Assembly: GCA_903831305.1 (NCBI GenBank)
Contig: CAIKXE010000005.1
Location: forward strand, 11,288-75,287
Origin: an uncultured bacterium
Lineage (GTDB): Bacteria; Patescibacteriota; Minisyncoccia; Phycocordibacterales; GWA1-40-21
Direction: 5' to 3'
Length of the DNA: 64,000 nt
The notes under the pieces were generated by a model. That model had not been told where the DNA came from, ran no database searches, and saw only the letters and a list, made by a program, of their open reading frames with translations. How positions within the stretch are numbered: the stretch's first letter is position 1; each line of letters opens with the position of its first letter. This document shows, in pieces, positions 1 through 64,000 of this stretch. The position numbers and the translations under genes were made by a program.

Positions 1-878
1 GAGACTTTATTGTACCTTCTCGTGTGATGCCTGGTAACTTTTATGCACTGCCACAGTCTCCTCAGCAGTATAAACAACTCCTAATGGCCGCGGGGATGGA
101 AAAGTATTTTCAATTTGCCCGCTGTTATCGTGATGAGGATAGCCGTGGTGACCGCCAGCCGGAGTTCACCCAGATGGATATGGAAATGAGTTTTGTAAAG
201 CGTGAGGATGTGATGGATGTAAATGAGCGTGCCTTGATTGCTTTGGTCCAAAAGTATTATCCAGAAAAGAAAATCCAAGCTATTCCTTTCCCTCGCCTTA
301 CTTATAAGGAAGCTATGGAGAAGTATGGTTGTGATAAGCCGGATATCAGAGAGGATAAAAATAATCCAGATTTGTTAGCTTTCTGCTGGGTGGTAGACTT
401 TCCGATGTTTGAAAAAACAGATAAAGGGGATTGGACTTTTACCCATAACCCATTTTCTTCACCGACACCGGAGAGCATGCCGGATCTGATGGAGAAGAAA
501 AATATTGAGAACATTTTGACTACTCAGTATGACGTGGCTCTTAACGGTTATGAGGTGGGTGGTGGTAGTATCAGAAATCATCGACCAGAGGCCCTGAGGA
601 AGGTGCTAGAAATCATGAACTTCAATGATGAGAAAATCGAGCGGGAATATGGTCATATGTTGAAATCCTTTTCCTTTGGTGTTCCTCCACACGGTGGTAT
701 GGCTTGGGGCTTTGACCGCTTGATGATGCTACTCCAGAATGAACCAAATATTCGCGAGGTGATTGCCTTTGCTAAAACCGGTGAAGGGGCGGATTTGATG
801 ATGCGAGCCCCGGGAATTATCAAGGACGAGCAGTTATTAGAACTAGGTATCAGTGTAAATAAAAAGATTAAGAAATAA
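1..878 (+). CDS. aspS: Aspartyl-tRNA synthetase, 3' portion. The 5' end lies before the window start; the frame continues upstream of the ORF-track start as DFIVPSRVMPGNFYALPQSPQ.
   Basis: Class II AspRS motifs are present: FYALPQSPQQYKQLLM, FARCYRDEDSRGDRQPEFTQMDMEMSF, GGGSIRNHRPE and GMAWGFDRLMMLL. The reading frame is open from position 3. Confidence 0.9.
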   Translation, partial: DFIVPSRVMPGNFYALPQSPQQYKQLLMAAGMEKYFQFARCYRDEDSRGDRQPEFTQMDMEMSFVKREDVMDVNERALIALVQKYYPEKKIQAIPFPRLTYKEAMEKYGCDKPDIREDKNNPDLLAFCWVVDFPMFEKTDKGDWTFTHNPFSSPTPESMPDLMEKKNIENILTTQYDVALNGYEVGGGSIRNHRPEALRKVLEIMNFNDEKIEREYGHMLKSFSFGVPPHGGMAWGFDRLMMLLQNEPNIREVIAFAKTGEGADLMMRAPGIIKDEQLLELGISVNKKIKK

Positions 879-903
879 TTGTAAAAAGTGCTACAATAGA
901 TAA

Positions 904-1638
904 ATGCCCGAAAATGTTTTTAAAATAAAAACGGAGGTGTTTGAGGGTCCGTTGGACTTGCTATTAAGCTTGATTGAAAAGCGGAAACTTTTTATCAATG
1001 ATATTGCCCTTTCCAAGGTGGCGGATGACTATATTGCCTATCTCCAGAGTCTGGACAAATTTCCGATCGCAGACAGTGCTGATTTTCTCGTCATCGCCTC
1101 CACCTTACTCTTGATCAAATCACGTTCGCTTTTGCCTAATTTGAGTTTGACTGAGGATGAGCAGAAAGATATCGGTGATCTGGAACGTAGGTTAAAGATA
1201 TATCAGAGGATAAAGGAGCTTTCTATCCATATCAAAAATCAGTTTGGTAAGGAAATTATCTTTACCGCTGAGCCCAGGAAAATGCTTCCAGTTTTTTCTC
1301 CAGATCAAACCATGACCAAGGAGAATTTTTTAACCGCCATCATGTCTGTAATCAAAGCTTTACCTAAGGCTGCGGAAAATATTCCCAAGGCTGTAGTTCG
1401 GAAAGTAGTGAGCCTGGAAGAGATGATTGGTAACCTCACCCAGCGGATTCAGAGTAGCATCAAACTATCCTTCCGCGAGTTTGCTAAAGTTGGCAAAGAA
1501 GAGCGAGTCAATGTTATAATAAGCTTTCTCGCAATGCTAGAATTAGTGAAGCAGGGGATTGTGAACGTCAGACAAAACAACGAGTTTGAGGATATCGAGA
1601 TGGAGACGCAAACCACGGGTTTACCACATTATAATTAA
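904..1638 (+). CDS. scpA: Segregation and condensation protein A (kleisin ScpA)
   Basis: N-terminal LDLLLSLIEKRKLFINDIALSKVADDYIAYL is the ScpA signature. Length is 244 aa and scpB follows immediately. Confidence 0.8.
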   Translation: MPENVFKIKTEVFEGPLDLLLSLIEKRKLFINDIALSKVADDYIAYLQSLDKFPIADSADFLVIASTLLLIKSRSLLPNLSLTEDEQKDIGDLERRLKIYQRIKELSIHIKNQFGKEIIFTAEPRKMLPVFSPDQTMTKENFLTAIMSVIKALPKAAENIPKAVVRKVVSLEEMIGNLTQRIQSSIKLSFREFAKVGKEERVNVIISFLAMLELVKQGIVNVRQNNEFEDIEMETQTTGLPHYN

Positions 1639-1677
1639 TAATACTGATATTTTTATGAAAAATAATAAAATAAATAA

Positions 1678-2304
1678 ATGGAAAATAAAGAATTAACATT
1701 AGACAGTCAGATTGAAGCCATCCTATTTTGGAAAGGGGAGCCACAGTCCATAAAAAAGCTGGCAGGTAATTTAAATAAAACAGAAGAAGAGATTAAAGCT
1801 GGACTAGAGGTGTTAAAAGGGAAAATCACCGGGCGGGGAGTGGAGCTTGTTTTTAATAATGATGAAGTGATGCTCGGCACCGCCTCTAAACTCTCACCAG
1901 TTATTGAGCATTTGACCAAGGAGGAATTGGTACGGGATTTAGGTAAGGCCGGCTTGGAGACTATTTCTATAATTGCTTATAAGGGCCCCGTCTCCCGTGC
2001 AGAGATAGATTATATCCGTGGCGTCCAATCAAATTTTATTTTACGTAATTTGCAGATTCGCGGTCTAGTGGAAAAGATTACTAATGAAAAGGATCACCGC
2101 AGTTTCCTTTATCGTCCCACTTTTGAGCTGTTACAATTCCTGGGCGTATCTAGAATAGAGGACTTACCGGAATATGATAAAGTGAAAGCTGAATTTGAGC
2201 AGAATCTGGCTGATAATAAACCTGTGGAGGTAGAGGCAAAGGTGGAAGTAGATAGCACCTTAGAGGAAGAGCCTGATGCCGAAAGTCTTAATAACAATAT
2301 TTAA
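1678..2304 (+). CDS. scpB: Segregation and condensation protein B (ScpB) with an acidic C-terminal tail
   Basis: EAILFWKGEPQSIKKLA and IAYKGPVSRAEIDYIRGV match the ScpB winged-helix repeats. Its stop overlaps the next start (TAATG at 2302-2306). Confidence 0.75.
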   Translation: MENKELTLDSQIEAILFWKGEPQSIKKLAGNLNKTEEEIKAGLEVLKGKITGRGVELVFNNDEVMLGTASKLSPVIEHLTKEELVRDLGKAGLETISIIAYKGPVSRAEIDYIRGVQSNFILRNLQIRGLVEKITNEKDHRSFLYRPTFELLQFLGVSRIEDLPEYDKVKAEFEQNLADNKPVEVEAKVEVDSTLEEEPDAESLNNNI

Positions 2305-3272
2305 TGCCGTCAGATATTTCAAAAAAAGAAAAGATTTTGGCATTACTGACTGTGTTCGGACTTTTTTCAGCGGTTGGTCTTTTGCTTTTTGCTATTAGTT
2401 ATAATAACAAAGTAAAGACGGATATTCTTAATATTAAGGCCAAGCATAATCAATCCGTAATCACCGCCACAAAAAAACTAGAAGCAGTTCAGTATAATCA
2501 AAGTACCAGCACGGAGTCAGCACTCACAGCCAAGTCATATATCACCGTGGCGGTGGGTGGTGAAAACGTAAAAAAAATATTAGCCGAAAAAAATCCTAAT
2601 CAATTGTTACCAATTGCAAGTATTACCAAGCTTGTGGTAGCGCTTGTAGCTCTAGATAATCTGGATCCTGAGACCAAGATTACCGCTACGCTAGATTATA
2701 TTGGAAAAGAGGAAAGTGCTTTTGTTGTTGAAACAGATAGGACATACACGGTCATGGAGCTCTTATCTAATGCCCTTGTTTCTTCTGACAATGATTCGGC
2801 TCGGCTACTCGCGAGTGCCCTTGGTGAAAACAACTTTATTTCTAAAATGAATGCTAAAGCAGTAGAATTAGGCTTGAACAAGACTCACTATGTGAATGTC
2901 ACTGGCCTGGATCCTCTTGACCAAGCTCAGGGTATAAATGTCTCCACCGTTACAGATCTAGTGAATCTAGTAATCTATATCATGAGAAATAAACCAGGGA
3001 TTTTTGATATAACAGCCAAGACGGAGTATAACTTTTGTGATACGCTAAATTATTGCAAACCGGTACTGAGCACGGATAAGCTTTTGGTGGACACCAGCCT
3101 TCCATATAGAATTATTGGTGGTAAAACCGGTAGCACTGATTTGGCCCAAAAGAATTTGATTTTAGTGACAGAATTAACTGCTGATTTATTTTTAGTAAAT
3201 GTTGTTTTAGGTTCTTCTGATAATTTTATTGATACCAAAGCCCTTATTAGCCAAGTTATAATAAATAATTAA
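2304..3272 (+). CDS. Serine-type D-alanyl-D-alanine carboxypeptidase (PBP5/DacA-like), membrane anchored
   Basis: Contains SxxK (SITK), SxN (SSDNDSA) and KTG (GGKTGST) active-site motifs, plus an N-terminal TM helix. Confidence 0.75.
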   Translation: MPSDISKKEKILALLTVFGLFSAVGLLLFAISYNNKVKTDILNIKAKHNQSVITATKKLEAVQYNQSTSTESALTAKSYITVAVGGENVKKILAEKNPNQLLPIASITKLVVALVALDNLDPETKITATLDYIGKEESAFVVETDRTYTVMELLSNALVSSDNDSARLLASALGENNFISKMNAKAVELGLNKTHYVNVTGLDPLDQAQGINVSTVTDLVNLVIYIMRNKPGIFDITAKTEYNFCDTLNYCKPVLSTDKLLVDTSLPYRIIGGKTGSTDLAQKNLILVTELTADLFLVNVVLGSSDNFIDTKALISQVIINN

Positions 3273-4319
3273 ATGGATATAGTAAAAATCTTTGTTCCTA
3301 CCACCATAGCCTTTATCATCGGTATTCTCATCACCCCAATCCTCAGTGGTTATTTATACCGAAATAAAATGTGGAAGAAAAAGAGTGTGGTGGTAGCCAC
3401 GGATGGTGGAGTAGCCACCCTGACTCAGAAGCTTCACAATGATGAGGAAAAGAAAACTCCGCGCATGGGTGGAATATTGATTTGGCTATCCGCCCTTATC
3501 ACCATCGCTATTTTCTTTTTTGCCTCTATGTTTGATGGCCCTACTTTAGCTAAATTAAACTTTCTCAGTCGTAATCAGACCTGGTTACCACTCTTTACTC
3601 TGATTCTTGGTGCTTTAGTGGGCCTGGTGGATGATTACTTTAGTGTCACCGAGCGTTATGATCAAAAGGCCGGTGGTTTATCCTCCAAAAAGAGACTGTT
3701 GGCAGTTTTTATCATCTCGCTCATCGGCGCCTGGTGGTTTTATAGTAAACTAGAAGTGACTGAAATTATTATTCCTTTTGTGGGTATTTGGGATGCGGGT
3801 TTCCTCTTTATTTTCTTTTTTATTATTGTAATGCTCGGTACCTATTCCGGTGGGGTAATAGATGGTTTAGATGGTCTCTCGGGCGGGGTCTTCAGTATCA
3901 TTTTTAGCGCTTATGGGGCGATTGCTTTTCTAGGTAATCAGATTGACCTAGCGGCTTTTTGTTTTGTTCTAGTTGGTGGCCTTTTGGCTTTTCTCTGGTT
4001 CAATATTCCACCCGCCCGCTTTTATATGTCGGAGACGGGGACCATGTCCCTCACTATCACCCTGGTGGTGGTGGCTTTCCTCACCAAACAAGTCCTGATT
4101 CTCCCTATCATCGCTTTTCCTCTAGTCGTTTCTTCTGGCTCAAGCATTATTCAGCTTTTATCTAAAAAGTTTCGTAATGGCAAGAAAGTTTTCCTCGTTG
4201 CCCCACTGCACCACCATTTCCAAGCCCTGGGTTGGCCCGCCACTAAAGTAGTGATGCGTTACTGGGTCGCTGGCATCATCTTCGCCGCCCTCGGTATCAT
4301 CATCGCCTTGATTGGATAA
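3273..4319 (+). CDS. mraY: Phospho-N-acetylmuramoyl-pentapeptide transferase MraY
   Basis: Multi-TM protein. VAPLHHHFQALGWPATKVVMRYW matches the MraY HHH motif region, and DDxxS/G(LVDDYFSV) is present. Confidence 0.85.
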   Translation: MDIVKIFVPTTIAFIIGILITPILSGYLYRNKMWKKKSVVVATDGGVATLTQKLHNDEEKKTPRMGGILIWLSALITIAIFFFASMFDGPTLAKLNFLSRNQTWLPLFTLILGALVGLVDDYFSVTERYDQKAGGLSSKKRLLAVFIISLIGAWWFYSKLEVTEIIIPFVGIWDAGFLFIFFFIIVMLGTYSGGVIDGLDGLSGGVFSIIFSAYGAIAFLGNQIDLAAFCFVLVGGLLAFLWFNIPPARFYMSETGTMSLTITLVVVAFLTKQVLILPIIAFPLVVSSGSSIIQLLSKKFRNGKKVFLVAPLHHHFQALGWPATKVVMRYWVAGIIFAALGIIIALIG

Positions 4320-4322
4320 TTT

Positions 4323-5426
4323 ATGCCGAAAAAAGTAGATAAAACATTTTTAATTTCGTTTTTTGCCCTACTCATCAGTGGCTTGGTGATTTTTATTTCT
4401 GCCTCGCTCGGTATTTATGCCCGGGACAATGCCAAGTTTACTTCTATCATCTTTAGTCAAATTTTCATCGGACTTTTTATGGGGCTTATTGCTTGCTTTA
4501 TCGTTTCCAAAATCAATTATAGGTACTGGCGTAAATTTTCCTTTTATATTTTCTTATTGTCAGTTGGCGCCACCCTCTTGGTCTTTATCCCAGGTGTTGG
4601 TGTTTCCCACGGTGGAGCTACTCGCTGGATTTATATTGGTAATATGTCTTTCCAACCATTAGAGCTTCTGAAAATTGGCTACATTATTTATTGGGCAGCG
4701 TGGATCGGTGAGGTAAAAGAGAGAATCCAAACTATTCGTTGGGGGCTTTTACCTTTTATGATTATTACCGGTATCGTCGGTGTGGTACTACTCTTACAGC
4801 CAGACACGGATTCATTTGTTATTATTTTTTCAGTCGGCTTGGGTATGTATCTGGTAGGGGGTGGTAAGTGGCGTCATATCTTTTCCATTATCATTATCGG
4901 CTTCATCGGTGTCTCCGCGCTCTTTTTTATGCGTCCATACTTACTGGACCGGTTGATGACCTTTATCAACCCGGCTGATAATCCACTCACCTCTGGTTAT
5001 CAGATCCAGCAGTCACTCATCGCCGTGGGTTCCGGTGAATTATTTGGCCGAGGCTTGGGCCAAAGCATCCAGAAATTTAAATATCTGCCAGAGTCCATCG
5101 GTGACGCCATCTTTCCCATTGCGGCTGAGGAGTTTGGCTTTATTGGGGGTATTATTATTATTTTTCTCTTTCTTTTTTTTATTTCTCAAGGGCTCAAAAT
5201 CGGCGGGGGAGCACCAGACTCATTTAGTGGACTTTTAGTCATCGGAATTGCTATACTTATAACCATCCAGTCATTTATAAACATTGCCTCAATGATTGGC
5301 GTCATACCGCTTTCAGGCTCACCTTTGATCTTCTTTAGCCAGGGGGGGACTGCCTTGTTTTTTACCTTGGCGGAAATAGGTATGATTATAAATGTATCCA
5401 GAAGTAAAAAATTATTAACTAGCTAA
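4323..5426 (+). CDS. ftsW: SEDS-family peptidoglycan glycosyltransferase FtsW/RodA
   Basis: Roughly ten TM helices. IAVGSGELFGRGLGQSIQKFKYLPESIGDAIFPIAAEEFGFIGG is the conserved SEDS periplasmic loop. Confidence 0.85.
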   Translation: MPKKVDKTFLISFFALLISGLVIFISASLGIYARDNAKFTSIIFSQIFIGLFMGLIACFIVSKINYRYWRKFSFYIFLLSVGATLLVFIPGVGVSHGGATRWIYIGNMSFQPLELLKIGYIIYWAAWIGEVKERIQTIRWGLLPFMIITGIVGVVLLLQPDTDSFVIIFSVGLGMYLVGGGKWRHIFSIIIIGFIGVSALFFMRPYLLDRLMTFINPADNPLTSGYQIQQSLIAVGSGELFGRGLGQSIQKFKYLPESIGDAIFPIAAEEFGFIGGIIIIFLFLFFISQGLKIGGGAPDSFSGLLVIGIAILITIQSFINIASMIGVIPLSGSPLIFFSQGGTALFFTLAEIGMIINVSRSKKLLTS

Positions 5427-5440
5427 TTTAATATTATCAG

Positions 5441-6571
5441 ATGAAAATATTATTGACCGGTGGGGGATCAGGGGGACACTTTTATCCGCTTATTGCCGTA
5501 GCCGAGGCGATAAATGATATCAGTAAAAAGGAAAACCTCGTTTCCGCTGATTTGTATTTTATGTCTGATAGTTCTTATGATGCTGAGGCTTTGATAGAAA
5601 ATAATATTACTTTTATCTCCATCCCCGCCGGTAAAATCAGGCGTTATGCTTCTATCTTAAACTTTTTTGATATTTTTAAAACTATCTACGGCTCACTTGT
5701 AGCCCTAAAAAAGGTTTTCAGCCTTTACCCAGATGTCATCTTTAGCAAAGGCGCTTATGCCAGTTTCCCTGTTTTGTTGGCGGCCAGATTATTACGAATC
5801 CCGGTGATTATCCATGAATCAGACAGTGTACCTGGTAAAACGAACCTTTGGGCGTCTAAATTTGCTAGAAAAATAGCTATTTCCTATCCAGATTCGGCTA
5901 AATATTTTGCCCAGGCAGATAAAGTAGCCTATACCGGTAATCCTTTGAGGAAATCTGTTCTAAATATCAGCCGGTCTGGGGCACATGAATTTTTTGGTTT
6001 AGAGAAAAGTATACCCACTATTTTAATTATCGGTGGGTCACTTGGGGCCAGATTGATCAATGAGCGCATCCTAGATGCCCTGCCAAAGCTCATTGAACGT
6101 TATCAGATCATCCACCAAACCGGTAAGGCCAACGTAAAAGAAGTATCCGAGACTTCTAAAATTATCATCGGTGAAAATACCAATAAAGAGCGTTACCATA
6201 TTTTTGATTATCTTAATGATTTGAATCTGACCATGGCGGCCGGTGCCGCTGATCTGATTATTTCTCGAGCGGGTTCCACTATCTTTGAGATAGCCTCTTG
6301 GGGTATACCCAGTATTGTCATTCCAATCACGGAGACAAATGGTGATCATCAACGCATAAATGCCTATGCTTTTGCCAGAAGTGGAGCTTCCTCAGTAGTA
6401 GAAGAGGCTAATTTGACCACCAATGTCCTGATTACGGAGATTGACCGCGTTTTACAAGATCAAGCCCTCCGTGACCGGATGTCCACCGCGGCCAAGAGCT
6501 TTACCCACCCGGATGCTGCTACCAAGATTGCCCAAGAGCTTATCAATATTGCCTTAACCCACGAAGAATAA
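5441..6571 (+). CDS. murG: UDP-GlcNAc:undecaprenyl-PP-MurNAc-pentapeptide GlcNAc transferase MurG
   Basis: N-terminal MKILLTGGGSGGHFYPLIAVAEA G-loop and a GT28 C-terminal domain. Confidence 0.85.
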   Translation: MKILLTGGGSGGHFYPLIAVAEAINDISKKENLVSADLYFMSDSSYDAEALIENNITFISIPAGKIRRYASILNFFDIFKTIYGSLVALKKVFSLYPDVIFSKGAYASFPVLLAARLLRIPVIIHESDSVPGKTNLWASKFARKIAISYPDSAKYFAQADKVAYTGNPLRKSVLNISRSGAHEFFGLEKSIPTILIIGGSLGARLINERILDALPKLIERYQIIHQTGKANVKEVSETSKIIIGENTNKERYHIFDYLNDLNLTMAAGAADLIISRAGSTIFEIASWGIPSIVIPITETNGDHQRINAYAFARSGASSVVEEANLTTNVLITEIDRVLQDQALRDRMSTAAKSFTHPDAATKIAQELINIALTHEE

Positions 6572-6572
6572 A

Positions 6573-7925
6573 ATGTCTGAAAATATCCCAAGTAAAATAA
6601 TTACTAGATTTCCACCAAGCCCCACTGGCTGGTTTCATATTGGTAATGCCCGTACCGCTTTATTTAATTATTTTTTCACCAAAAAAAATAACGGCACATT
6701 AAAATTCAGACTGGAAGATACTGATAGAGAGAGATCAAAACCAGAATATGCTGATGATATTGTGAGCGGACTAAAATGGCTTGGTGTAGATATTGATTAT
6801 ACGAATCCCTATAAGCAGTCTGAAAATGGTGACAAATACAAAAAATATTTAGACTTAATGCTTAAGAACGGCTCGGCTTATATTTCTCAGGAAGAGGTAA
6901 AGGAAGAAGGGCAGAGGGCTGAGGTGATTCGTATTAAAAACCAAAATAAAAAGATAAAATACATTGACATTATCCGCGGGGAGATTGAGGTAGACACCAC
7001 TGAGCTTGAGGACTTTGTTATTGCTAAAAGTGTGACTGAGCCACTTTACCATCTTGCCGTGGTGGTGGATGATTTTGAGATGGGTGTCACTCATGTGATT
7101 CGCGGTGAAGATGGTATTTACAATACCCCAAGGCAGATCCTGATTCAGGAGGCTATTGGTGCACCAAGACCTATCTATGCCCATATGCCGTTTATATTAA
7201 ATGAGGATCGATCAAAACTGTCCAAACGTAAGCAGGGTGAATTAGTCTCTCTCACTTATTATCGTAATGCCGGCTACTTACCGGAAGCGATGGTGAATTT
7301 TTTGGCCTTCTGTGGCTGGAATCCTGGTGGAGAACAAGAGATACTTTCCATGACCGAGCTCATTGAAAAGTTTGACATTATGAAAGTCCAAAAATCGGGA
7401 GCTATCTTTAATAAAGAAAAACTACTCTGGTTTAATAAGGAATATATCAAAAGGCTACCAGCCGAGAGACTAGAGAGAGAAATTACCGCTAGATTGGATA
7501 AGAAATACACCTACACCAAAGAGCTGTTAAATAAAATAATCCATATCATCACCGAGCGCATAAACACTTTTGGTGAATTAGAAAAATATGTGGAAACAGG
7601 GGAGTTTGATTACTTTTTTATTGCCCCTAAGCCAGTGAAAGAAATGCTGATTTGGAAAAAAGATACTAACTTTTCTATTCCTAAAAATAATTTAAAGAAG
7701 GTTCTAGAAATGATCAAGGATATTTCTGAAGCTGATTTTACTGAGGAAAAACTCAAGACCATTTTAATGCCCAAGGCGGAGGAACTCGGAAAGGGGAGTG
7801 TGCTCTGGCCTCTGCGGGTGGCCCTCTCCGGCCGGGACAGGTCCCCTGACCCTTTTACCTTACTTTCTATCCTCGGTAGGGCAGAGTCACTCACTAGAAT
7901 TCAAACAGCCATAAATCTGCTATAA
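6573..7925 (+). CDS. gltX: Glutamyl-tRNA synthetase
   Basis: HIGH region (PSPTGWFHIGNARTALFNYFF) and KMSKS-like LSKRKQG match class I GluRS. Confidence 0.85.
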   Translation: MSENIPSKIITRFPPSPTGWFHIGNARTALFNYFFTKKNNGTLKFRLEDTDRERSKPEYADDIVSGLKWLGVDIDYTNPYKQSENGDKYKKYLDLMLKNGSAYISQEEVKEEGQRAEVIRIKNQNKKIKYIDIIRGEIEVDTTELEDFVIAKSVTEPLYHLAVVVDDFEMGVTHVIRGEDGIYNTPRQILIQEAIGAPRPIYAHMPFILNEDRSKLSKRKQGELVSLTYYRNAGYLPEAMVNFLAFCGWNPGGEQEILSMTELIEKFDIMKVQKSGAIFNKEKLLWFNKEYIKRLPAERLEREITARLDKKYTYTKELLNKIIHIITERINTFGELEKYVETGEFDYFFIAPKPVKEMLIWKKDTNFSIPKNNLKKVLEMIKDISEADFTEEKLKTILMPKAEELGKGSVLWPLRVALSGRDRSPDPFTLLSILGRAESLTRIQTAINLL

Positions 7926-7933
7926 TATATAGC

Positions 7934-9208
7934 ATGCTCCGCAAAGTTTATAGTTATAGCATTTTACTTTCTATTTTTTTCGGTATTTTTATTTGTGCTG
8001 TTTTTGTGACTCAAGCTGAGACCATTGATCAGATTCAGGATAAAATCGATACTGCCAATAAAAATCGTGCCGCCCTAGAAAAAGAGATTGCCAAATATCA
8101 GGATCAGCTTAAAACTATAAGTAGCCAAGCGGTGACTCTGCAGAGTACTATCAAGTCACTAGATGTGTCTACTAGTAAAATCACTACTGAAGTAAAACTG
8201 GTAGAAAATAATATTGATAAAACCGCCTATACTATAGAAGACACTGGGCTAGAAATAAAAAATAGGGAAAAACAAATCTACATGGGCAATCTAGCTATTA
8301 TTGAGGATTTGAAGCTGATCAATGAGGCGGATAACCAAAGTGTTTTAGAAATATTGCTATCAAATCAAGACCTATCAGCCTTCTGGACTGATATGGAGGA
8401 TATTATTCAAGTACAGTCTAAAATAGGTGATCAAGTCAGTAATGTAAAAAATATTAAAGTTAATTTAGAAAAGGCAAAAGCAAATTTAGTACAAAAGAAA
8501 AATGAACTTGAGCAATACAATAAAGAGCTAAATGATAAAAAATCAGTATTGCAATCCACCAAAAAAGAAAAAAGCACTTTACTTACAGCTACTAAGAGTA
8601 CCGAGGCTAACTATCAAAAAATTCTTAAAGACAAACTGGCACTAAAACAAGCCTTGGATCAGGAAATAAACAGCTTTGAGTCCCAGCTTAAAATGATCAT
8701 TGATCCCAAGAGCTTTCCACCGGCTGGCAAAGGGATCCTAGCTTGGCCGCTGGATAACATTTTTATTACTCAAAATTTTGGTAAAACCACTGATTCTGGG
8801 CGTTTATATGTGAGTGGCACACATAACGGTGTAGACTTTAGAGCCTCCATCGGTACCGCCGTCAAATCCGCTGGCAATGGGGTGGTTGAGGGGACAGGGA
8901 ACACTGACACGGTTTGTCCGGGCGCCTCCTATGGCAAGTGGGTCTTTATTCGTTATGATAATGGTCTAGCGAGCGTTTATGGTCACTTCTCAGTTGTCTC
9001 TGCTAAGGCTGGCGACCGAGTCAAGACTGGTGACGTAGTCGGCTATTCAGGTAATACTGGTTACTCCACTGGTCCACATTTACATATGGGAGTCTATGCT
9101 GGTCAAGGAGTAAAGATCTCGTCACTTAAAAGCACCGTCTGCAAGGGAACCTACACCATACCGGTAGCTGACCTCAAGGCCTATCTGGATCCGCTAGTTT
9201 ACCTTTAG
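7934..9208 (+). CDS. Coiled-coil M23 metallopeptidase (EnvC-like murein hydrolase/activator)
   Basis: Signal/TM peptide followed by a long coiled-coil. C-terminal HNGVDF...GPHLHMGVY are the M23 HxxxD and HxH motifs. Confidence 0.75.
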   Translation: MLRKVYSYSILLSIFFGIFICAVFVTQAETIDQIQDKIDTANKNRAALEKEIAKYQDQLKTISSQAVTLQSTIKSLDVSTSKITTEVKLVENNIDKTAYTIEDTGLEIKNREKQIYMGNLAIIEDLKLINEADNQSVLEILLSNQDLSAFWTDMEDIIQVQSKIGDQVSNVKNIKVNLEKAKANLVQKKNELEQYNKELNDKKSVLQSTKKEKSTLLTATKSTEANYQKILKDKLALKQALDQEINSFESQLKMIIDPKSFPPAGKGILAWPLDNIFITQNFGKTTDSGRLYVSGTHNGVDFRASIGTAVKSAGNGVVEGTGNTDTVCPGASYGKWVFIRYDNGLASVYGHFSVVSAKAGDRVKTGDVVGYSGNTGYSTGPHLHMGVYAGQGVKISSLKSTVCKGTYTIPVADLKAYLDPLVYL

Positions 9209-9233
9209 ACCTATATAATTTTTTATTTAAAAG

Positions 9234-9509
9234 ATGTATAATAAAACAGATATGAAAAAATTTAAAAACAGGCAAGGTGGATTAGTAAAACTAATCATCC
9301 TAGTGATCATAGCGATCGCTGTTTTGAGCTACTATGGGGTGGACATCAAAGAATTTGTAACCTCACCTCAGGTTCAAAAGAATTTTGGCTATGTCGGAAA
9401 CTTTATCAAAGGAATCTGGAGTGATTACTTAGCTAGTCCAGCCGGCAAGGTGTGGGACCTATGGCAAGGCTATGTTTGGACTCCGCTTATAAATATTTTA
9501 AATAAATAA
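9234..9509 (+). CDS. Small membrane protein, hypothetical
   Basis: 91-aa ORF with one TM helix (LVKLIILVIIAIAVLSYYG). Intergenic context fits a short gene. Confidence 0.4.
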   Translation: MYNKTDMKKFKNRQGGLVKLIILVIIAIAVLSYYGVDIKEFVTSPQVQKNFGYVGNFIKGIWSDYLASPAGKVWDLWQGYVWTPLINILNK

Positions 9510-9743
9510 ATTTATGCCACCACCAGATGATAATCTTTTAGATATTTTTGGATTTCTAGATGTTTTATTTATAATAATTCTCATTGCCCTTTTCCTCTGG
9601 CAATTTTTTACCTGATCACTAGGGGAGTACTCACTATACTATTCTGGCTATATATTACGTATATAGTGTGTGGAAGATATATTGTGCGACATGGTATTGC
9701 CCGTAAAGCCTTTATCCCCTAACTAATAAGTAGTATGCACAAA

Positions 9744-9778
9744 CAAAAAGCTCACCAGTGATGGTGAGCTTTTTGTTT
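9744..9778. terminator. Bidirectional rho-independent terminator hairpin
   Basis: aaaaaGCTCACCagtgatGGTGAGCtttttgttt: a 7-bp GC stem flanked by an A-run and a T-run, lying between convergent genes. Confidence 0.6.
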
Positions 9779-9782
9779 AATA

Positions 9783-10208
9783 TTATTTTCCTCTCCAACA
9801 TTTAGCTGAGGCACTCCAAGGCTGTGTTCCCTCCTTGTTATACAGGTACTTGGCATAAGCCAGGTTACCATCAACAGTCGTTAGATCAAAACCAAGGTCC
9901 TCTGCCTTCTCACCGTGATAGTATTCATTCACCTGTAAGAGACCGAGATCAGATTTATTGACCTTACCACGTAGGACATCGCCATCCTCGCCATACTGTC
10001 TAAAGCTAGACTCACAACTGGCTATCTCAGCCAAAATCGGAGTTTCTATAAAATATGCCCTCACATAGTCCTCTAGAGTTACCGGATTCTCTACCGGTTG
10101 TCTCTTATGAGTGTTTGCACTATTTTCTACGTCCTGGGCAATGGCCGTACTTGGCCCACCATATATAGACGATGCTAAGAAAAAAATTGCCGTTGTTAAT
10201 TCAATCAT
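9783..10208 (-). CDS. Secreted lysozyme-like / SLT-domain lytic transglycosylase-like protein
   Basis: Signal peptide is present. AEIASCESSFRQY and GLLQVN resemble the SLT catalytic Glu-Ser and GLMQ motifs, followed by AYAKYL. Confidence 0.45.
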   Translation of the reverse strand: MIELTTAIFFLASSIYGGPSTAIAQDVENSANTHKRQPVENPVTLEDYVRAYFIETPILAEIASCESSFRQYGEDGDVLRGKVNKSDLGLLQVNEYYHGEKAEDLGFDLTTVDGNLAYAKYLYNKEGTQPWSASAKCWRGK

Positions 10209-10485
10209 AATTTTTTAATACTTCCCCGTTTTAATTGTAAATTTACACCTCGAGCGGAAAAGTATTTATCCTTTTACCTTTCAGAGACCACCATGACCCC
10301 TAATAAAGTAAAAATCAGAGCTCTCCTCTGACTTCCTATATACTAGCACTTTTTAGTTTTCTTGTCAAGCATTTAACACACAAAAATGACCTAGTCAAAC
10401 AACAAAATAGGCCTTAAAATAAGGCTTATTTCCTTGACAGGCCTTCAATAAAGTGGAGCAGAATATTAGCGGTTTTTACCCTAAA

Positions 10486-11079
10486 CTAGGGTTTTTGGAA
10501 GGTTACCGGGTATTTCTCAAACTCAGGCAGTAAATTTATATTATAGAGGAGCCGAGACAGGGCCTCAGCAGAAATTTTGGCCCCGTTTAAGGCATTGTGA
10601 GGGTGTATCTCAGCCGGAATCCCCACATACTGCATTATTTTATCACTATTCAAATCCGAATGATTATGAATAACTGGTGGCGTAACTCCCCTACTAATCA
10701 TATGCGCAAAGCAGACAGAATGTTGATCAATGGTTCTAAAAGCAAACGGCCACTCCAGATGATAACGATCAGCCGCCCGGTGCAGGAAATCCCGATCAAA
10801 GGAGGGGTTCTGCCCAGCAAAAGTCTGATCCGCACATTCCTTGGCCCAGGTAATAAAGTGTTTTAAGAGCTCTTCATCAGTTTGTTTATTAGCGTCAGTA
10901 GCCTGTTCACGGGTAAAACCATTGATCGCCAGGGCTTCATCGTCAATATGTGCCTCCGGGAAGGCCCGGCACTCCTCATAAAACTGCCTACTTGGATTTG
11001 CAAAATCTACCGCCCCCAAAGAGAGGATAGAGTGCTTTACTTCATCCACCCCACTCGCTTCAATATCAATTATTATCAT
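10486..11079 (-). CDS. DEDD-family 3'-5' exonuclease (DnaQ-like). Likely start is the internal Met (MIIIDIEASG).
   Basis: Exo I motif IIDIEASG, Exo II FAGQNPSFDRDF and Exo III HPHNALNGAK. The first 6 codons of the ORF-track call contain a TATAAT box, so the start is more likely at 11079. Confidence 0.65.
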   Translation of the reverse strand: MIIIDIEASGVDEVKHSILSLGAVDFANPSRQFYEECRAFPEAHIDDEALAINGFTREQATDANKQTDEELLKHFITWAKECADQTFAGQNPSFDRDFLHRAADRYHLEWPFAFRTIDQHSVCFAHMISRGVTPPVIHNHSDLNSDKIMQYVGIPAEIHPHNALNGAKISAEALSRLLYNINLLPEFEKYPVTFQKP

Positions 11080-11155
11080 ACTTACATTATAACACACTTT
11101 CCCCTTGCTATATTTATCTATTAGTGCTAGTATCTAGAAAGATTGTTCTTTTAGA

Positions 11156-11327
11156 TTTCGCGCTTAATTGCGCTTGATATTAGCACTCCGTGCACAGGGG
11201 CCTCTCTCCCTCCTCTCTTCCCTCCCACTCACCCTTGCACGGGGTGCCCTCAATCACCGAGTCATCATGACTCGATAATGTACGCCGCCGCCGCTTTCCA
11301 ACCTTGGACAGCGGCGGTTCTTTCTTT
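11156..11327 (+). ncRNA. Candidate small structured RNA, GC- and CU-rich, ending in a canonical intrinsic terminator
   Basis: GC-rich island in an AT-rich intergenic region. A stem ccgtgcacaggg/cccttgcacgg encloses a CU-rich tract with repeated CCUCC. At the 3' end the terminator is CCGCCGCT-(14 nt)-AGCGGCGG followed by ttctttcttt on the plus strand. There is no ORF. Confidence 0.3.
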
Positions 11328-11334
11328 AAAAAAA

Positions 11335-11850
11335 TTACTTCAACCCAAGACAATTAGTGGCGGCTGTATAACCTGCCCTCTGTGCCTCCTCGTAAGAATC
11401 AAACCAGACTTTATTTTTCTCTGCTATCTGTGACGCCCCCGCACACCAAGGAAAATGATATTTCTTGCCACCTTTAGAAGACACTAAAAATCCCAGAGCT
11501 TTCTCCGTGGCCACCATAGCGCTCGCTGATACTGGCACGGCCACCTTATCAGCCACCTGAACTGAACTGGTAGTGGTTGTGGCGGTGGGTATAACCCAGC
11601 TAGCTTTCTGTATGTCCACCGTTCCTCGGCTTTTCTCTAATACAGATATTTTACCCAAGCCAAAACCGGCCAAACCCACCAAAATTATTACTGAAACTAT
11701 AAAAATGTCTTCTCGAGGGTTTAGATTACTATGTAATAATGATAAGTGTGGTCCCACCCATCTTTTCCAATAAGTCTTGACCCAGGAGTAGACTTTCCTC
11801 CAAAAATTCACTACGGGGTTGATTTTTTTGGTAACATCCTGTATACTCAT
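11335..11850 (-). CDS. Membrane-anchored protein with a C-terminal Ada metal-binding-like (Ada_Zn_binding fold) domain; function unknown
   Basis: N-terminal TM helix. The C-terminal YHFPWCAGASQIAEKNKVWFDSYEEAQRAGYTAATNC follows the Ada N-terminal pattern (..C....I..N..F.S.EEA..AG...C) but retains only 2 of the 4 Cys. Confidence 0.4.
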   Translation of the reverse strand: MSIQDVTKKINPVVNFWRKVYSWVKTYWKRWVGPHLSLLHSNLNPREDIFIVSVIILVGLAGFGLGKISVLEKSRGTVDIQKASWVIPTATTTTSSVQVADKVAVPVSASAMVATEKALGFLVSSKGGKKYHFPWCAGASQIAEKNKVWFDSYEEAQRAGYTAATNCLGLK

Positions 11851-11891
11851 GGGACAAATTATAACAGAGTTTTAATATTAATTAAACAGCC

Positions 11892-12164
11892 ATGGCACAT
11901 AAAAAAGCAGCCGGTACAACAAAAAATGGTAGAGATTCCAATCCTAGATTCCTAGGAGTCAAACTTGGTGATGGTGATACCGCCCAAGCTGGTTCTATTA
12001 TTGTCAGACAAAAAGGCGTAAATATCATGCCTGGACGCAATACCAAGATGGGTAAAGACTATACTGTCTACGCGGTCAAAGCGGGAAAGGTTAAATTTGC
12101 TTCTAAACGCAAAATGTCTTTTGATTCTAAAATGGAGAAAAAAGGGATTGTCTCAATAATTTAA
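11892..12164 (+). CDS. rpmA: 50S ribosomal protein L27
   Basis: MAHKKAAGTTKNGRDSNPRFLGVK...RQKG matches the L27 N-terminus. Confidence 0.9.
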   Translation: MAHKKAAGTTKNGRDSNPRFLGVKLGDGDTAQAGSIIVRQKGVNIMPGRNTKMGKDYTVYAVKAGKVKFASKRKMSFDSKMEKKGIVSII

Positions 12165-12166
12165 TC

Positions 12167-12245
12167 AAAAAGCCTCCAGAATATACTCGGAGTGATTAGG
12201 TATTCCGTTAAACGGAGAGTATGTTGTGGAGGCTTTTTGTTTTCC
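12167..12245. terminator. Bidirectional intrinsic terminator between rpmA (+) and rplI (-)
   Basis: aaaAGCCTCCA...TGGAGGCTttttgtttt with a nested inner hairpin (tccgtt taa acgga), and T-runs on both strands. Confidence 0.7.
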
Positions 12246-12249
12246 TATC

Positions 12250-12693
12250 TTACTCCGCCTTGATCACTAATTTAAAGGTCGTCTCTCGGCCATTAACCGT
12301 TACTTTAATAGTATGCTCGCCAACCTCTTTAAGAGGTTTTTCTAGACCCAAATGCTCTGGTGGCAAATTCACGCCTTTTTGTTTTCTTACTGCCTCTATT
12401 ATTTCCTCCTTATGAATACCAGCAAACAAGTGACCCTTATCATTTACCTTACCAGTCATTATTATACTAATACCCTGAATTTCATTTAGGGCCTTCTGTA
12501 ATTCGGCTTCGGTTTTAACCGTCTGAAACACATCACTCTTTTTCTTAATATCAATCATATTGATATTCCCTGGTGTCGCCACTAGTGCCAGGCCATTGGG
12601 GATGAGCATATTTAAGGCATGACCATCAGCCACCTCCTTTACCTCATACTTCTTACCTAGCTTCTTTACATCTTTTAATAATATTATTTTCAT
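12250..12693 (-). CDS. rplI: 50S ribosomal protein L9
   Basis: MKIILLKDVKKLGKKYEVKEVADGHALNMLIPNGLA is the L9 N-domain; length is 147 aa. Confidence 0.9.
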   Translation of the reverse strand: MKIILLKDVKKLGKKYEVKEVADGHALNMLIPNGLALVATPGNINMIDIKKKSDVFQTVKTEAELQKALNEIQGISIIMTGKVNDKGHLFAGIHKEEIIEAVRKQKGVNLPPEHLGLEKPLKEVGEHTIKVTVNGRETTFKLVIKAE

Positions 12694-12765
12694 CCGCTAA
12701 ATATAACTTAAAAATCGAGTAATGCCTACCTTGACCCACACATAAATATTCGGTTGAGTTTGTTA

Positions 12766-14004
12766 CTATTTCAATATCTCAATTGCTTTATCCAGTTGAG
12801 GATCCTTCTCCGCCTTGATATCCGCGTCAGTGATTTTCACCAGGTAATCTGGAGTCAGACCTCCTTCCGAAATACTTTTACCGTTTGGTGTCAGCCACTT
12901 GGCAATGGTTACTTTGAGTGAGGTGTCACCGGATATAGATAGTAGTTCCTGAACAGATCCTTTGCCATACGTTTTTGTCCCTACCAGTTTAGCAATACCG
13001 TGTTCCTGTAGTGCCCCCGCTAAAATTTCAGAAGCGGAAGCCGAACCAGCATCAACCAAAACCGCCATTTTTAATTTATCATTAAATACTTTATAACCCT
13101 TACTACGATACACTGTTCCCTCCCGACCATCGCCAAATTCCTCACGTACCACCGTCTTGCCAAGGGGAAGAAACCAGCTAGCCATATCCACTGCCGCATT
13201 CAGATACCCACCAGGATTCCCGCGTAAATCAAGGATTAATTTAGACTTTTTAGAATTAATAAATTCCTTCAGGGCGGCATTAAACTGTGGCTGTGCCTGC
13301 GCATAAAAATTGTAAAGACTGATCACAAACACATCCCCCTTAATCTCAGTTTTAACTGTCGGAATATCAATCACTGCCCGCACAATCTCAATGGTCAGTG
13401 GTTTGGTATTGCCCTCTCGTAAAACGGTCAACTTTACAGTTGTTCCTTTTGGTCCCCGAATCAGCTTTACGGCTTTTTCAGTCGGTAGATCTATCGCCGC
13501 CTCACCATTGATTGTTATTATTTTATCTCCTGCCTTGACGCCAGCCTTCTCGGCGGGTGAACCCTTTAAAGGAGAAACGACTGACAAAACACCGTCCTTG
13601 ATCCCTATTTCCATCCCCACACCTTCAAAGTTTCCACTGATATTTGTCGCAAAATCCTTGGTATCAGACGGTGGCATAAAAACAGTATATGGATCACCAA
13701 GAGAATTAGTCATGCCCTGTATCGCCCCCCAGATCCGGTCTTGGCTAGTAGTAGTACTTACTTTATTTTTTGTCGCCACATATTTATCATCCAAGATATT
13801 CCATACTTGCCAAAAGGGATCCATGTCTATCGGCCCCTCAGTCGTGGAGGCCTCGTTATTATTTAAAATAAGCTGACCAGGAATCAGACCCGAGCGAGTA
13901 GCCACTGACTGTTCCCGACCAAAAGAGATACCCAGTACAAAAGCCAGACCCATAAATAAAACAAAGATTAAAACTACTTTATATTTTTTAAAATTGCTTG
14001 TCAT
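12766..14004 (-). CDS. ctpA: Carboxyl-terminal processing protease (S41 family) with PDZ domain
   Basis: N-terminal TM, a PDZ domain, and S41 motifs GNPGGYLNAAVDMASWF and TASASEILAGALQ. Confidence 0.8.
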   Translation of the reverse strand: MTSNFKKYKVVLIFVLFMGLAFVLGISFGREQSVATRSGLIPGQLILNNNEASTTEGPIDMDPFWQVWNILDDKYVATKNKVSTTTSQDRIWGAIQGMTNSLGDPYTVFMPPSDTKDFATNISGNFEGVGMEIGIKDGVLSVVSPLKGSPAEKAGVKAGDKIITINGEAAIDLPTEKAVKLIRGPKGTTVKLTVLREGNTKPLTIEIVRAVIDIPTVKTEIKGDVFVISLYNFYAQAQPQFNAALKEFINSKKSKLILDLRGNPGGYLNAAVDMASWFLPLGKTVVREEFGDGREGTVYRSKGYKVFNDKLKMAVLVDAGSASASEILAGALQEHGIAKLVGTKTYGKGSVQELLSISGDTSLKVTIAKWLTPNGKSISEGGLTPDYLVKITDADIKAEKDPQLDKAIEILK

Positions 14005-14043
14005 TGGTCTATTATAGTATAGAAAATAGTATTATGCTATAAT

Positions 14044-14964
14044 TTGAGCATGATAAAAAAACAAAACTATAAAACAGTGACGTGGGTAGATTCTGAAATC
14101 CCCACCAAGGACGAGGCTCGTGAGCTGATGACTGAATATAATCTCAGTCCAGAAGTAGCCCAGGACATATTACTCCCGACCTTCAAGGACAAGATCGTTA
14201 CCTATGATGACTATATTTATTTAGTCTTGCACTTCCCAGCTTTCAAACATACCCACAGTAAGAGCCACCGCCAGGAGATAGACTTTGTTCTTAGTAAAAA
14301 GTTTATCATCACAAACCGTTATGAAAGCATAGATTCTATGGAAAAGTATGCCAAGATCTTTGAGGTGAACTCTATCCTTGATAAAAGTAAGTCGGAAACT
14401 GGTCCCGGGGAGATCTTCCTAGCTATGATCCGCACTATTTACCAATCCTTATCAGACGAGCTTGATTCTATAAATTATTTACTACGTGAAGCGGAGAAAA
14501 ATATCTTTGCCGGCAAGGAAAAGGCTATGGTTTTTGAGCTGTCTCGGATTGGGCGAGAGATTATTAATTTTAATCACATTATTAATCCCCACGGAGATAT
14601 CCTAGAAACACTCAAGCAAGAATCTAAACACTTCTTTAATAAAGAATTCACTATTGAGCTCGAAACAGTGATAAACGAATATTACAAAATCTCTAAAATT
14701 TTAGAACATGTAAATGAGATCCTGCGTGAGCTCCGCGAAACCAATAATTCCCTACTCTCCACCAAGCAAAATGAAATTATGAAAACTTTAACCGTTTTTA
14801 CTTTTTTTGCTTTACCGTTTTCTATTATTACGGGTTTCTTTCAAATGAATACCAAGTTTACCCCTTTTGTAAACACCACCAATGACTGGTACTTTATCGT
14901 TGGCGTGGAGTTTATTGTGATGCTCATTGTCTTTACCATTGCCAAAAAGAAAAAGTGGTTTTAA
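14044..14964 (+). CDS. corA: CorA-family divalent cation (Mg2+/Co2+) transporter with a variant GMN loop (QMN)
   Basis: 306 aa with two C-terminal TM helices. GFFQMNTKF sits where the YGMNF signature normally is. Confidence 0.7.
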   Translation: MSMIKKQNYKTVTWVDSEIPTKDEARELMTEYNLSPEVAQDILLPTFKDKIVTYDDYIYLVLHFPAFKHTHSKSHRQEIDFVLSKKFIITNRYESIDSMEKYAKIFEVNSILDKSKSETGPGEIFLAMIRTIYQSLSDELDSINYLLREAEKNIFAGKEKAMVFELSRIGREIINFNHIINPHGDILETLKQESKHFFNKEFTIELETVINEYYKISKILEHVNEILRELRETNNSLLSTKQNEIMKTLTVFTFFALPFSIITGFFQMNTKFTPFVNTTNDWYFIVGVEFIVMLIVFTIAKKKKWF

Positions 14965-14975
14965 TCCTGTATCCC

Positions 14976-16358
14976 ATGCAACTATACAACACCCTCACTC
15001 GCAAAAAAGAAGACTTTAAGCCAATAAAGGAGGGCTCAGTGGGTTTGTATACCTGTGGACCAACTGTCTATGGCTATCCACATTTAGGTAATATGCGTAC
15101 CTACATTTTTGAGGACCTCTTAAAACGTGTTTTGACTTACAATAACTATGAGGTGAATCATGTGATGAATATTACTGACGTCGGGCACCTCACCGGTGAC
15201 CGGGATATGGGAGTGGACAAGGTAGAAAGAGAATCCGCAAAAACCGGCCAAACTGCCTGGGAGATCGCGGATTTTTATACCACAGCGTTTAAAGAAGATT
15301 TAAAAAGCCTAAATATTATTTTTCCCAATACTTTTTGTAAAGCTACGGACAATATCCCCGAGCAGATAGCCATGATACAGACTCTGGAGGAAAAAGGCTT
15401 TACTTATAAAATCACTGATGGTATTTATTTTGATACCGCCAAGGTAGCTGACTATAACAAGCTTTCCCATCAGAAAATCGAAGATTTGCGTGAAGGGGCC
15501 CGCGTGGAGATAAATGCCGAGAAAAAGAACCCCACCGACTTTGCTTTATGGAAATTATCCCCCACCGGAGCCAAGAGACAGATGGAATGGGAAAGCCCTT
15601 GGGGCGTGGGTTTCCCTGGCTGGCATATTGAGTGCTCGGCCATGAGTGTAAAATACTTGGGTGAGCAGTTTGATATTCACTGTGGTGGAGTAGACCATAT
15701 TGATATTCATCATACCAATGAGCTGGCCCAGACCGAGTCCGCCACCAGTAAAAAGCCTTGGGTAAATTATTGGCTACACAGTGCTTTCTTAAATGGTATT
15801 GGAGGCAAAAAAATGGCCAAGAGTAGCGGGGACTTTATTACGGTGACTAATACTTTCACTGAAAAAGGTATTAGTCCCCTAGTCTATCGGTTTGCTAATC
15901 TCTCCGTTCACTATCGTAAGCCCATGGAGTGGAGCGAGGAGGCATTAATATCTGCTAAAAATGGTTATGAAAACCTGTTAGTCAAGATTTCTAAACTAGG
16001 ACAAAAAACCGGTAAGCTGAGTTTAGAATATAAAGATAAATTTCTAGCCGATATCAATGATGATTTAAATATGTCTAAAGCGCTGGCGACCGTCCAGGAA
16101 TTATTAAAATCAGATTTGTCTGATGAAGATAAATTGGCTACTGTTTTAGATTTTGATAAGGTCTTAGGGCTTAATTTACGATTAGAGACAAAAGCTGATA
16201 TTGAAATCCCGGAGGCCGTTATAGAGATATTAAAAAAACGAGAAACAGCAAGGCAGAATAAAGATTGGAAAAGTTCTGATGAATTACGAGATGAAATTTT
16301 AAAACTAGGTTATCAGGTGACCGATGCTGACGCCGGGCAGGAAATTAAATTAATATAA
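14976..16358 (+). CDS. cysS: Cysteinyl-tRNA synthetase. Probable start at MQLYNTLTRKK; the ORF-track start at 14955 overlaps corA.
   Basis: HIGH (CGPTVYGYPHLGNMRTY), zinc-binding Cys/His residues and KMSKS (KMAKSSG). Confidence 0.85.
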   Translation: MQLYNTLTRKKEDFKPIKEGSVGLYTCGPTVYGYPHLGNMRTYIFEDLLKRVLTYNNYEVNHVMNITDVGHLTGDRDMGVDKVERESAKTGQTAWEIADFYTTAFKEDLKSLNIIFPNTFCKATDNIPEQIAMIQTLEEKGFTYKITDGIYFDTAKVADYNKLSHQKIEDLREGARVEINAEKKNPTDFALWKLSPTGAKRQMEWESPWGVGFPGWHIECSAMSVKYLGEQFDIHCGGVDHIDIHHTNELAQTESATSKKPWVNYWLHSAFLNGIGGKKMAKSSGDFITVTNTFTEKGISPLVYRFANLSVHYRKPMEWSEEALISAKNGYENLLVKISKLGQKTGKLSLEYKDKFLADINDDLNMSKALATVQELLKSDLSDEDKLATVLDFDKVLGLNLRLETKADIEIPEAVIEILKKRETARQNKDWKSSDELRDEILKLGYQVTDADAGQEIKLI

Positions 16359-16365
16359 ACAGTGA

Positions 16366-16400
16366 ACCGCCAAGCCCCGAAGAGCTTGGCGGTGGTTTGT
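16366..16400 (+). terminator. Intrinsic terminator downstream of cysS
   Basis: ACCGCCAAGC-cccgaagag-GCTTGGCGGT followed by ggtttgtatt. Confidence 0.65.
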
Positions 16401-16401
16401 A

Positions 16402-16773
16402 TTAGGCGTCCCAGAGAAGCTTTCCATACGCCTGGATGGTGCCGTTTCGGCTCTCATGTGGAGGCACGCTCACACTGACCCGTTTCTCCGGGCAGAGGCT
16501 CTTAACGACAGCCTGAAGACCGGTAAAGAAAGCGGTTGACCGCAAACGGTAGGTGTTACTCTCTACAGAAATTAACCTGTGCCAGGTGGCAGAGGTGGCG
16601 TCAGCCATGGTCTCGCAGACCAGACTGAGTTTTACGCCCGGCGGAATTATGATCTTTCTGTTCCTCATGGTTGCCCTTAGGGTGCAAAAGAACTCCTGGG
16701 CCCCCTGATAGTCCTCGTCCTCGTAGACACTGACGATCACTTTTACTTCCATCTTCTTTTCCTCTCCGCTCAT
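16402..16773 (-). CDS. CutA1-like (PII-fold) divalent-cation tolerance protein; probable start at an internal Met (MSGEEKK)
   Basis: GLQAVVKSLCPEKRVSVSVP...NGTIQAYGKLLW resembles the CutA C-terminal region (L.AWVKELHPYEVPEII...GN.DYL.WL). The segment is notably higher in GC than its flanks. The N-terminal 69 codons of the ORF-track call look like a spurious extension. Confidence 0.35.
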   Translation of the reverse strand: MSGEEKKMEVKVIVSVYEDEDYQGAQEFFCTLRATMRNRKIIIPPGVKLSLVCETMADATSATWHRLISVESNTYRLRSTAFFTGLQAVVKSLCPEKRVSVSVPPHESRNGTIQAYGKLLWDA

Positions 16774-16876
16774 TATGAGCACTGGTTGTTTGTGTACAAA
16801 ATCTGTAAAAAAGCATATCATACTTATATAAATAAGTAAAGGATTATAAAAAAACCAAGGAGAATCCTCGGTCTTT

Positions 16877-18214
16877 TTATCTATTCCCCTCAATAAAAGT
16901 GAGTGCCTTACCTTTCTTGTCACCTCGGCCGGTTCGGCCAATGCGGTGCACGTAGTCATCATAGGTAGCAGGTACGTCATAGTTGATCACATGTGATACG
17001 TCCGGAATATCCAGTCCTCTAGCCGCTACGTCCGTAGCCACTAAGATAGCCAATGAGTTATTTTTAAATGCGCCAAGTGCCCTTTGTCTCTTAGAATGTG
17101 GTTTGTTGCCGTGAATAGAGTCAGCTTTAAAACCTTTTTCAATTAGTTTTTTAGATAATTTTTCTACGCCATGTTTGGTTCGGCCAAAGATCAGCACCTT
17201 ATAAAATTCAGCCTGCTTTAATAGCCCCTCAAGGGTCGCCATCTTATCACCAGTTACACGGACAATATCCTGGTCCACATTTTTGGAAGTATCACCCGTG
17301 CGGACGGAGACGATAATTGGTTCATGTAAAAAGGTTTTGATTAAAACCTCAATTTCCTTAGACATAGTAGCGGAGAAAAATAAAGTATGGCGTTTGGCTG
17401 GCATCTTGGCCATCAGATATTTCATATCAGCAATAAAGCCCATATCCAGCATTCTATCCGCCTCATCGAGGACAATAGTGCCAAATTTATTTAAATCAAT
17501 AAACTTCCGGTTCACTAGATCTTTGAGCCGGCCCGGTGTTCCAATTATAAAATTATTATTTCTTTGTCTTAATTCGGCAATCTGTCCGCTGATAGAGGCC
17601 CCACCCACACAGCAAGCAGAAAAGATGCCTAGATTAGTAACGAAGCTTCTTAGCTCCTGATTGATCTGTACCGCCAGCTCCCTGGTAGGGACCATAATCA
17701 GCACTCGTTCAAATTTATTTAAAATAACTTTCTGAATTAAGGGTACTAGAAAGGCTCCTGTTTTACCCGTACCGGTATTAGCAATACCAACTACGTCCTT
17801 ACCTAAAAGTATTTGGGGAATGGTCTTGTCTTGAATCAAAGTAGGAGTGACATAGCCCTTGGTGATAATATTTTGCTTTAAGCGCTGATCAATAATAAAC
17901 TCAGAAAATTTATTATCTGGCACATAGGCTACCTCAGCTTCCAAAGGAGTGGCTTTATTTATGAATTTAGAAAAATGGATGTTTTGGCTAAAAGCGGCTC
18001 CCCGGCCACCACCACTTGGCCTGCCCCCAAAGGAAGGCTTACCACCACCAAACTTAGGTCTATTTGCGCCAAAAGACGGCCTATTTGAGCGAAATGGTCC
18101 TTTAGTGCTTCTGTATGGCTTGCTACCCTGATATCCGCTTGTAGGCCTTTTTGGGGCGTTATTGCTACTATGAGATGCCGAAGTAGAATTTGATCTGTGA
18201 CTATTTGTATTCAT
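16877..18214 (-). CDS. DEAD-box ATP-dependent RNA helicase with an Arg/Gly-rich N-terminal tail
   Basis: Q-motif, motif I (ANTGTGKTGAF), II (VLDEADRMLDMGF), III (SAT) and VI (HRIGRTGRG). The N-terminus carries GGKPSFGGRPSGGGRG repeats. Confidence 0.85.
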   Translation of the reverse strand: MNTNSHRSNSTSASHSSNNAPKRPTSGYQGSKPYRSTKGPFRSNRPSFGANRPKFGGGKPSFGGRPSGGGRGAAFSQNIHFSKFINKATPLEAEVAYVPDNKFSEFIIDQRLKQNIITKGYVTPTLIQDKTIPQILLGKDVVGIANTGTGKTGAFLVPLIQKVILNKFERVLIMVPTRELAVQINQELRSFVTNLGIFSACCVGGASISGQIAELRQRNNNFIIGTPGRLKDLVNRKFIDLNKFGTIVLDEADRMLDMGFIADMKYLMAKMPAKRHTLFFSATMSKEIEVLIKTFLHEPIIVSVRTGDTSKNVDQDIVRVTGDKMATLEGLLKQAEFYKVLIFGRTKHGVEKLSKKLIEKGFKADSIHGNKPHSKRQRALGAFKNNSLAILVATDVAARGLDIPDVSHVINYDVPATYDDYVHRIGRTGRGDKKGKALTFIEGNR

Positions 18215-18262
18215 AAACTTGAGCCATTACAATATCATAGTATGTCTATGTTTGTCAATGTT

Positions 18263-19483
18263 TTATAAATAAATTCTTTTAATTAGTGGATTGAGGCGAG
18301 TGATAAATTCATAGGCACTACCGGAGAGTAAGCCGGCCACATCATCCACCGTTATTACTTCTTCACCATCTTGGCCAATGATTGTCACCTCATCACCCAC
18401 TTTTACTTTTTTAATATCTGTGACGTCCACCATAATTATATCCATACAGATTCGCCCTAGCACTTTTGCTCTTTGACCGTTCACAATGACCTGACCAATA
18501 CCAGATAGAGCGCGAGGAAAACCATGCCAATACCCCACTGGGATGACCGCCACCTTGGAATCCCGCTTGAGCTTTTCCGTAAAGTCATAACCAATCCCTT
18601 CCTCTTTTTTAATATTATTTATTTCACCAATTATCGTTTTCCAACTTAGGGCTGGAAGTAGATTAAAAGGCTGTTTGGATAATGATTTTTGAGTGTCTGG
18701 TTGAGCCCTACCTATGGCGACCCGAGGACCGAAAAAGTCATTATCCGAATTGCCTTTTTGTGCATATTCCCTTGTTTCCGCTGACGGCCAAATACCGTAG
18801 AGCCCAATCCCTACCCGGACCATATCAAAGTGAGCTTCAGGAAAAAGGATTGTCCCAGAAGTAGCACAAGCGTGACAAATGGGTTTAAGCCCGGCCTTCA
18901 TAAATGCCTCGCGCCACACCTTAAATATTTTAATTTGATTTTTAGTCTTCTTGGGAAAGGCTGGATCTTTGGCACTGGCAAAGTGTGTATACAAACCAAC
19001 GACTTCAATTTGTCTTGTCATTCGAATTTGGCTAATCACCTTTTTAATATCCTTCTCCTGAAAGCCGTGCCGGTGCATCCCCGTGTCTACTTTTATATGC
19101 ACTCGCAATTTATTCTTCAATTTCAATTTTCTAATCTCATTAAAATAATCAAAATTGGAAACAGTGATATCCAGATTATTAGTCACCGCCTTTTCAATCA
19201 TCTCTGGTAAGATATAACCCAGAATTAAAATCGGACTTTTTATTCCCTCCCGCCGTAAAGCTATCCCCTCCACCACAGAATCCACCGCCAGATAATCCAC
19301 CTTGAGCTTCTCTAGCTCTTGAGCAAATTCAATCAGATTATGTCCATACGCATTGGACTTGACCACGCCCATCAGCTTTGTTTCAGGAGTTATCAAAGCT
19401 CTAAAAGAGCGGTAGTTATGGGCTATCGCCTTCTTATCTATCTCAATCCAAGTCCGCAGTCCTTTCCGCAGTTCTTTTTTCAT
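18263..19483 (-). CDS. alr: Alanine racemase, with a ~30-aa insertion relative to canonical Alr
   Basis: PLP-Lys motif AVVKSNAYGHN and C-terminal GRICMDIIMVDVT. The insertion is YAQKGNSDNDFFGPRVAIGRAQPDTQKSLSKQ. Confidence 0.8.
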   Translation of the reverse strand: MKKELRKGLRTWIEIDKKAIAHNYRSFRALITPETKLMGVVKSNAYGHNLIEFAQELEKLKVDYLAVDSVVEGIALRREGIKSPILILGYILPEMIEKAVTNNLDITVSNFDYFNEIRKLKLKNKLRVHIKVDTGMHRHGFQEKDIKKVISQIRMTRQIEVVGLYTHFASAKDPAFPKKTKNQIKIFKVWREAFMKAGLKPICHACATSGTILFPEAHFDMVRVGIGLYGIWPSAETREYAQKGNSDNDFFGPRVAIGRAQPDTQKSLSKQPFNLLPALSWKTIIGEINNIKKEEGIGYDFTEKLKRDSKVAVIPVGYWHGFPRALSGIGQVIVNGQRAKVLGRICMDIIMVDVTDIKKVKVGDEVTIIGQDGEEVITVDDVAGLLSGSAYEFITRLNPLIKRIYL

Positions 19484-20229
19484 ATATTATAAATCATATC
19501 CTTGCGCTCTACGACCACCTTCCAACCATTTTTCTTAGCATGCGTATACAGCTTTTTATTCGGATTAAAACAGATCGGATTATCCACCATTTTGAGTAGC
19601 ACAATATCACTTTCCGTATCCCCCACTCCCACAGAACCATTAAGGGTGAGCCCTTCTTTTTCTACGGCTCGCAGTAGTACTTGGGACTTGTCAGAAATAA
19701 ATTCTTCAAATAAAGTCACCCCGGTGAATTTGTCATCCGCCCCTACTTCATATATTCGGCCGTAAGTTTTATCAAAACCATATTTCTTACAAAAGTTTTC
19801 TACCAACACCTGCGGTGAATGTGAAATAGCCAAGATAAAATAGTTTTTCTTTTTGAGTTCTTTAATCAGATCCCTGGTGTAAGTGTAAACCTTGTTGTTA
19901 TTCTCACTGATTACCTTTTCCGCAATCCTAGAAAACACTTTGGCATCTAGTCCCTTAATATTTTGCATAAAGGCTCGGACCACCGCCATGATATAGTCCT
20001 CATAACTCCCCTCGCGGTTCGTCCATTTTTCAAAAGCTTTCAGATATATATCTCTAGTATTCTCAGGGAATATTTTCTCTTTAATCAAGACCTCAACTAC
20101 TTCAATTAGTAAACTGGACCTAAAAATCGTCCCATCAATGTCAAACACCGCCACTTTTCTTTTGACACTTTTCCCCTCAGCCGGCTTGTTTTTAGATGTT
20201 TTACTCATATGGTAATTATACCACAGCAC
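19480..20229 (-). CDS. HAD-superfamily hydrolase (HAD-IB / phosphoserine-phosphatase-like)
   Basis: Motif I VAVFDIDGT and later HAD motifs (GVGDTESD). Overlaps alr by 4 nt. Confidence 0.65.
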   Translation of the reverse strand: MLWYNYHMSKTSKNKPAEGKSVKRKVAVFDIDGTIFRSSLLIEVVEVLIKEKIFPENTRDIYLKAFEKWTNREGSYEDYIMAVVRAFMQNIKGLDAKVFSRIAEKVISENNNKVYTYTRDLIKELKKKNYFILAISHSPQVLVENFCKKYGFDKTYGRIYEVGADDKFTGVTLFEEFISDKSQVLLRAVEKEGLTLNGSVGVGDTESDIVLLKMVDNPICFNPNKKLYTHAKKNGWKVVVERKDMIYNI

Positions 20230-20232
20230 CCC

Positions 20233-20278
20233 TTATTCTCAATTAACCCATTCGTACGAATGGGTTAATTGAGAATAA
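20233..20278. promoter_or_regulatory. 46-bp perfect palindrome (copy 1 of the ACCCATTCG-nn-CGAATGGGT motif) immediately upstream of the HAD gene and downstream of the ArsR gene
   Basis: TTATTCTCAATTAACCCATTCG-TA-CGAATGGGTTAATTGAGAATAA is exactly self-complementary over 22+22 nt. Confidence 0.6.
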
Positions 20279-20316
20279 ATTGAGATTATGGATTATGGAG
20301 TAGTGTGGAGTGGGGG

Positions 20317-20577
20317 TTAGGAATTTGAGATGATGAGTTTGGTGATCGGATGAACGGGCTCACTGAGGCTGTAAAACATGGACAGACCAACTTGTTCCCC
20401 ATCCACGATGTCCGAGGATTTTAAAACACCGAGGTGCTTGGAGGTAGATTTGAATGACAATTTAATCTGCTCAGCCAGAATCCCCACTGTGCACTTTTTG
20501 TGTGAGAATAAATATTTTACAATCTCCATCCGCCGGCGGTTAGCCAGGGCCTTCATAAAACGTTCAAATTTCTTCAT
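20317..20577 (-). CDS. ArsR/SmtB-family HTH transcriptional regulator (ATG at internal Met; ORF-track start is a GTG)
   Basis: ALANRRRMEIVKYL...CTVGILAEQIKLSFKSTSKHLGVLKSSDIV is an ArsR winged-HTH. Confidence 0.75.
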   Translation of the reverse strand: MKKFERFMKALANRRRMEIVKYLFSHKKCTVGILAEQIKLSFKSTSKHLGVLKSSDIVDGEQVGLSMFYSLSEPVHPITKLIISNS

Positions 20578-20617
20578 TCCCCTATTATACACCTATATAT
20601 ACAATTATCCTCTATTC

Positions 20618-20636
20618 ACCCATTCGCGCGAATGGT
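20618..20636. promoter_or_regulatory. Palindromic motif copy 2 (ACCCATTCG-CG-CGAATGGT), ~40 nt upstream of the ArsR start
   Basis: 8-bp arms around CGCG. Flanks TAT TCACCC...GGTTCCATAGAC are shared with copy 3. Confidence 0.5.
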
Positions 20637-20794
20637 TCCATAGACTGGGGGGAACAAAGGTGAGACCTTGAATCTCCAAAAAGGTCTCACCTTAAAGAGT
20701 AGTCGAAATATTTTTAATAAAAGGTACCTTGCTGTGCCCGCCCGAAGCCATGTGTCCAGCGAGACATTAGCGAAGGAGGGACACCTTTTTTGCC

Positions 20795-21838
20795 TTATTT
20801 TAGCCTTTTTGCAAGATATTCTCTTTCTTTTCTAATAAATTCTGCTCCCTTTTGATAATCTCCATTATTCACAAAGTCTCTGACTCGACGCGGATTAATA
20901 CCATGCTTTTCAACGACATCCCATAATTTTTGGGCATTTCCATCTAAAGAAGCGGCTCGCATGATCTCTGGCCCAACCAATGTTTCCAATTCCCTGGATA
21001 GCGCAAATTCATCTCCGTTATTTATATGACCTTCCATGTATCTCTTCGTCTCGTCGTCTTCTGTGCTTTCCCGCATATCCTTAAATAATAATTCAGCCGA
21101 CAGATGATCGGTAATCATTTCGTTTAAATTTTTATTCTTCAATTCTCTCTTACCAGAAACCAAATCAATTCTTCCTGTTTGCACGCCAGAACAAAATTCA
21201 CAACAATTGTCATGAAACTCTATCTTACTAAAAGATATTGCGTGCATCATCTCGTGTAATAAAAAATGCCTTAAGGTCATCCGCCCAACAAATTCCCTGT
21301 ATCTATCGGGGTGCTCTTGCACAGTCTCCGCAATTATTTCGCGCAATTCTGCAATAAGTCGCTTATTAATGTTCACTTGATGCCTTTGAGGGTCATAAAA
21401 AATAATTCTCGCAAAACCATCTAGTCCAGTGGCGCTAATATAATTTTCATACTCATCTCCATCGATCAACGCATACCTTACATCGTCCAAGCGCTCCATC
21501 CTATCGGGATAATTAGTGGCAACCAACCTCAAGTTGTCTGTCACAGCTTTTTGGACCCAATCTATCCCCATATTTTCCGCCAATTCTCTAGAAAAACCTT
21601 CTACAGAAAGCGCATAGCTATCCCTGTCAATGAATTTGTAAAAATTTGTAGTGTCTATTGGGGCGCCATCCTTTATTAACAAATCGACAAGTTTTCCCGG
21701 AAAACCTATTTTAGTGCCTTGCAAATCTTCTTTCACGCTTTCTGCTAAATAAGCCAGCCTTTGCTGCAAATCAGTTGTGTCTGTCACTAGCGATGATTCA
21801 TTGGTGGTATTCACATCTCTATTTGCAGTTTCTACCAT
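20795..21838 (-). CDS. HExxH zinc metallopeptidase-like protein (HEMMH + downstream Cys cluster), hypothetical
   Basis: RHFLLHEMMHAISF followed by FHDNCCEFCSG. No signal peptide. GC is slightly higher than neighbours. Confidence 0.4.
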   Translation of the reverse strand: MVETANRDVNTTNESSLVTDTTDLQQRLAYLAESVKEDLQGTKIGFPGKLVDLLIKDGAPIDTTNFYKFIDRDSYALSVEGFSRELAENMGIDWVQKAVTDNLRLVATNYPDRMERLDDVRYALIDGDEYENYISATGLDGFARIIFYDPQRHQVNINKRLIAELREIIAETVQEHPDRYREFVGRMTLRHFLLHEMMHAISFSKIEFHDNCCEFCSGVQTGRIDLVSGKRELKNKNLNEMITDHLSAELLFKDMRESTEDDETKRYMEGHINNGDEFALSRELETLVGPEIMRAASLDGNAQKLWDVVEKHGINPRRVRDFVNNGDYQKGAEFIRKEREYLAKRLK

Positions 21839-21994
21839 AAATTTAAATTAGTTAATAATGATTATATTATAAACCCATTTCCCCGAGGATTCAAACCATC
21901 CATCTATTTTTTAAAAGGTTCCTGACACCTTTTTCTCCTTTTTTCTAAAACCTATTCGCCTATTTTGGCGAATGCAGTCAATTTTTTCCTATTT

Positions 21995-22013
21995 ACCCAT
22001 TCGTACGAATGGT
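21995..22013. promoter_or_regulatory. Palindromic motif copy 3 (ACCCATTCG-TA-CGAATGGT)
   Basis: Same core and the same flanks (TATTTACCC...GGTTCCATAAAC) as copy 2. An adjacent second palindrome ATTCGCC-tatttt-GGCGAAT sits at 21954-21973. Confidence 0.5.
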
Positions 22014-22106
22014 TCCATAAACCGTACGAAGTCTTTGGGTCAGGAGTAGTATGATTCCGACGATTATGAGTATGAATAGGATGATTTGTATGGTTTTCAT
22101 ATTGAT

Positions 22107-22280
22107 TAATTTTTGCTTTTTTCTTCGCCAATTTCACCTTTTCGGGTATTCTTTTCGATTTTTTCTAGCAACTCCTCTATTCTATTTATTTTCCAATACC
22201 ACAGAATAATTTCACGAAAAATAAAAAATGCAAACCCAACAATACCTATTCCGATCAAAATCAAACCAATATTACTCATG
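22107..22280 (-). CDS. Small single-TM protein (57 aa), hypothetical; not in the ORF track (<60 aa)
   Basis: Minus-strand ORF MSNIGLILIGIGIVGFAFFIFREIILWYWKINRIEELLEKIEKNTRKGEIGEEKSKN. It is AT-rich and lies directly downstream of the GmrSD gene. Confidence 0.3.
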
Positions 22281-22293
22281 ATATTAAATTTTT

Positions 22294-22470
22294 TTATTTA
22301 AATAAATTAATAAAAGCCTGTTTATAATCTCCACTATACAGATTTTGATTAATATTTCCAATATAGTTGCCGGACCCTGAATTATTATAAATCTTATCTG
22401 TCATAAAAAAATAAATACCTATTGATATAATTAGAAATAATATTAAAATATAGAGCCGTGCATTCTTCAT
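22294..22470 (-). CDS. Small secreted/TM protein (58 aa), hypothetical
   Basis: Minus-strand ORF MKNARLYILILFLIISIGIYFFMTDKIYNNSGSGNYIGNINQNLYSGDYKQAFINLFK with a signal-anchor-like N-terminus. Confidence 0.3.
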   Translation of the reverse strand: MKNARLYILILFLIISIGIYFFMTDKIYNNSGSGNYIGNINQNLYSGDYKQAFINLFK

Positions 22471-22532
22471 AGGGATATTATATCAAGGTTTTTAAATATA
22501 CAAAAGAAGTAAAAATAAATACTTTTCATACA

Positions 22533-24278
22533 TTATATTTTCCAAGCATCATTATATGCTCTTTTTGCAAGTTTTTTTGTTCTTTCGTTTATATTTTTAA
22601 TTACTTCATCAGATGTTTTCATTTTTTCATTTTTCCACTCGTTAATTAAAACTTTGACCTCAGGAAGATTTTGAATTTCCATTTCCTTAAAAGTATCAAG
22701 TTTTTCTTTAATATTTTTATTTTGTTCTGAACCATTCGTATGTTTACTTATAACCAAAAGGTTCCCTATACTATCGATGTACTCTCCAACTTCATCCTCA
22801 TTAAAATTATAATTATCCATATTTTGAGATATAAGATGATCTATATCATAATTTCTCCTAAGAAGCTTTTTGTCTGAGTTATAAATCTCAATATATTGTC
22901 CTCCTTTTCTGTCGATATTATTTAGACGATCAAAAATATAATAAATTAGATTTGAATTCAAGCCATATGTAAGTTCGGAAAACTTTTCGACAAATTCCCC
23001 TTCTTTTACCAGTTTTTCATCTCTTAATTCTTTATTAATTTTTTCAATAAAACTAATAAAATTATTTTTATTTACCTTTTCCCTACATTTGTCTGCATAG
23101 TATTTTTCTATTTGGTTCCCAGGTCTTTGGCAAATTGCGTAATTAATAAAATGAAACTTTTCTAACATATAAATAAATTCTCGGAATTTTTTTGATAATT
23201 TTTCCTTTATGTCTTTGTCATTTGTTAAGTCAATAATAGTTAAGAGTTTAACGATAAGGGGATATGCCTGTGTTACACCAAATAGCTGGAGAGCATCTAG
23301 GCTTCGATTCAAGGTTTTTGCCTCATATTCCTTCCTAAAAAAGTCATTTTTACTTTCAACTGCCCACTCCAAAATTGATTCATATGAGCAGCTAACTATT
23401 ATAGAATAAAAATATGAAAAATCCTTCATCTCAGATAATAATTTACTTGCCCCAATGTTTTCGCCATACTTTTTAAGAAGTTTAAATAATAATTTTTTTT
23501 GTACAAGCCCAAAAATAGACACATAAAAGTATTTAATCATTCGAAGAACATTTCCAGAAGAGTTTTCAATAATAGTATTCCAGTCCTCTTCTGTCTTTTT
23601 GGAATTATTATTTTGGAATAAATAGTTTTTTAATAAATCAGCGGCGTTTAATTCCATACCTCTTGCATTTGTTCTTTCAAATATATCAAATGCATCTTGT
23701 GTATCCTCAATTTCTATTTTTACAAAGGTACTTTCATATAATTTTTTCAGTAGCTCAGACAAATCATCCTTATTAAATTTTGAAATGTGCTCAATAAAAA
23801 AATCATAGAGGGGTTTAATCCTGTTTGTTTGCCTTTGTTTATTTTTTAAGTTAAAGCTTTTTCCGTCCCAGTCGTGATTAGTAATTGTCTCATTAAAAAC
23901 TTCAATGATTGATGATGAGGGTATTAGTTTTGATGAACTAGCCTTACCTGAGGTATCATCTATGAAGGAAATCTTAGACTGAATAGCAGATGCTAAATCA
24001 TGAGAGTTTAGCTTTATTGCTTGATATCTACATGCGGCTAAAAAAATAAAAATGGTCGTTATTCTTTGTTGACCATCAACTATCGAGATTTCAGCCTCTT
24101 TCTCATTATTTACGTCTAGTACTATTGTGCCTAGGAATACAGGCTCTGAAGAAACATCATCCCAAAATTCCTCTATCTGATCCTTTTTCCATTCAAAGTT
24201 TCTCTGATATTCTGGGACAACATATTTAACACTTTCATCTAGTAAACTCCTAACTTTCTTTAATTCAGATTTAATCAT
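22533..24278 (-). CDS. GmrSD-family type IV (modification-dependent) restriction endonuclease: N-terminal DUF262 (ParB/Srx-like NTPase) + C-terminal DUF1524 (His-Me finger/HNH-like nuclease)
   Basis: DUF262 motifs YQRNFEW and IVDGQQR at the N-terminus. C-terminal DIDHLISQN...GNLLVISKHTNGSEQNK fits DUF1524. Very AT-rich (~27% GC). Confidence 0.75.
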   Translation of the reverse strand: MIKSELKKVRSLLDESVKYVVPEYQRNFEWKKDQIEEFWDDVSSEPVFLGTIVLDVNNEKEAEISIVDGQQRITTIFIFLAACRYQAIKLNSHDLASAIQSKISFIDDTSGKASSSKLIPSSSIIEVFNETITNHDWDGKSFNLKNKQRQTNRIKPLYDFFIEHISKFNKDDLSELLKKLYESTFVKIEIEDTQDAFDIFERTNARGMELNAADLLKNYLFQNNNSKKTEEDWNTIIENSSGNVLRMIKYFYVSIFGLVQKKLLFKLLKKYGENIGASKLLSEMKDFSYFYSIIVSCSYESILEWAVESKNDFFRKEYEAKTLNRSLDALQLFGVTQAYPLIVKLLTIIDLTNDKDIKEKLSKKFREFIYMLEKFHFINYAICQRPGNQIEKYYADKCREKVNKNNFISFIEKINKELRDEKLVKEGEFVEKFSELTYGLNSNLIYYIFDRLNNIDRKGGQYIEIYNSDKKLLRRNYDIDHLISQNMDNYNFNEDEVGEYIDSIGNLLVISKHTNGSEQNKNIKEKLDTFKEMEIQNLPEVKVLINEWKNEKMKTSDEVIKNINERTKKLAKRAYNDAWKI

Positions 24279-24327
24279 ATATATATTATAGTACTAAATT
24301 ACAATCCTGACCATTTTTTAAGTATTG

Positions 24328-24564
24328 TCAATTAAATATTGTACCAGGATAATCTAGCATCCCAACTATTGATGACGTTCCATTAACGGCTGAAGATACT
24401 CTAATTAGGCCTCCAAAATTACTTGCAGAGTATGATTCTTCAAGGGAATGAGGTTCTTCTTTAGTAAGACATTTCTCACAAACCAGACTGACGCTACTGT
24501 TAATAGATAATAGTACAATGAACGTAGTTGCCCCACAAATTTTGCATTTGCTAGTTAGACCCAT
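24328..24564 (-). CDS. Small zinc-ribbon-like hypothetical protein
   Basis: CKICG...CEKC four-Cys arrangement. Lies between the copper module and the GmrSD gene on the same strand. Confidence 0.3.
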   Translation of the reverse strand: MGLTSKCKICGATTFIVLLSINSSVSLVCEKCLTKEEPHSLEESYSASNFGGLIRVSSAVNGTSSIVGMLDYPGTIFN

Positions 24565-24596
24565 AACTGTGATGATATCACAAAAAAGCTGATTGT

Positions 24597-25016
24597 CTAT
24601 TCAAAATCAATTTCTAATGGATACATACCCATACCGCAGGAGCCGCGGAAGAGGCCGGGAGTGGAGGTGCCGAGGGAGATGTCTGTGGTGCCGGTTTGGG
24701 GAAGAATTTTACTGAGGCCTAGGCTGGGTAGGCGGACAGATAAGGAACAGTCAAAGGTACCGTTGGTGCTGAAACGGATCACGGTGGGTATCCCCGCCTT
24801 ACCGAGGCTTCGTCTTGGGGAATAACCACCTTTGGCTTCTAGGGTGATGATTTGCACGCCGTTCTCCACGCTGACATTGTTGGTTGAAGTCACCGAGGAA
24901 ATTCCTTTTTGGGGATTCAAGGAATCACCTCGTTGGCTGTTTTTGAAATTCAGAAATATTATTCCACCGACAATTACTGCTACTATTATAATTGATATTG
25001 TAGTTGATTTATTCAT
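24597..25016 (-). CDS. Secreted cupredoxin-like domain protein (PF13473-like), putative copper-binding periplasmic protein
   Basis: Signal/TM anchor, then a beta-sandwich region IPTVIRFSTNGTFDCSLSV...GLFRGSCGMGMYPLEIDF typical of cupredoxin-like proteins found next to Cu-ATPases. Confidence 0.5.
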   Translation of the reverse strand: MNKSTTISIIIVAVIVGGIIFLNFKNSQRGDSLNPQKGISSVTSTNNVSVENGVQIITLEAKGGYSPRRSLGKAGIPTVIRFSTNGTFDCSLSVRLPSLGLSKILPQTGTTDISLGTSTPGLFRGSCGMGMYPLEIDFE

Positions 25017-25020
25017 ATTT

Positions 25021-26103
25021 TTAGAAGTTGAATACTGGCGATATTAGACCAATTATCACCAGGCTGTTAATAAGGTTGAATATACCGAAGAAGATGACGA
25101 TAAGGCCGGCGGTTTTGAAGAATATACCGCTTTGCGCCTTCTTGTGGATGCCAAGAGAGCTAAAGCTGAGTAAGGCGAGGACGGGCAAGGTACCAAGGGC
25201 AAAGGAAAACATAATCAGAGAACCAGTCCAAAAACTACCAGTGGACAGCGCATAGATCTGCATTGATTGCGTAAAACCACAGGGCAGGAAGAAAGTGATG
25301 ATACCCACTAAAATGGGTGTCAAGCTATGGTTTAGATTCTTCACGTTGTGGAACCTCTTGCCAATAAAGCTGGGAATGGTTGGCTGAAGCTTTTTAAGCC
25401 AAGGGAAAATGTCCAAGAGGTTTAGACCGAGGATAAGAAGGACAATGGCCACCAGGAAGCTCAGAATAAATGTGCCGGTACCGCCAAGCTGAAAGGACGA
25501 ACCAAGGAGGCCAATGACACCACCAAGGAGAAAGAAGGAAACTAAACGGCCAAGGTGAAACAGGACTTGGGGGCGGACTTTATCACCCGATTGTGCGAAG
25601 TTTGCCGACATGGAGAGGACGAGTCCCCCCACCACGGCCATACAGGAAGACACGGAGGCAATGAGGCCGATCATGAAGGCGGTGCTGTAACTAATTTGGG
25701 AAGCATTAATCAAATTTACAATGCCTAGTTTTTGCAGGAGGATGAAGAAGGTAATGAAAGCGATAGTGATAGGGATGGCGATTTTAAAATCTGACCATTT
25801 GGCCTGGTGAGCTTGTCTTTCTAGAAGCACGCTATAGCCGTGGGGTTTTAAAATTATGCTTAAATCCTGCGCAATATGTTCTGGTGTTTTATCACCAAAG
25901 TTCCCTGTTATTTCCACACTGTTATTTGTGAGTGACGGTTTGACGTTAGTCACTTCCGGTAACTCCTTCAACTCTGACTCAATGAGGATGGTGCAGGCCG
26001 TGCAATGCATGCCTTGGACGTGGAAGATGTATGTCTGGGGATTTCTTATCCCGTACGAAATTTTACTAGGGCAGTTTATTTTTATTTTATTTTCGTTATT
26101 CAT
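25021..26103 (-). CDS. HMA (heavy-metal-associated) domain fused to a DsbD/CcdA-like multi-TM domain
   Basis: N-terminal MxCxxC (GMHCTAC). The TM core has one Cys in an early helix (SSCMAVVGG) and one in a late helix (FFLPCGF), as in the CcdA/DsbD_2 family. Confidence 0.55.
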   Translation of the reverse strand: MNNENKIKINCPSKISYGIRNPQTYIFHVQGMHCTACTILIESELKELPEVTNVKPSLTNNSVEITGNFGDKTPEHIAQDLSIILKPHGYSVLLERQAHQAKWSDFKIAIPITIAFITFFILLQKLGIVNLINASQISYSTAFMIGLIASVSSCMAVVGGLVLSMSANFAQSGDKVRPQVLFHLGRLVSFFLLGGVIGLLGSSFQLGGTGTFILSFLVAIVLLILGLNLLDIFPWLKKLQPTIPSFIGKRFHNVKNLNHSLTPILVGIITFFLPCGFTQSMQIYALSTGSFWTGSLIMFSFALGTLPVLALLSFSSLGIHKKAQSGIFFKTAGLIVIFFGIFNLINSLVIIGLISPVFNF

Positions 26104-26151
26104 AAATTTATATTATATTTCGTTTCAATCTTAATGAATTTCTGACGGGAC

Positions 26152-28488
26152 TTACAGTTTTTTAGTTTTTAAACGCAGGGAGTTTGAGACCACGGAGACA
26201 CTACTACCCGCCATAGCAAGCCCAGCAAAGATAGGGTTCAGCATTATCCCCCACAGTGGGTACAAGAGGCCGGCCGCGATAGGTATGCCGACAATATTAT
26301 AAATAAACGCCCAGAATAAATTTTGCTTCACGGTGCGAATGGTGGCTTTGGCTAAAATTACTGCCTGCGCTATTTTCCGGATATCTCCACCCAGTAAAGT
26401 AATACCCGCGGACTCAATGGCTACATCCGTCCCGGTGGCCATGGCTATTCCCACATCCGCTTGGACCAAGGCTGGTGCATCATTGATGCCATCCCCAGCC
26501 ATAGCTACAATTCTCCCTTCAGCTTGCAACTCTTTGATTTTATTAGCCTTCTCGTGGGGTAGAACTTCCGCTATGACTTCATCAATCCCCGCTTGATCCG
26601 CAATGTGCTTGGCTGCCAGCTTGTTATCCCCAGTCAGCATGATGGTTTTCAGGCCCCTTTTATGCAGACTAACGATGGCTTGGACCGCTTCATCTTTCAA
26701 AGTATCCGCGAGAGCAATAAGGCCGATGGTTTGATTGTTTTGCTCTATTACTACCACTGTCTTGCCTTGCTTTTGAAGAGTGACTATTTCCGGTAAATTT
26801 AAATCTGCGGACTGTGGCTTATGGATGTCTATTTTTTCATTATTTATATTTCCTTCCACCCCCACGCCTTCCAAGGAATTAAAATCCTGAACATTGGCTA
26901 GTTCGATGTTTTCTTTTTTTGCCCGTTTTACAATAGCTTGAGCTAAGGGATGCTCAGAATGATTCTCCAGACTGGCAGATAATTCTAGGATTTTATTTTG
27001 GCTTAAACTTTTGTCTAAGATAATTATATCCGTCACTTCCGGTTCGCCTTTGGTGATAGTGCCGGTTTTGTCAAAGACGATAGTGGTGACCTGTGCCAGC
27101 CTTTCCAGGCTTTCCGCATTCTTGATCAAGATGCCGTATTGTGCGCCCTTACCCACGCCGACGATGATAGCCGTGGGGGTGGCGAGTCCCAGGGCACAAG
27201 GGCAAGCAATCACCAGGATGCCCACAAAGGAGACCAAGGCAAAAGATAGGGCTTGGGAGAACGGCATAAAATATGATCCAGCAATGAGCCAGGTACCAAG
27301 AGCCAGGATGGCCAGGCCAAGGACTATAGGCACAAAGACACTGGAGATTTTGTCTGCCAGGGCCTGGATAGGAGCCTTGGAACCTTGGGCTTCCGCTACC
27401 ATCTTGATGATTTGAGCGAGTACGGTATCACTGCCTACCTTGGTGGCTTTGAATTTAAAACTACCTTGCTTGTTTATAGTGGCGCCTACCACCTGATCAC
27501 CCACTACTTTATCTACCGGGATAGACTCGCCGGTAATCATAGCCTCATCAATAGCGGATTGCCCTTCTGTAATCTGTCCATCCACGGGGATTTTCATCCC
27601 AGGTTTGACGATAATAATATCCCCAATTTTGACTTCACTAATGGGGATTTCCACTTCTTGATTATTACGGAAGACCAGAGCGGTCTTGGCTTGGAGACCG
27701 ATGAGCTTCTCAATGGCGTCACCAGTTTTTAATTTTGAGCGGGCTTCCAGATATTTTCCGAGAGTAATAAATGCGATGACCACAATCACTACGTCAAAAT
27801 AAACTTGTTCCACATTTATAAATGATTTTAAACTTTCCTCAAAAGCACCCACAATAAAGCTGTAAAGGTAAGCCACGCTGGTGCCGAGGCCAATCAGGGT
27901 GTCCATATTGGCCTTACCATAACGGAAGAAGCGGTATAGACCAAGCAAATATGGCCGGCCAACAATAAATATGGTGTACGTGGCGAGAACGGGTAAAAGA
28001 TGATGAAAGAATTCACTCCAAAAGAGGGACATCTCTGGTACTGTTTTAAATTGGGCAAGAATATCCCAGGTCATGACAAAGATACTGACGAGGACCATGG
28101 GGATGAGGGTATAAAGCTTGATGCGCATATCCTTTAGCTCAGCTAGCTTTTCATTTTTGCTTTGATTTAAACCCAAATGAGCAGCGTGCTCATCAGCGGA
28201 CATGTGCATGGATTCAGCTGTGCCAGTCATCTCCATATCATGGGTCACGGGGATATCTAAAGTGTAGCCAAACTTTTCAATCTTGGCGGATAGATTTTCT
28301 GGCGAGGTTTTTGTCTCATCAAAAGAGAGTTTGACGGCCTCTGTTCCGTAACTAACATCCGCTGACTCTACTCCCGGTTCTTTTTTAAATGCCTTTTCAA
28401 TGATACTGGCACAGGAGGCGCAGTGCATACCCTTTATCTTGTAAATTTGATTTTTCATTTGTTTTTTTGTTACTTCTGACAGGATCAA
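26152..28488 (-). CDS. copA: Copper-translocating P1B-type ATPase (CopA-like)
   Basis: N-terminal HMA (GMHCASC), CPC motif ([12 protein letters not shown]), DKTGTIT, SEHP and [10 protein letters not shown]. Confidence 0.9.
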
Positions 28489-28534
28489 ATACTAATTAAT
28501 TTTTTTGGTCCTCGCGTCTTTTGCCGGCCTTGAT

Positions 28535-28700
28535 CAGCTATAAGGCCGGGTCAAAACCAGACTCAAAAAAATCAATTGTATTTTCTCCTGTCTCGATCCC
28601 TCAGACAATCAAAATTTGAATGTTTTTTATTACTGAGACAAAAGTAATCAAATTTTTCGGTCCTCGGGTCGCCATAGGCAGGGCTCAACCAGACACTCAA
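28535..28700. repeat. Two diverged copies of a ~60-nt element in the csoR-copA intergenic region
   Basis: TTTTTGGTCCTCGCGTC...CCGGCCTTGATCAGCTATAAGGCCGG...TCAAAACCAGACTCAAAA at 28535-28600 versus TTTTCGGTCCTCGGGTCGCC...GGCTCAACCAGACACTCAAAA at 28645-28700. There is also an inverted pair TACTGAGACAAAAG / CTTTTGTCTCAGTA. Confidence 0.5.
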
Positions 28701-28725
28701 AATTTAATTCTTTTGTCTCAGTATA

Positions 28726-29013
28726 TTACATACGTTTTAACTTATAAACTTTTAAAATCTCTGCCTGGGCTTTGGCAGCTTTGCCATGTTTGATCTGATC
28801 CAGGGCACAAGTCATCAGATGCCCTTCCATTAAAATATCCTCTACGCCGGAGAGAGCCTGCTTTACGGCGGAGGTCTGGGTGATGATATCAATACAATAA
28901 ATACCCCGCTCCACCATCTCCTTTAGCCCCCTCACTTGCCCCTCAATTATTTGTAAACGCCGATACACTTTTTGTCTTTCTTGCCCGATATTTTTTTTAG
29001 GGTCTTTATTCAT
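28726..29013 (-). CDS. csoR: CsoR-family copper-sensing transcriptional repressor
   Basis: RLQIIEGQVRGLKEMVE...YCIDIITQ...MEGHLMTC carries the CsoR Cys-His-Cys Cu(I) ligand set (C in YCID, H and C in GHLMTC). Confidence 0.85.
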   Translation of the reverse strand: MNKDPKKNIGQERQKVYRRLQIIEGQVRGLKEMVERGIYCIDIITQTSAVKQALSGVEDILMEGHLMTCALDQIKHGKAAKAQAEILKVYKLKRM

Positions 29014-29024
29014 CCACCCATTAT

Positions 29025-29041
29025 ATACCCCCAGGGGGTAT
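29025..29041. promoter_or_regulatory. CsoR-type operator ATACCCCC-A-GGGGGTAT, 12 nt upstream of the csoR ATG
   Basis: Perfect 8-1-8 GC-rich palindrome of the TACCC...GGGTA class known for CsoR operators (for example B. subtilis copZA). Confidence 0.7.
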
Positions 29042-29054
29042 TGTCAACTAAATT

Positions 29055-29090
29055 AAAAAACCACCCTCAAATTTGGGTGGTTTTTTATTT
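29055..29090. terminator. Bidirectional intrinsic terminator (downstream of the KH-domain gene)
   Basis: aaaaaaCCACCC-tcaaattt-GGGTGGtttttt. Confidence 0.65.
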
Positions 29091-29099
29091 AAAATTTGA

Positions 29100-29435
29100 T
29101 TAGAGACCGAGGCTAGCCATAGCTTCATCCACTGTCTTGGAAGCCTTAGGCTCCGGTGAAGCGGTAGTTCTCATCTCAGGCTTGAGTCCCCCTTCTGGCT
29201 CACTGATCTTAAGATTAACCCTGGAGTTATTCTTCATACCAACGACGCGTAAAAGAGTTCTGATAGCCTTGGCGGTGTTTCCCATCCGTCCAATGACCTT
29301 GCCCATATCAGCAGCATTGACATCAAGAGTAAGTAATACACCCATCTCATCCACTGTCCTCTTAATCTTTACATCACTTGGATTATCTACCAAACCTTTG
29401 ACAATATAATCCAAAAACTGTGTATCCATTTCCAT
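29100..29435 (-). CDS. KH-domain RNA-binding protein (UPF0109/KhpA-like) with a C-terminal extension
   Basis: GVLLTLDVNAADMGKVIGRMGNTAKAIRTLL is the KhpA-type KH fold with the GxxG loop. Confidence 0.7.
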   Translation of the reverse strand: MEMDTQFLDYIVKGLVDNPSDVKIKRTVDEMGVLLTLDVNAADMGKVIGRMGNTAKAIRTLLRVVGMKNNSRVNLKISEPEGGLKPEMRTTASPEPKASKTVDEAMASLGL

Positions 29436-29569
29436 TGTATTTGTATTTTCGTTAATTCATTCGGCAGTAGTTCGACCTGTAATTATTTAATAATACTGCA
29501 TGCCCGGCTACCTTATTGTATCCTGGCCTTGATAAATATTACCACAATTAAAAATATGGTGCAAGAAAA

Positions 29570-29854
29570 CTAATTTGCCGTGGGACACACAAACTCACAT
29601 TTTGAACCAGAGCGACCGACATAAGAACCATCGGGGCACAGCTTGGCATCCATGGTACAGGCTACAGGTTCAGCCGGTTTAGTAGAGGTTGCCACTGGTG
29701 GAAATATCTCCGGCCTTACTTCTTTTTCTACTCTTTCATTTGTAAAAAAATAAACCCCACCACCCAAAACTAATAAGGCAATAACAGCTATTAAGGCAGG
29801 AGCTACGAAACCTTTTTGTAAGTTTTTCATATTGGTATTATAACATAAAATCAC
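29570..29854 (-). CDS. Small secreted 4-Cys protein, hypothetical
   Basis: TM/signal helix, then CTMDAKLCPDGSYVGRSGSKCEFVC. Confidence 0.35.
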   Translation of the reverse strand: MILCYNTNMKNLQKGFVAPALIAVIALLVLGGGVYFFTNERVEKEVRPEIFPPVATSTKPAEPVACTMDAKLCPDGSYVGRSGSKCEFVCPTAN

Positions 29855-29883
29855 CCTGAGAGACTCTCAGGGTGATTTTAGTT

Positions 29884-30288
29884 TTAGAGTTTGATAGGTT
29901 CACCTGGGACTTCAACTTTTGGAGTCTCGGTCTTGGCTTCCTCTAATTTAGCTTCAGCTTTAGGAGCCTCGGCGGCCTTCTTTTCTTCCTCAGTTAGTTC
30001 TTTCTTGATCGGTCTCTTCTTAGGTAAAGCATTGACCTTCTTACCGGTAATCACTTTCTTAGAAATCAATAAATTTCTCATAGTATCAGAGAGCTGAGCA
30101 CCCTTGGAAATCCAATACTTGATTCTCTCCGCATCCACGTTGCTATTATTTTTAGCTTTTCTAGTATCGTGGTTTCCTAATATTTCTAGGGCCTGACCGC
30201 TCTTGGTGCTTCTCTTAGAATCAACTAAAACCACACGAAAAGTGGGCTCATGGATTCTTCCGACACGTTGTAATCTGATCATTAACAT
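29884..30288 (-). CDS. rpsP: 30S ribosomal protein S16 with a Lys/Ala/Glu-rich C-terminal extension (start at internal MLMIRLQRVG; ORF-track N-terminus is spurious)
   Basis: MIRLQRVGRIHEPTFRVVLVDSKRS...ERIKYWISKGAQLSD matches the S16 consensus (RLxRxG...YxVVxDSR...RIxYWLxxGAQxSD). Confidence 0.85.
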   Translation of the reverse strand: MLMIRLQRVGRIHEPTFRVVLVDSKRSTKSGQALEILGNHDTRKAKNNSNVDAERIKYWISKGAQLSDTMRNLLISKKVITGKKVNALPKKRPIKKELTEEEKKAAEAPKAEAKLEEAKTETPKVEVPGEPIKL

Positions 30289-30377
30289 ACGGGCTATACT
30301 AAACGAAAACATTAAAATAGTCAACCCCAAACGACAAATAAATATACATTTAGCCCATTTTCTGCTACAATCAGTCA

Positions 30378-32354
30378 ATGCCCAACCGAAAAAAGCCGGT
30401 ATCTAACATGAAACCCAAAGCAGGCCCTAATAAAGCCATAACGGGTATTTTAAGCGTAAATGCCCGCGGAATAGGCTATTTGAAGTCTATAATCAAGGAT
30501 AAAGAAGATCTGGAAATCCAGAATAGTAATTTAAATACGGGACTAAACGGTGACACAGTGTTAGTACTTCCTCTACCCGGAAGAGGCGGTGAGAGACCGG
30601 CCGGAAAAGTGATCAGCGTGGAGAAAAGAGCCAAGCGCGCTTTTGCTGGGATTTTACAAAAAGAAAATGATACCTACTATCTATTACCCGATGATAAAAA
30701 AATGTATGCGGATATTGTGATTTCTAAAGATAATGTGATTGCCCAAAAAGCCGAGGTTGGCAAAAAAATTCTAGTCAAAATCAATCAGTGGAACAAGGGA
30801 GCGAATCCGGAAGGATCTATTGTCCAGGTGCTAGGCCAGGCCGGTGAGCATAATACGGAGATGGAATCTATCCTCTATGAAAAGGGTTTTGAGATAGGCT
30901 TTTCTGAACGGGTAGAAGCCGAGGCCCAAAAGCTGGAAAAAACTGAGAAGCCCATCCCTCAAGCGGAGATTGCCAAGAGGCGCGACTTTAGAAATACCAC
31001 CACCTTTACCATTGACCCCAAGGATGCTAAAGACTTTGATGATGCCATCTCCATAAAAAACTTGCCAAATGGTAACTTTGAGATTGGCGTGCATATTGCC
31101 GATGTGTCACATTATGTCCGGGAGCGCACCGCCCTTGATGATGAGGCAATCAAACGAGAATTCTCCGTCTATCTGGTGGACCGCACTATCCCCATGCTTC
31201 CGGAAGTCCTCTCTAATGATATTTGTAGCCTTAACCCCGGTGAAGAGAAGCTCACTTTTTCCGCCGTTTTTGAGATGACCATGAGTGGCAAAATAATCTC
31301 CCGCTGGTTTGGTAAGACGATTATAAAATCAGATAAGCGGTTTACTTATGAGCTGGCGCAAGAAGTACTAAATACTGGCAAGGGTGAATTTTTTGATAAT
31401 TTAAAGACTTTAGACACTATTGCTAAAAAGCTAAGAGCTGAAAAGACGATCAATGGTGCAATAGACTTTGAGCAAGATGAGATTGCTTTTGAACTAGATA
31501 AGACGGGCAAGCCGATCCGTATTTATAAAAAGCAGAGACTGGATACACATAAACTAGTAGAGGAATATATGCTTCATGCTAATAAGGAAGTAGCGGAATT
31601 TATCTATAAGGCTTATAAGCGGACAAATTCTGATAGTCCATTTATTTACCGTATTCATGATTTGCCTGATAATGAAAAGATCCAAGCTTTAAGTATTTTT
31701 GTTAAAGCCCTCGGTTATGAACTACCCATCAAAAAAGGTAAAGGTATAACCGCCCTAGATTTACAGAACTTATTTAAACAAATTGAGGGTAAAGCCGAAG
31801 AGTCCATGATTAAAACAGCGGCGGTGCGCTCTATGGCCAAAGCCATTTATTCTACAAAAAATATTGGTCACTTTGGACTAGCTTTTGAATTTTATACTCA
31901 CTTTACTTCCCCCATCAGACGGTATCCTGACCTCCTGGTGCACCGCCTACTCCAAAAGCATTTGAAGGATGAAAAGCTGCCCAAGAGCGAGTGGATTAAA
32001 TATGAAAAGATCTCTGCTCTAGCCACCGAGAAAGAAATCAAAGCGGCCGAAGCCGAGCGAGATTCTAAAAAATATAAGCAGATTGAATTTATGAAGGATA
32101 AGGTGGGTCAAGTGTTTGATGGTACTATCACCGGCGTCACCGAGTGGGGTATTTATGTGGAGGAAAAGGAAACCCGCGCTGAAGGGATGGTGAAGATCCG
32201 TGACTTGGGTAGTGACTATTATGTTTTAGATCAAAAAAACTATTGTGTGATAGGCCAGAAAACCAAAAAGAAATTTAGCCTAGGTGATCAAATCAAATTT
32301 AAAATCATTTCGGCTGATTTAGAAAAAAGAGCGATAGATTGTCTCCTAGTATAA
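30378..32354 (+). CDS. rnr: Ribonuclease R (RNB-family 3'-5' exoribonuclease, VacB)
   Basis: N-terminal cold-shock/OB domains; RNB motifs RRDFRNTTTFTIDPKDAKDFDDAISI and HFGLAFEFYTHFTSPIRRYPDLLVHR; C-terminal S1 domain. Confidence 0.85.
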   Translation: MPNRKKPVSNMKPKAGPNKAITGILSVNARGIGYLKSIIKDKEDLEIQNSNLNTGLNGDTVLVLPLPGRGGERPAGKVISVEKRAKRAFAGILQKENDTYYLLPDDKKMYADIVISKDNVIAQKAEVGKKILVKINQWNKGANPEGSIVQVLGQAGEHNTEMESILYEKGFEIGFSERVEAEAQKLEKTEKPIPQAEIAKRRDFRNTTTFTIDPKDAKDFDDAISIKNLPNGNFEIGVHIADVSHYVRERTALDDEAIKREFSVYLVDRTIPMLPEVLSNDICSLNPGEEKLTFSAVFEMTMSGKIISRWFGKTIIKSDKRFTYELAQEVLNTGKGEFFDNLKTLDTIAKKLRAEKTINGAIDFEQDEIAFELDKTGKPIRIYKKQRLDTHKLVEEYMLHANKEVAEFIYKAYKRTNSDSPFIYRIHDLPDNEKIQALSIFVKALGYELPIKKGKGITALDLQNLFKQIEGKAEESMIKTAAVRSMAKAIYSTKNIGHFGLAFEFYTHFTSPIRRYPDLLVHRLLQKHLKDEKLPKSEWIKYEKISALATEKEIKAAEAERDSKKYKQIEFMKDKVGQVFDGTITGVTEWGIYVEEKETRAEGMVKIRDLGSDYYVLDQKNYCVIGQKTKKKFSLGDQIKFKIISADLEKRAIDCLLV

Positions 32355-32472
32355 AACCAGATTAAAATATTGTGTTTGTGAGCCTCTCGGAAGACGACGG
32401 TCTGAGAGTGAGGGATTTTTTCAGCAGAAAAAATACCCGTGCTCAAAAAACATAATATTTTAATCTGGTTTT
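32353..32472. repeat. Long-range inverted repeat (19-bp arms AAAACCAGATTAAAATATT / AATATTTTAATCTGGTTTT) enclosing an ~80-nt GC-richer core, between convergent rnr and the DUF167 gene
   Basis: The arms are exactly complementary. The core contains nested complementary segments (ctctc...gagag; tgagc...gctca). Confidence 0.55.
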
Positions 32473-32479
32473 AATTAAA

Positions 32480-32731
32480 CTACTTAATTTCAAACACTTT
32501 TTGTTTAGACGTCTGGCCGGAGACCAAAGTAATCCGGCTGATTGAAGTATTAAAATACTCAGCCAAGGCGCGTATTATGGCTTCATTGGCCTTACCAGCC
32601 ACTGGGGCCTCCTTGACTGACACCTTATAAATCACTAGTTCAGTCTGGCCAATGGAAAGCAGGGTGGGCTGACTTATGCGTTCCACCTTATTTTCCCGCG
32701 CTTTGGTTTTAGCTTTAACAATTATCTTCAC
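32480..32731 (-). CDS. DUF167/YggU-family protein (UPF0235)
   Basis: VKEAPVAGKANEAIIRALAEYFNTSISRITLVSGQTSKQKVFEI is the DUF167 signature. Confidence 0.7.
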   Translation of the reverse strand: MKIIVKAKTKARENKVERISQPTLLSIGQTELVIYKVSVKEAPVAGKANEAIIRALAEYFNTSISRITLVSGQTSKQKVFEIK

Positions 32732-32743
32732 AAAAATAGTGTA

Positions 32744-34000
32744 TCATAAAAATAGCAGATTACGATCCAGATCATCATGGTCAGTTCCCTTGCCTTTCTT
32801 TTTTAGTGCCTTTTGAGTGGAGGCTAAATAAACTACTCGTTTGCCAAATTTCTCTTCTAAACTATCCAGCTGTTTGTGAATCAGCTCAAATTTATTTGCC
32901 TTTATGTCACTTCCAAATAAATCTCCTTGAGATACTTCACTAGAAATAAGCTCCCCCAGAGTCACCCCGGTAGTCCGGTACTGAATTCCCGCTTGATGCA
33001 TCTCTGATAAATAAGCCTTGGCTAGGGGGATAATTATCTCTGGAGCAGAAGTTGGGCCACTTAAAGTAAGCTGACATTTATAATATTTAAAATTTTGACT
33101 TTTAAGAAAAAAGAAAACTTTTTTGGGGACCAGGTGATAATGCCTGGCTTTAATACAGGCTTCCTCAATATTTTTTGATAATTGTGACAAAAGAAAAACC
33201 GGATCATTGGTAGGTGGGTAAAAAGTCCTCGTTTTTTGGATAGAAGAATATACGGTTTTAGGAACGGAATCTATTTTTGACATATACTCCCCTTGCAGTT
33301 CCCGCCACATCTCCTCATACGGCCGAGACAAGTTATATTTCACCCAAGCCAAATCCTTGTTTATAAAATCTAGAGCTGTTTGAATACCTCTTTTCTGTAA
33401 AAACTCCGCCGTCTTGGGGCCAATACCCCAGATTTTGCCAATAGGTGTTTTAGTCAAAAAAACTGGAATAGTTTCCATATTAATCACAGTTAGTCCGTTC
33501 GGCTTTTGCCACTTGGAAGCGACCTTGGCCAGGACTTTGGTCGGAGCTAGGCCAATGGACACTGATAAATTTAATTCATCACTTATTTCTTTTTTAATTC
33601 GCTCGGCAATCTGCCGGTAAGTCATCCGCAAGGGTGGCTCAAGCCCCGTCAGATCAGCAAAGCATTCATCAATACTGTATTCCTCCACCTCATCCGCATA
33701 CCGCCGAACAATCTCAAACATCATTGCTGAATAGTGAGCATAAGCCTGATAGTCACCGGGTAAAACTATTACCTGGGGAAAATCTTTCTTTATTCGATAG
33801 ATGGGCATACCGCGGATAATACCAATAGCTTTAGCCTCATAGGAAAGCGCCGAGACAATCCCGCGTTCTTCCCCGGTCACCACTGGTTTGCCTTTCAGTT
33901 TGGGATTTTTAGCCATCTCCACGCCCACAAAAAAAGCATCACCATCCATGTGAAAAATAGTTTTGGTTTTTATTATTTTAGTCTGACCGGATTCATTCAT
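32744..34000 (-). CDS. dinB: Y-family translesion DNA polymerase IV (DinB-like)
   Basis: IFHMDGDAFFVGVE, SIDECFADLTG and little-finger/HhH regions. Confidence 0.8.
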   Translation of the reverse strand: MNESGQTKIIKTKTIFHMDGDAFFVGVEMAKNPKLKGKPVVTGEERGIVSALSYEAKAIGIIRGMPIYRIKKDFPQVIVLPGDYQAYAHYSAMMFEIVRRYADEVEEYSIDECFADLTGLEPPLRMTYRQIAERIKKEISDELNLSVSIGLAPTKVLAKVASKWQKPNGLTVINMETIPVFLTKTPIGKIWGIGPKTAEFLQKRGIQTALDFINKDLAWVKYNLSRPYEEMWRELQGEYMSKIDSVPKTVYSSIQKTRTFYPPTNDPVFLLSQLSKNIEEACIKARHYHLVPKKVFFFLKSQNFKYYKCQLTLSGPTSAPEIIIPLAKAYLSEMHQAGIQYRTTGVTLGELISSEVSQGDLFGSDIKANKFELIHKQLDSLEEKFGKRVVYLASTQKALKKKGKGTDHDDLDRNLLFL

Positions 34001-34043
34001 CCAGACATTATACTACAAAGTGAACGAATGTTCACTAGGAGTT

Positions 34044-34607
34044 CTAAATAGCGGACTCACCTTCAAAATCTTTGACCCATTCACCGATCTCATTGTTTTT
34101 AATATCATAATGCACCCAAACACTTCTTCCAACGGACGGTGGTGTAGTCATAGGCTCAAGCGCCTTGCGCTCAGCAAAATTATATACCGCTCGACCGGCT
34201 TGAATTTCTAGGGTCTGTGGGGCAATACGGTCACCAAGAAGCATAGTGTTTGTTACCTGATAGGAACCATTATTATTTATCACTAATACGCCATAGTAAA
34301 AAGTACCGCTACCACCGGGTGTATAAGCTAACCATAAAGCGGCATCATTAGCCTTACCATCAGCATTCAGATCTCCATAAACCGGCTCACCAAATATAGA
34401 TAAGGTGCTACTACTCAGGGCCAGTTCCTCGGTGCCAATGGTGTAAATCATACTACGCACATCTGGAGCGTTCTGACCAGGAATAATATCGCCACCATCA
34501 GTAAAATTAAAACGGTAAAAGCCAGCCACCGCAATAACTAAAACAACCAAAATTACCCCACCCAAAACCCCCAGGATTATTTTTTTCATACGCATATTAT
34601 ACCACAA
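34044..34607 (-). CDS. Secreted hypothetical protein
   Basis: N-terminal signal/TM helix; no recognisable motifs. Confidence 0.4.
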   Translation of the reverse strand: MWYNMRMKKIILGVLGGVILVVLVIAVAGFYRFNFTDGGDIIPGQNAPDVRSMIYTIGTEELALSSSTLSIFGEPVYGDLNADGKANDAALWLAYTPGGSGTFYYGVLVINNNGSYQVTNTMLLGDRIAPQTLEIQAGRAVYNFAERKALEPMTTPPSVGRSVWVHYDIKNNEIGEWVKDFEGESAI

Positions 34608-34624
34608 AATTTGATGAAAAAAAT

Positions 34625-36892
34625 TTATTTAGCTACCTGAACCGCTTCGTCAAACTGAATGGAGAGAAGCTTGGAAATACCGTCCATCCCCATGGTCACA
34701 CCATAGATGATGCCAGCTCGAGACATAGTCTCCCGATTATGGGTCACTAAAATCAGCTGTGAATATTTTGACAGCTCAGTAATCATATCACCATACTTTT
34801 TAGAGTTTGCTTCATCTAAAGCGGCATCCGTCTCATCTAGAATAATAAATGGCGGTGGGTTCACTTGTGACATAGCAAAGAGTAGAGCAATAGAAGTCAG
34901 AGCGCGTTCACCACCAGAAAGCATCATCAAGCCCTTGATCTTTTTCTTCGGCAAATTTACTTCAATATCAATTCCCTCTTCAGAAACTTCCTCCGCCTGA
35001 GTCTGATCAAAAGATTCGTCACCCAATTCTCCAACTTCTAACCCTGACAAATCTGTATCTCTTCTTTTCTTCTTTACTTCTCTAATCACAGAGAGCTTGG
35101 CTGTCCCACCGCCAAACATCTTACTAAAAAACTCTTGAAATTGCGTATTGATCTTCTCCACACCGATCTTAAACTCGGTCGTCAACTTATCATCAAGCTC
35201 CTTGATCAGAGCCTGCAAGGACACCGATGATGCACCCAAATCCACGAGCTCTTTCTCCAGAAAAGTATCGCGCTCACTGGCGTCACGGTATTCACGGAGC
35301 ACTTCATCAGAGGAACCAATACCCGCATCCTCAATCCTAATCTTTAGTCTCTCAATATTCTTACGGCGTTCTTCCTGATTTCCCCTTTCCTCGGGCATCA
35401 TTTCTAGTAGCAACTCTTTGTAACGCACTGCTTCCACCCCTACGAGCACTCCCGCCTCCGTGAGCTCCTGCTTAAAATTATTCTCGTCAGTAGTGAGTCT
35501 CTCCTCTCTGTTTTGCAAACCGGCCAGTTTAGTGTTGATTTCATTCTGCTCGGCCATAATTCTAAAAACCGCCTTCTCCGCATCACGATTAGAATCTTTT
35601 TCCTTTTCAATTTCTTCTTTGACTGAATTATACTTGGCGGTGAATTCGCTTTCTTTATTTTTAATATCAATCAATTCTTTCTCTACTTCTTCTTTGCGAA
35701 CACGAAGGGTGGCCATCTCTTGCTCGGTCTCTTTATGAGAATCATCCACCGCAGGAGCTTTATTTTCATTTATAAAATTAAGCAGGATACCCTTGATTTT
35801 ATTTAAAGTATTTTTTATTAATGACAAATCACTACTATTAGAACTAGCCTCAATCTCCTGAGAAACCAGACCAATCATGCTTTCCACGGTACTTAAATCC
35901 ACCTTTTTAGCCTCCACCGAGGTAGCGGCCTGCATCTGCTTTTTATATTGCCTATCCAAATAGCTGATCTCTCCCTCAATCCGGCCGATCTCCCGTACGA
36001 GTAAATCCTTGGATAACCTGGTCTCTCGTAACTCACTCTCCAAACGCATTATTTCATCACTTTTAACGTCCTTGCTCTCACTTCGGCTCAGGATCTCTTT
36101 AGCCTGCTTGAGCTCTTGCTCTAGACGAGCTAGCTCGGCCAAAGGCACCCGCTTTTCCTCCACTAATCTGGCCTTCTCTGCTTTGATATAGTCATCCTCA
36201 CGTTTAAAATATTCCAAATAAAAGTTCTTGAGCTGTTCCCGCATCTCAATGGTCTTCTCAATCTTCTCAACTTGTTTCTTTAGGAATTTTAAATGTGGGG
36301 CAATCTCTCGGCGCAGAGACTCTACTTGTTTTATATTTTCTTCCGTCTTAACGAGCTTACGCTGACTATCTTCCTTTTTATAATGATAGATTTTAAGACC
36401 TAAAGCATCTTCTATCATCTCTCGCCTTTCCTTGATATTGGCATTGAGGATCTTATCCGCCTCTCCTTGAGAGATAATATGATGGCCAGAAGCGCCAATA
36501 TGAGCCGAGGCTAAGAGCTCAATAATATCCTTCAGACGAACAGCTGATCCATTAATAAAATACTCACTGACAGAATCACGGTGAATCACGCGCTCTAAAG
36601 ACACCTCATCAAAATCCAAGTTAAAAATCCGGCGAGTATTATCAAACACCACCTTGGCCGAGGCGCGGTTGGCCCGGGCAGCGTCTTTACCACCGTTAAA
36701 AATCAGATCCTCTACCCTTTTGCCACGGAGAGACTTGATAGACTGCTCACCAAGGACAAAGCGAAAAGCCTCCGCCACATTGCTTTTACCAGAACCGTTT
36801 GGGCCGACGATAGAGGAAATAGGGGTATTAAAATTTAAAACGCTTTTTTTAGCGAAGGATTTAAAACCAGCCAGTTCAATACTCTTTAGCAT
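34625..36892 (-). CDS. smc: SMC-family chromosome segregation ATPase, short form (755 aa)
   Basis: N-terminal Walker A (GPNGSGKSNVAEAFRFVLGE), long coiled-coil, and C-terminal ABC signature LSGGERALTSIALLFAM plus Walker B FIILDETDAALDE. scpA and scpB are in the window. Confidence 0.75.
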   Translation of the reverse strand: MLKSIELAGFKSFAKKSVLNFNTPISSIVGPNGSGKSNVAEAFRFVLGEQSIKSLRGKRVEDLIFNGGKDAARANRASAKVVFDNTRRIFNLDFDEVSLERVIHRDSVSEYFINGSAVRLKDIIELLASAHIGASGHHIISQGEADKILNANIKERREMIEDALGLKIYHYKKEDSQRKLVKTEENIKQVESLRREIAPHLKFLKKQVEKIEKTIEMREQLKNFYLEYFKREDDYIKAEKARLVEEKRVPLAELARLEQELKQAKEILSRSESKDVKSDEIMRLESELRETRLSKDLLVREIGRIEGEISYLDRQYKKQMQAATSVEAKKVDLSTVESMIGLVSQEIEASSNSSDLSLIKNTLNKIKGILLNFINENKAPAVDDSHKETEQEMATLRVRKEEVEKELIDIKNKESEFTAKYNSVKEEIEKEKDSNRDAEKAVFRIMAEQNEINTKLAGLQNREERLTTDENNFKQELTEAGVLVGVEAVRYKELLLEMMPEERGNQEERRKNIERLKIRIEDAGIGSSDEVLREYRDASERDTFLEKELVDLGASSVSLQALIKELDDKLTTEFKIGVEKINTQFQEFFSKMFGGGTAKLSVIREVKKKRRDTDLSGLEVGELGDESFDQTQAEEVSEEGIDIEVNLPKKKIKGLMMLSGGERALTSIALLFAMSQVNPPPFIILDETDAALDEANSKKYGDMITELSKYSQLILVTHNRETMSRAGIIYGVTMGMDGISKLLSIQFDEAVQVAK

Positions 36893-36913
36893 CCATCTAT
36901 TCTAACAGATATT

Positions 36914-37228
36914 TTAATTATTCTCTAGTAGCTCATCCACAAATCTTGCAATATCATTATTTGGAGTATCAAGCTCCATCTCTGACTCAATATAGCCTTC
37001 ACCCCCTAGGGTACTGCCAATAAGCATATGCCAAAATACTAATCTTGCTGGGTTGATATTGTACGTTTTACTAATCATTGTACCAAGTTCAAAAATCTTA
37101 CTAATATCAGACTCATGTTTTTCCAGTGTTAGGAGATCCTTACCAAGCATATTATGATAGGTTTTAACCTTTTCCGTAATTTGAGAGATTTGTTCTATTC
37201 TTGAATTTGATTCTTTTATTTTTTCCAT
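36914..37228 (-). CDS. Hypothetical protein
   Basis: 104-aa ORF in an operon-like position between smc and rnc; no motifs recognised. Confidence 0.35.
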   Translation of the reverse strand: MEKIKESNSRIEQISQITEKVKTYHNMLGKDLLTLEKHESDISKIFELGTMISKTYNINPARLVFWHMLIGSTLGGEGYIESEMELDTPNNDIARFVDELLENN

Positions 37229-37237
37229 TGCCTTAAA

Positions 37238-37945
37238 TTATAACCACTTTTTAAATTCCAAAGCTTTTCTAGCGGCCACTTGCTCGGCCTCTTGCTTGGA
37301 CATACCCTCGCCCTCGGCTACTAATCTATCACCCAAATATACTCCGACAGTAAAACGTTTATCATGATCCGGTCCCTCCTCCTTGAGACTCTTATACTGT
37401 GGGGTAAGGCTTTCCTCCTCTTGGGCTTTTTCCTGGAACTGACTCTTGGCATCTATCCAGCTTTTATCCTCCACTATCTTATCTATCAAATGAAACAAAT
37501 TCTTAGAAATAAAATATTTAGACAGGTCATATCCCTGATCCAGATAGATAGCGCCGATGATGGCTTCCATAGTATTAGCTAAAATATACTGACGGGCCTT
37601 GCCGGTATCCTTAGCCTCACCCTTGGATAAAAGCAAGAAATCATTTACATTTATTTTTTGCGCGGCTTCTGACAGGGTAATGGCGTTCACCAGCGAGGCG
37701 CGGTAAGCCGTCAGATCTCCTTCATTACTATCTGGATACTTTTCAAACAAATATTCCGTCACCAGAAGCTCGAGCACAGCGTCCCCCAGAAACTCTAACC
37801 GCTCATTATGTGATGCCTCCATCCCCCGGTTCTCATTTAAATATGACCGGTGAGTAAAGGCGCGACGAAGTAACTCTTTATTCTTAAAGGTGACACCAGA
37901 AATCTCTTCAAATTTGGCAAAATCGGGAACAGACTTTTTCATCAT
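37238..37945 (-). CDS. rnc: Ribonuclease III
   Basis: RNase III signature ERLEFLGDAVLELLVTEYLF plus a C-terminal dsRBD. Confidence 0.9.
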   Translation of the reverse strand: MMKKSVPDFAKFEEISGVTFKNKELLRRAFTHRSYLNENRGMEASHNERLEFLGDAVLELLVTEYLFEKYPDSNEGDLTAYRASLVNAITLSEAAQKINVNDFLLLSKGEAKDTGKARQYILANTMEAIIGAIYLDQGYDLSKYFISKNLFHLIDKIVEDKSWIDAKSQFQEKAQEEESLTPQYKSLKEEGPDHDKRFTVGVYLGDRLVAEGEGMSKQEAEQVAARKALEFKKWL

Positions 37946-37948
37946 AAA

Positions 37949-38860
37949 TTATTGCTTTTGTGATATAAGGGTAACAGCTTTGGTAATAAAAGGCAATATA
38001 TCACCATAAGTCTTCAAATCAGCGAGCTCGGTCAATTTGAACCAGCGGGCATCATCCAAGCCACCACTATCCTTTTCCAATACCAGATCCTGATAAGGGG
38101 CCTTGGCCAAAAAATATACCACTTGCTTACGTAACTTGCCTTTTTCCGGATTATTGGCCACGTACTCATTACGACCTATCTCATCTAGCACCTCTACCTC
38201 CAGGCCGATCTCCTCTTTAATCTCCCTCCTGGTTCCTTCTATTTCACTTTCACCCGCTTCAAGCCCACCTTTAGACAGAGTCCAATAACCAAAAATATCA
38301 TGGACGAGAGCCAAGTAAAAGTTACCATCACTCTCCGCATAGACCACGCCACCGCCAAGCTTTTCCACCGGCATCTCTTCATATGGAATATCCACTATTA
38401 CTTTTTTCTTTTTCTTGGAAACGGCATTCTTATCTGGCTCACCGAGCTCTTTGTAGACCGAGCCTAGGACACCGTTTACAAACTTACTGCTTTTCTCACC
38501 ACCATAGTTTTTAGACAGCTCAATAGCCTCATTGATAGCCACCTTGGCTGGCACCTCAGCTGAATCAGAAAAAAGAAGCTCAAAAAGGCCGATACGCAAA
38601 ATATTTCTATCAATCATGGAGATCTTGTTGAGCGGCCAGTCTGGAGCGGCTTTGACAATCACTAGATCCAGCTCACTTTTTTTACTTAAAACACCTTGGA
38701 GGAGAGTCCGCACAAAAGCCAAATCCACGACATCATTGGCAAACTCTAAAGCATTACGCTCAATGATTTCCTCCGGAACCTCTAACTCAGAATACTCTCG
38801 AAAATCAAGTTCGAAGAGTGACTGAAGGACTATGGATCTTGCAATGTGCCTATTTGCCAT
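37949..38860 (-). CDS. nusB: NusB (transcription antitermination factor) fused to a C-terminal Nudix hydrolase domain
   Basis: Residues 1-~147 are NusB-like (ARSIVLQSLFELDF...VNGVLGSVYKELG). A Lys-rich linker follows, then a Nudix fold with a perfect Nudix box GGLEAGESEIEGTRREIKEEIGL (Gx5Ex7REUxEExGU). Confidence 0.7.
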   Translation of the reverse strand: MANRHIARSIVLQSLFELDFREYSELEVPEEIIERNALEFANDVVDLAFVRTLLQGVLSKKSELDLVIVKAAPDWPLNKISMIDRNILRIGLFELLFSDSAEVPAKVAINEAIELSKNYGGEKSSKFVNGVLGSVYKELGEPDKNAVSKKKKKVIVDIPYEEMPVEKLGGGVVYAESDGNFYLALVHDIFGYWTLSKGGLEAGESEIEGTRREIKEEIGLEVEVLDEIGRNEYVANNPEKGKLRKQVVYFLAKAPYQDLVLEKDSGGLDDARWFKLTELADLKTYGDILPFITKAVTLISQKQ

Positions 38861-38954
38861 TTAAATAACTTTAAATTATTAACTGGTACTAGTATACACC
38901 AAATAAAGTTGCGAAGCAAACCACCTAATTAAATAATCCGGGCTTTATTTCTAT

Positions 38955-38990
38955 TAAAAAATCTCACAATAGGCTGTGAGATCTTTTATT
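38955..38990. terminator. Intrinsic terminator hairpin downstream of rpmF
   Basis: aaaaaATCTCACA-ataggc-TGTGAGATcttttattt. Confidence 0.55.
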
Positions 38991-39216
38991 TAGCTTCGGC
39001 TTTGGACTGCGCTTTGAGTTTCTTCTCTTTCTTGACGGTTTTAGCCAGGACATCCACCACCACTCGGCCGTTATACTTACCACAATTAGCACAGACTTTA
39101 TGACTGATCCTCTTAGCTTTACAATCTGGGCAGACGGAAAGAGTCTGAGCAGTCAGAGCGTGATGTGATCTGGTCATTCCCACTCGGGAACGATTATGTC
39201 TCATATGATTTACCAT
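38986..39216 (-). CDS. rpmF: 50S ribosomal protein L32 (zinc-ribbon type)
   Basis: RSRVGMTRSHHALTA...CPDCKAKRISHKVCANCGKYNGR. Confidence 0.85.
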   Translation of the reverse strand: MVNHMRHNRSRVGMTRSHHALTAQTLSVCPDCKAKRISHKVCANCGKYNGRVVVDVLAKTVKKEKKLKAQSKAEAK

Positions 39217-39240
39217 GGCTGATATATTAGCCTATTTATT

Positions 39241-39289
39241 AAAAAAAAGCAAGACAAAAAAACAAGAGCCACCGCGCGGGCGGTGGCTC
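39241..39289 (-). terminator. Strong intrinsic terminator downstream of the first Nudix-like gene
   Basis: GAGCCACCGC-gcgg-GCGGTGGCTC with an A-run on plus (T-run on minus) at 39241-39265. Confidence 0.7.
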
Positions 39290-39296
39290 AGACAAA

Positions 39297-39818
39297 CTAG
39301 TAGGCCAAAGAAAGGCAGTCACTGACCAAGGCCGGGAAGGCCTTATAGAAGTCCCCGCCGGTGGCCTTGTCCGTCGCCATATCCACGATGATATGACCCA
39401 GAGCCGTGAGCTGAGCCGGATACAGGTCCAAGACAAACTCCTCAAGCGGGACCCAATCACAGACCAGACTATCGCTTTTACTTAGGCCGTGGCCGAGCTT
39501 CACCGTCTCCTTGGGAAACTGCCCGGGGTCAGGCAGGCTTACCCTAAGAACGAGGTAGAAATACCGCTGGTGCCCACCGTGGAGGATCACCTGGTGACAA
39601 AGCCTGGACTCCAGGATGGTCGCCCCAGACTTAAGGGCCACTTCTCGCTGTAGAGTCTCCTTGGGTACTTCCCCTCGGCCATGCCTACCACAGATGGAAT
39701 TACCTCCCAAAAACCGGTAATTCGCATAGCGGTGACTGTAGAGGCAGAGCACCTTCATCTGACTCAGGTCCTCCTCCGGCCAATCATGGATCAACCCTGC
39801 CGCATAAAAATCAGACAT
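39297..39818 (-). CDS. Nudix-fold-like protein with a degenerate Nudix box (EE replaced), hypothetical; on a GC-rich island
   Basis: GRHGRGEVPKETLQREVALKSGA fits Gx5Ex7REUx..xG but lacks the EE pair. Shares RYFYL and W(V/L)PLxEF motifs with the next ORF. GC is ~55% versus ~36% in flanks. Confidence 0.45.
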   Translation of the reverse strand: MSDFYAAGLIHDWPEEDLSQMKVLCLYSHRYANYRFLGGNSICGRHGRGEVPKETLQREVALKSGATILESRLCHQVILHGGHQRYFYLVLRVSLPDPGQFPKETVKLGHGLSKSDSLVCDWVPLEEFVLDLYPAQLTALGHIIVDMATDKATGGDFYKAFPALVSDCLSLAY

Positions 39819-39999
39819 TACATCCTTCCTTTCACTTTACCACTTCTTTAAACTGATTTCTCTCCGGAAACCATTACTCTTATCTGTTATTAACTTATAT
39901 TTTTACCTCCTTTTTGTCAATAATTTAGCAAGTTTAAACCGGCCGCTGCTACAGTGTAGTGCGCGCCGGTTTGTGGGTTCATGTGTCGTTTCGTTTGTC

Positions 40000-40572
40000 T
40001 CAGTCTTCGAGACCGAGTTCGCTTGGTTCGGGAAATTCCTCGAGGAGATCTGCAAACTCGATGCAGAACTCTAGGCCAGTTTCCCGATCACTGGCCAGCT
40101 GCGCTAGGACCGCGCCGAAGGCTAGGTGTTGGCCCCTAAAGAGTCGCTTAGCAAACTCTCTCAGGGGAAGCCAGTAACACGAGAGCACCTCAGTGCTCCC
40201 ATTTCCTGGATTCGTTTCCGTAACCTGCCGGGGCGGGGCATCCAGTGCCGGGAGGGCGGAGACCTCCTCCGCGAGGTAGAAATACCTCCGGTGCAGGCCC
40301 CCGGTCCTCCGGTTTGTCCGCTTCTCCACGAGAACGAGACGAGCCGAGATAACCTGTACCCCAGCTTCCGAATTCACCTCCCTCTTCATGGTGAGGTAGT
40401 GGGACTCGTTCCCACCGCTCGACGTGGTCTCGCCCACGCCACCCGGCATCTTCACCTCCTGGTACTTTTCGTCTTGGACACCAAGTACCATGGTGTCCTT
40501 GACCCCCTTTTTGCCACGCATGGCAATAAAGGCGGCGGCAAATGGGGCTTCCTCTTTCAGAATTTCACTCAT
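40000..40572 (-). CDS. Nudix-fold-like protein (divergent Nudix box with insertion), paralog of 39297..39818
   Basis: ESHYLTMKREVNSEAGV matches Ex7REUxxExGU, with a 3-aa insertion in the G-E spacer. RRYFYL and CYWLPLREF are shared with the neighbour. GC-rich. Confidence 0.45.
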   Translation of the reverse strand: MSEILKEEAPFAAAFIAMRGKKGVKDTMVLGVQDEKYQEVKMPGGVGETTSSGGNESHYLTMKREVNSEAGVQVISARLVLVEKRTNRRTGGLHRRYFYLAEEVSALPALDAPPRQVTETNPGNGSTEVLSCYWLPLREFAKRLFRGQHLAFGAVLAQLASDRETGLEFCIEFADLLEEFPEPSELGLED

Positions 40573-40711
40573 AGGACTCTCCTAGTTTTGTGACCTTCAA
40601 ACAATAATAGACACAATGAATTATCATGGGGCTCTTCCACCAGGGAAGGCCTAACTCATATCCTTCACAATTATACACCCAAACATATTATATGTCAAGT
40701 ATATTTAGACC

Positions 40712-41335
40712 TTAAATTAGCTTTTTCAAAAAAGTCTTACGATGCAAGGCTGAAATGCCATACTTTTTGATTGCTTCATAATGCTTTCTGGTACCGTAGC
40801 CCTTATGTTCCTCCAGTCCATAACCAGGATACTTTCGGCTCAGTTTTATCAGCAGATTATCCCGAGTGACTTTGGCCACAATGGAAGCGAGGACAATAGC
40901 CAGCTCTTTCTCATCCCCTTTAATAATAGTTTGCTGATTTTTATATTCTGCTGGCGCTCGTAATCCCCCATCTAATAAAATCTGACAGTCACTTGGTTTA
41001 ATATTTAAACTTTTCAAGCAATTCTTAAGACAATTATTTATCGCAAAAACTATCCCCTTTTTATCTATCACCTTATTGCTTTCCAAACACACCTGGTAAA
41101 TAATATTTCCTTTTTCCTTTTCGCTCTCAATTTTCTCTAGCCATTTTAATCTTTGTTTATGAGAAAGTTTTTTTGAATCCCGAAGCCTCTTTGTCCTGAG
41201 TCTTACAAGAGGACAAAATTCTATATTATTAAACCCCGGCCGAATACCCAAGGCACACACGGCCACCGGCCCCGCTATCGGCCCCCGCCCCACTTCATCT
41301 ATACCTATTTGATATTTAATTTTATTGTTTTTCAT
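40712..41335 (-). CDS. rnhB: Ribonuclease HII
   Basis: IGIDEVGRGPIAGPVAVCA and later catalytic Asp/Glu motifs. The ATG lies 3 nt inside the ORF-track TTG start. Confidence 0.85.
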   Translation of the reverse strand: MKNNKIKYQIGIDEVGRGPIAGPVAVCALGIRPGFNNIEFCPLVRLRTKRLRDSKKLSHKQRLKWLEKIESEKEKGNIIYQVCLESNKVIDKKGIVFAINNCLKNCLKSLNIKPSDCQILLDGGLRAPAEYKNQQTIIKGDEKELAIVLASIVAKVTRDNLLIKLSRKYPGYGLEEHKGYGTRKHYEAIKKYGISALHRKTFLKKLI

Positions 41336-41346
41336 CAACTAAATCA

Positions 41347-41494
41347 CACCACCTCCCCTCGCCGACCTGCTTCGCCGACTCAGCAAGACGAGCTCGGTAC
41401 TCCTCCTAAGAATAGGCGGAGATTAAAACGGAGAGTTCGGCGGGCGGCATCTCCTCCTTATTTAGGAGGAGTGGCATTCTGATGACGAGGTGGT
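41347..41494. ncRNA. GC-rich structured intergenic element (candidate small RNA or 5' leader of rnhB)
   Basis: ~150 nt at ~58% GC in an AT-rich genome. A closing stem CACCACCTC/GAGGTGGT encloses the hairpin CTCCTCC-ttattta-GGAGGAG and a second CUCCUCC tract. No ORF is present. Confidence 0.3.
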
Positions 41495-41495
41495 A

Positions 41496-41867
41496 TTATT
41501 TCTTCCCCCGTCTAAATAACTTCCAAATAATAAAAATAAGAACAATAACACCTAACCCGATACCGATAGTAGAAACAAGCCCGGACTTATACCAAGCGGG
41601 GTGAAGCTGTTTCTCAATACTCATAACATACACCGGATTGACCACCAGCCGGGTGGCCCCACCAGCCGTCACATAATAAGGGACGGTTACGGTTTTACCA
41701 TCAGCGGTGGCGGTCACATCATACTTGAGGGCATCACCTAGTTTAAAAGAAACCTCGCCAGCTTTATTCGTCACTTCCACAGCACTGGATGGAGTGATAG
41801 AGACCCGAGCCCCCTCGGTGGGCTGACCATCAGTATTCAAAACAATCACGGTTAAAATATTTTCCAT
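41496..41867 (-). CDS. Membrane-anchored protein with an N-terminal beta-sandwich (carboxypeptidase-regulatory-like) domain and C-terminal TM
   Basis: ILTVIVLNTDGQPTEGARVSI...VTATADGKTVTVPYYVTAGGATRLVV beta-rich region, then a C-terminal TM GIGLGVIVLIFIIWKLF. Directly upstream of the giant surface-protein gene. Confidence 0.4.
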   Translation of the reverse strand: MENILTVIVLNTDGQPTEGARVSITPSSAVEVTNKAGEVSFKLGDALKYDVTATADGKTVTVPYYVTAGGATRLVVNPVYVMSIEKQLHPAWYKSGLVSTIGIGLGVIVLIFIIWKLFRRGKK

Positions 41868-41893
41868 AATTTTATTATTATATTATAGCATGA

Positions 41894-44800
41894 TTAATAA
41901 ATCTCACCACGTAAACGACGCCAAATAAAGAAAACAAACCAGCCCAAAAATAAGAGCCCCGTAAAATCAATCACATACCACCATTTGCCTAAACCACTAT
42001 TCTCAATCACGACAAATGGAGCGCTCGGTGCCGGTGGATTTTCACTAGGAATAATAGTTACTTCATTTTTATTCTTAATAGGATTTGGCTCCACTGTTTC
42101 TCCTGTCCCTGGTATGACCTTGGCTGGTGTTTCAATATTCTTGGTTGGTGAAATAACATCGGTCCTAGGTACAGTGATTAATACTGGGGCCGGGGCCAAC
42201 GGTATATTTACCACTGGACTGACCGGTACCAAAACCGGCTGGTAACCACGACTACCAGTGGTGTTTGACACTCTAGTGACGGGCAAAGTAGCCGAGGTAT
42301 TATTGACTCCGCTTCGGCCCAAGGCGTTCACCGCACTAATCCTAAAATCATAACTCACATTATTTGTCAGCCCGGTTATAGTAACGGTAGTGACCACGGA
42401 CACCCCATCCGCAAAGATTGTCCACACCGCTGGTTCACTCGTCAGCTTATATTCAATCACATAATCCGTGATATCTAATCCCCCATCATCAGCTGGAGCC
42501 AGCCAAGACAAAACGACACTCGTATTCCCCGCCACCGCCGTTACGCCACTTGGGACATCCGGCACAGAAACCGGTGTCACCGAGTTTGAAGGTGGAGAGG
42601 AAGATAATCCGGTGCCGATAATATTAGTGGCGGTCATGGTGAAGGTATAGGCGGTGCCATTCGTCAGCCCGGTCACTACAATCGGCGTAGTCAGTCCGGT
42701 CCCCGTCAAACCGCCAGGGCTAGAAGTGACAGTATAATTGGTAATAGCGGTTCCACCATTGGAAGCGGGAGCGGTGAATGAAATTGTAGCCTCAGCATTA
42801 CCGGCCACGGCTGAGACCCCTGTTGGTGGATCCGGGAAGGTGGCCACGGCCGTAAAGGATGAAAAAGCATACGATGATTGCGAACCATACAAGACACTGA
42901 TATGAAAATAATATTCCCCCGGAGTCAGTACGGTAGAGGTAGCCGTAAAGTCATAATTTTCATGCGAATCAATAAGTTTGGCATTAGAAGCACCAAAAAC
43001 ATCATTCCCTCCTCCACACAGATTATCCACGGCATCCGTCACACACCAAGTATATTGATATTCATATTCCACCAAACCTTCATTGGTAATTCGAATATTT
43101 GTACCGATACTGGAGTTAGTCAAATCAGGAAAACCTTGAATAAAAACTTGGGCCGGTTCACCAGGCGTGGCACTGACCGAATCACTCACCGTACTAGTAC
43201 CAATAATATTTTTAGCACTGACCCGGAAATCATATGACGTACCGTTAGACAATCCGATCACATTGGCAAACTTATCCACGCTTTCTCCATCATCAAATGC
43301 CACCCAGCTACCGCCCGTCGTCAGCTCATACTCAATAACATAATCTGTAATAGCACTCCCGCCCGTGGAAGCCGGGTCAGACCAAGTCAAATCAATACGG
43401 CTACCTTTTACCACGGCAGCGAGATTAAGGGGGGCGCTAGGCGCCGTTGGCAAAGTGATAGCGGAGGAAGGATCAGAAGCCAGGCCGTCCCCCACATCAT
43501 TTACAGCTATCACGGTGAAAGTATAAGTGCCTCCATTGGTCAGACCAGTCATAATATGAGAAAGACCCGTTGAACTAGCATTAGAATCCGTCCCACCATT
43601 ATTGGAATAAACAGTATAGCCGGTAATGGCACTACCACCAGTGGATAAAGGCGCAGAGAAAGTTACCGTGGCCTGGGCATTACCCGCCACGGCCGTAACT
43701 CCGGTGGCCTTACCCGGCACGGTGGCTGGTGTCACGGGATTTGACGAAGTAGAAACCGGTCCATCACCAGCCACATTGGTCGCTTTCACCGTAAAAGTGT
43801 ACTCAGTACCATTGGTCAGTCCACTGATAATAATCGGCGAGGCACTACCAGTCTGAATAATTGCTTGTGGATCAGAGGTGACCGTATAGCCAGTGATTAT
43901 AGAACCACCGTCAGAAATAGGAGCCGTAAAACCAACCGTCACCTGACCATTGCCGCGTAAAACACTGGTGATGACCGGCTGACCGGGGACAGTCCTTGGC
44001 GTGCTACTTACGGGTGGATCACTTGGTGCTCCTGTCCCCGCGGAGTTATAGGCCGAAACTCGGAAGTCATATAGAGAACCATTTACCAGATCCACAACCG
44101 TAATTGTGATGGCTGGTGAGGCCGGATGACCAAACTGTGTCCAGCTTTCAGCTGTGTGCAGTTTATATTCAATAACATAATTACTAATTTCCGCCCCATT
44201 ATTGGCGGGGGCTGTCCAAGATAAATCTGCCGAGGCATTGCCTGGTGTGGCCGTAAGTCCAGAAGGGATTCCCGGCACTCCCGCCGGCGTCACCGGGCTC
44301 GAAGATACTGAGGTTTCCGAAGTACCCACCACATTGGTGGCCGTCATGGTAAAAGTATAGGGCGTGCCATTGGTCAAACCAGTCACAATGACCGGTGAAG
44401 TACTGCTTGAGCTGACAATTGATTCTGGGTCTGAGGTAACCGTATAATTGATAATTTCACTTCCCCCGTTTGTCGCCGAGTTACTTACATTCTCCTCCCC
44501 CGCCACTGCATAAAATGTCGCCGGTGAGCTTTGGTTATTATATTCGGTTTTAATCCAGTCCGCTGTACGGACAGTATTAGTTATGCGAACTTCATCGATA
44601 ATGCCGTCAAAATATCTCTCAAACGTTGCAACGTCTTGGACTCCGATTTCAAGCTTATGTGTGTGATCAGGAAGACTTCCTGAACGAGGTGTGGTGTCTA
44701 CTAATAGACCATTTTTATACAGACGTGCATTGGTACCATCATAGGTAACAACAAAATATGCTAAAACGTCTTGTGTGAGCTGACCAGCTACTGTAATCCC

Positions 44801-47800
44801 ATTTAAAACCGTGTCATCGACATCATAAACGATGCTCGTGCCAGAAGTTTGTAGCGTGTAGCCTCCGCTAGTACTGTATCCATTTTTTCCAACAATGGTG
44901 TCTCGATTAGACGCAGTGACATCATGTGGGCTTACCCAGGAGCCAAAAGTAAGCGCGGTTCCCGTGACCACTTCAGCATCACCAATGTCTATATATTTAC
45001 TGGATCCATTAAAACTCCCAGCCCCATTAATTTTTCCTGAGCTCGTTGCTGTTACTCCATGATTCGTTCCGTTATTTACACCCGTCGAATCAACCGAATT
45101 GGTCGGATCGGCCAAATGCCAAACACCTTTGAAATAACTACTACCACCATCATCCCACACTTTTTGTGAGCCGTAAGCCGAGCTTGGCGATGGCTCTGAA
45201 GTTGCCGAAGAGTTACCATAATACATATATATATCTGTATTGGCTGAAGTAGAAAGCACTGGCACTTTGACCCACGCCACCAGCGTGCCAGCTGAATATG
45301 ATTCTATTTCTCTAGCTAATTCTGTAGTGCCATTTGAATCCGTAAACCTAATATCGGTACCGTTAGCATTTATATTTGAGAGACCGGTGAGCGACACCAA
45401 AACCGGAAAATTTGTCTGATTAGTATTCGGCACCTTTGTCTTATCAATCGTAATCTTTTTTCGGTAAAGCCAAGCTTGGTTATACCACACCCCAGCAGAG
45501 GAAACGGTAGGATACGGCAGTGGTGTAAAATTCACTGTCACCTGCCGGTCACCACTTACCGCGCTAGTGATAACCGGCTTTCCGGGAATTGTTTTTGGTG
45601 TACTATTTACTAGTGGTGAACTGGGGCTTCCACTACCCACCGCATTTCTGGCCGTAATTCTAAAATCATAAGACGTACCATTGATTAATCCTGAAATTAC
45701 TGTGGCCGTAATCACGGGTGTCTCTGGGTCAGAATAAATCTGCCAGCTGGCCGGTATGTCAGAAGCGCTGGTAAGTTTGTATTCAATAATATAATCCGTA
45801 ATAGCACTGCCACCATTTGAGGCCGGTGCGGACCATAAAACAGACACTTGTCTATCTCCCGCCGTTGGTGTTACGGCTGTTGGCGCTCCAGGTACAGTGG
45901 CGGGTGTAACGCTGTTTGAAGCCGACGATGCTGGTCCCGTACCCATCACATTGGTGGCTGTCACCGTGAAAGTATAAGGGGTACCATTCGTCAGTCCAGT
46001 GACAATAATCGGTGAGGTGGTGCTGGCGCTGGTAAAACCCCCGGGGCTAGAAGTGACCGTATAAGCGGTAATCGCACTTCCCCCATTAGTGGCTGAATTT
46101 GCCACATTTTCTACTCCCGCCACCGCATAAAATGTCCCCGGCGAGCTTTGGTTATTGTATTCAGTTTTAATCCAATCCGCCGAGCGGGCGGTGTTAGATA
46201 TTTTCACTTCGTCGATGGAGCCATTGAAATAATATGAAGCAATACCTCCTATATTTAAATCAGAAGTAGTTCCTGAAAAATTACTTGCTCCGGATTTATT
46301 TGTCCATAAAACTCCATCAAGATAAATATTCATTGAATTATTTATAGAACTTGAAGTAAGAGTATAATAATGCCAGTTATTATCTGCGCAGTTTGAAGGA
46401 TTTGATTTAGATAATCTTCCATTAACAGCTGCATTACCAAAATCCCAATAAGTATTACCATTAGAATAACACGGATGAAAATTCATACGATTATTAAAAT
46501 TATCTGGATTAAGGATTAATGCAGCTTGTTGAGAAGTTTTATTCATCTTTAACCATATACCTATTGTTATTTCTGAAACTGGAGCAACATTTCCAAAGTT
46601 AGATATTTTAACATAATTCCCCGTTCCATTAAAACTCCCAGCCCCAGCGATTTGCCCTGAAGAAGTTGCTGTTACTCCATTATTCGTTCCATTATTCACT
46701 CCAGTGGAATCAGTACTTGTGGAAGCTCCCGCATTTGCCAAATGCCACACGCCTTTAAAATAATTACTCCCGCCATCATCCCAGACTTTTTGTGAACCAT
46801 AAGTCGAGCTGGGTGAAGGTTCTGAAGTTTGTGACGAGTTCCCATAATACATATAAATATCTGTATTGGCCGAAGTGGAAAGTGTAGGTACTTTTACCCA
46901 AGCCACCAGTGTACCCGCCGAATATGATTCTATTTCTCTAGCTAATTCTGTAGTTCCTGTTGAATCAGTAAATCTAATGTCTGTACCGTTAGCGTTTATA
47001 TTTGAGAGACCAGCGAGCGAGACCAAAACCGGGAAATTAGTTTGATTAGTATTCGGCACCTTTGTTTTATCTATTGTTATCTTCTTTCTATACGTCCAAC
47101 TATTGTTATACCACGGTGCAACGGAAGGGCTAGGTAGCAGGGTAAATGACACGCTAGCCTGCGCATTCCCCGCCGTCGCCGTACCAATAGTCGGCGCTCC
47201 CGGAATGGTGGCGGGTGTAGCCGTCACGGTGGCGCTCGCACTACCTTGACCAAGGGCGTTCACCGCGGACACACGGAAGTCATATGAAGTTCCATTGACC
47301 AAACCGATAATCGTAAAAGTGGTGGTGGTAGAAACCCCATCGGCATAAGTACTCCAGGTGGAAGTGGAATTTAATTTATAATCAATCACATAGTCCGTCA
47401 GTGCCAAGCCCCCGGTATTCCCCGGTGCCGTCCACAATAAACCTATTTGTGTATTCCCCGCCGTCGGCGTTAGTCCCGTCGGCGCATCCGGCACCGTCGC
47501 TGCTTCTTCTGTTGCGGATATCGCAAATGTCCCCGGCGAACTTTGATTATTGTATTCTGTCTTTATCCAATCCGCGGATCGGGCAACGCTAGAGATACGG
47601 GATTCATCAACTAGACCCAGAAAATCATAACCATTATTACTCGCGATTCTACCGATTCTTCTATAGTTATTTTTTAAATTTGCACTATTATAAGTTTCAC
47701 TTACTTTAATTACTCCATTAACGTAAAGTACGGAAGAATTTGAAGAATTATATGTCAGAACCACATGTGACCAACTACCTAATGTAGTAACTCCTGAACC

Positions 47801-48712
47801 ATAGTTCCTACCATAAAATCCTCCACCAATTGAATTTGAGGTCCCTACTTGTGCACCCTGAACTGTTCCAATATATGCCGATTGATTAGGTGATGAATCA
47901 CCAATAGATATAGCGCCAGAATATTTACTAACCGTAGCTGTATTAATCCATGCACTTAATGTAAACGAACTTGCACCAAGTATTGAATTGATTCCTGTGT
48001 CAATGTAATCCCCATCATTGGCAAAAGCAGCACCAGCAATTTGTCCTGACGAAGTTGCAGTTACACCATTATTCGTCCCATTGTTTCCATTACTTGTAGA
48101 ATCTGTGCTAGTTGAATTACCAGCATCAGACAAATGCCACACGCCTTTAAAATAATTACTTCCGCCATCGTCCCAAACCCCCGTAGCGACCGAGGTGGCG
48201 GGAGTGGAGGCCGAGGCGTTTCCATAATACATATAGATATCGGTGTCGGTCGTGGTAGCTAGTGAAGGTATCTTTACCCAAGACACCAGCTCACCAGTGG
48301 ATGACGCATATTTTTCTATCTCATAATTCAGGGCTGTCGTGCCATCAGCGGAAGTAAACAAAATATCCGCCCCGGTGCTCGTCCCCACATGCCCACCAGA
48401 AAATGAAGTGTATTTCAAAGCGGTGGTCGTCGTACTCACCAGCACCGGAAAATTAGTCAAAAGCGTCCCCGTAGAGCTAGCCACCTTAGTATGATCAATA
48501 GTAATTTTAGTTCGGTAACCCCATGCATCATTATACCAGCCAGTTTCCGCATACACCGTACTTATCTGCGTACCCAAAAAAGTAATTATAAGGAAAACAA
48601 ATACGCCACAAACTCTGTAAAGTCCTCTCTCCGCCACAGTCTTGTTTTTTTTATTAAAATTAAAAAACCAAACATGCATTACGGTTTTATTATACCATAT
48701 CTCCCCACCCAA
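41894..48712 (-). CDS. Giant (2272 aa) modular cell-surface protein: signal peptide, 3x [DUF2341-like beta-sandwich + LamG/concanavalin-like + tandem fibronectin type III], further FN3 repeats, C-terminal TM anchor
   Basis: The motif W..W.YRKKITID..KV...NFPVLVS occurs three times (DUF2341-like). DEVRISNTARSADWIKTEYNNQSSPGTF is a LamG-like jelly-roll C-terminus. There are many ~90-aa FN3-like repeats with conserved W, Y and TNG.SY.F.V.A.N positions. The C-terminus is LGWFVFFIWRRL. Confidence 0.8.
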   Translation of the reverse strand: MGGEIWYNKTVMHVWFFNFNKKNKTVAERGLYRVCGVFVFLIITFLGTQISTVYAETGWYNDAWGYRTKITIDHTKVASSTGTLLTNFPVLVSTTTTALKYTSFSGGHVGTSTGADILFTSADGTTALNYEIEKYASSTGELVSWVKIPSLATTTDTDIYMYYGNASASTPATSVATGVWDDGGSNYFKGVWHLSDAGNSTSTDSTSNGNNGTNNGVTATSSGQIAGAAFANDGDYIDTGINSILGASSFTLSAWINTATVSKYSGAISIGDSSPNQSAYIGTVQGAQVGTSNSIGGGFYGRNYGSGVTTLGSWSHVVLTYNSSNSSVLYVNGVIKVSETYNSANLKNNYRRIGRIASNNGYDFLGLVDESRISSVARSADWIKTEYNNQSSPGTFAISATEEAATVPDAPTGLTPTAGNTQIGLLWTAPGNTGGLALTDYVIDYKLNSTSTWSTYADGVSTTTTFTIIGLVNGTSYDFRVSAVNALGQGSASATVTATPATIPGAPTIGTATAGNAQASVSFTLLPSPSVAPWYNNSWTYRKKITIDKTKVPNTNQTNFPVLVSLAGLSNINANGTDIRFTDSTGTTELAREIESYSAGTLVAWVKVPTLSTSANTDIYMYYGNSSQTSEPSPSSTYGSQKVWDDGGSNYFKGVWHLANAGASTSTDSTGVNNGTNNGVTATSSGQIAGAGSFNGTGNYVKISNFGNVAPVSEITIGIWLKMNKTSQQAALILNPDNFNNRMNFHPCYSNGNTYWDFGNAAVNGRLSKSNPSNCADNNWHYYTLTSSSINNSMNIYLDGVLWTNKSGASNFSGTTSDLNIGGIASYYFNGSIDEVKISNTARSADWIKTEYNNQSSPGTFYAVAGVENVANSATNGGSAITAYTVTSSPGGFTSASTTSPIIVTGLTNGTPYTFTVTATNVMGTGPASSASNSVTPATVPGAPTAVTPTAGDRQVSVLWSAPASNGGSAITDYIIEYKLTSASDIPASWQIYSDPETPVITATVISGLINGTSYDFRITARNAVGSGSPSSPLVNSTPKTIPGKPVITSAVSGDRQVTVNFTPLPYPTVSSAGVWYNQAWLYRKKITIDKTKVPNTNQTNFPVLVSLTGLSNINANGTDIRFTDSNGTTELAREIESYSAGTLVAWVKVPVLSTSANTDIYMYYGNSSATSEPSPSSAYGSQKVWDDGGSSYFKGVWHLADPTNSVDSTGVNNGTNHGVTATSSGKINGAGSFNGSSKYIDIGDAEVVTGTALTFGSWVSPHDVTASNRDTIVGKNGYSTSGGYTLQTSGTSIVYDVDDTVLNGITVAGQLTQDVLAYFVVTYDGTNARLYKNGLLVDTTPRSGSLPDHTHKLEIGVQDVATFERYFDGIIDEVRITNTVRTADWIKTEYNNQSSPATFYAVAGEENVSNSATNGGSEIINYTVTSDPESIVSSSSTSPVIVTGLTNGTPYTFTMTATNVVGTSETSVSSSPVTPAGVPGIPSGLTATPGNASADLSWTAPANNGAEISNYVIEYKLHTAESWTQFGHPASPAITITVVDLVNGSLYDFRVSAYNSAGTGAPSDPPVSSTPRTVPGQPVITSVLRGNGQVTVGFTAPISDGGSIITGYTVTSDPQAIIQTGSASPIIISGLTNGTEYTFTVKATNVAGDGPVSTSSNPVTPATVPGKATGVTAVAGNAQATVTFSAPLSTGGSAITGYTVYSNNGGTDSNASSTGLSHIMTGLTNGGTYTFTVIAVNDVGDGLASDPSSAITLPTAPSAPLNLAAVVKGSRIDLTWSDPASTGGSAITDYVIEYELTTGGSWVAFDDGESVDKFANVIGLSNGTSYDFRVSAKNIIGTSTVSDSVSATPGEPAQVFIQGFPDLTNSSIGTNIRITNEGLVEYEYQYTWCVTDAVDNLCGGGNDVFGASNAKLIDSHENYDFTATSTVLTPGEYYFHISVLYGSQSSYAFSSFTAVATFPDPPTGVSAVAGNAEATISFTAPASNGGTAITNYTVTSSPGGLTGTGLTTPIVVTGLTNGTAYTFTMTATNIIGTGLSSSPPSNSVTPVSVPDVPSGVTAVAGNTSVVLSWLAPADDGGLDITDYVIEYKLTSEPAVWTIFADGVSVVTTVTITGLTNNVSYDFRISAVNALGRSGVNNTSATLPVTRVSNTTGSRGYQPVLVPVSPVVNIPLAPAPVLITVPRTDVISPTKNIETPAKVIPGTGETVEPNPIKNKNEVTIIPSENPPAPSAPFVVIENSGLGKWWYVIDFTGLLFLGWFVFFIWRRLRGEIY

Positions 48713-48849
48713 AAACCACTAATTTTATACTTTTACTATTTAAACTATTATTTATATTTATTATCTATCGCAACCACTTTAATTTTGTTAAATTTTAGAT
48801 ACCTACTTTAAAATGTCTTCTAAAAATATCAGAAATGTCTTTAAAATAT

Positions 48850-49055
48850 CTGATTAATTAATACCAATTGATATCAATTAATATCAATTGGTAATAATTG
48901 GTATTAATCAATTACATTATCTCTCTGTACACTCACGGACGGCCGTCAACGAGTGTACAGCAATGATAAATACCCAAAATAAACTTTTCTATCAATTACA
49001 TTATTTCTCTATACACATCTGAACGGCCGTCAACAAGTGTACACCAGTTTAATTA
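48850..49055. repeat. Cluster of palindromic/direct repeats 3' of the wHTH-Cas2-like gene
   Basis: Near-palindrome TACCAATTGATATCAATTAATATCAATTGGTA. Two ~60-nt direct copies ATCAATTACATTAT(C/T)TCTCT(G/A)TACAC...(C/T)GAACGGCCGTCAAC(G/A)AGTGTACA(G/C)CA sit at 48905-48965 and 48992-49052. A related site GGACGGCCGTCCACAATTGTACAG lies 5' of the gene at 49567-49592. Confidence 0.6.
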
Positions 49056-49062
49056 AGCTTTT

Positions 49063-49548
49063 CTATTTTACTATTTCTTTTTTCTTGACCGTAAAAATCC
49101 TAATCATATCTGCAATCCCCAGATCCCGCAGTCGATGAAGAAAATCCAGTGGCAGAGGTCCAGGACCAAACCACAAGCTTTGTTGTAAAATACTATAGTT
49201 AAATATTTTCAGCTGGTTACGAAGCCAGGACCTGGCCTTTCTATTATTTTCCGGAATATCAAAAGCGACCAAGGTATTCTTCACGGCATGTATTCCGAAA
49301 GGACAAGTAATATATTGCGAACCCATCCTCGCTATTTCCCTTCTGCCGCGATTAGTAATACTCCAACCGACTGCACCCTTACTCACATATTGCTTTTTAT
49401 GTAAACGAGAAAGGGTGGTGCCTAGGCTTCCTTCATCTATATCCGCTAATGATTCAGCTTGCATTAGCTTTTTATAAGTCGCCGTATTACGACCGCTCAT
49501 CAAAAAAGCTAAAATAAAATGTGTAATACTATTTTGTCTTATTCCCAT
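49063..49548 (-). CDS. Winged-HTH + Cas2-like (VapD/Cas2 ferredoxin-fold) domain protein; solo, with no cas1 or CRISPR array
   Basis: N-terminal wHTH-like region (LGTTLSRLHKKQYVSKGAVGWSITNRGRRE). The C-terminal NTLVAFDIPENNRKARSWLRNQLKIFNYSILQQSLW...DMIRIFTV follows the Cas2 pattern (V.YDI...R..L...L...G...QNSVF...DSVRIY). Confidence 0.4.
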   Translation of the reverse strand: MGIRQNSITHFILAFLMSGRNTATYKKLMQAESLADIDEGSLGTTLSRLHKKQYVSKGAVGWSITNRGRREIARMGSQYITCPFGIHAVKNTLVAFDIPENNRKARSWLRNQLKIFNYSILQQSLWFGPGPLPLDFLHRLRDLGIADMIRIFTVKKKEIVK

Positions 49549-49617
49549 ACCTACTATTTTAACATAGTTGGACGGCCGTCCACAATTGTACAGAAGAGAG
49601 GATTGTATTTTAGTCCC

Positions 49618-50319
49618 TTAAATAATATGATTTCCCCCCTTCTTCCACTCGTCAATTTTAGCATGATTACCAGACAGAAGGACAGGTGGAACTTTATATT
49701 TTTTACCTTTATAGACCAGCACTTCAGGCCGAGTATACAGCTCCGAACTTGAAACTCGGCTCTCCTCCAGGGAATTAAAATCACCAAGCACCCCGGGAAT
49801 CTGCCGAGCTAAACAATCCGCCATAATCATGGCTGGCAATTCCCCACCGGTCAGCACAAAAGGACCAATGGAAATATCTTCCGCTTTAAATATCTTTTTT
49901 ACTCGCGCATCTACCCCCTCATACCGACCACAAATAATAATAATATCCGTATACTTCTTCACTGCTTCTTTAGCATAAGCGGTATCAAACTGTTTGCCGG
50001 CGGGACTCAAGAAGATAACTTTGGGCTTTTTGCTCTTCCCTTTTTTCAAGGCTGACTCCACAGCCTTGATCAATGGCAAGGCCTGCATCACCATCCCCGG
50101 GCCTCCACCATAAGGCTTGTCATCCACCCGTAAATAAGGCTTGGCGTCGGCTTTACCCACCTTCGCTCTTCTGGCAGAAGCTTTGGTTGGGCGCGCATAA
50201 TCCCGTGGATTATAAAAAATAAACTTGATCTTTTTCTCCTTTTGCGCCCGCGCCAAAATGGACTCACTGATATATGAGGCAAACATTTCCGGAAATAATG
50301 TAATAATATGAAAATTCAT
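49618..50319 (-). CDS. trmD: tRNA (guanine37-N1)-methyltransferase TrmD
   Basis: MNFHIITLFPEMF..., YGGGPGMVM and the SPOUT knot region (GYEGVD). Confidence 0.85.
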   Translation of the reverse strand: MNFHIITLFPEMFASYISESILARAQKEKKIKFIFYNPRDYARPTKASARRAKVGKADAKPYLRVDDKPYGGGPGMVMQALPLIKAVESALKKGKSKKPKVIFLSPAGKQFDTAYAKEAVKKYTDIIIICGRYEGVDARVKKIFKAEDISIGPFVLTGGELPAMIMADCLARQIPGVLGDFNSLEESRVSSSELYTRPEVLVYKGKKYKVPPVLLSGNHAKIDEWKKGGNHII

Positions 50320-50377
50320 CTGTCACTTGATGTTATAATAAAAACCTCATAATTGCAAAAGCCAGCATGCCGAAAAA

Positions 50378-50842
50378 TTATTTACGATACTTTCTAGAAC
50401 GCCATTTATCGGCGATTTTTACTCGAGTAAGAGAGCGTTCAAGCTCGGATTCAAAGTGTTCAAAATCTACCACTTCCTTGTTCTCGGCTTGCTTTCTCAA
50501 GACTTCAGCCCGAGCCTTGGCTTTTTCTATTTCGGCATCGGTGATAGTAGAGACATGCTCGGCAAAGTCAGCTAGTACTACCACGGTCGTAAGCCCTACA
50601 CCTTTACCAGTATCAGTATCATTCTTTTTAAGTTCCACAAAACCACCGACAATCGCCATGGGGATATATTCCCCATCATTTACCGCCACTATATCACCCG
50701 AGGCAAGAGCCGAAATAAGCGGAATATGATCCGGCAAAATAGTGATCTCCCCGTTTTGGGTGGGCAGGGAGACTTGATCCACCAATTCATCAAGAATCAG
50801 TTTTTCCGGCGTAACGATTTTTAATTGTAGTTTTTTAGCCAT
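50378..50842 (-). CDS. atpC: F1 ATP synthase epsilon subunit
   Basis: LKIVTPEKLILDELVDQVSLPTQNGEITILPDHIPLISAL is the epsilon beta-sandwich; a C-terminal helical hairpin follows. Confidence 0.8.
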   Translation of the reverse strand: MAKKLQLKIVTPEKLILDELVDQVSLPTQNGEITILPDHIPLISALASGDIVAVNDGEYIPMAIVGGFVELKKNDTDTGKGVGLTTVVVLADFAEHVSTITDAEIEKAKARAEVLRKQAENKEVVDFEHFESELERSLTRVKIADKWRSRKYRK

Positions 50843-50862
50843 TGGACTTTATGATGACTTTA

Positions 50863-52239
<1,377 letters not shown>

Positions 52240-52248
52240 TTATATTTT

Positions 52249-53172
52249 TTAGCTCACATTGGCCATGCCGGCACTGATCTCAGATATCTCACGCGTGATT
52301 CCGGACTGCCGAGCTTTATTAAAAACTAGAGTGAGATCGTCTATCATCTCCCCCGCCGCGTCACTGGCATTTTTCATAGCGGTCATCCGTGATGATTGTT
52401 CAGAAGCATTGGACTCTAAAATCATCTGATACACCTGCATCCGGACCAGCTTTTCCACTAAAATATTTAATAGCTTATCCGTCTCACCCTCAATCAAATA
52501 TGATGTCTCTACTGAGGATGTACTCTTGGAAACGATAGGGCTATTTAAATTAAGCTCAATCACTTCTTTGACCTCCTCCTTGGTTACGGGCAATACCCGC
52601 CTGATCTCCGGCTTTTGTGTCAAAGCGGAAACAAAGTCCGTAAAGGCAACATAGACCTGGCCATATCTTTCCTCAGAAAATTCTTTAAGCAAATAAGTAG
52701 AAACAGCAACGGTATCTGTGAGGTCAATAGTCTCTGGCATATCCGTAAAGGTACTGACCACGCTTTGCCCGATCCGGCGCATAGCCGTATCACCCTTTTT
52801 ACCCACGGCCACGATATCCACTTCTGTCTTTTGACCAGGCAGGGCCGAAGTGATTTCTCTTTTTAGCCTAGTAATAGTTTTTTTAATTATTTGAGAATTA
52901 TAACCACCACACAAACCACGATTAGAAGTAATCAAAACTAGTAAACACTTACTATTAGAATTTGCGCTGAAAAATTTATTAATAGAATTTTCTAGCCTGG
53001 TAGAAAGAGACTGGAGTATCTCCAAAGAACAAGCCGCGTAAAGCCTGGAAGCCAAAGTCTGCGCGATAGCGCGCTTCATCTTGGAGGCCGCCACCAGCTC
53101 CATGGCCTTGGTAATCTTCTTGGTGCTTTTGACGGACTTTATTCTTCTTTTTATTTCCTTGGTACTCGGCAT
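52249..53172 (-). CDS. atpG: F1 ATP synthase gamma subunit
   Basis: N-terminal IKRRIKSVKSTKKITKAMELVAASKMKRA and C-terminal ITREISEI match gamma subunit. Confidence 0.85.
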   Translation of the reverse strand: MPSTKEIKRRIKSVKSTKKITKAMELVAASKMKRAIAQTLASRLYAACSLEILQSLSTRLENSINKFFSANSNSKCLLVLITSNRGLCGGYNSQIIKKTITRLKREITSALPGQKTEVDIVAVGKKGDTAMRRIGQSVVSTFTDMPETIDLTDTVAVSTYLLKEFSEERYGQVYVAFTDFVSALTQKPEIRRVLPVTKEEVKEVIELNLNSPIVSKSTSSVETSYLIEGETDKLLNILVEKLVRMQVYQMILESNASEQSSRMTAMKNASDAAGEMIDDLTLVFNKARQSGITREISEISAGMANVS

Positions 53173-53177
53173 AATAA

Positions 53178-54686
53178 TTATTTATCAGCTAGAAAAGCCA
53201 GCTTGAATTCTTCAATTATCTTCTTTAATTCTGTCTCCCCCGCCTCCGTCCACATCCTGGTTTCTTTTATTTCCTTATAAAAATTTTTAGCATTCTCCGC
53301 AGCGTATTCCTTCAGGCCCTCTTCAAAAAGTTTGATTTTAGGAATTGGCACATTGTCCAAATAACCACGAGTCAAAGCATATAGCACCACCACTTGATCG
53401 ATAATGGCCACCGGCGCATATTGTGGTTGCTTTAAAATCTCCACGGCGCGTTTGCCCCGCTCCAGCTGATTCTTGGTATTTTCATCCAAATCCGAACCAA
53501 ATTGTGAGAAGGCCTCGAGCTCGCGGAATTGCGCCAGGTCAAGCTTCAAGGTTCCCGCCACTTTCTTCATGGCCTTGATCTGGGCGGCTGAACCCACTCG
53601 AGAGACCGAGAGGCCGACGTTTACCGCCGGACGAATTCCTTTATAAAAAAGATCAGTTTCCAAAAATATTTGCCCATCAGTAATAGAAATAACGTTTGTA
53701 GAAATATAAGCCGAGACGTCACCAGACTGGGTTTCAATAATCGGCAAAGCGGTGATGGATCCTCCACCATATTCTTTATTGCGTCGGCACGCTCTCTCCA
53801 GTAATCGAGAGTGAATATAAAATACATCCCCGGGGAAAGCCTCACGACCCGGTGGACGTCTGAGCAAAAGTGATATTTCCCGATACGCTACGGCATGCTT
53901 GGATAAATCATCATAAATGATAAGCACATCCTTACCTTGATCCATAAAATATTCAGCGATTGCCACCCCGGTATAAGGCGCAATATATGACAAAGCGGCA
54001 GACTCTGCTGAACCGGCCGAGACGATGATGGTGTAAGCCATGGCTCCGCCTTCCTCCAGGCGAGTTTGTAACTTACGTAATTTAGAATCCTTTTGGCCGA
54101 TAGAAACATAAATGCAAATCAAATTTTGACCTTTTTGATTTAGAATAGTATCGATCGCAATAGCCGTTTTACCGGTCTGGCGATCACCGATGATAAGCTC
54201 ACGCTGACCACGACCGATGGGGATAAGAGCATCGATTGCCTTGACCCCCGTCTGCACGGACTCGGTCACGGACTGTCTAGTAATAACGCCAGGAGCCACT
54301 TTTTCAATCGGGTTAAATTTATCCGTCATAATCATCCCCCGGCCATCGATCGGCTGACCGAGTGCATTTAACACGCGACCAATCTGCAAATCAGACACCG
54401 GCACAGACAAAATCCGACCAGTGGATTTTACTTCATCCCCTTCATGAATTTTAGAAAAATCACCGAGAATAATCACACCGACTGAGTCCTCATCCAGGTT
54501 CAGCACCACGCCGATTTCACCACCCTTAAAAGTAACCATCTCCGAAACCTTGACTTCCGATAGTCCGGAGAGTTTGGCAATACCGTCAAAAACTTCCAAA
54601 ACATAACCGACTTTTTCCACCACCGCCCCGGCCTGAAAGTTTTCAATCTGACTCTTTAAATTTTCGATAATTGTATTTTTGGTCAT
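53178..54686 (-). CDS. atpA: F1 ATP synthase alpha subunit
   Basis: Walker [10 protein letters not shown] and typical alpha subunit architecture. Confidence 0.9.
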
Positions 54687-54694
54687 GATTATGT

Positions 54695-55102
54695 TTAGTT
54701 TGTTAGTAAATAGTTTTGTAGTAGCTTTAGTTTGTTTTTCAAAGTCAGATCAATCACTTCCCCCATCCCCTCAATCTTTAAACCACCAAAAACTTTTTCA
54801 TCAGAAACAATGTCTAGTCGTATCTGTTCAGCTTGATACCGCTTCTTCAATATTTCCTCAAGCTCTTTAATTTTTAGAACAGAAGGGACATCACGATAAG
54901 TAATTTTTACTGGGACTATCTTTTCTTGTTTATTAGCGTAATCAGAAAACATATTTAATATCTTAGCTGACTTGGCTAATAATCTCTTCCGGGCTAAGAA
55001 ACGCACAATATTATTTACTGAAACATCCAGGTCCTTACCGGTCTTACCCTGGGTCAGCACATATATAGTTTCCACGATTCTTTTTAAGGAAAGATTAGTC
55101 AT
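54695..55102 (-). CDS. atpH: ATP synthase delta (OSCP) subunit, short form
   Basis: 135 aa in the canonical operon position between atpF and atpA; OSCP-like helical pattern. Confidence 0.6.
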
Positions 55103-55105
55103 AAA

Positions 55106-55573
55106 TTATAATTTCTTTACGGTACTGTCTGTTGTATCCTCCAGTACTTTTTCGGTGGCCATAATAACCAGCCGGACAATATCATTCTTGGCATCAGCTA
55201 TAATCTTGGCCTTTTCTGCTTCCAAACTCTGCTTACCCTTGCTAATCATAAGGGCCACCTCCTGCTCAGCTTGAGCAAGCATCTCCGTACGTTTGGCTAG
55301 AGCTTCGCTTTTACCCTTCTTAAATAATTCATGAGCCTCAGCTTTGGCTACATTTATAGCTTCAGTATATTCCTGTTGCGTCTTCATAATGATTTCCGCA
55401 TTCGTCTTGGCATCAGAGAGTCCCTTGGTTATCTTTTCCTCCCGGGCGCTCATTATTTTCTTTAAGGGCTTTAAGGCAAAAAGATACAGAACCAAAAATA
55501 CCACCCCAAAGTTTAGCATTTGGGCAATGATTATTTTCCAATCAATATGAAAAGTGGTTATTAATGACTCCAT
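55106..55573 (-). CDS. atpF: Fo ATP synthase subunit b
   Basis: Single N-terminal TM helix plus a long charged helix; operon position. Confidence 0.7.
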   Translation of the reverse strand: MESLITTFHIDWKIIIAQMLNFGVVFLVLYLFALKPLKKIMSAREEKITKGLSDAKTNAEIIMKTQQEYTEAINVAKAEAHELFKKGKSEALAKRTEMLAQAEQEVALMISKGKQSLEAEKAKIIADAKNDIVRLVIMATEKVLEDTTDSTVKKL

Positions 55574-55594
55574 AATTTTTACAACTATGAAAGA

Positions 55595-55831
<237 letters not shown>

Positions 55832-55883
55832 TTAATTAATAATAATTTCGACGATTAATAAATGATGCGCGCATTATAACAAA

Positions 55884-56744
55884 TTAAGTCACCGACCGTA
55901 AACTTGCTTTGTGTTCCGGATGCTTGTGCTCTTCCTCGTGTTCGCCATGATCCTGTGAAGCGATGGTAAAATAAACGAGGATGAGGGTAGAGAAAATAAA
56001 GGCCTGGATAAAGCCCACAAAGATTTCCAAGAATAGAAAAGGAATAGGTATAAGATAAGCAAAGATGGCGCTCATAGACAAAAGCAATACTTCCCCCGCA
56101 AAGACATTACCAAACAGACGGAAAGTAAGTGAGGCCACCTTGGCAAACTCGGCAATAAATTCCAAAACCCCCACAAAGAAGGAAATAGGAGCAACAGCGA
56201 GGACAGTGGGGTCCTTACGAATTTTAGTAAAAATACCGGAAAAAGCATTAAAATTAAAATATTTATTAATAGTCTTCCATAAGCCAATAGTAAATATCCC
56301 AAAAAAGTTTGCCCCCAGGACCGCAATCAGAGCCAAGGCAAAAGTAGTATTTATATCTGCGGTACCACTTCTGATAAGCGGTATAAAGGCGGATTTGCCG
56401 TGCTCGGTCTCCACCAGACCCAAACCACCAAACGGCATTATCCCTAGCCAGTTATTTATTAAAATATAAAAGAAAATCGAAATAGCAAAAGGAAAAACTT
56501 TATTTGTTATCTGCCGATTTCCGGTGATCTGATCACATAGAGTCAGCGCCCCCTCCAATATAATCTCAACCAGATTCTGAAGACCTTTGGGAATTTCCTT
56601 AATCTGCCGTCGTAAAATAAAAACAACCAAAGCCAAAATCAAAACAGTGATCCAACTGGTAAATAAAGCATTTGTCACTGGGAATGACCCAATATGATAT
56701 ATCGGTTCCGCAAAGAGGGTGGCTGTATGGGTTATCTTTTCCAT
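55884..56744 (-). CDS. atpB: Fo ATP synthase subunit a
   Basis: Multi-TM; LTFRLFGNVFAGEVLL contains the essential Arg. Confidence 0.85.
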   Translation of the reverse strand: MEKITHTATLFAEPIYHIGSFPVTNALFTSWITVLILALVVFILRRQIKEIPKGLQNLVEIILEGALTLCDQITGNRQITNKVFPFAISIFFYILINNWLGIMPFGGLGLVETEHGKSAFIPLIRSGTADINTTFALALIAVLGANFFGIFTIGLWKTINKYFNFNAFSGIFTKIRKDPTVLAVAPISFFVGVLEFIAEFAKVASLTFRLFGNVFAGEVLLLSMSAIFAYLIPIPFLFLEIFVGFIQAFIFSTLILVYFTIASQDHGEHEEEHKHPEHKASLRSVT

Positions 56745-56745
56745 T

Positions 56746-57027
56746 TCATTTATCTGACTTTTTATCCGTCTTGGCTTCCTGCTCGATCTCTTTCATATAT
56801 TTTTTCAAAATAGTAAAGATTTGAAACATAGATACGATAAAAGACACGCCCACACAAATAAGCAAATACCGTGGGGCGGTAGCGAAACGATAATCTAAAT
56901 ATTTTCCGAGAATAAGCGAGAGAATGATCGGCCAGAGAATCCACCAGGAGACCTTGGAAAAAATCAGGATGGCTGGTTTCCACCACACTTCCACTACTGG
57001 CGACTGATCTGTCCGCTCCTTTTCCAT
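56746..57027 (-). CDS. AtpI/AtpZ-like small membrane protein at the head of the ATP synthase operon
   Basis: 93 aa with two TM helices, immediately upstream of atpB with a 1-nt gap. Confidence 0.45.
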   Translation of the reverse strand: MEKERTDQSPVVEVWWKPAILIFSKVSWWILWPIILSLILGKYLDYRFATAPRYLLICVGVSFIVSMFQIFTILKKYMKEIEQEAKTDKKSDK

Positions 57028-57110
57028 AGCGCTAAATATAGCATATTCCCCGCTGAATAATAATTGACAATTTTATTTGGAGTGACGTAAAACCTAATTC
57101 ATTTTCTCTG

Positions 57111-57154
57111 CGCACATTAAAAAAGCGGCCTTAGAGCCGTTTTTTTAATGTGCG
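57111..57154. terminator. Long hairpin (14-bp outer stem + inner GC stem) between repeated element copy 1 and the ATP synthase operon
   Basis: CGCACATTAAAAAA-GCGGCcttagaGCCGt-TTTTTTAATGTGCG, T/A-rich on both strands. Confidence 0.55.
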
Positions 57155-57470
57155 TCGGGTTGAAACATGAGTACATTTCTCGAAGCTTACAGCTTCAGTA
57201 CAGGTTTCCCAAAATTTTGAAATATGAATTTCTAAATTTTATGGGAGAACCTTTTCGAGTCCAACACGTAAGCAGGTAATCCTGCTTACTCCGGCAACAA
57301 AAAAATTGCCTTTCAGCAATTTCTTTTGTGCGGAGTACTGGATAATGTTAGAACTGAGTTGATGAAAAGCAAGGTAATTCCGCATATACCTAATCTATCT
57401 AAATGGGCTCAGAAACAAGGGTTAAATTACCCTACACCACCAAGCACTATATAATCTAGTCTAACTGATT
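57150..57470. repeat. Copy 1 of a repeated structured non-coding element (~320 nt)
   Basis: Shares four ordered conserved blocks with 60693-61293 (AACATGAGTACATTTCTCG..TTACAG; TTCGAGTCCAAC.ACG.AAGCA; GTGCGGAGTACTGGA..ATGTTAGAACTGA; TTACCC.ACACC). Hairpins have compensatory changes. No ORF. Confidence 0.6.
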
Positions 57471-58031
57471 CTATAAGCCAATAATCCCCCTTGCCACCCA
57501 CCCAACAACTAATATACCTACTCCATTAGCGATGAATGATATTAGTAAAAACGTTTTGTCTTTTATTTTTGATAAACCAAGCATCGCCACACCAATCTCA
57601 TCTGGAAAAGGAGAAGCAATAATTAAAGCGGCAATAAACGGAGTAAAGAATATAAATAAACGTGTTTTAAATATAGCAAAAAAACGCTTTGTTTTTTGAA
57701 AGGAAAGTAAGTAATTAATATCCTCTGAAATTCTATCTTTAACAAAACGAAAAATAATATAATCCCCCAAGGCAGCGCCTAAACCACCAATAATAGCTAC
57801 CATAATAAGTGGGGTTGTTTGTACCAAAACTCCAATTAACACAATAGCTGGAGCGGTGGTAAAGAAAGAAGTAAAAAACATTCCAGCAATAAGTATCGTC
57901 AGCCAACTTAAGCCATCAAAGGAATAAATAAATCTCTCAATTATTCCAGTTCTTAATGCTACAAGGGCAATACCAATACTTATTAGTAGGAATATAATGT
58001 CCTGGAATAATTGTTTTTTATTATTTTTCAT
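57471..58031 (-). CDS. DedA/TVP38-like small integral membrane protein
   Basis: 186 aa, 4-5 TM helices, with a GAALGDYIIFRFVKDR motif reminiscent of the DedA family. Confidence 0.4.
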   Translation of the reverse strand: MKNNKKQLFQDIIFLLISIGIALVALRTGIIERFIYSFDGLSWLTILIAGMFFTSFFTTAPAIVLIGVLVQTTPLIMVAIIGGLGAALGDYIIFRFVKDRISEDINYLLSFQKTKRFFAIFKTRLFIFFTPFIAALIIASPFPDEIGVAMLGLSKIKDKTFLLISFIANGVGILVVGWVARGIIGL

Positions 58032-58040
58032 TGTTCAATT

Positions 58041-60692
58041 TTATATTTTATTTTGTTTTCTTTTTATAATAATAAATTTGACTGTTTCCATCATAGCAAG
58101 ACAAATAAAACCAACTAAAATAACAGCCACTAACCAAAGTAAGGATAGTGAAACTGTAGACAGTAGTCTCTGTAGCACTGGAATATAAATTGCCATGATC
58201 ATTAATACTATACCAAGAAAAGAACTAATGTTTGTGAATATATTAGAGAAAGGATTATATTCCCAAATACTTTTATCCAGGCTCCTGACGGAGAATATAA
58301 GCATAAGGGTATAAATACCAAAAGATGCAAAAATAAATGTTCTTAATAAATCTTCATTTATTCCCAATTTAAACAAAACATAGTATAAAACAAATAGAAT
58401 TACGCTTGTCATAACTCCAACACCCCAAACCAATAATTTCATACTGCTGTCAAAAATTGAAGCACGGCTAATTTTTCCACGTAAATTTTTTCCATCTTCC
58501 TTTTCATCTTCGTAGGAAAGAGATATCGCTGGTAAACTGTCTGTAATAAAATTTACCCAAAGTATTTGAGCTGCCGTTAGAGGCATAGGTATACCTAATA
58601 TTATAGCCCCACCGATTAAAAGAATCTCATCAAAGAGAGATAGTAGACAAAATACCAAAACCTTTTTAATGTTTTGAAGGATTTTTCTTCCCTCATCTAT
58701 AGCTGAAACAATAGTATTAAAGCTATCATCTAATAATACTAAATCGGAGGCTTCTCGAGCAACTTCTGACCCAGAACCTATAGCAATACCGACGTCAGCC
58801 TGTTTTAAAGCCGGAGCATCATTTACCCCATCACCAGTCATTGCTACTATATAGCCCAGATCCTGAAACATTTTAGTGATTCTAACTTTAGACTGTGGAT
58901 TAATTCTAGAGAATATTTTGATATTACCTAGTCTTGATTTTAATTCTTCATCATCCAACAAATCTAATTCGTGTTGTTCAAGTACAGAATCACTGTCAAT
59001 CTTCATCCCTAATCCCTGAGCTACAGATATAGCTGTGCCAGTATGATCTCCAGTAATAATCACCGTTTTTATTCCATCATCATCTATTTCTTTGATAACC
59101 CCGCCAACATCCTTTCTAACTGGATCTTTAAGTAGAATATTTCCAAGATATTCAAGACCTACTATTGTGTCAATTTTTTTAAAGTCTATTTTTTTATTGG
59201 TTGACGTAACGGCTATTATTCTATAACCAGCGGTGGCATTTTTATGAATATTTTGTAAAATACTTCTCTTTTCATCTTCAGTCATCACTTTTTTACCATT
59301 CCAGTAAAAGGAACTGCACATTCCAATAACGATTTCGGGTGCTCCAATTAGTAATATTCTTTCTTCTCCACCCTCCATAATTCTAACAGCCGAAAATTTA
59401 TTTTTAGAATTAAAGGGTAATTTTTCAATAATTGGTGTATTTTTTCTCAGTTCAAACTCTTTAAGCCCAAAGTTTTCTGCCGCCTCTCTTACTAAGGAGG
59501 TATCCATTGGCTTACCCACAATCTTCCAATCTCTTATTGGGCTGTCAGGATTTTCCACCTGCGCGTCAGTACATAATATTGCATACTTTAATATTGTATT
59601 TTTATAGTCTGTTTCAAATGCAGTATTATCCATAAACGGGATATCAACCCCGACCAAACTCATATTACCCTCAGTTAGAGTACCTGTTTTGTCCGTGAGA
59701 ATTATTGAAGTATCACCCAGTGTTTCAGCAGAAAGTAATTTTCTAACAACTCCTTTTCTTTTTGCTAACTTTTCCACCCCCACAGCCAAGATAACAGTTA
59801 TTGCTATAGTTAAACCTTCAGGAATAGCTGCCACAACCACCGCTACAGACATCATAAACATTTCAAAAACTGAGTAATTATAGTATAAACCTAAAATAAA
59901 AATTGATATTGAAATAATCAATACCCCCCAAGTCAATTTTTTAGAAAAAACATCGATTTTTTTTTGAAGTGGCGTAGCCTCGTCGGTAATACTTGTTAAG
60001 AAGGTAGAAATAATACCAAATTCTGTGCTGGTGCCGGTTGAGGTGATAATGGCCGAACCCAGTCCGTCAGCTATTAGCGTCCCAGAAAATATCATAGATT
60101 TTCTATCACCTAATGAGGACTTTAATTTTGTTTCTCTGGTGTTTTTTTCCACCGGTAAAGATTCCCCAGTCAAAACCGATTCATCAATAATAAGGTTATT
60201 GGAATGAATTATCCTTCCATCAGCTGGGATTTTATCACCACTAGAAAAGTTAATAATATCTCCGGGCACCAATTCCTCTATAAGAATTTCTTTTATGTGG
60301 CCGTTCCGTAAAACTCTAGTTTTCTTTTGCAAGTAATTACTTAGACCACTCAATGCATTCTCGGCTTTATTTTCTTGATAAAAACCAAGAAAAGTATTAA
60401 TCACCACAGCTATGAATATAAAGATAGCGTCATTATAGTCCCTTAAAAATACGGTTGTCACTCCAGCAATAGCTAAGATATAAATTAGAGGACTCTTAAA
60501 TTGCCTCAGAAAAATTTTTAATTTAACAAAGTGTTTCTCTGAAATAATTTTATTTTCTCCAAAAATACTTCTTCTTTCTAAAACATCAGCGTCAGACAGG
60601 CCAGAAGTGGAGGATTTAAGAATCGCAATAGAATCCTCAATTGATATTGTCCAGAATGGTTCTTTTATAGTATTTTCATTTATTTGTGACAT
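58041..60692 (-). CDS. P2-type cation-transporting ATPase (Ca2+/Mg2+ PMCA/SERCA-like); start at internal Met (MSQINENTIKEPFW). The ORF-track 5' extension to 60932 lies inside the repeated element.
   Basis: DKTGTLTEG, TGDHTGTAISVA, GDGVNDAPALKQADVGIAIG, ten TM helices, and an N-terminal cation-ATPase N domain. Confidence 0.85.
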   Translation of the reverse strand: MSQINENTIKEPFWTISIEDSIAILKSSTSGLSDADVLERRSIFGENKIISEKHFVKLKIFLRQFKSPLIYILAIAGVTTVFLRDYNDAIFIFIAVVINTFLGFYQENKAENALSGLSNYLQKKTRVLRNGHIKEILIEELVPGDIINFSSGDKIPADGRIIHSNNLIIDESVLTGESLPVEKNTRETKLKSSLGDRKSMIFSGTLIADGLGSAIITSTGTSTEFGIISTFLTSITDEATPLQKKIDVFSKKLTWGVLIISISIFILGLYYNYSVFEMFMMSVAVVVAAIPEGLTIAITVILAVGVEKLAKRKGVVRKLLSAETLGDTSIILTDKTGTLTEGNMSLVGVDIPFMDNTAFETDYKNTILKYAILCTDAQVENPDSPIRDWKIVGKPMDTSLVREAAENFGLKEFELRKNTPIIEKLPFNSKNKFSAVRIMEGGEERILLIGAPEIVIGMCSSFYWNGKKVMTEDEKRSILQNIHKNATAGYRIIAVTSTNKKIDFKKIDTIVGLEYLGNILLKDPVRKDVGGVIKEIDDDGIKTVIITGDHTGTAISVAQGLGMKIDSDSVLEQHELDLLDDEELKSRLGNIKIFSRINPQSKVRITKMFQDLGYIVAMTGDGVNDAPALKQADVGIAIGSGSEVAREASDLVLLDDSFNTIVSAIDEGRKILQNIKKVLVFCLLSLFDEILLIGGAIILGIPMPLTAAQILWVNFITDSLPAISLSYEDEKEDGKNLRGKISRASIFDSSMKLLVWGVGVMTSVILFVLYYVLFKLGINEDLLRTFIFASFGIYTLMLIFSVRSLDKSIWEYNPFSNIFTNISSFLGIVLMIMAIYIPVLQRLLSTVSLSLLWLVAVILVGFICLAMMETVKFIIIKRKQNKI

Positions 60693-61293
60693 ACAATATA
60701 AGTATATCACTATTTTTCTAATAATATCAGGTTTCAGAGTCCATTTCCTAGCAAAAACATAACCATGTTTTGCAAGGTTAAAATTTTTGTGTGTCGGGTG
60801 AGTATTGGGGTGAGACCCAATATGCAAGACTTCGAGTATTTTATAGTCAAAAAGCGAGAAGTGTACAGATCCTGTAAGGATGGAACATGAGTACATTTCT
60901 CGGTTCTTACAGAACCAGTATCCCTTTCCCATTTACTCACAATATGAATTGCTCGTAAATATGAGAGAAGGGCTTCGAGTCCAACCACGCAAGCAATTCA
61001 GATTGCTTGCTCGGCGCACATAATTGTCAAGCAATTTGTGGTCACCCATAATTTTTTGCTGAAAATTTGCGCTACCCCGACTCGCGCCGCCGCGCTACGT
61101 CTCGCACACAGTAAAAGAAAAACACCTAAAAAGTAATAGGTGCTTTTCATATATTTACTGTGTGCGGAGTACTGGACGATGTTAGAACTGAACTAATGAA
61201 AAATAAAGTGATTCCGTATATACCCAACCTACTATTATGGTTTGAAAAACAAAAGTTAATTTACCCCACACCCTAGGACACTATATATTTTAA
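60693..61293. repeat. Copy 2 (longer, ~600 nt) of the repeated structured non-coding element, directly 5' of the P-type ATPase
   Basis: Same conserved blocks in the same order as copy 1. It also has a ~100-nt insertion with the hairpin TATTGGGGT-gag-ACCCAATA, and a GC-rich insertion (gcgctaccccgactcgcgccgccgcgctacg) bounded by the hairpin CACACAGTAAA...TTTACTGTGTG. Confidence 0.6.
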
Positions 61294-62523
61294 CTAAACC
61301 AAGGGATACTTCCCTTCTAATAAATTAGCTGTTACTAGTTTTAAATTACCAAGAATATTTTTTGCTGTTTCCTCAGCTTTTATCATATCAATTTTTTCTG
61401 TTGTATTTATTACAACTACCCAAGGATCTTCCAGTGGTCTGTCTATCTGACTAGAAATATATACTTCGCAAGGCACCTTTTGTTCTTCCCAAATCTTATT
61501 GGCAATATCTAACGCTGCAACAGAATAAATTTTACCTGCATGATATGAAGGATTCTTTCCACTTAAACCCTCTACACTGAACGGTCGTCTAGAAGATATT
61601 ACACCACCAAGCCTATTACCTCTACTAACCTGCCCTTCATCACCAGATTCAATACAAGAACCTGTTAATCTTAAATATAGCATCTCTTTATCAGTGTTAT
61701 CTCCTGGATTTAATGTAATTCTAACTTCCTTAAAATTATACTTTTCTTTTATTAGATCATTCACAATTTTAAGTGTAGTCTGATAATTATCTTTATACTC
61801 ATCAACAGAGTTTACACGTGAAGATAGTTGTGGAATTGAAATTGTTAAATCAACTTCATCTTTATGTCTAAAACCCATTATTTTACAATCAGCACCCATC
61901 CAAGGATACTTAATCCAGGCATCATCTGACGTTAACATTTGTTCAATATCTAAAATCATTTGTTCTAGTTTCGTAAAAGGCGCCCACCCACAACCTACAG
62001 CTGTATCATTAGATATTGGCCTAGTAGCTTCTGGTAGGTCTTTTATAGATCTTGGATGAAATCTGTTATGAATAGCAGAATTACCTTTATTTTCATTATC
62101 AATCATACCCCTGGTACTATTTGAAGTAACCTCCCACATAACCCTACAATCAGTTGAGAACCTAAAATTTCTAAGTTCTTTTTCTAAGAAATCAGAAGCG
62201 GTTTTAATTAACAATTCCTTAACATCTATTATTTCGTCACCAAACTTTGAAGTAACCCTACCATTAATAAGAAGCCGGACCGGTTCCTTAAAATTACCCC
62301 CGCCAAAACGAACATCGCACTTACCACCCATCAATGAAAGTTTATCGAACTGATGCCTTAAAACTACACCGTACTTATTTAGTGTATGTTTACTATATGT
62401 TCTTGAAAGTAATTCCGCCAAATGGTCAGATAGAGTGTCTGGGTGACCTCTACCTTTTCTTTCAGTAATTTCAAAATCACATACTCCAACACCTATTAAT
62501 TCTTTTGTTATGTTTATTTTCAT
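61294..62523 (-). CDS. Archaeal-type S-adenosylmethionine synthetase (MAT; PF01941 family)
   Basis: ITERKGRGHPDTLSDHLAELLS and HQFDKLSLMGG...FGGGNFKEPVRLLINGRVT match the archaeal MAT signature (ERKGxGHPDxxCD; FGGG). ~400 aa. It is not the bacterial MetK fold signature. Confidence 0.75.
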   Translation of the reverse strand: MKINITKELIGVGVCDFEITERKGRGHPDTLSDHLAELLSRTYSKHTLNKYGVVLRHQFDKLSLMGGKCDVRFGGGNFKEPVRLLINGRVTSKFGDEIIDVKELLIKTASDFLEKELRNFRFSTDCRVMWEVTSNSTRGMIDNENKGNSAIHNRFHPRSIKDLPEATRPISNDTAVGCGWAPFTKLEQMILDIEQMLTSDDAWIKYPWMGADCKIMGFRHKDEVDLTISIPQLSSRVNSVDEYKDNYQTTLKIVNDLIKEKYNFKEVRITLNPGDNTDKEMLYLRLTGSCIESGDEGQVSRGNRLGGVISSRRPFSVEGLSGKNPSYHAGKIYSVAALDIANKIWEEQKVPCEVYISSQIDRPLEDPWVVVINTTEKIDMIKAEETAKNILGNLKLVTANLLEGKYPLV

Positions 62524-63557
62524 ATTTTAATTAATTTAGACCTTTCAGATTCTACTAAATCAAGAACTATTATCTTCTGTTTATCGGTAATTTGCTTTTG
62601 TTTTGTATCTGAATCAGATATAAAAACCCTTTTTTCTTTTAGGTCCTTTGAGTATAAGTCGGAAACCTTTAAGACATTCCCTTTCTCCTCCTTAGATAGC
62701 TCAATATTCCATAATACTCTAATTATATCAAAAAAATCTGTCTTTATTTTGCAATAATCCAAAAATCTTGTTTGACTAGAATGATATTTTCTAGCATTAA
62801 TACAAAATATCCCCAATAACCTAGAGCAGAATTCTGATAAAGACATATTAATTATTTGATCTGAATCAATGTTTAGTATACCAGAAAAATAATTTGAATA
62901 TAATTTTTTACTTCTAAGCCAACCGGGTGGCCTTTCTATAACTGAGGCTAATACTTCTATGCCGTTTCTATGAATAAATAACCAGGGAACCTTCTCATAA
63001 CAATCTGGAATTAAATTTATAAATAAAATGTTCCAGCTTCGGAACTTAATAATAGTCTTTTTTGAAGTTATAGGTGCACAGGAATCAAGAACACCAAAAC
63101 ACGTCTTCAACAAAGACTTTTTAGTATCTGGATCTATATTTACTGCAGGATCTAAAATAGCATTAATAATAGTAGGTTCTGATAACACAAAAAAATTATC
63201 TGAGACTCCGAGCATCTGTGTAAATAATGTAGAACCACATCTAGACATATGAAAAATAAAACCTAATCTTTCCGCTAGTCTAGGATTCAGCAAATATTCC
63301 TTATACTGATTAATGAAATCCTTAATCGGAGTGTATACGACATTATTATCTGCTTCGTCGAAATATAGCGGCCTAGACAATAATTCATCCTCTCCTGGTA
63401 ATTTTACCTGTGATTCTAATATATTAAATTTTTTCACTAACGAATCAATAAAGAATGGTTCCTTAAAATAACTTCTAGAAAGTTTAAAAGAAACAACATT
63501 AATTACAGAATTAACTTCCCTTAAGGTAACCGGTAATTCTATAATGTCATCTCTCAT
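62520..63557 (-). CDS. Sulfotransferase-fold protein (PAPS-binding-like P-loop), hypothetical
   Basis: 5'-PSB-like FIFHMSRCGSTLFTQMLG and 3'-PB-like LFIHRNGIEVLASV motifs. Overlaps the MAT gene by 4 nt (translational coupling). Confidence 0.45.
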   Translation of the reverse strand: MRDDIIELPVTLREVNSVINVVSFKLSRSYFKEPFFIDSLVKKFNILESQVKLPGEDELLSRPLYFDEADNNVVYTPIKDFINQYKEYLLNPRLAERLGFIFHMSRCGSTLFTQMLGVSDNFFVLSEPTIINAILDPAVNIDPDTKKSLLKTCFGVLDSCAPITSKKTIIKFRSWNILFINLIPDCYEKVPWLFIHRNGIEVLASVIERPPGWLRSKKLYSNYFSGILNIDSDQIINMSLSEFCSRLLGIFCINARKYHSSQTRFLDYCKIKTDFFDIIRVLWNIELSKEEKGNVLKVSDLYSKDLKEKRVFISDSDTKQKQITDKQKIIVLDLVESERSKLIKI

Positions 63558-63559
63558 AT

Positions 63560-63964
63560 TTATTTTTTATTAATAATTTCCAGTAAATTTGCTTTTAAAA
63601 AAATATCAGGGAGTTTGAGCTGGTCCTGCAAACCCAAAGATCGAGCTATTCCATTTATAATTCTGACAAAATTGATACCTCGTTTAAGGTATTCCTTATC
63701 ATCTGAAGTCAAATTAATATTTTTTGAAATCTTTTCACTCAACCCTTTTATGATTTGAAATATTGGTTCCGGCGAATTTGGTAAAGCATCTACCAATAAA
63801 AAATCCCAAACTCCATTTTCTTGTGAAAATAAAACATTATCTTCTCCAGCTAAAGCTAAAATTTGTCCGGTTCTCTCAGCATATTCAATTGCGTTTTTTA
63901 CAAAAAGTTCTAATTGTTCCCTAAGTTGATTATCAGTTTCAGCCATTGTTATCAGATTAGACAA
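63560..63964 (-). CDS. Hypothetical protein (first gene of the MAT cassette)
   Basis: 134-aa ORF 2 nt upstream of the sulfotransferase-like gene; no recognised motifs. Confidence 0.35.
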   Translation of the reverse strand: MSNLITMAETDNQLREQLELFVKNAIEYAERTGQILALAGEDNVLFSQENGVWDFLLVDALPNSPEPIFQIIKGLSEKISKNINLTSDDKEYLKRGINFVRIINGIARSLGLQDQLKLPDIFLKANLLEIINKK

Positions 63965-64000
63965 TGATTTATTCCTTGAACAATCTTGAAGATCAAGGAA

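Follow-up and report, generated by a model that had tools for sequence, protein, structure and literature searches.

The 64-kb stretch of DNA analysed here, referred to below as the window, contains one small gene framed by palindromes and direct repeats. What does this gene encode, and why do the repeats surround it? The open reading frame lies at 49063..49548 on the minus strand, is the sole real gene of the region that holds the repeats, and encodes 161 amino acids, as the original prediction had it. That prediction, made from the nucleotide sequence, described the product as a winged helix followed by a ferredoxin-like domain of the Cas2/VapD type and offered three roles for it, namely an autoregulated DNA-binding regulator, a degenerate toxin and part of a mobile element boundary.

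To place the protein, its fold was modeled with AlphaFold2 using 35 homologs as input (mean pLDDT 77) and compared with PaaX, Cas2 and VapD. The model contains three helices and a two-strand wing (approximately residues 8–64), a linker helix (66–76) and a Cas2-like domain with the β-α-β-β-α-β core of the predicted ferredoxin-like fold (90–153). Pfam model PaaX_M (PF20803, 'PaaX protein central Cas2-like domain') matches residues 92–157 with 45.2 bits (E 1e-11), where the gathering cut-off is 24 bits. In a Foldseek search of the PDB with the full-length model, E. coli PaaX (8a39) ranked first and Rv0674 (3kfw; E 8e-3, TM 0.51 normalised to the query) second, both with probability 1.0. Many Cas2 chains (probability 0.9–1.0) and VapD ranked below these two and aligned with the C-terminal domain only. 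By sequence, the winged helix gave only weak matches to PadR and Stf76 winged helices. A PDB sequence search with the family profile, and another with the C-terminal domain alone, found neither PaaX nor Cas2, so the link to both comes only from the Pfam profile and from comparing folds. No PaaX_C match, which would mark the C-terminal effector domain of PaaX, was detected, and the protein ends directly past PaaX_M. It also misses the threshold of the PaaX equivalog TIGR02277 (20.8 vs 264.55 bits). Both domains of the original prediction are present, and the 161-aa protein is a shortened PaaX-type regulator with a DNA-binding domain and a Cas2-like domain but no effector domain. Its architecture is a shortened one within a known domain family, and we refer to the protein as mini-PaaX.

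PaaX, known from E. coli and Pseudomonas (PDB 8a39 and 3l09), is the repressor of phenylacetate catabolism. PaaX and mini-PaaX share the order of a winged helix followed by a Cas2-like central domain, which in PaaX reportedly serves dimerisation. In contrast to PaaX (~305–316 aa), mini-PaaX is about half as long, has no effector domain and hence no phenylacetyl-CoA sensing, occurs in CPR bacteria, and has a second cognate site past its stop codon. No paa catabolic genes lie beside it in the window or in homologous loci. Rv0674, an uncharacterised PaaX-like protein of Mycobacterium tuberculosis, has the same domain order but is 234 aa long with extra C-terminal structure. Cas2 and VapD share with mini-PaaX the ferredoxin-like β-α-β-β-α-β fold and a conserved aspartate in its first strand (FDIPE). 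Unlike them, mini-PaaX carries this domain fused to a DNA-binding domain, and it stays below the thresholds of the Cas2 models PF09827 (13.5 vs 23.8 bits) and TIGR01573 (20 vs 24.5 bits). The PADLOC Cas2 match is likewise sub-threshold (20 bits) and covers the first strand and helix only; the weak Cas2 profile matches together span residues 92–128. A role in defence was rejected, as PADLOC yielded nothing beyond such sub-threshold Cas2 matches.

The repeats around the gene were then examined. Three copies of a 34–38 nt imperfect palindrome, TGTACA-N7-ACGGCCGT-N7-TGTACA, are present. The pattern GTACA-N7-ACGGCCGT-N7-TGTAC matches at 48927–48958 with no mismatch, at 49011–49042 with one and at 49560–49591 with two. 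These are the nested palindromes and the related third site 5' of the gene that had been noticed originally. All three are at mini-PaaX, the pattern is found nowhere else in the 64 kb, and 0.00 matches are expected from shuffles. The core ACGGCCGT by itself occurs five times in the window (0.35 expected), three of these within the sites. Site S1, the predicted primary operator, is located 5' of the gene (49557..49594, minus strand) and reads TCTGTACAATTGTGGACGGCCGTCCAACTATGTTAAAA in gene orientation. Site S2, a predicted auxiliary operator (49008..49045, minus strand), lies 18–55 nt past the stop codon, is oriented like S1 and is the 3' site typical of the family described below. Site S3 (48924..48961, minus strand), an extra copy that arose by tandem duplication of 84 nt, is the most perfect palindrome of the set, and none of the other loci examined yielded a counterpart. 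The two direct repeats of ~60 nt in the original prediction are 56 nt long (48907–48962 and 48991–49046), 84% identical and 84 nt apart at their starts. Each consists of a conserved flank and a site, S3 in the former and S2 in the latter.

S1 coincides with the promoter of the gene. An extended -10 element, TGTTAAAAT (49556..49564, minus strand), is located 7 nt 5' of the ATG, overlaps S1 by 8 nt, begins at -16 and forms the promoter-proximal arm of S1. Extended -10 elements (TGnTAnAAT) start 15–16 nt before the ATG at many first genes of the window, and a Shine-Dalgarno-like motif is found at just 3/50 genes. Since an extended -10 placed at -15/-16 is typical of leaderless transcription, the mini-PaaX mRNA is predicted to be leaderless. 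And since TGTTAAAAT lies within an arm of S1, S1 is predicted to span the core promoter and to lie outside the transcript. The same arrangement was observed across the family, where an extended -10 lies at -15 to -17 in 38/45 loci, within the proximal arm of the site belonging to that locus, and only one of the 45 has a Shine-Dalgarno-like motif. On reading the sequences of S2 and S3, no TGnTAnnnT element was seen in either.

Could the sites act as RNA? Folded as RNA, S1 and S2 do not outperform shuffled sequences (z -1.1 and 0.05, respectively), while S3 forms a hairpin, as RNA or DNA, with z -4.2. No Rfam match was obtained in 48400–49800 at E<=1, and an RNA element was rejected on this ground and on the shuffle-like folding of S1 and S2. 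Hairpins of the 5' or 3' UTR were rejected on the same folding scores and because S1 is upstream of the predicted transcription start. A consensus scan found no terminator past mini-PaaX. GC-rich hairpin terminators are used elsewhere in the window, for example at 16359–16401, and a classical hairpin terminator lies beyond the 3' site in L006, L007, L012, L020 and L035. The site as simply a generic terminator was rejected because several homologous loci have a GC-rich hairpin besides the site and this genome uses such hairpins elsewhere. What is conserved is thus stretches of double-stranded DNA sequence, in keeping with a site bound by protein.

On its upstream side mini-PaaX is adjacent to trmD (49618..50319). 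An unusually long spacer of 380 bp separates it from the co-directional downstream gene, a giant gene of ~2261 aa (41894..48679, minus strand) whose Pfam modules are those of a secreted or surface protein; counted separately by Pfam, these are three DUF2341, three LamG and at least 10 FN3. This gene has an extended -10 element, TGGTATAAT (48689..48697, minus strand), 9 nt before the probable ATG at 48679, in the geometry seen at other genes of the window. S2 and S3 lie ~230–350 bp upstream of this -10, and the giant gene is a possible second target of mini-PaaX. The long intergenic region holds two further repeats. One is a 22-nt tandem repeat of 1.9 copies (48811..48850). The other is an AT-rich array (about 48855–48908) with a 10-bp period, AATTGATATC repeated 5.3 times. 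The near-perfect 32-bp palindrome of the original prediction, TACCAATTGATATCAATTAATATCAATTGGTA (48862–48893), is part of this array; 30/32 of its positions are self-complementary, none such is expected, and its hairpin has a z of -5.5. No comparable copy of the array is present elsewhere within the 64-kb window. The array probably represents curved DNA or a further set of binding sites, and together with S2 and S3 it might act on the promoter of the giant gene.

To learn whether the arrangement is peculiar to this genome, homologs were collected. Over 180 homologs were found, of ~160 aa (range ~150–230 aa) and each with PF20803, in CPR/Patescibacteria MAGs labelled Paceibacterota, Nomurabacteria, Taylorbacteria and Minisyncoccia. 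A profile search recovered 3042 cluster representatives at 50% identity with E<=1e-3 and 1136 with E<=1e-10. The most conserved part of the family is the C-terminal domain (FDIPE..R..R.WLRNQ.KIF.Y..LQQSLW.GPGPLP); the winged helix varies more. The aspartate of FDIPE is invariant across the family alignment, and the invariant columns contain no conserved histidine pair. No second family copy was found within the window or within any locus examined. The comparison covered 39 genome loci, contigs of close homologs and three distant members. Across more than 40 loci the neighbours vary, from trmD, ATP synthase genes and the giant surface protein in the window to recG, ftsH, tRNA genes, L11 and others elsewhere. 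None of these loci revealed a conserved partner, an antitoxin-like neighbour or a cas neighbour, and the intergenic gaps are occupied by the sites.

Nearly all family loci have the same bracket. One site of ~38 bp has its centre ~26 nt 5' of the ATG; the other follows 0–25 nt past the stop codon, often overlapping it. The major site consensus across loci is TGTTATCACTTTTAGACGGCCGTCAAATATGATAACAT. The spacers are mostly asymmetric. The two copies usually point the same way, making them direct repeats of an imperfect palindrome. Centres of S1-type and 3' sites are 522–572 bp apart, and helical phasing was not seen. In three loci, L026, L031 and L041, the 3' site is absent. In L033 and L034 it has a different centre type, which in L034 is that of a paralog in the same genome, L030, suggesting cross-talk between paralogs.

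The two sites of a bracket resemble each other more than they resemble those of other loci. When the flank 5' of a gene was compared with its own 3' flank, 21.1/26 nt matched on average over 42 loci, as against 16.6/26 between loci and 14.6/26 in shuffles, and in 36/42 loci the match is above the 99th percentile of the shuffles. Three paralogs within one MAG have different site centres, CCGTACGG (L022), CCTATCGG (L023) and TCAGCTGA (L040), and different arms, and each gene has its own site type on both sides. Paralogs are ~40% identical to each other. The three distant family members also carry their own site pairs. The residue that follows LSRL in the recognition helix of the protein is histidine in most loci with a CGGCCG-type centre and never histidine in the seven loci of the CACCTGTG type, a hint, among phylogenetically related loci, that this residue tracks the site centre.

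Conservation of the sites was compared with that of the third codon positions of the gene and of the far flanks. Between related loci the 5' site is identical at 30–33/38 positions and third codon positions at ~45–58%; for S1 and its orthologous sites the values are 30–31/38 and 52–58%. Overall, sites are 76–87% conserved, third codon positions ~45–58% and far flanks mostly ~40–55%. The 60 nt past the stop codon, which include the 3' site, are identical at 40–44/60 positions in Nomurabacteria-type pairs, where far flanks are again mostly ~40–55%. A hand alignment of S2 with its L004 counterpart gave 29/38 identities. In six related genomes, orthologous 5' and 3' sites retain their individual differences. 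Judged by these alignments, the 5' and the 3' sites are both under selection.

These observations suggest that mini-PaaX is an autorepressor with S1 as its primary operator and S2 and S3 as auxiliary operators, and we consider this the probable reading of the locus. The long imperfect palindrome TGTACA-N7-ACGGCCGT-N7-TGTACA would be the binding site of a mini-PaaX dimer. Given that the -10 element lies in S1 and a leaderless mRNA is predicted, protein bound to S1 should block RNA polymerase from the extended -10, resulting in negative autoregulation. S2, duplicated as S3, would then raise the occupancy of the promoter, possibly through a loop of ~530–550 bp enclosing the gene; an auxiliary operator is the most likely role of S2 and S3 as read from their sequence. 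Binding, dimerisation and repression are all inferred here from sequence and fold. PaaX is reported to bind TGATTC-N27-GAATCA and to act as a repressor at its own promoter, where it sterically hinders RNA polymerase (PMC9493321), providing a precedent for a long-span palindrome and for autorepression. The predicted mini-PaaX site, TGTACA-N22-TGTACA with a conserved centre, resembles it in span. Asymmetric spacers, together with S1 and S2 being no better RNA hairpins than shuffles, fit recognition of double-stranded DNA. Other genes, too, have related sites, some of them in promoter position. Of the roles originally proposed, the autoregulated DNA-binding regulator is thus the one favoured, on the grounds that the 5' site holds the gene's own -10, that gene and site are paired across the family and that the site sequence co-varies with the paralog.

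A promoter operator with a second site a few hundred bp away is also known from LacI (O1/O2), GalR (OE/OI) and DeoR. In those systems the second site is in or beyond the regulated gene; in mini-PaaX it is beyond the stop codon, and the pair encloses the whole regulator gene. The mini-PaaX sites also differ from them in showing no phasing signal. Several observations weigh against the operator reading. The 3' operator has no obvious job and in several loci sits between the stop codon and the terminator. Looping would require a tetramer, a state not known from the mini-PaaX family. Mini-PaaX lacks a recognisable sensor domain. In L032, L009 and L042, near-identical copies of exactly the site length within a locus, with unrelated flanks, look like the result of copying and not of the usual evolution of operators, and 3/9 of the contexts in which sites occur away from the gene are junctions of convergent genes with no promoter.

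The position of the 3' site raised the question of whether it protects the gene from its neighbour. The downstream neighbour is convergent with mini-PaaX in 33/39 loci, a bias for which shared synteny may account in part, and the gap is often just 40–70 nt and filled by the site. Mini-PaaX bound there may act as an insulator, either by stopping RNA polymerase arriving from the convergent gene or by silencing weak antisense promoters in the palindrome arms (TGATAACAT). The orphan sites in convergent junctions fit this explanation, as does a yebC-like gene with a TGATAACAT-type arm at -16, which makes promoter activity of the arms plausible. In the window, however, the downstream gene is co-directional and S2 and S3 lack the TGnTAnnnT element, and in several loci a hairpin terminator just past the site would make a roadblock redundant. 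Insulation as the role of the 3' site is unlikely, though it fares better than the other alternatives to the operator reading.

Sites also occur away from the gene. A metagenome scan with the major site type returned 24 loci, 9 with mini-PaaX between two sites and 15 with a single site; the latter, from which the family gene is absent, collapse to ~9 distinct contexts. One orphan site lies directly after ruvB and 13 nt before the ATG of the yebC-like gene, so that its TGATAACAT-type arm has the exact leaderless promoter geometry. The remaining contexts are divergent regions (one before def), a position before rpsT, one intragenic site, one unclear case and the three convergent junctions. The original prediction had tied the repeats to the gene. 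This held within the 64-kb window, while in other genomes related sites were found with no adjacent family gene. For a regulator, such gene-independent sites read as a regulon and not as a refutation. From this distribution, mini-PaaX proteins probably have small regulons, with some sites located away from promoters.

Some sites appear to have been copied to new positions. At least 8 loci have the order recG-[site]-miniPaaX-[site]. In two of the loci an additional gene stands between recG and mini-PaaX with sites on either side, encoding a HAD phosphatase in L009 and a membrane protein in L032. The extra site of L009 and L032 resembles the promoter copy over the length of the site only, and its flanks are unrelated. 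L042 has an additional site, identical at 33/34 positions, on the far side of a helicase gene; the syntenic locus L029 lacks it, and the flanks of the extra copy are also unrelated. L071, L004 and L072 are homologous to the window only over site-gene-site, and their neighbourhoods differ. In some loci the copies are thus modules of ~37 nt. As far as alignments can tell, sites are sometimes copied as discrete modules.

Are the sites then modules for DNA processing or recombination, with mini-PaaX as their factor? By analogy with REP/RAYT (REPtrons) and integron attC cassettes, the sites may also be self-propagating or recombinogenic, with the Cas2-fold domain and its invariant aspartate processing DNA there. 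As in both of those systems, a small gene is flanked by imperfect palindromes of 30–40 nt, further copies lie between genes, including at convergent junctions, and genes are occasionally found between sites. If true, this would explain the direct-repeat bracket that often overlaps the stop codon, the copies at new positions and the genes inserted between sites. The differences are substantial, however. Mini-PaaX has no HUH/Tyr transposase or integrase (no Y1/HUH family match), no HUH motif, no recombinase or integrase signature and no conserved histidine pair. The sites are few (3 in 64 kb; 1–3 per locus of 4–15 kb) and stably conserved, and the 5' copy looks like a functional promoter. Paralogs only ~40% identical have distinct sites, and recent transposition is not apparent. 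No DNA match was found in the plasmids searched and no relative on viral contigs, which also argues against the mobile-element boundary of the original prediction, although site-length copies at new positions do occur. The individual differences kept by orthologous sites in six genomes indicate purifying selection rather than turnover, and gain or loss of genes between direct repeats could also follow from ordinary homologous recombination. We regard a recombination or processing role as improbable, both for the sites as modules and for the Cas2-fold domain as their processing enzyme.

A degenerate nuclease of the Cas2/VapD type, whether a solo toxin or a remnant of CRISPR adaptation, with the palindromes as unrelated terminators, is highly improbable, since the weak Cas2 profile matches and the Cas2 and VapD structures in the Foldseek results are outweighed by the sub-threshold scores of all Cas2 models, a PaaX_M score well above its own cut-off, the conserved winged helix, sites that co-vary with the protein, poor hairpins at S1 and S2, and neighbours that include no conserved antitoxin-like or cas gene. 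An array scan of the 64-kb window found no CRISPR-like tandem array, as originally stated, and no cas domains were present among the precomputed Pfam calls for neighbours of homologous loci. The toxin proposed originally has no support, as no partner gene is conserved and the domain is that of PaaX-family regulators. Mini-PaaX is neither Cas2 nor a VapD toxin, and no observation made here connects it with CRISPR.

In the literature, of which our coverage was incomplete so that a prior description is possible, nothing was found that links PaaX-like proteins to CPR bacteria or to Cas2, and we could not find a description of the operator arrangement around mini-PaaX. To our knowledge, very few transcription factors can be recognised in CPR/Patescibacteria, whose gene regulation is almost wholly uncharted. 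The mini-PaaX bracket offers predicted pairs of regulator and operator, and small regulons, that can be read from the metagenomes of unculturable organisms. It also reveals the architecture of their promoters, with an extended -10 at -15/-16 and predicted leaderless messages without a Shine-Dalgarno motif. Placing a conserved operator-like site past the stop codon is unusual and needs to be explained, be it by looping, insulation or copying of the site. As predicted here, mini-PaaX would place the Cas2 fold at the core of a minimal two-domain repressor, and the divergent pairs of mini-PaaX and site could become orthogonal parts.

Sites related to the regulator's predicted operator, an imperfect palindrome of about 38 bp, also occur in other genomes away from any regulator gene. 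In locus L050 an orphan site (3729–3766), with no gene of the mini-PaaX family in the same locus, follows the ruvB stop codon by 4 nt, and the ATG of a yebC-like gene lies 13 nt further on; the same arrangement is found in L065 and L067. Because its arm TGATAACAT is placed at −16 relative to this ATG, the orphan site appears to serve yebC as a leaderless promoter. In the window itself a Shine-Dalgarno-like motif was found in only 3/50 genes, and the genome seems to be leaderless for the most part. Throughout the window many first genes have an extended −10 element, TGnTAnAAT, starting 15–16 nt 5′ of the ATG (for example at 904, 7934, 11850, 30378 and 36892).

Sites were found at new positions in three further loci. 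A site-bracketed gene lies between recG on one side and mini-PaaX on the other in both L009 (HAD phosphatase gene; site at 2214–2251) and L032 (membrane protein gene; site at 2118–2155). Related genomes have the order recG-site-mini-PaaX, and the arrangement in L009 and L032 looks like either insertion at the site or site duplication. L042 carries an extra copy of its 3′ site (5211–5244, 33/34 identical) past a PIF1-like helicase gene. This copy is absent from the syntenic region of L029 (~5135–5180), and its flanks are unrelated.

L034 and L030 are paralogs in a single MAG, GW2011_GWB1_43_19. The 3′ site of L034 (at 1415) has the centre ACGGCCGT, which is the type of the L030 paralog, rather than its own type, CACAGGTG. 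That one paralog's 3′ site carries the other's centre hints at cross-regulation.

Downstream of mini-PaaX in the window is a giant surface protein gene (41894–48679, minus strand, ~2261 aa) whose product contains three DUF2341 and three LamG modules, counted separately by Pfam, and at least ten FN3 domains. Its start is probably the ATG at 48679 rather than the TTG at 48712 of the ORF list; the end of L069, a metagenome contig from the same organism, coincides with the gene start. The stretch between the regulator's 3′ sites and the giant gene promoter holds an AT-rich array that repeats every 10 bp (48855–48908, 5.3 copies of AATTGATATC, with the 32-nt palindrome inside) and a 22-nt tandem repeat (48811–48850). 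Neither has a further copy anywhere in the window. These repeats could curve the DNA or provide an array of binding sites for a different protein.

Elsewhere in the window, a GC-rich classical hairpin (16359–16401, CCGCCAAGC...GCTTGGCGG) occupies the 44-nt gap separating convergent genes and is probably a bidirectional terminator. A 33-nt tandem repeat of 1.9 copies (31556–31619) lies within a 658-aa ORF (30378–32354). ARAGORN detected no tRNA genes in the full 64 kb (1–64000).

Conservation within the mini-PaaX protein was read from family alignment A1 at window residues 79, 97, 103–116 and 122–133. D97, R103, R106, W108, R110, Q112, Q122, S124 and W126 of the Cas2-like domain are invariant, as are the GPxPLP loop and the linker residue Y79. 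Since conservation is higher in the Cas2-like domain, with these invariant residues, than in the DNA-binding domain, the alignment suggests that the Cas2-like domain maintains a conserved interface or binds a ligand, a role beyond simple dimerisation.

Follow-up and report, generated by a model that had tools for sequence, protein, structure and literature searches.

Why should a SAM synthetase of archaeal type share an operon with a sulfotransferase-fold protein in a bacterium of the Patescibacteriota? The two genes lie on the minus strand, near the end of the window (the whole stretch of 64,000 nt analysed here). The methionine adenosyltransferase gene (MAT, 409 aa, positions 61294–62523) is the final gene of the operon; the gene of the sulfotransferase-fold protein (ST, 345 aa, 62520–63557) overlaps it by 4 nt, through the ATGA of a junction that reads ATATGA. 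Both open reading frames and the overlap were present as first described, as were the motifs ERKGRGHPD and FGGG...GRVT in MAT, and HMSRCGSTLF and IHRNGIEVLAS in ST. The overlap predicts translational coupling of ST to MAT.

The original prediction had placed a 134-aa hypothetical protein first in a trio of genes. The TTG start listed for it at 63964 is an artefact, the reading frame (63560–64000, minus strand) being open up to the window edge, and the supposed protein is the C terminus of a 346-aa kinase-like protein whose last 146 codons lie in the window, 2 nt upstream of ST. A longer contig, L001, which is identical to the window DNA (0 mismatches across 11,481 nt), carries the full gene at 8958–9998 and, 2 nt upstream of it, a fourth gene that had been overlooked (His_Phos_1, 218 aa). 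Because the frame is open at 64000 and these sequences are found in L001, the cassette comprises four genes and the window ends inside it, leaving the start of the kinase-like gene and all of His_Phos_1 outside, past position 64000. The operon order is histidine phosphatase, kinase-like protein, ST and MAT, with junctions of 2 nt, 2 nt and -4 nt, and the genes initially flagged are its 3' part. A terminator-like hairpin followed by a T-run (61117–61148, minus strand), recognized as a pattern match in a consensus scan about 150 nt 3' of the MAT stop codon, probably marks the operon end.

The ST protein of the window had no Pfam match at E <= 0.1, and neither ST nor the 346-aa protein had a direct sequence match in Pfam, NCBIfam, PHROG or PDB. 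The proposed sulfotransferase fold was borne out by the ST family and by structure: 42 of the 52 aligned family members matched PF13469 (Sulfotransfer_3, best E 3.9e-9), and with the AF2 model of ST (pLDDT 93, pTM 0.92) the top 44 Foldseek matches in PDB were all PAPS-dependent sulfotransferases, led by Stf9 (2z6v, E 6.6e-5), with probabilities of 0.94–1.0 and modest TM scores of 0.3–0.56. Residues H103, R106-C-G-S-T-L111, E127, K171, R173, R197 and S205 are invariant in the family. The N-terminal domain (residues 1–98) occurs only in the ST subfamily that is linked to MAT. The putative PAPS-binding motifs are intact: RCGST (R106–T110) would be the 5'-phosphosulfate loop, as assigned by spacing rather than by superposition, and R197-x7-S205 has the spacing of the 3'-phosphate motif in known sulfotransferases. 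We infer that PAPS is the sulfate donor of ST.

The 346-aa protein is probably kinase-like, judging from its AF2 model (pLDDT 90.6), for which all 50 top Foldseek matches were kinase-like (APH, Mph and protein kinases) and weak (best E 3.2e-3, TM about 0.2). Its family comprises 568 representative clusters, in which G31, K48, N255 and D271 are invariant. Matches of the family profile to PPR proteins were compositional, with zero qualifying stretches. The suspicion that the 345-aa and 346-aa proteins might be paralogues was dropped, the BLASTP match covering only 35 residues, at chance level.

The archaeal type of MAT, also part of the original prediction, was confirmed by a match to PF01941 (AdoMet_Synthase) over residues 16–404, with an E-value of 9.8e-93 and 311.6 bits for a cut-off of 27. 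PDB MATs matched at E-values of 1e-65 to 2e-67, the closest being that of Thermococcus kodakarensis (TkMAT, 4l4q, E 2.4e-67). MAT scored under the cut-off of all five NCBIfam equivalog models (best 321 bits versus 481, NF003362). His27, Asn172, Asp212, Tyr283 and Asp295 of the window MAT correspond to His33, Asn161, Asp201, Tyr271 and Asp283 of TkMAT, so that the catalytic His, the ribose-binding Asp pair, the adenine-stacking Tyr and Asn161 are all in place; they are invariant across the clade of MATs linked to ST, which is monophyletic in our tree. Such an intact active site is what would be expected if MAT were the housekeeping SAM synthetase of Patescibacteria, and ST a functionally unrelated gene carried by synteny; the 64-kb window contains no bacterial metK, and most carriers are Patescibacteria. 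We consider this explanation distinctly unlikely, in part for a reason that lies in the substrate site. Arg56 and Gln58 of the window MAT stand where archaeal MATs have His62 and Asn64 (TkMAT numbering), two residues that bind the methionine carboxylate (PMC3853416). The Arg/Gln pair was found in the window MAT and in 38/38 ST-linked MATs, while these positions were occupied by His and Asn in every MAT examined that was unlinked, plasmid-borne or archaeal-like; among the MATs examined, Arg-His-Gln in place of the archaeal His-His-Asn is thus exclusive to the ST-linked clade. In bacterial MetK the methionine carboxylate is bound by Gln and Lys (PMC3853416), and by analogy Arg and Gln could still bind it in ST-linked MATs.

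The conservation of the gene pair also argues against a housekeeping MAT with an incidental neighbour. A MAT gene lies within 1.2 kb of ST for 13 of the 14 close ST orthologues (>=33% identity) and for none of 66 distant ST homologues. Conversely, ST is present in 36 of 51 metagenomic MAT loci. Of the clade's 38 near-full-length MATs, 36 have ST beside them, and one of the two that do not lies at a contig start. The pair was found in Parcubacteria/Paceibacteria MAGs, Ferruginibacter (JBDSAA01), Allosphingosinicella (JBJMTX01) and Verrucomicrobiales, that is, in Patescibacteria, Bacteroidota, Alphaproteobacteria and Verrucomicrobiota. This host range over four phyla contradicts a restriction of the adjacency to a single lineage with vertical inheritance, and it includes free-living Alphaproteobacteria and Bacteroidota, bacteria in which MetK would be expected. 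The adjacency is kept while every other gene is rearranged, the 4-nt overlap that suggests translational coupling was found again in 7 loci, and the GC content of the module is lower than that of its flanks in 19/21 loci. Conservation of the neighbours in relatives had been set beforehand as the test of whether they were incidental; the pairing looks functional. In streamlined CPR hosts, the ST-linked MAT might also be the sole SAM synthetase. Our literature search for the combination of ST with an archaeal MAT, for PF01941 and for CPR metK returned nothing relevant, and the pair is undescribed there.

The module ranges in size from two to eight genes. Fuller versions add an APS kinase, a nucleoside-type deaminase, a glycerol-1-phosphate-dehydrogenase-like (G1PDH-like) enzyme and other small genes. 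The APS kinase is a stand-alone gene in the operon of one relative (apsK, 144 bits, over the cut-off); in other relatives it is fused to an NMNAT-like domain or adjoins the G1PDH-like gene. The recurrent partners (a TadA/guanosine-deaminase-like protein, His_Phos, NUDIX and the G1PDH-like protein) are predicted to act on nucleosides, nucleotides or polyol phosphates. The accessory family C2 shows a HAD-like motif by eye, with no significant match in Pfam or PDB.

These partners bear on a second explanation, in which ST sulfates a macromolecule (protein, peptide, cell-surface glycan or RNA) and MAT feeds SAM to a methylation encoded elsewhere. Tyrosylprotein sulfotransferases rank among the best structural matches of ST, TPR and P-loop kinase-like partners occur in the high-GC variants of the module, a weak methyltransferase-like gene sits between the kinase-like gene and ST in the closest relative, and a UvrD-like helicase adjoins the module in 8 loci, all of which would fit. 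However, conserved genes for a precursor peptide, a glycosyltransferase or export are absent from the module, the recurrent partners are of the nucleoside, nucleotide and polyol-phosphate classes, and the altered methionine site of MAT is left unexplained. Sulfation of a macromolecule is therefore, in our view, unlikely.

A third explanation comes from the genomic setting of the window copy. The cassette was described as AT-rich, with about 30% GC, and this was verified (31.7% versus 41.9% for window positions 1–57000); it is part of a low-GC island (57471–64000, 29–35% GC versus about 42% for the host) that runs at least 9.5 kb past the window, across genes for replication and phage-like genes, up to the atp operon. 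The genes upstream in L001 encode DnaB_C, DnaA_C/HTH, DUF5681 and HEPN proteins. This island, like the lower GC of the module at other loci, is at odds with a housekeeping MAT. As reported, the cassette adjoins copy 2 of a repeated intergenic element (60878–61292, minus strand), which begins 2 nt past the MAT stop codon; related copies lie at 57158–57458 and, outside the window, at L001 8100–8198, just upstream of the His_Phos gene. The element matched no Rfam family, chance hairpin matches to microRNAs and snoRNAs aside, and a consensus fold of the three copies gave no convincing covariation.

The cassette might then be cargo that a mobile element carries for defence against phages or for counter-defence, restoring SAM after attack by a phage SAM lyase, as had been suggested for it, or making a toxic nucleotide analogue. 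The company of DnaB_C, DUF5681 and HEPN genes, the helicase genes that flank the module in several loci and the weak resemblance of the deaminase partner to anti-phage dCTP deaminases are compatible with such a role. Against it, PADLOC models matched none of ST, MAT, the kinase-like protein, His_Phos, C2, C8 and C10; the PADLOC matches of the helicases were generic SF1 matches and that of the deaminase was weak. Neither INPHARED phages nor IMG/VR contigs contained a MAT relative, and only two distant ST matches were found, in IMG/VR; a nucleotide search of phages and a tblastn search of MAT against phages, made with a phage origin in mind, returned nothing. At most loci, moreover, the module lies in an ordinary chromosomal context. 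The anti-phage reading thus found no support, and we regard it as very improbable.

The reading that we prefer, with somewhat less than even confidence, is that the cassette is the minimal form of a biosynthetic module, conserved and passed on by lateral transfer, which has ST-MAT as its fixed core and makes a sulfated small molecule derived from SAM or adenosine. A specialised role of this kind had been part of the original prediction and remains the best reading, backed by the APS kinase genes inside the operons of relatives. MAT would join ATP to methionine or a close analogue, giving an adenosyl-sulfonium compound (SAM or SAM-like), and the co-translated ST would use PAPS to sulfate a hydroxyl of this product or of a metabolite made from it. 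A phosphate may be put on an intermediate by the kinase-like protein and taken off by the histidine phosphatase; alternatively, the phosphatase may recycle the by-product PAP. The small-molecule acceptor would be related to SAM or adenosine; use of SAM is suggested by adjacency alone, since the conserved genes of the module include neither a methyltransferase nor a radical-SAM gene. A bolder version, which we judge improbable as it stands, makes the ST-linked 'MAT' an adenosyltransferase whose remodelled amino-acid pocket (Arg/Gln plus an extended gate loop) takes a modified methionine or some other nucleophile; the output of the operon would in that case be a new class of sulfated adenosyl metabolite or cofactor (sulfonium or ether), found widely across Patescibacteria and subject to exchange with soil bacteria.

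SAM synthetases are usually seen as housekeeping enzymes with one gene copy per genome. The archaeal-type branch described here, distinct and monophyletic, has spread among bacteria, tied to a sulfotransferase and with a changed substrate pocket. If the proposal of a new sulfated molecule derived from SAM or adenosine is correct, it adds to sulfur and nucleoside biochemistry and offers one of the few functional entry points to the pared-down metabolism of Patescibacteria (CPR), the home of most carriers. The system is directly testable because it is compact and present in at least one cultured isolate, Parasediminibacterium sp. JCM 36343.

Compared with the archaeal enzymes (TkMAT 4L4Q, SsMAT 4HPV, PfMAT 6S83 and MjMAT), the window MAT belongs to the same family and is about 34% identical over its full length, with the active-site residues in common. 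It differs by its bacterial host, by the Arg/Gln replacement, by a flexible-loop region that has about 20 extra residues and a conserved F-x-P-R-x3-D-L-P-E motif, by NCBIfam equivalog scores far under the cut-off and by the pairing of its bacterial clade with a sulfotransferase. Closer relatives are the accessory MATs of plasmids, which form sister clades of the ST-linked MATs and have the extended-loop motif in common with them. One is carried by Bacillus thuringiensis pCT127, in a region that fits the published composition of the thuringiensin (thu) cluster, and others by Streptomyces and Ca. Megaera plasmids. They lie among sugar or nucleoside tailoring genes, on replicons whose bacterial hosts also possess a metK, with Gfo/Idh/MocA oxidoreductases, sugar isomerases, glycosyltransferases and NRPS as partners; unlike the ST-linked MATs, they retain His-His-Asn and have no sulfotransferase neighbour. 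Radical-SAM and inositol-phosphate-synthase neighbours were also seen. As the sister clades lie in small-molecule clusters, archaeal-type MATs of bacteria recur as pathway-dedicated enzymes.

The model of the 346-aa protein matches solely the fold class of APH(2''), APH(9), macrolide phosphotransferases and Pfam YrbL. As in these small-molecule kinases, the Gly-loop, the beta3 Lys, the catalytic-loop Asn and the Mg-binding Asp appear to be kept, but the catalytic-loop motif is atypical (G-x-D-N) and the matches are weak (E >= 3e-3). Finally, NodH with NodPQ and RaxST with RaxPQ are self-contained sulfation modules, in which the sulfotransferase is encoded with the genes that supply PAPS; their substrates are a lipo-chitooligosaccharide or a peptide, and they include no MAT. 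In many relatives the operon described here likewise encodes a Sulfotransfer_3-type enzyme along with an APS kinase, which would supply PAPS. An APS kinase gene is missing from the cassette in the window, and a gene for sulfate activation, whether APS kinase or ATP sulfurylase, was found nowhere in the 64 kb; in contrast to the NodH and RaxST systems, the core partner of the sulfotransferase is here a MAT.

The gene of the archaeal-type methionine adenosyltransferase (MAT; 409 aa, 61294-62523, minus strand) overlaps by 4 nt, at an ATATGA junction, the gene of the 345-aa sulfotransferase-fold protein (ST; 62520-63557, minus strand), as the original prediction had stated, and all the motifs that it cited for both proteins were found in the sequence. 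The cassette is AT-rich, with a GC content of 31.7% (about 30% had been announced) compared with 41.9% for window positions 1-57000. The listed 134-aa ORF (63560-63964, minus strand), taken earlier for a gene of its own, is produced by the window edge: the frame stays open as far as base 64000, and L001, a longer public contig identical to the window across 11,481 nt, encodes a 346-aa protein there. A 218-aa His_Phos_1 (histidine-phosphatase) gene lies 2 nt upstream of this full-length gene in L001 (E 2.6e-30); therefore, the true unit is made of four genes and not three, in the order His-phosphatase, 346-aa protein, ST, MAT; the junctions measure 2, 2 and -4 nt. A terminator-like hairpin was found by pattern matching downstream of the operon (61148-61117).

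ST had no direct sequence match in Pfam, NCBIfam, PHROG or PDB. About 510 homologues were found, and 42 of the 52 aligned family members matched PF13469 (Sulfotransfer_3). An AlphaFold model made from the family alignment was confident (pLDDT 93, pTM 0.92), and its best 44 Foldseek PDB matches were all PAPS-dependent sulfotransferases; matches included Stf9, SULT1E1, TPST1/2 and the CurM and OLS ST domains. The predicted sulfotransferase fold is borne out by the model. Invariant residues include H103, R106-C-G-S-T-L111, E127, K171, R173, R197 and S205. By inferred equivalence, with no superposition, we take RCGST to be the 5'-phosphosulfate loop, R197-x7-S205, which has the appropriate spacing, to be the 3'-phosphate motif, and E127, 21 residues past the loop Arg, to occupy the position of the catalytic Glu of TPST2.

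MAT matched PF01941 (E 9.8e-93) and aligned over its full length with the T. kodakarensis enzyme (TkMAT; E 2.4e-67), in agreement with the archaeal type proposed for it; it scored far under every NCBIfam equivalog cut-off. Among the SAM ligands in the TkMAT structure (PMC3853416) are the catalytic His33, the adenine-stacking Tyr271, the ribose hydroxyl ligands Asp201 and Asp283, the methionine carboxylate ligands His62, Asn64 and Asn161, and Asp144 and Leu145 from the flexible loop. His33, Asn161, Asp201, Tyr271 and Asp283 were kept in every MAT examined. Positions 62-64 (TkMAT numbering) are Arg-His-Gln in all ST-linked MATs and His-His-Asn in every other MAT examined (unlinked metagenomic, plasmid, archaeal-like and TkMAT itself). 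The 38 Arg-His-Gln MATs form one clade in a neighbour-joining tree, which is a distance tree only, and the non-CPR members of the clade branch near its base. Around the flexible loop, these MATs have some 20 residues more than archaeal enzymes and an F-x-P-R-x3-D-L-x-E motif, and sister clades share this extended region. By sequence, the substrate pocket carries a change specific to the ST-linked clade; that this paralogue has a new substrate and product seems to us rather improbable.

Conservation of the neighbours, the check proposed with the original prediction, was observed from both the ST and the MAT side. Scanning genomes with the ST alignment yielded 80 loci. Close orthologues (at least 33% identity, full length) had this MAT within 1.2 kb in 13 of 14 loci, the window's own L001 included, and the single exception lies near a contig end; no MAT was found in the 66 loci of distant homologues (25-31% identity, catalytic domain only). 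The hosts of close orthologues are labelled Parcubacteria, Taylorbacteria, Zambryskiibacteria, Paceibacterota and 'Saccharibacteria', and also Ferruginibacter, Allosphingosinicella and Verrucomicrobiales. Of the 51 loci obtained when metagenomes were scanned with the MAT alignment, 36 have ST; for the near-full-length MATs of the clade, ST was present in the fetched DNA in 36 of 38 cases, and one of the two MATs lacking it is at a contig start. Seven loci have the 4-nt overlap, and in the protein database the contig sizes of ST, MAT and 346-aa homologues coincide repeatedly. No published description of the pairing was found in literature searches. The ST-MAT pair is very probably a functional module. 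A housekeeping MAT with passive neighbours is unlikely, being contradicted by the cross-phylum pairing, the translational coupling of the two genes and the pocket signature of the ST-linked MATs.

Unbiased clustering of neighbouring ORFs revealed recurrent partners: a CobC/PGM-like histidine-phosphatase, under cut-offs (22 loci); C2, a cluster of about 165-aa proteins w/o assignment, often present as a tandem pair (21 loci); a zinc deaminase closest to guanosine, deoxycytidine and TadA deaminases (19 loci); APS kinase/glycerol-1-phosphate dehydrogenase (G1PDH)-like genes (19 loci); and the 346-aa protein (12 loci), which is never found with C2 and occupies the same slot. Three arrangements of APS kinase were seen: a gene on its own (apsK, above its cut-off), a fusion with an NMN-adenylyltransferase-like domain, and a gene adjoining or fused with the G1PDH-like gene. 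Typical orders are APS kinase, G1PDH-like, His-phosphatase, 346-aa protein or C2, ST, deaminase, MAT; and C2, G1PDH-like, ST, deaminase, MAT, NMN-adenylyltransferase-APS kinase fusion, His-phosphatase. High-GC, non-CPR variants have instead the order ST, MAT, C10 (a P-loop protein), C8 (another ORF cluster), a TPR protein, APS kinase, and in the window's closest relative a gene with weak methyltransferase similarity separates the kinase-like gene from ST. The window copy is the minimal form of the operon. No conserved SAM-using enzyme was found in the module by this clustering.

The model of the 346-aa protein (pLDDT 90.6) had only protein-kinase-like folds among its best 50 PDB matches, aminoglycoside and macrolide phosphotransferases on top; these matches are weak (best E 3.2e-3, TM about 0.2). 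An exhaustive profile search placed it in a large uncharacterised family (568 representative clusters), of which a few members weakly match PF10707 (YrbL); G31, K48, N255 and D271 are invariant among 38 diverse members. We consider it, with moderate confidence, a putative kinase-like protein.

A role in macromolecule sulfation and methylation, suggested by the TPST-like structural matches of ST and by the TPR and kinase-like partners, is made rather doubtful by the nucleotide-type partners. The production of a sulfated small molecule from SAM or adenosine, close to the modified small molecule first proposed, has gained from the conserved pairing, the ST fold and the APS kinases of relatives, and we give it slightly less than an even chance. 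In such a pathway, MAT would adenosylate methionine or a close analogue, and ST would use PAPS, in line with its motifs and the co-encoded APS kinases of relatives, to sulfate the adenosyl product or a compound derived from it. For the kinase-like protein and the His-phosphatase, the cycling of phosphate on an intermediate is a possible role; alternatively, the phosphatase could remove the 3'-phosphate of PAP.

Elsewhere, the window carries ordinary chromosomal genes: those for aminoacyl-tRNA synthetases, ribosomal proteins, MurG/FtsW and SMC/ScpAB, and the F-ATP synthase operon. Neither metK nor sulfate-activation genes were found in the 64 kb, and no PAPS source is visible for the host. Judged by the nearest named homologues, this host probably belongs to the Patescibacteria. 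The cassette is part of an island of low GC (29-35%) that measures at least 16 kb and ends at the atp operon. Also encoded there are a DnaB_C helicase, a DnaA_C/sigma-r4 HTH protein, DUF5681 and HEPN proteins, a P-type ATPase and a VTT protein. With its place beside the atp operon, the island resembles an integrated mobile element; no integrase turned up in the island DNA examined. In 19 of 21 loci, the GC content of the module is lower than that of the DNA on either side, and this, together with the cross-phylum spread, indicates lateral transfer. The island context is the only point in favour of a defence or counter-defence role, which is very unlikely: PADLOC and phage searches were negative, and the suggested counter to phage SAM depletion was not upheld.

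Other features of this DNA were recorded. The island (L001 1-8298 and window 57471-64000) encodes a 509-aa protein that combines RNAP-alpha-CTD, DnaA_C and sigma-r4 HTH domains, and a 684-aa unknown protein, and its HEPN gene is followed by an overlapping 152-aa gene. A repeated intergenic element is present in three copies (57158-57458, 60878-61292 and, outside the window, L001 8100-8198); identity is 74-85%, and a 45-nt block hardly varies among them. Between the copies lie the four-gene cassette and the P-type ATPase/VTT block, and the atp operon follows the last copy. At most 13 nt separate the start of each copy from the preceding stop codon, and a terminator-like hairpin comes after each. 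The cassette abuts copy 2, as predicted. The element matched no Rfam family and showed no covariation in its three copies; it may serve as a common leader or promoter, or mark a cassette boundary. The P-type (Ca/Mg-type) ATPase ORF (58041-60932, minus strand; mechanically 963 aa) runs into copy 2; the gene probably starts around 60827 or later, because gene callers give 928 or 951 aa on identical contigs. Further away, a 50-nt inverted repeat (18687-18736 and 28653-28702; 98% complementary, arms 9.9 kb apart) encloses a segment that may be transposed or invertible and that includes a 27.8% GC stretch (22001-24000), a GmrSD_N-type gene (22533-24278) and copper-ATPase/HMA genes. Three intergenic copies of a 44-nt palindromic repeat (20230-20273, 20602-20645, 21979-22022; core CCCATTCG..CGAATGG) are found close to this low-GC GmrSD segment. 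A 2272-aa ORF (41894-48712, minus strand), made up of internal repeats of about 1.6 kb with DUF2341, Laminin_G_3 and fn3 domains, probably encodes a giant surface protein, and a pair of 56-nt direct repeats is found just upstream of it (48907-49046).

A tblastn search against plasmids gave 43 records with MAT homologues (31-38% identity). On B. thuringiensis pCT127, the neighbours are an NRPS, a glycosyltransferase, a Gfo/Idh/MocA oxidoreductase, a shikimate-dehydrogenase-like gene, a TIM-barrel protein, an MFS transporter and a nucleotide-sugar dehydrogenase. In composition, this set fits the published thuringiensin cluster. That cluster must join adenosine ribose to glucose (a '4,5' bond) 'from ATP/ADP/AMP' (PMC4147579); we read this bond as involving ribose C5'. 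The pCT127 homologue (L141 9001-10242), in this region of thuringiensin-like composition, differs at the otherwise invariant positions E280D, D283E, R292K and H316F (TkMAT numbering), and could attach adenosine C5' to glucose rather than act as a SAM synthetase. Streptomyces and Ca. Megaera plasmid MATs sit among sugar isomerases, oxidoreductases, NUDIX, carbamoyltransferase, PGM-like phosphatase and bisphosphate nucleotidase genes, and two ST-less metagenomic MATs adjoin radical-SAM/SPASM and inositol-phosphate-synthase-like genes. In the loci L126 (4872-7182) and L127 (3035-6262), His-His-Asn MATs w/o ST lie directly downstream of myo-inositol-1-phosphate-synthase-like genes, and L127 also has a radical-SAM/SPASM gene; these loci represent another small conserved MAT-containing cluster. 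No ST was found beside any of the plasmid and ST-less metagenomic MATs examined, all of which retain His-His-Asn. These contexts make pathway-dedicated archaeal-type MATs a recurring theme in bacteria, of which the ST-linked MATs are a distinct branch. Since its parts belong to known families, we regard the operon as a putative variant of the small-molecule tailoring type, equipped with its own SAM synthetase.
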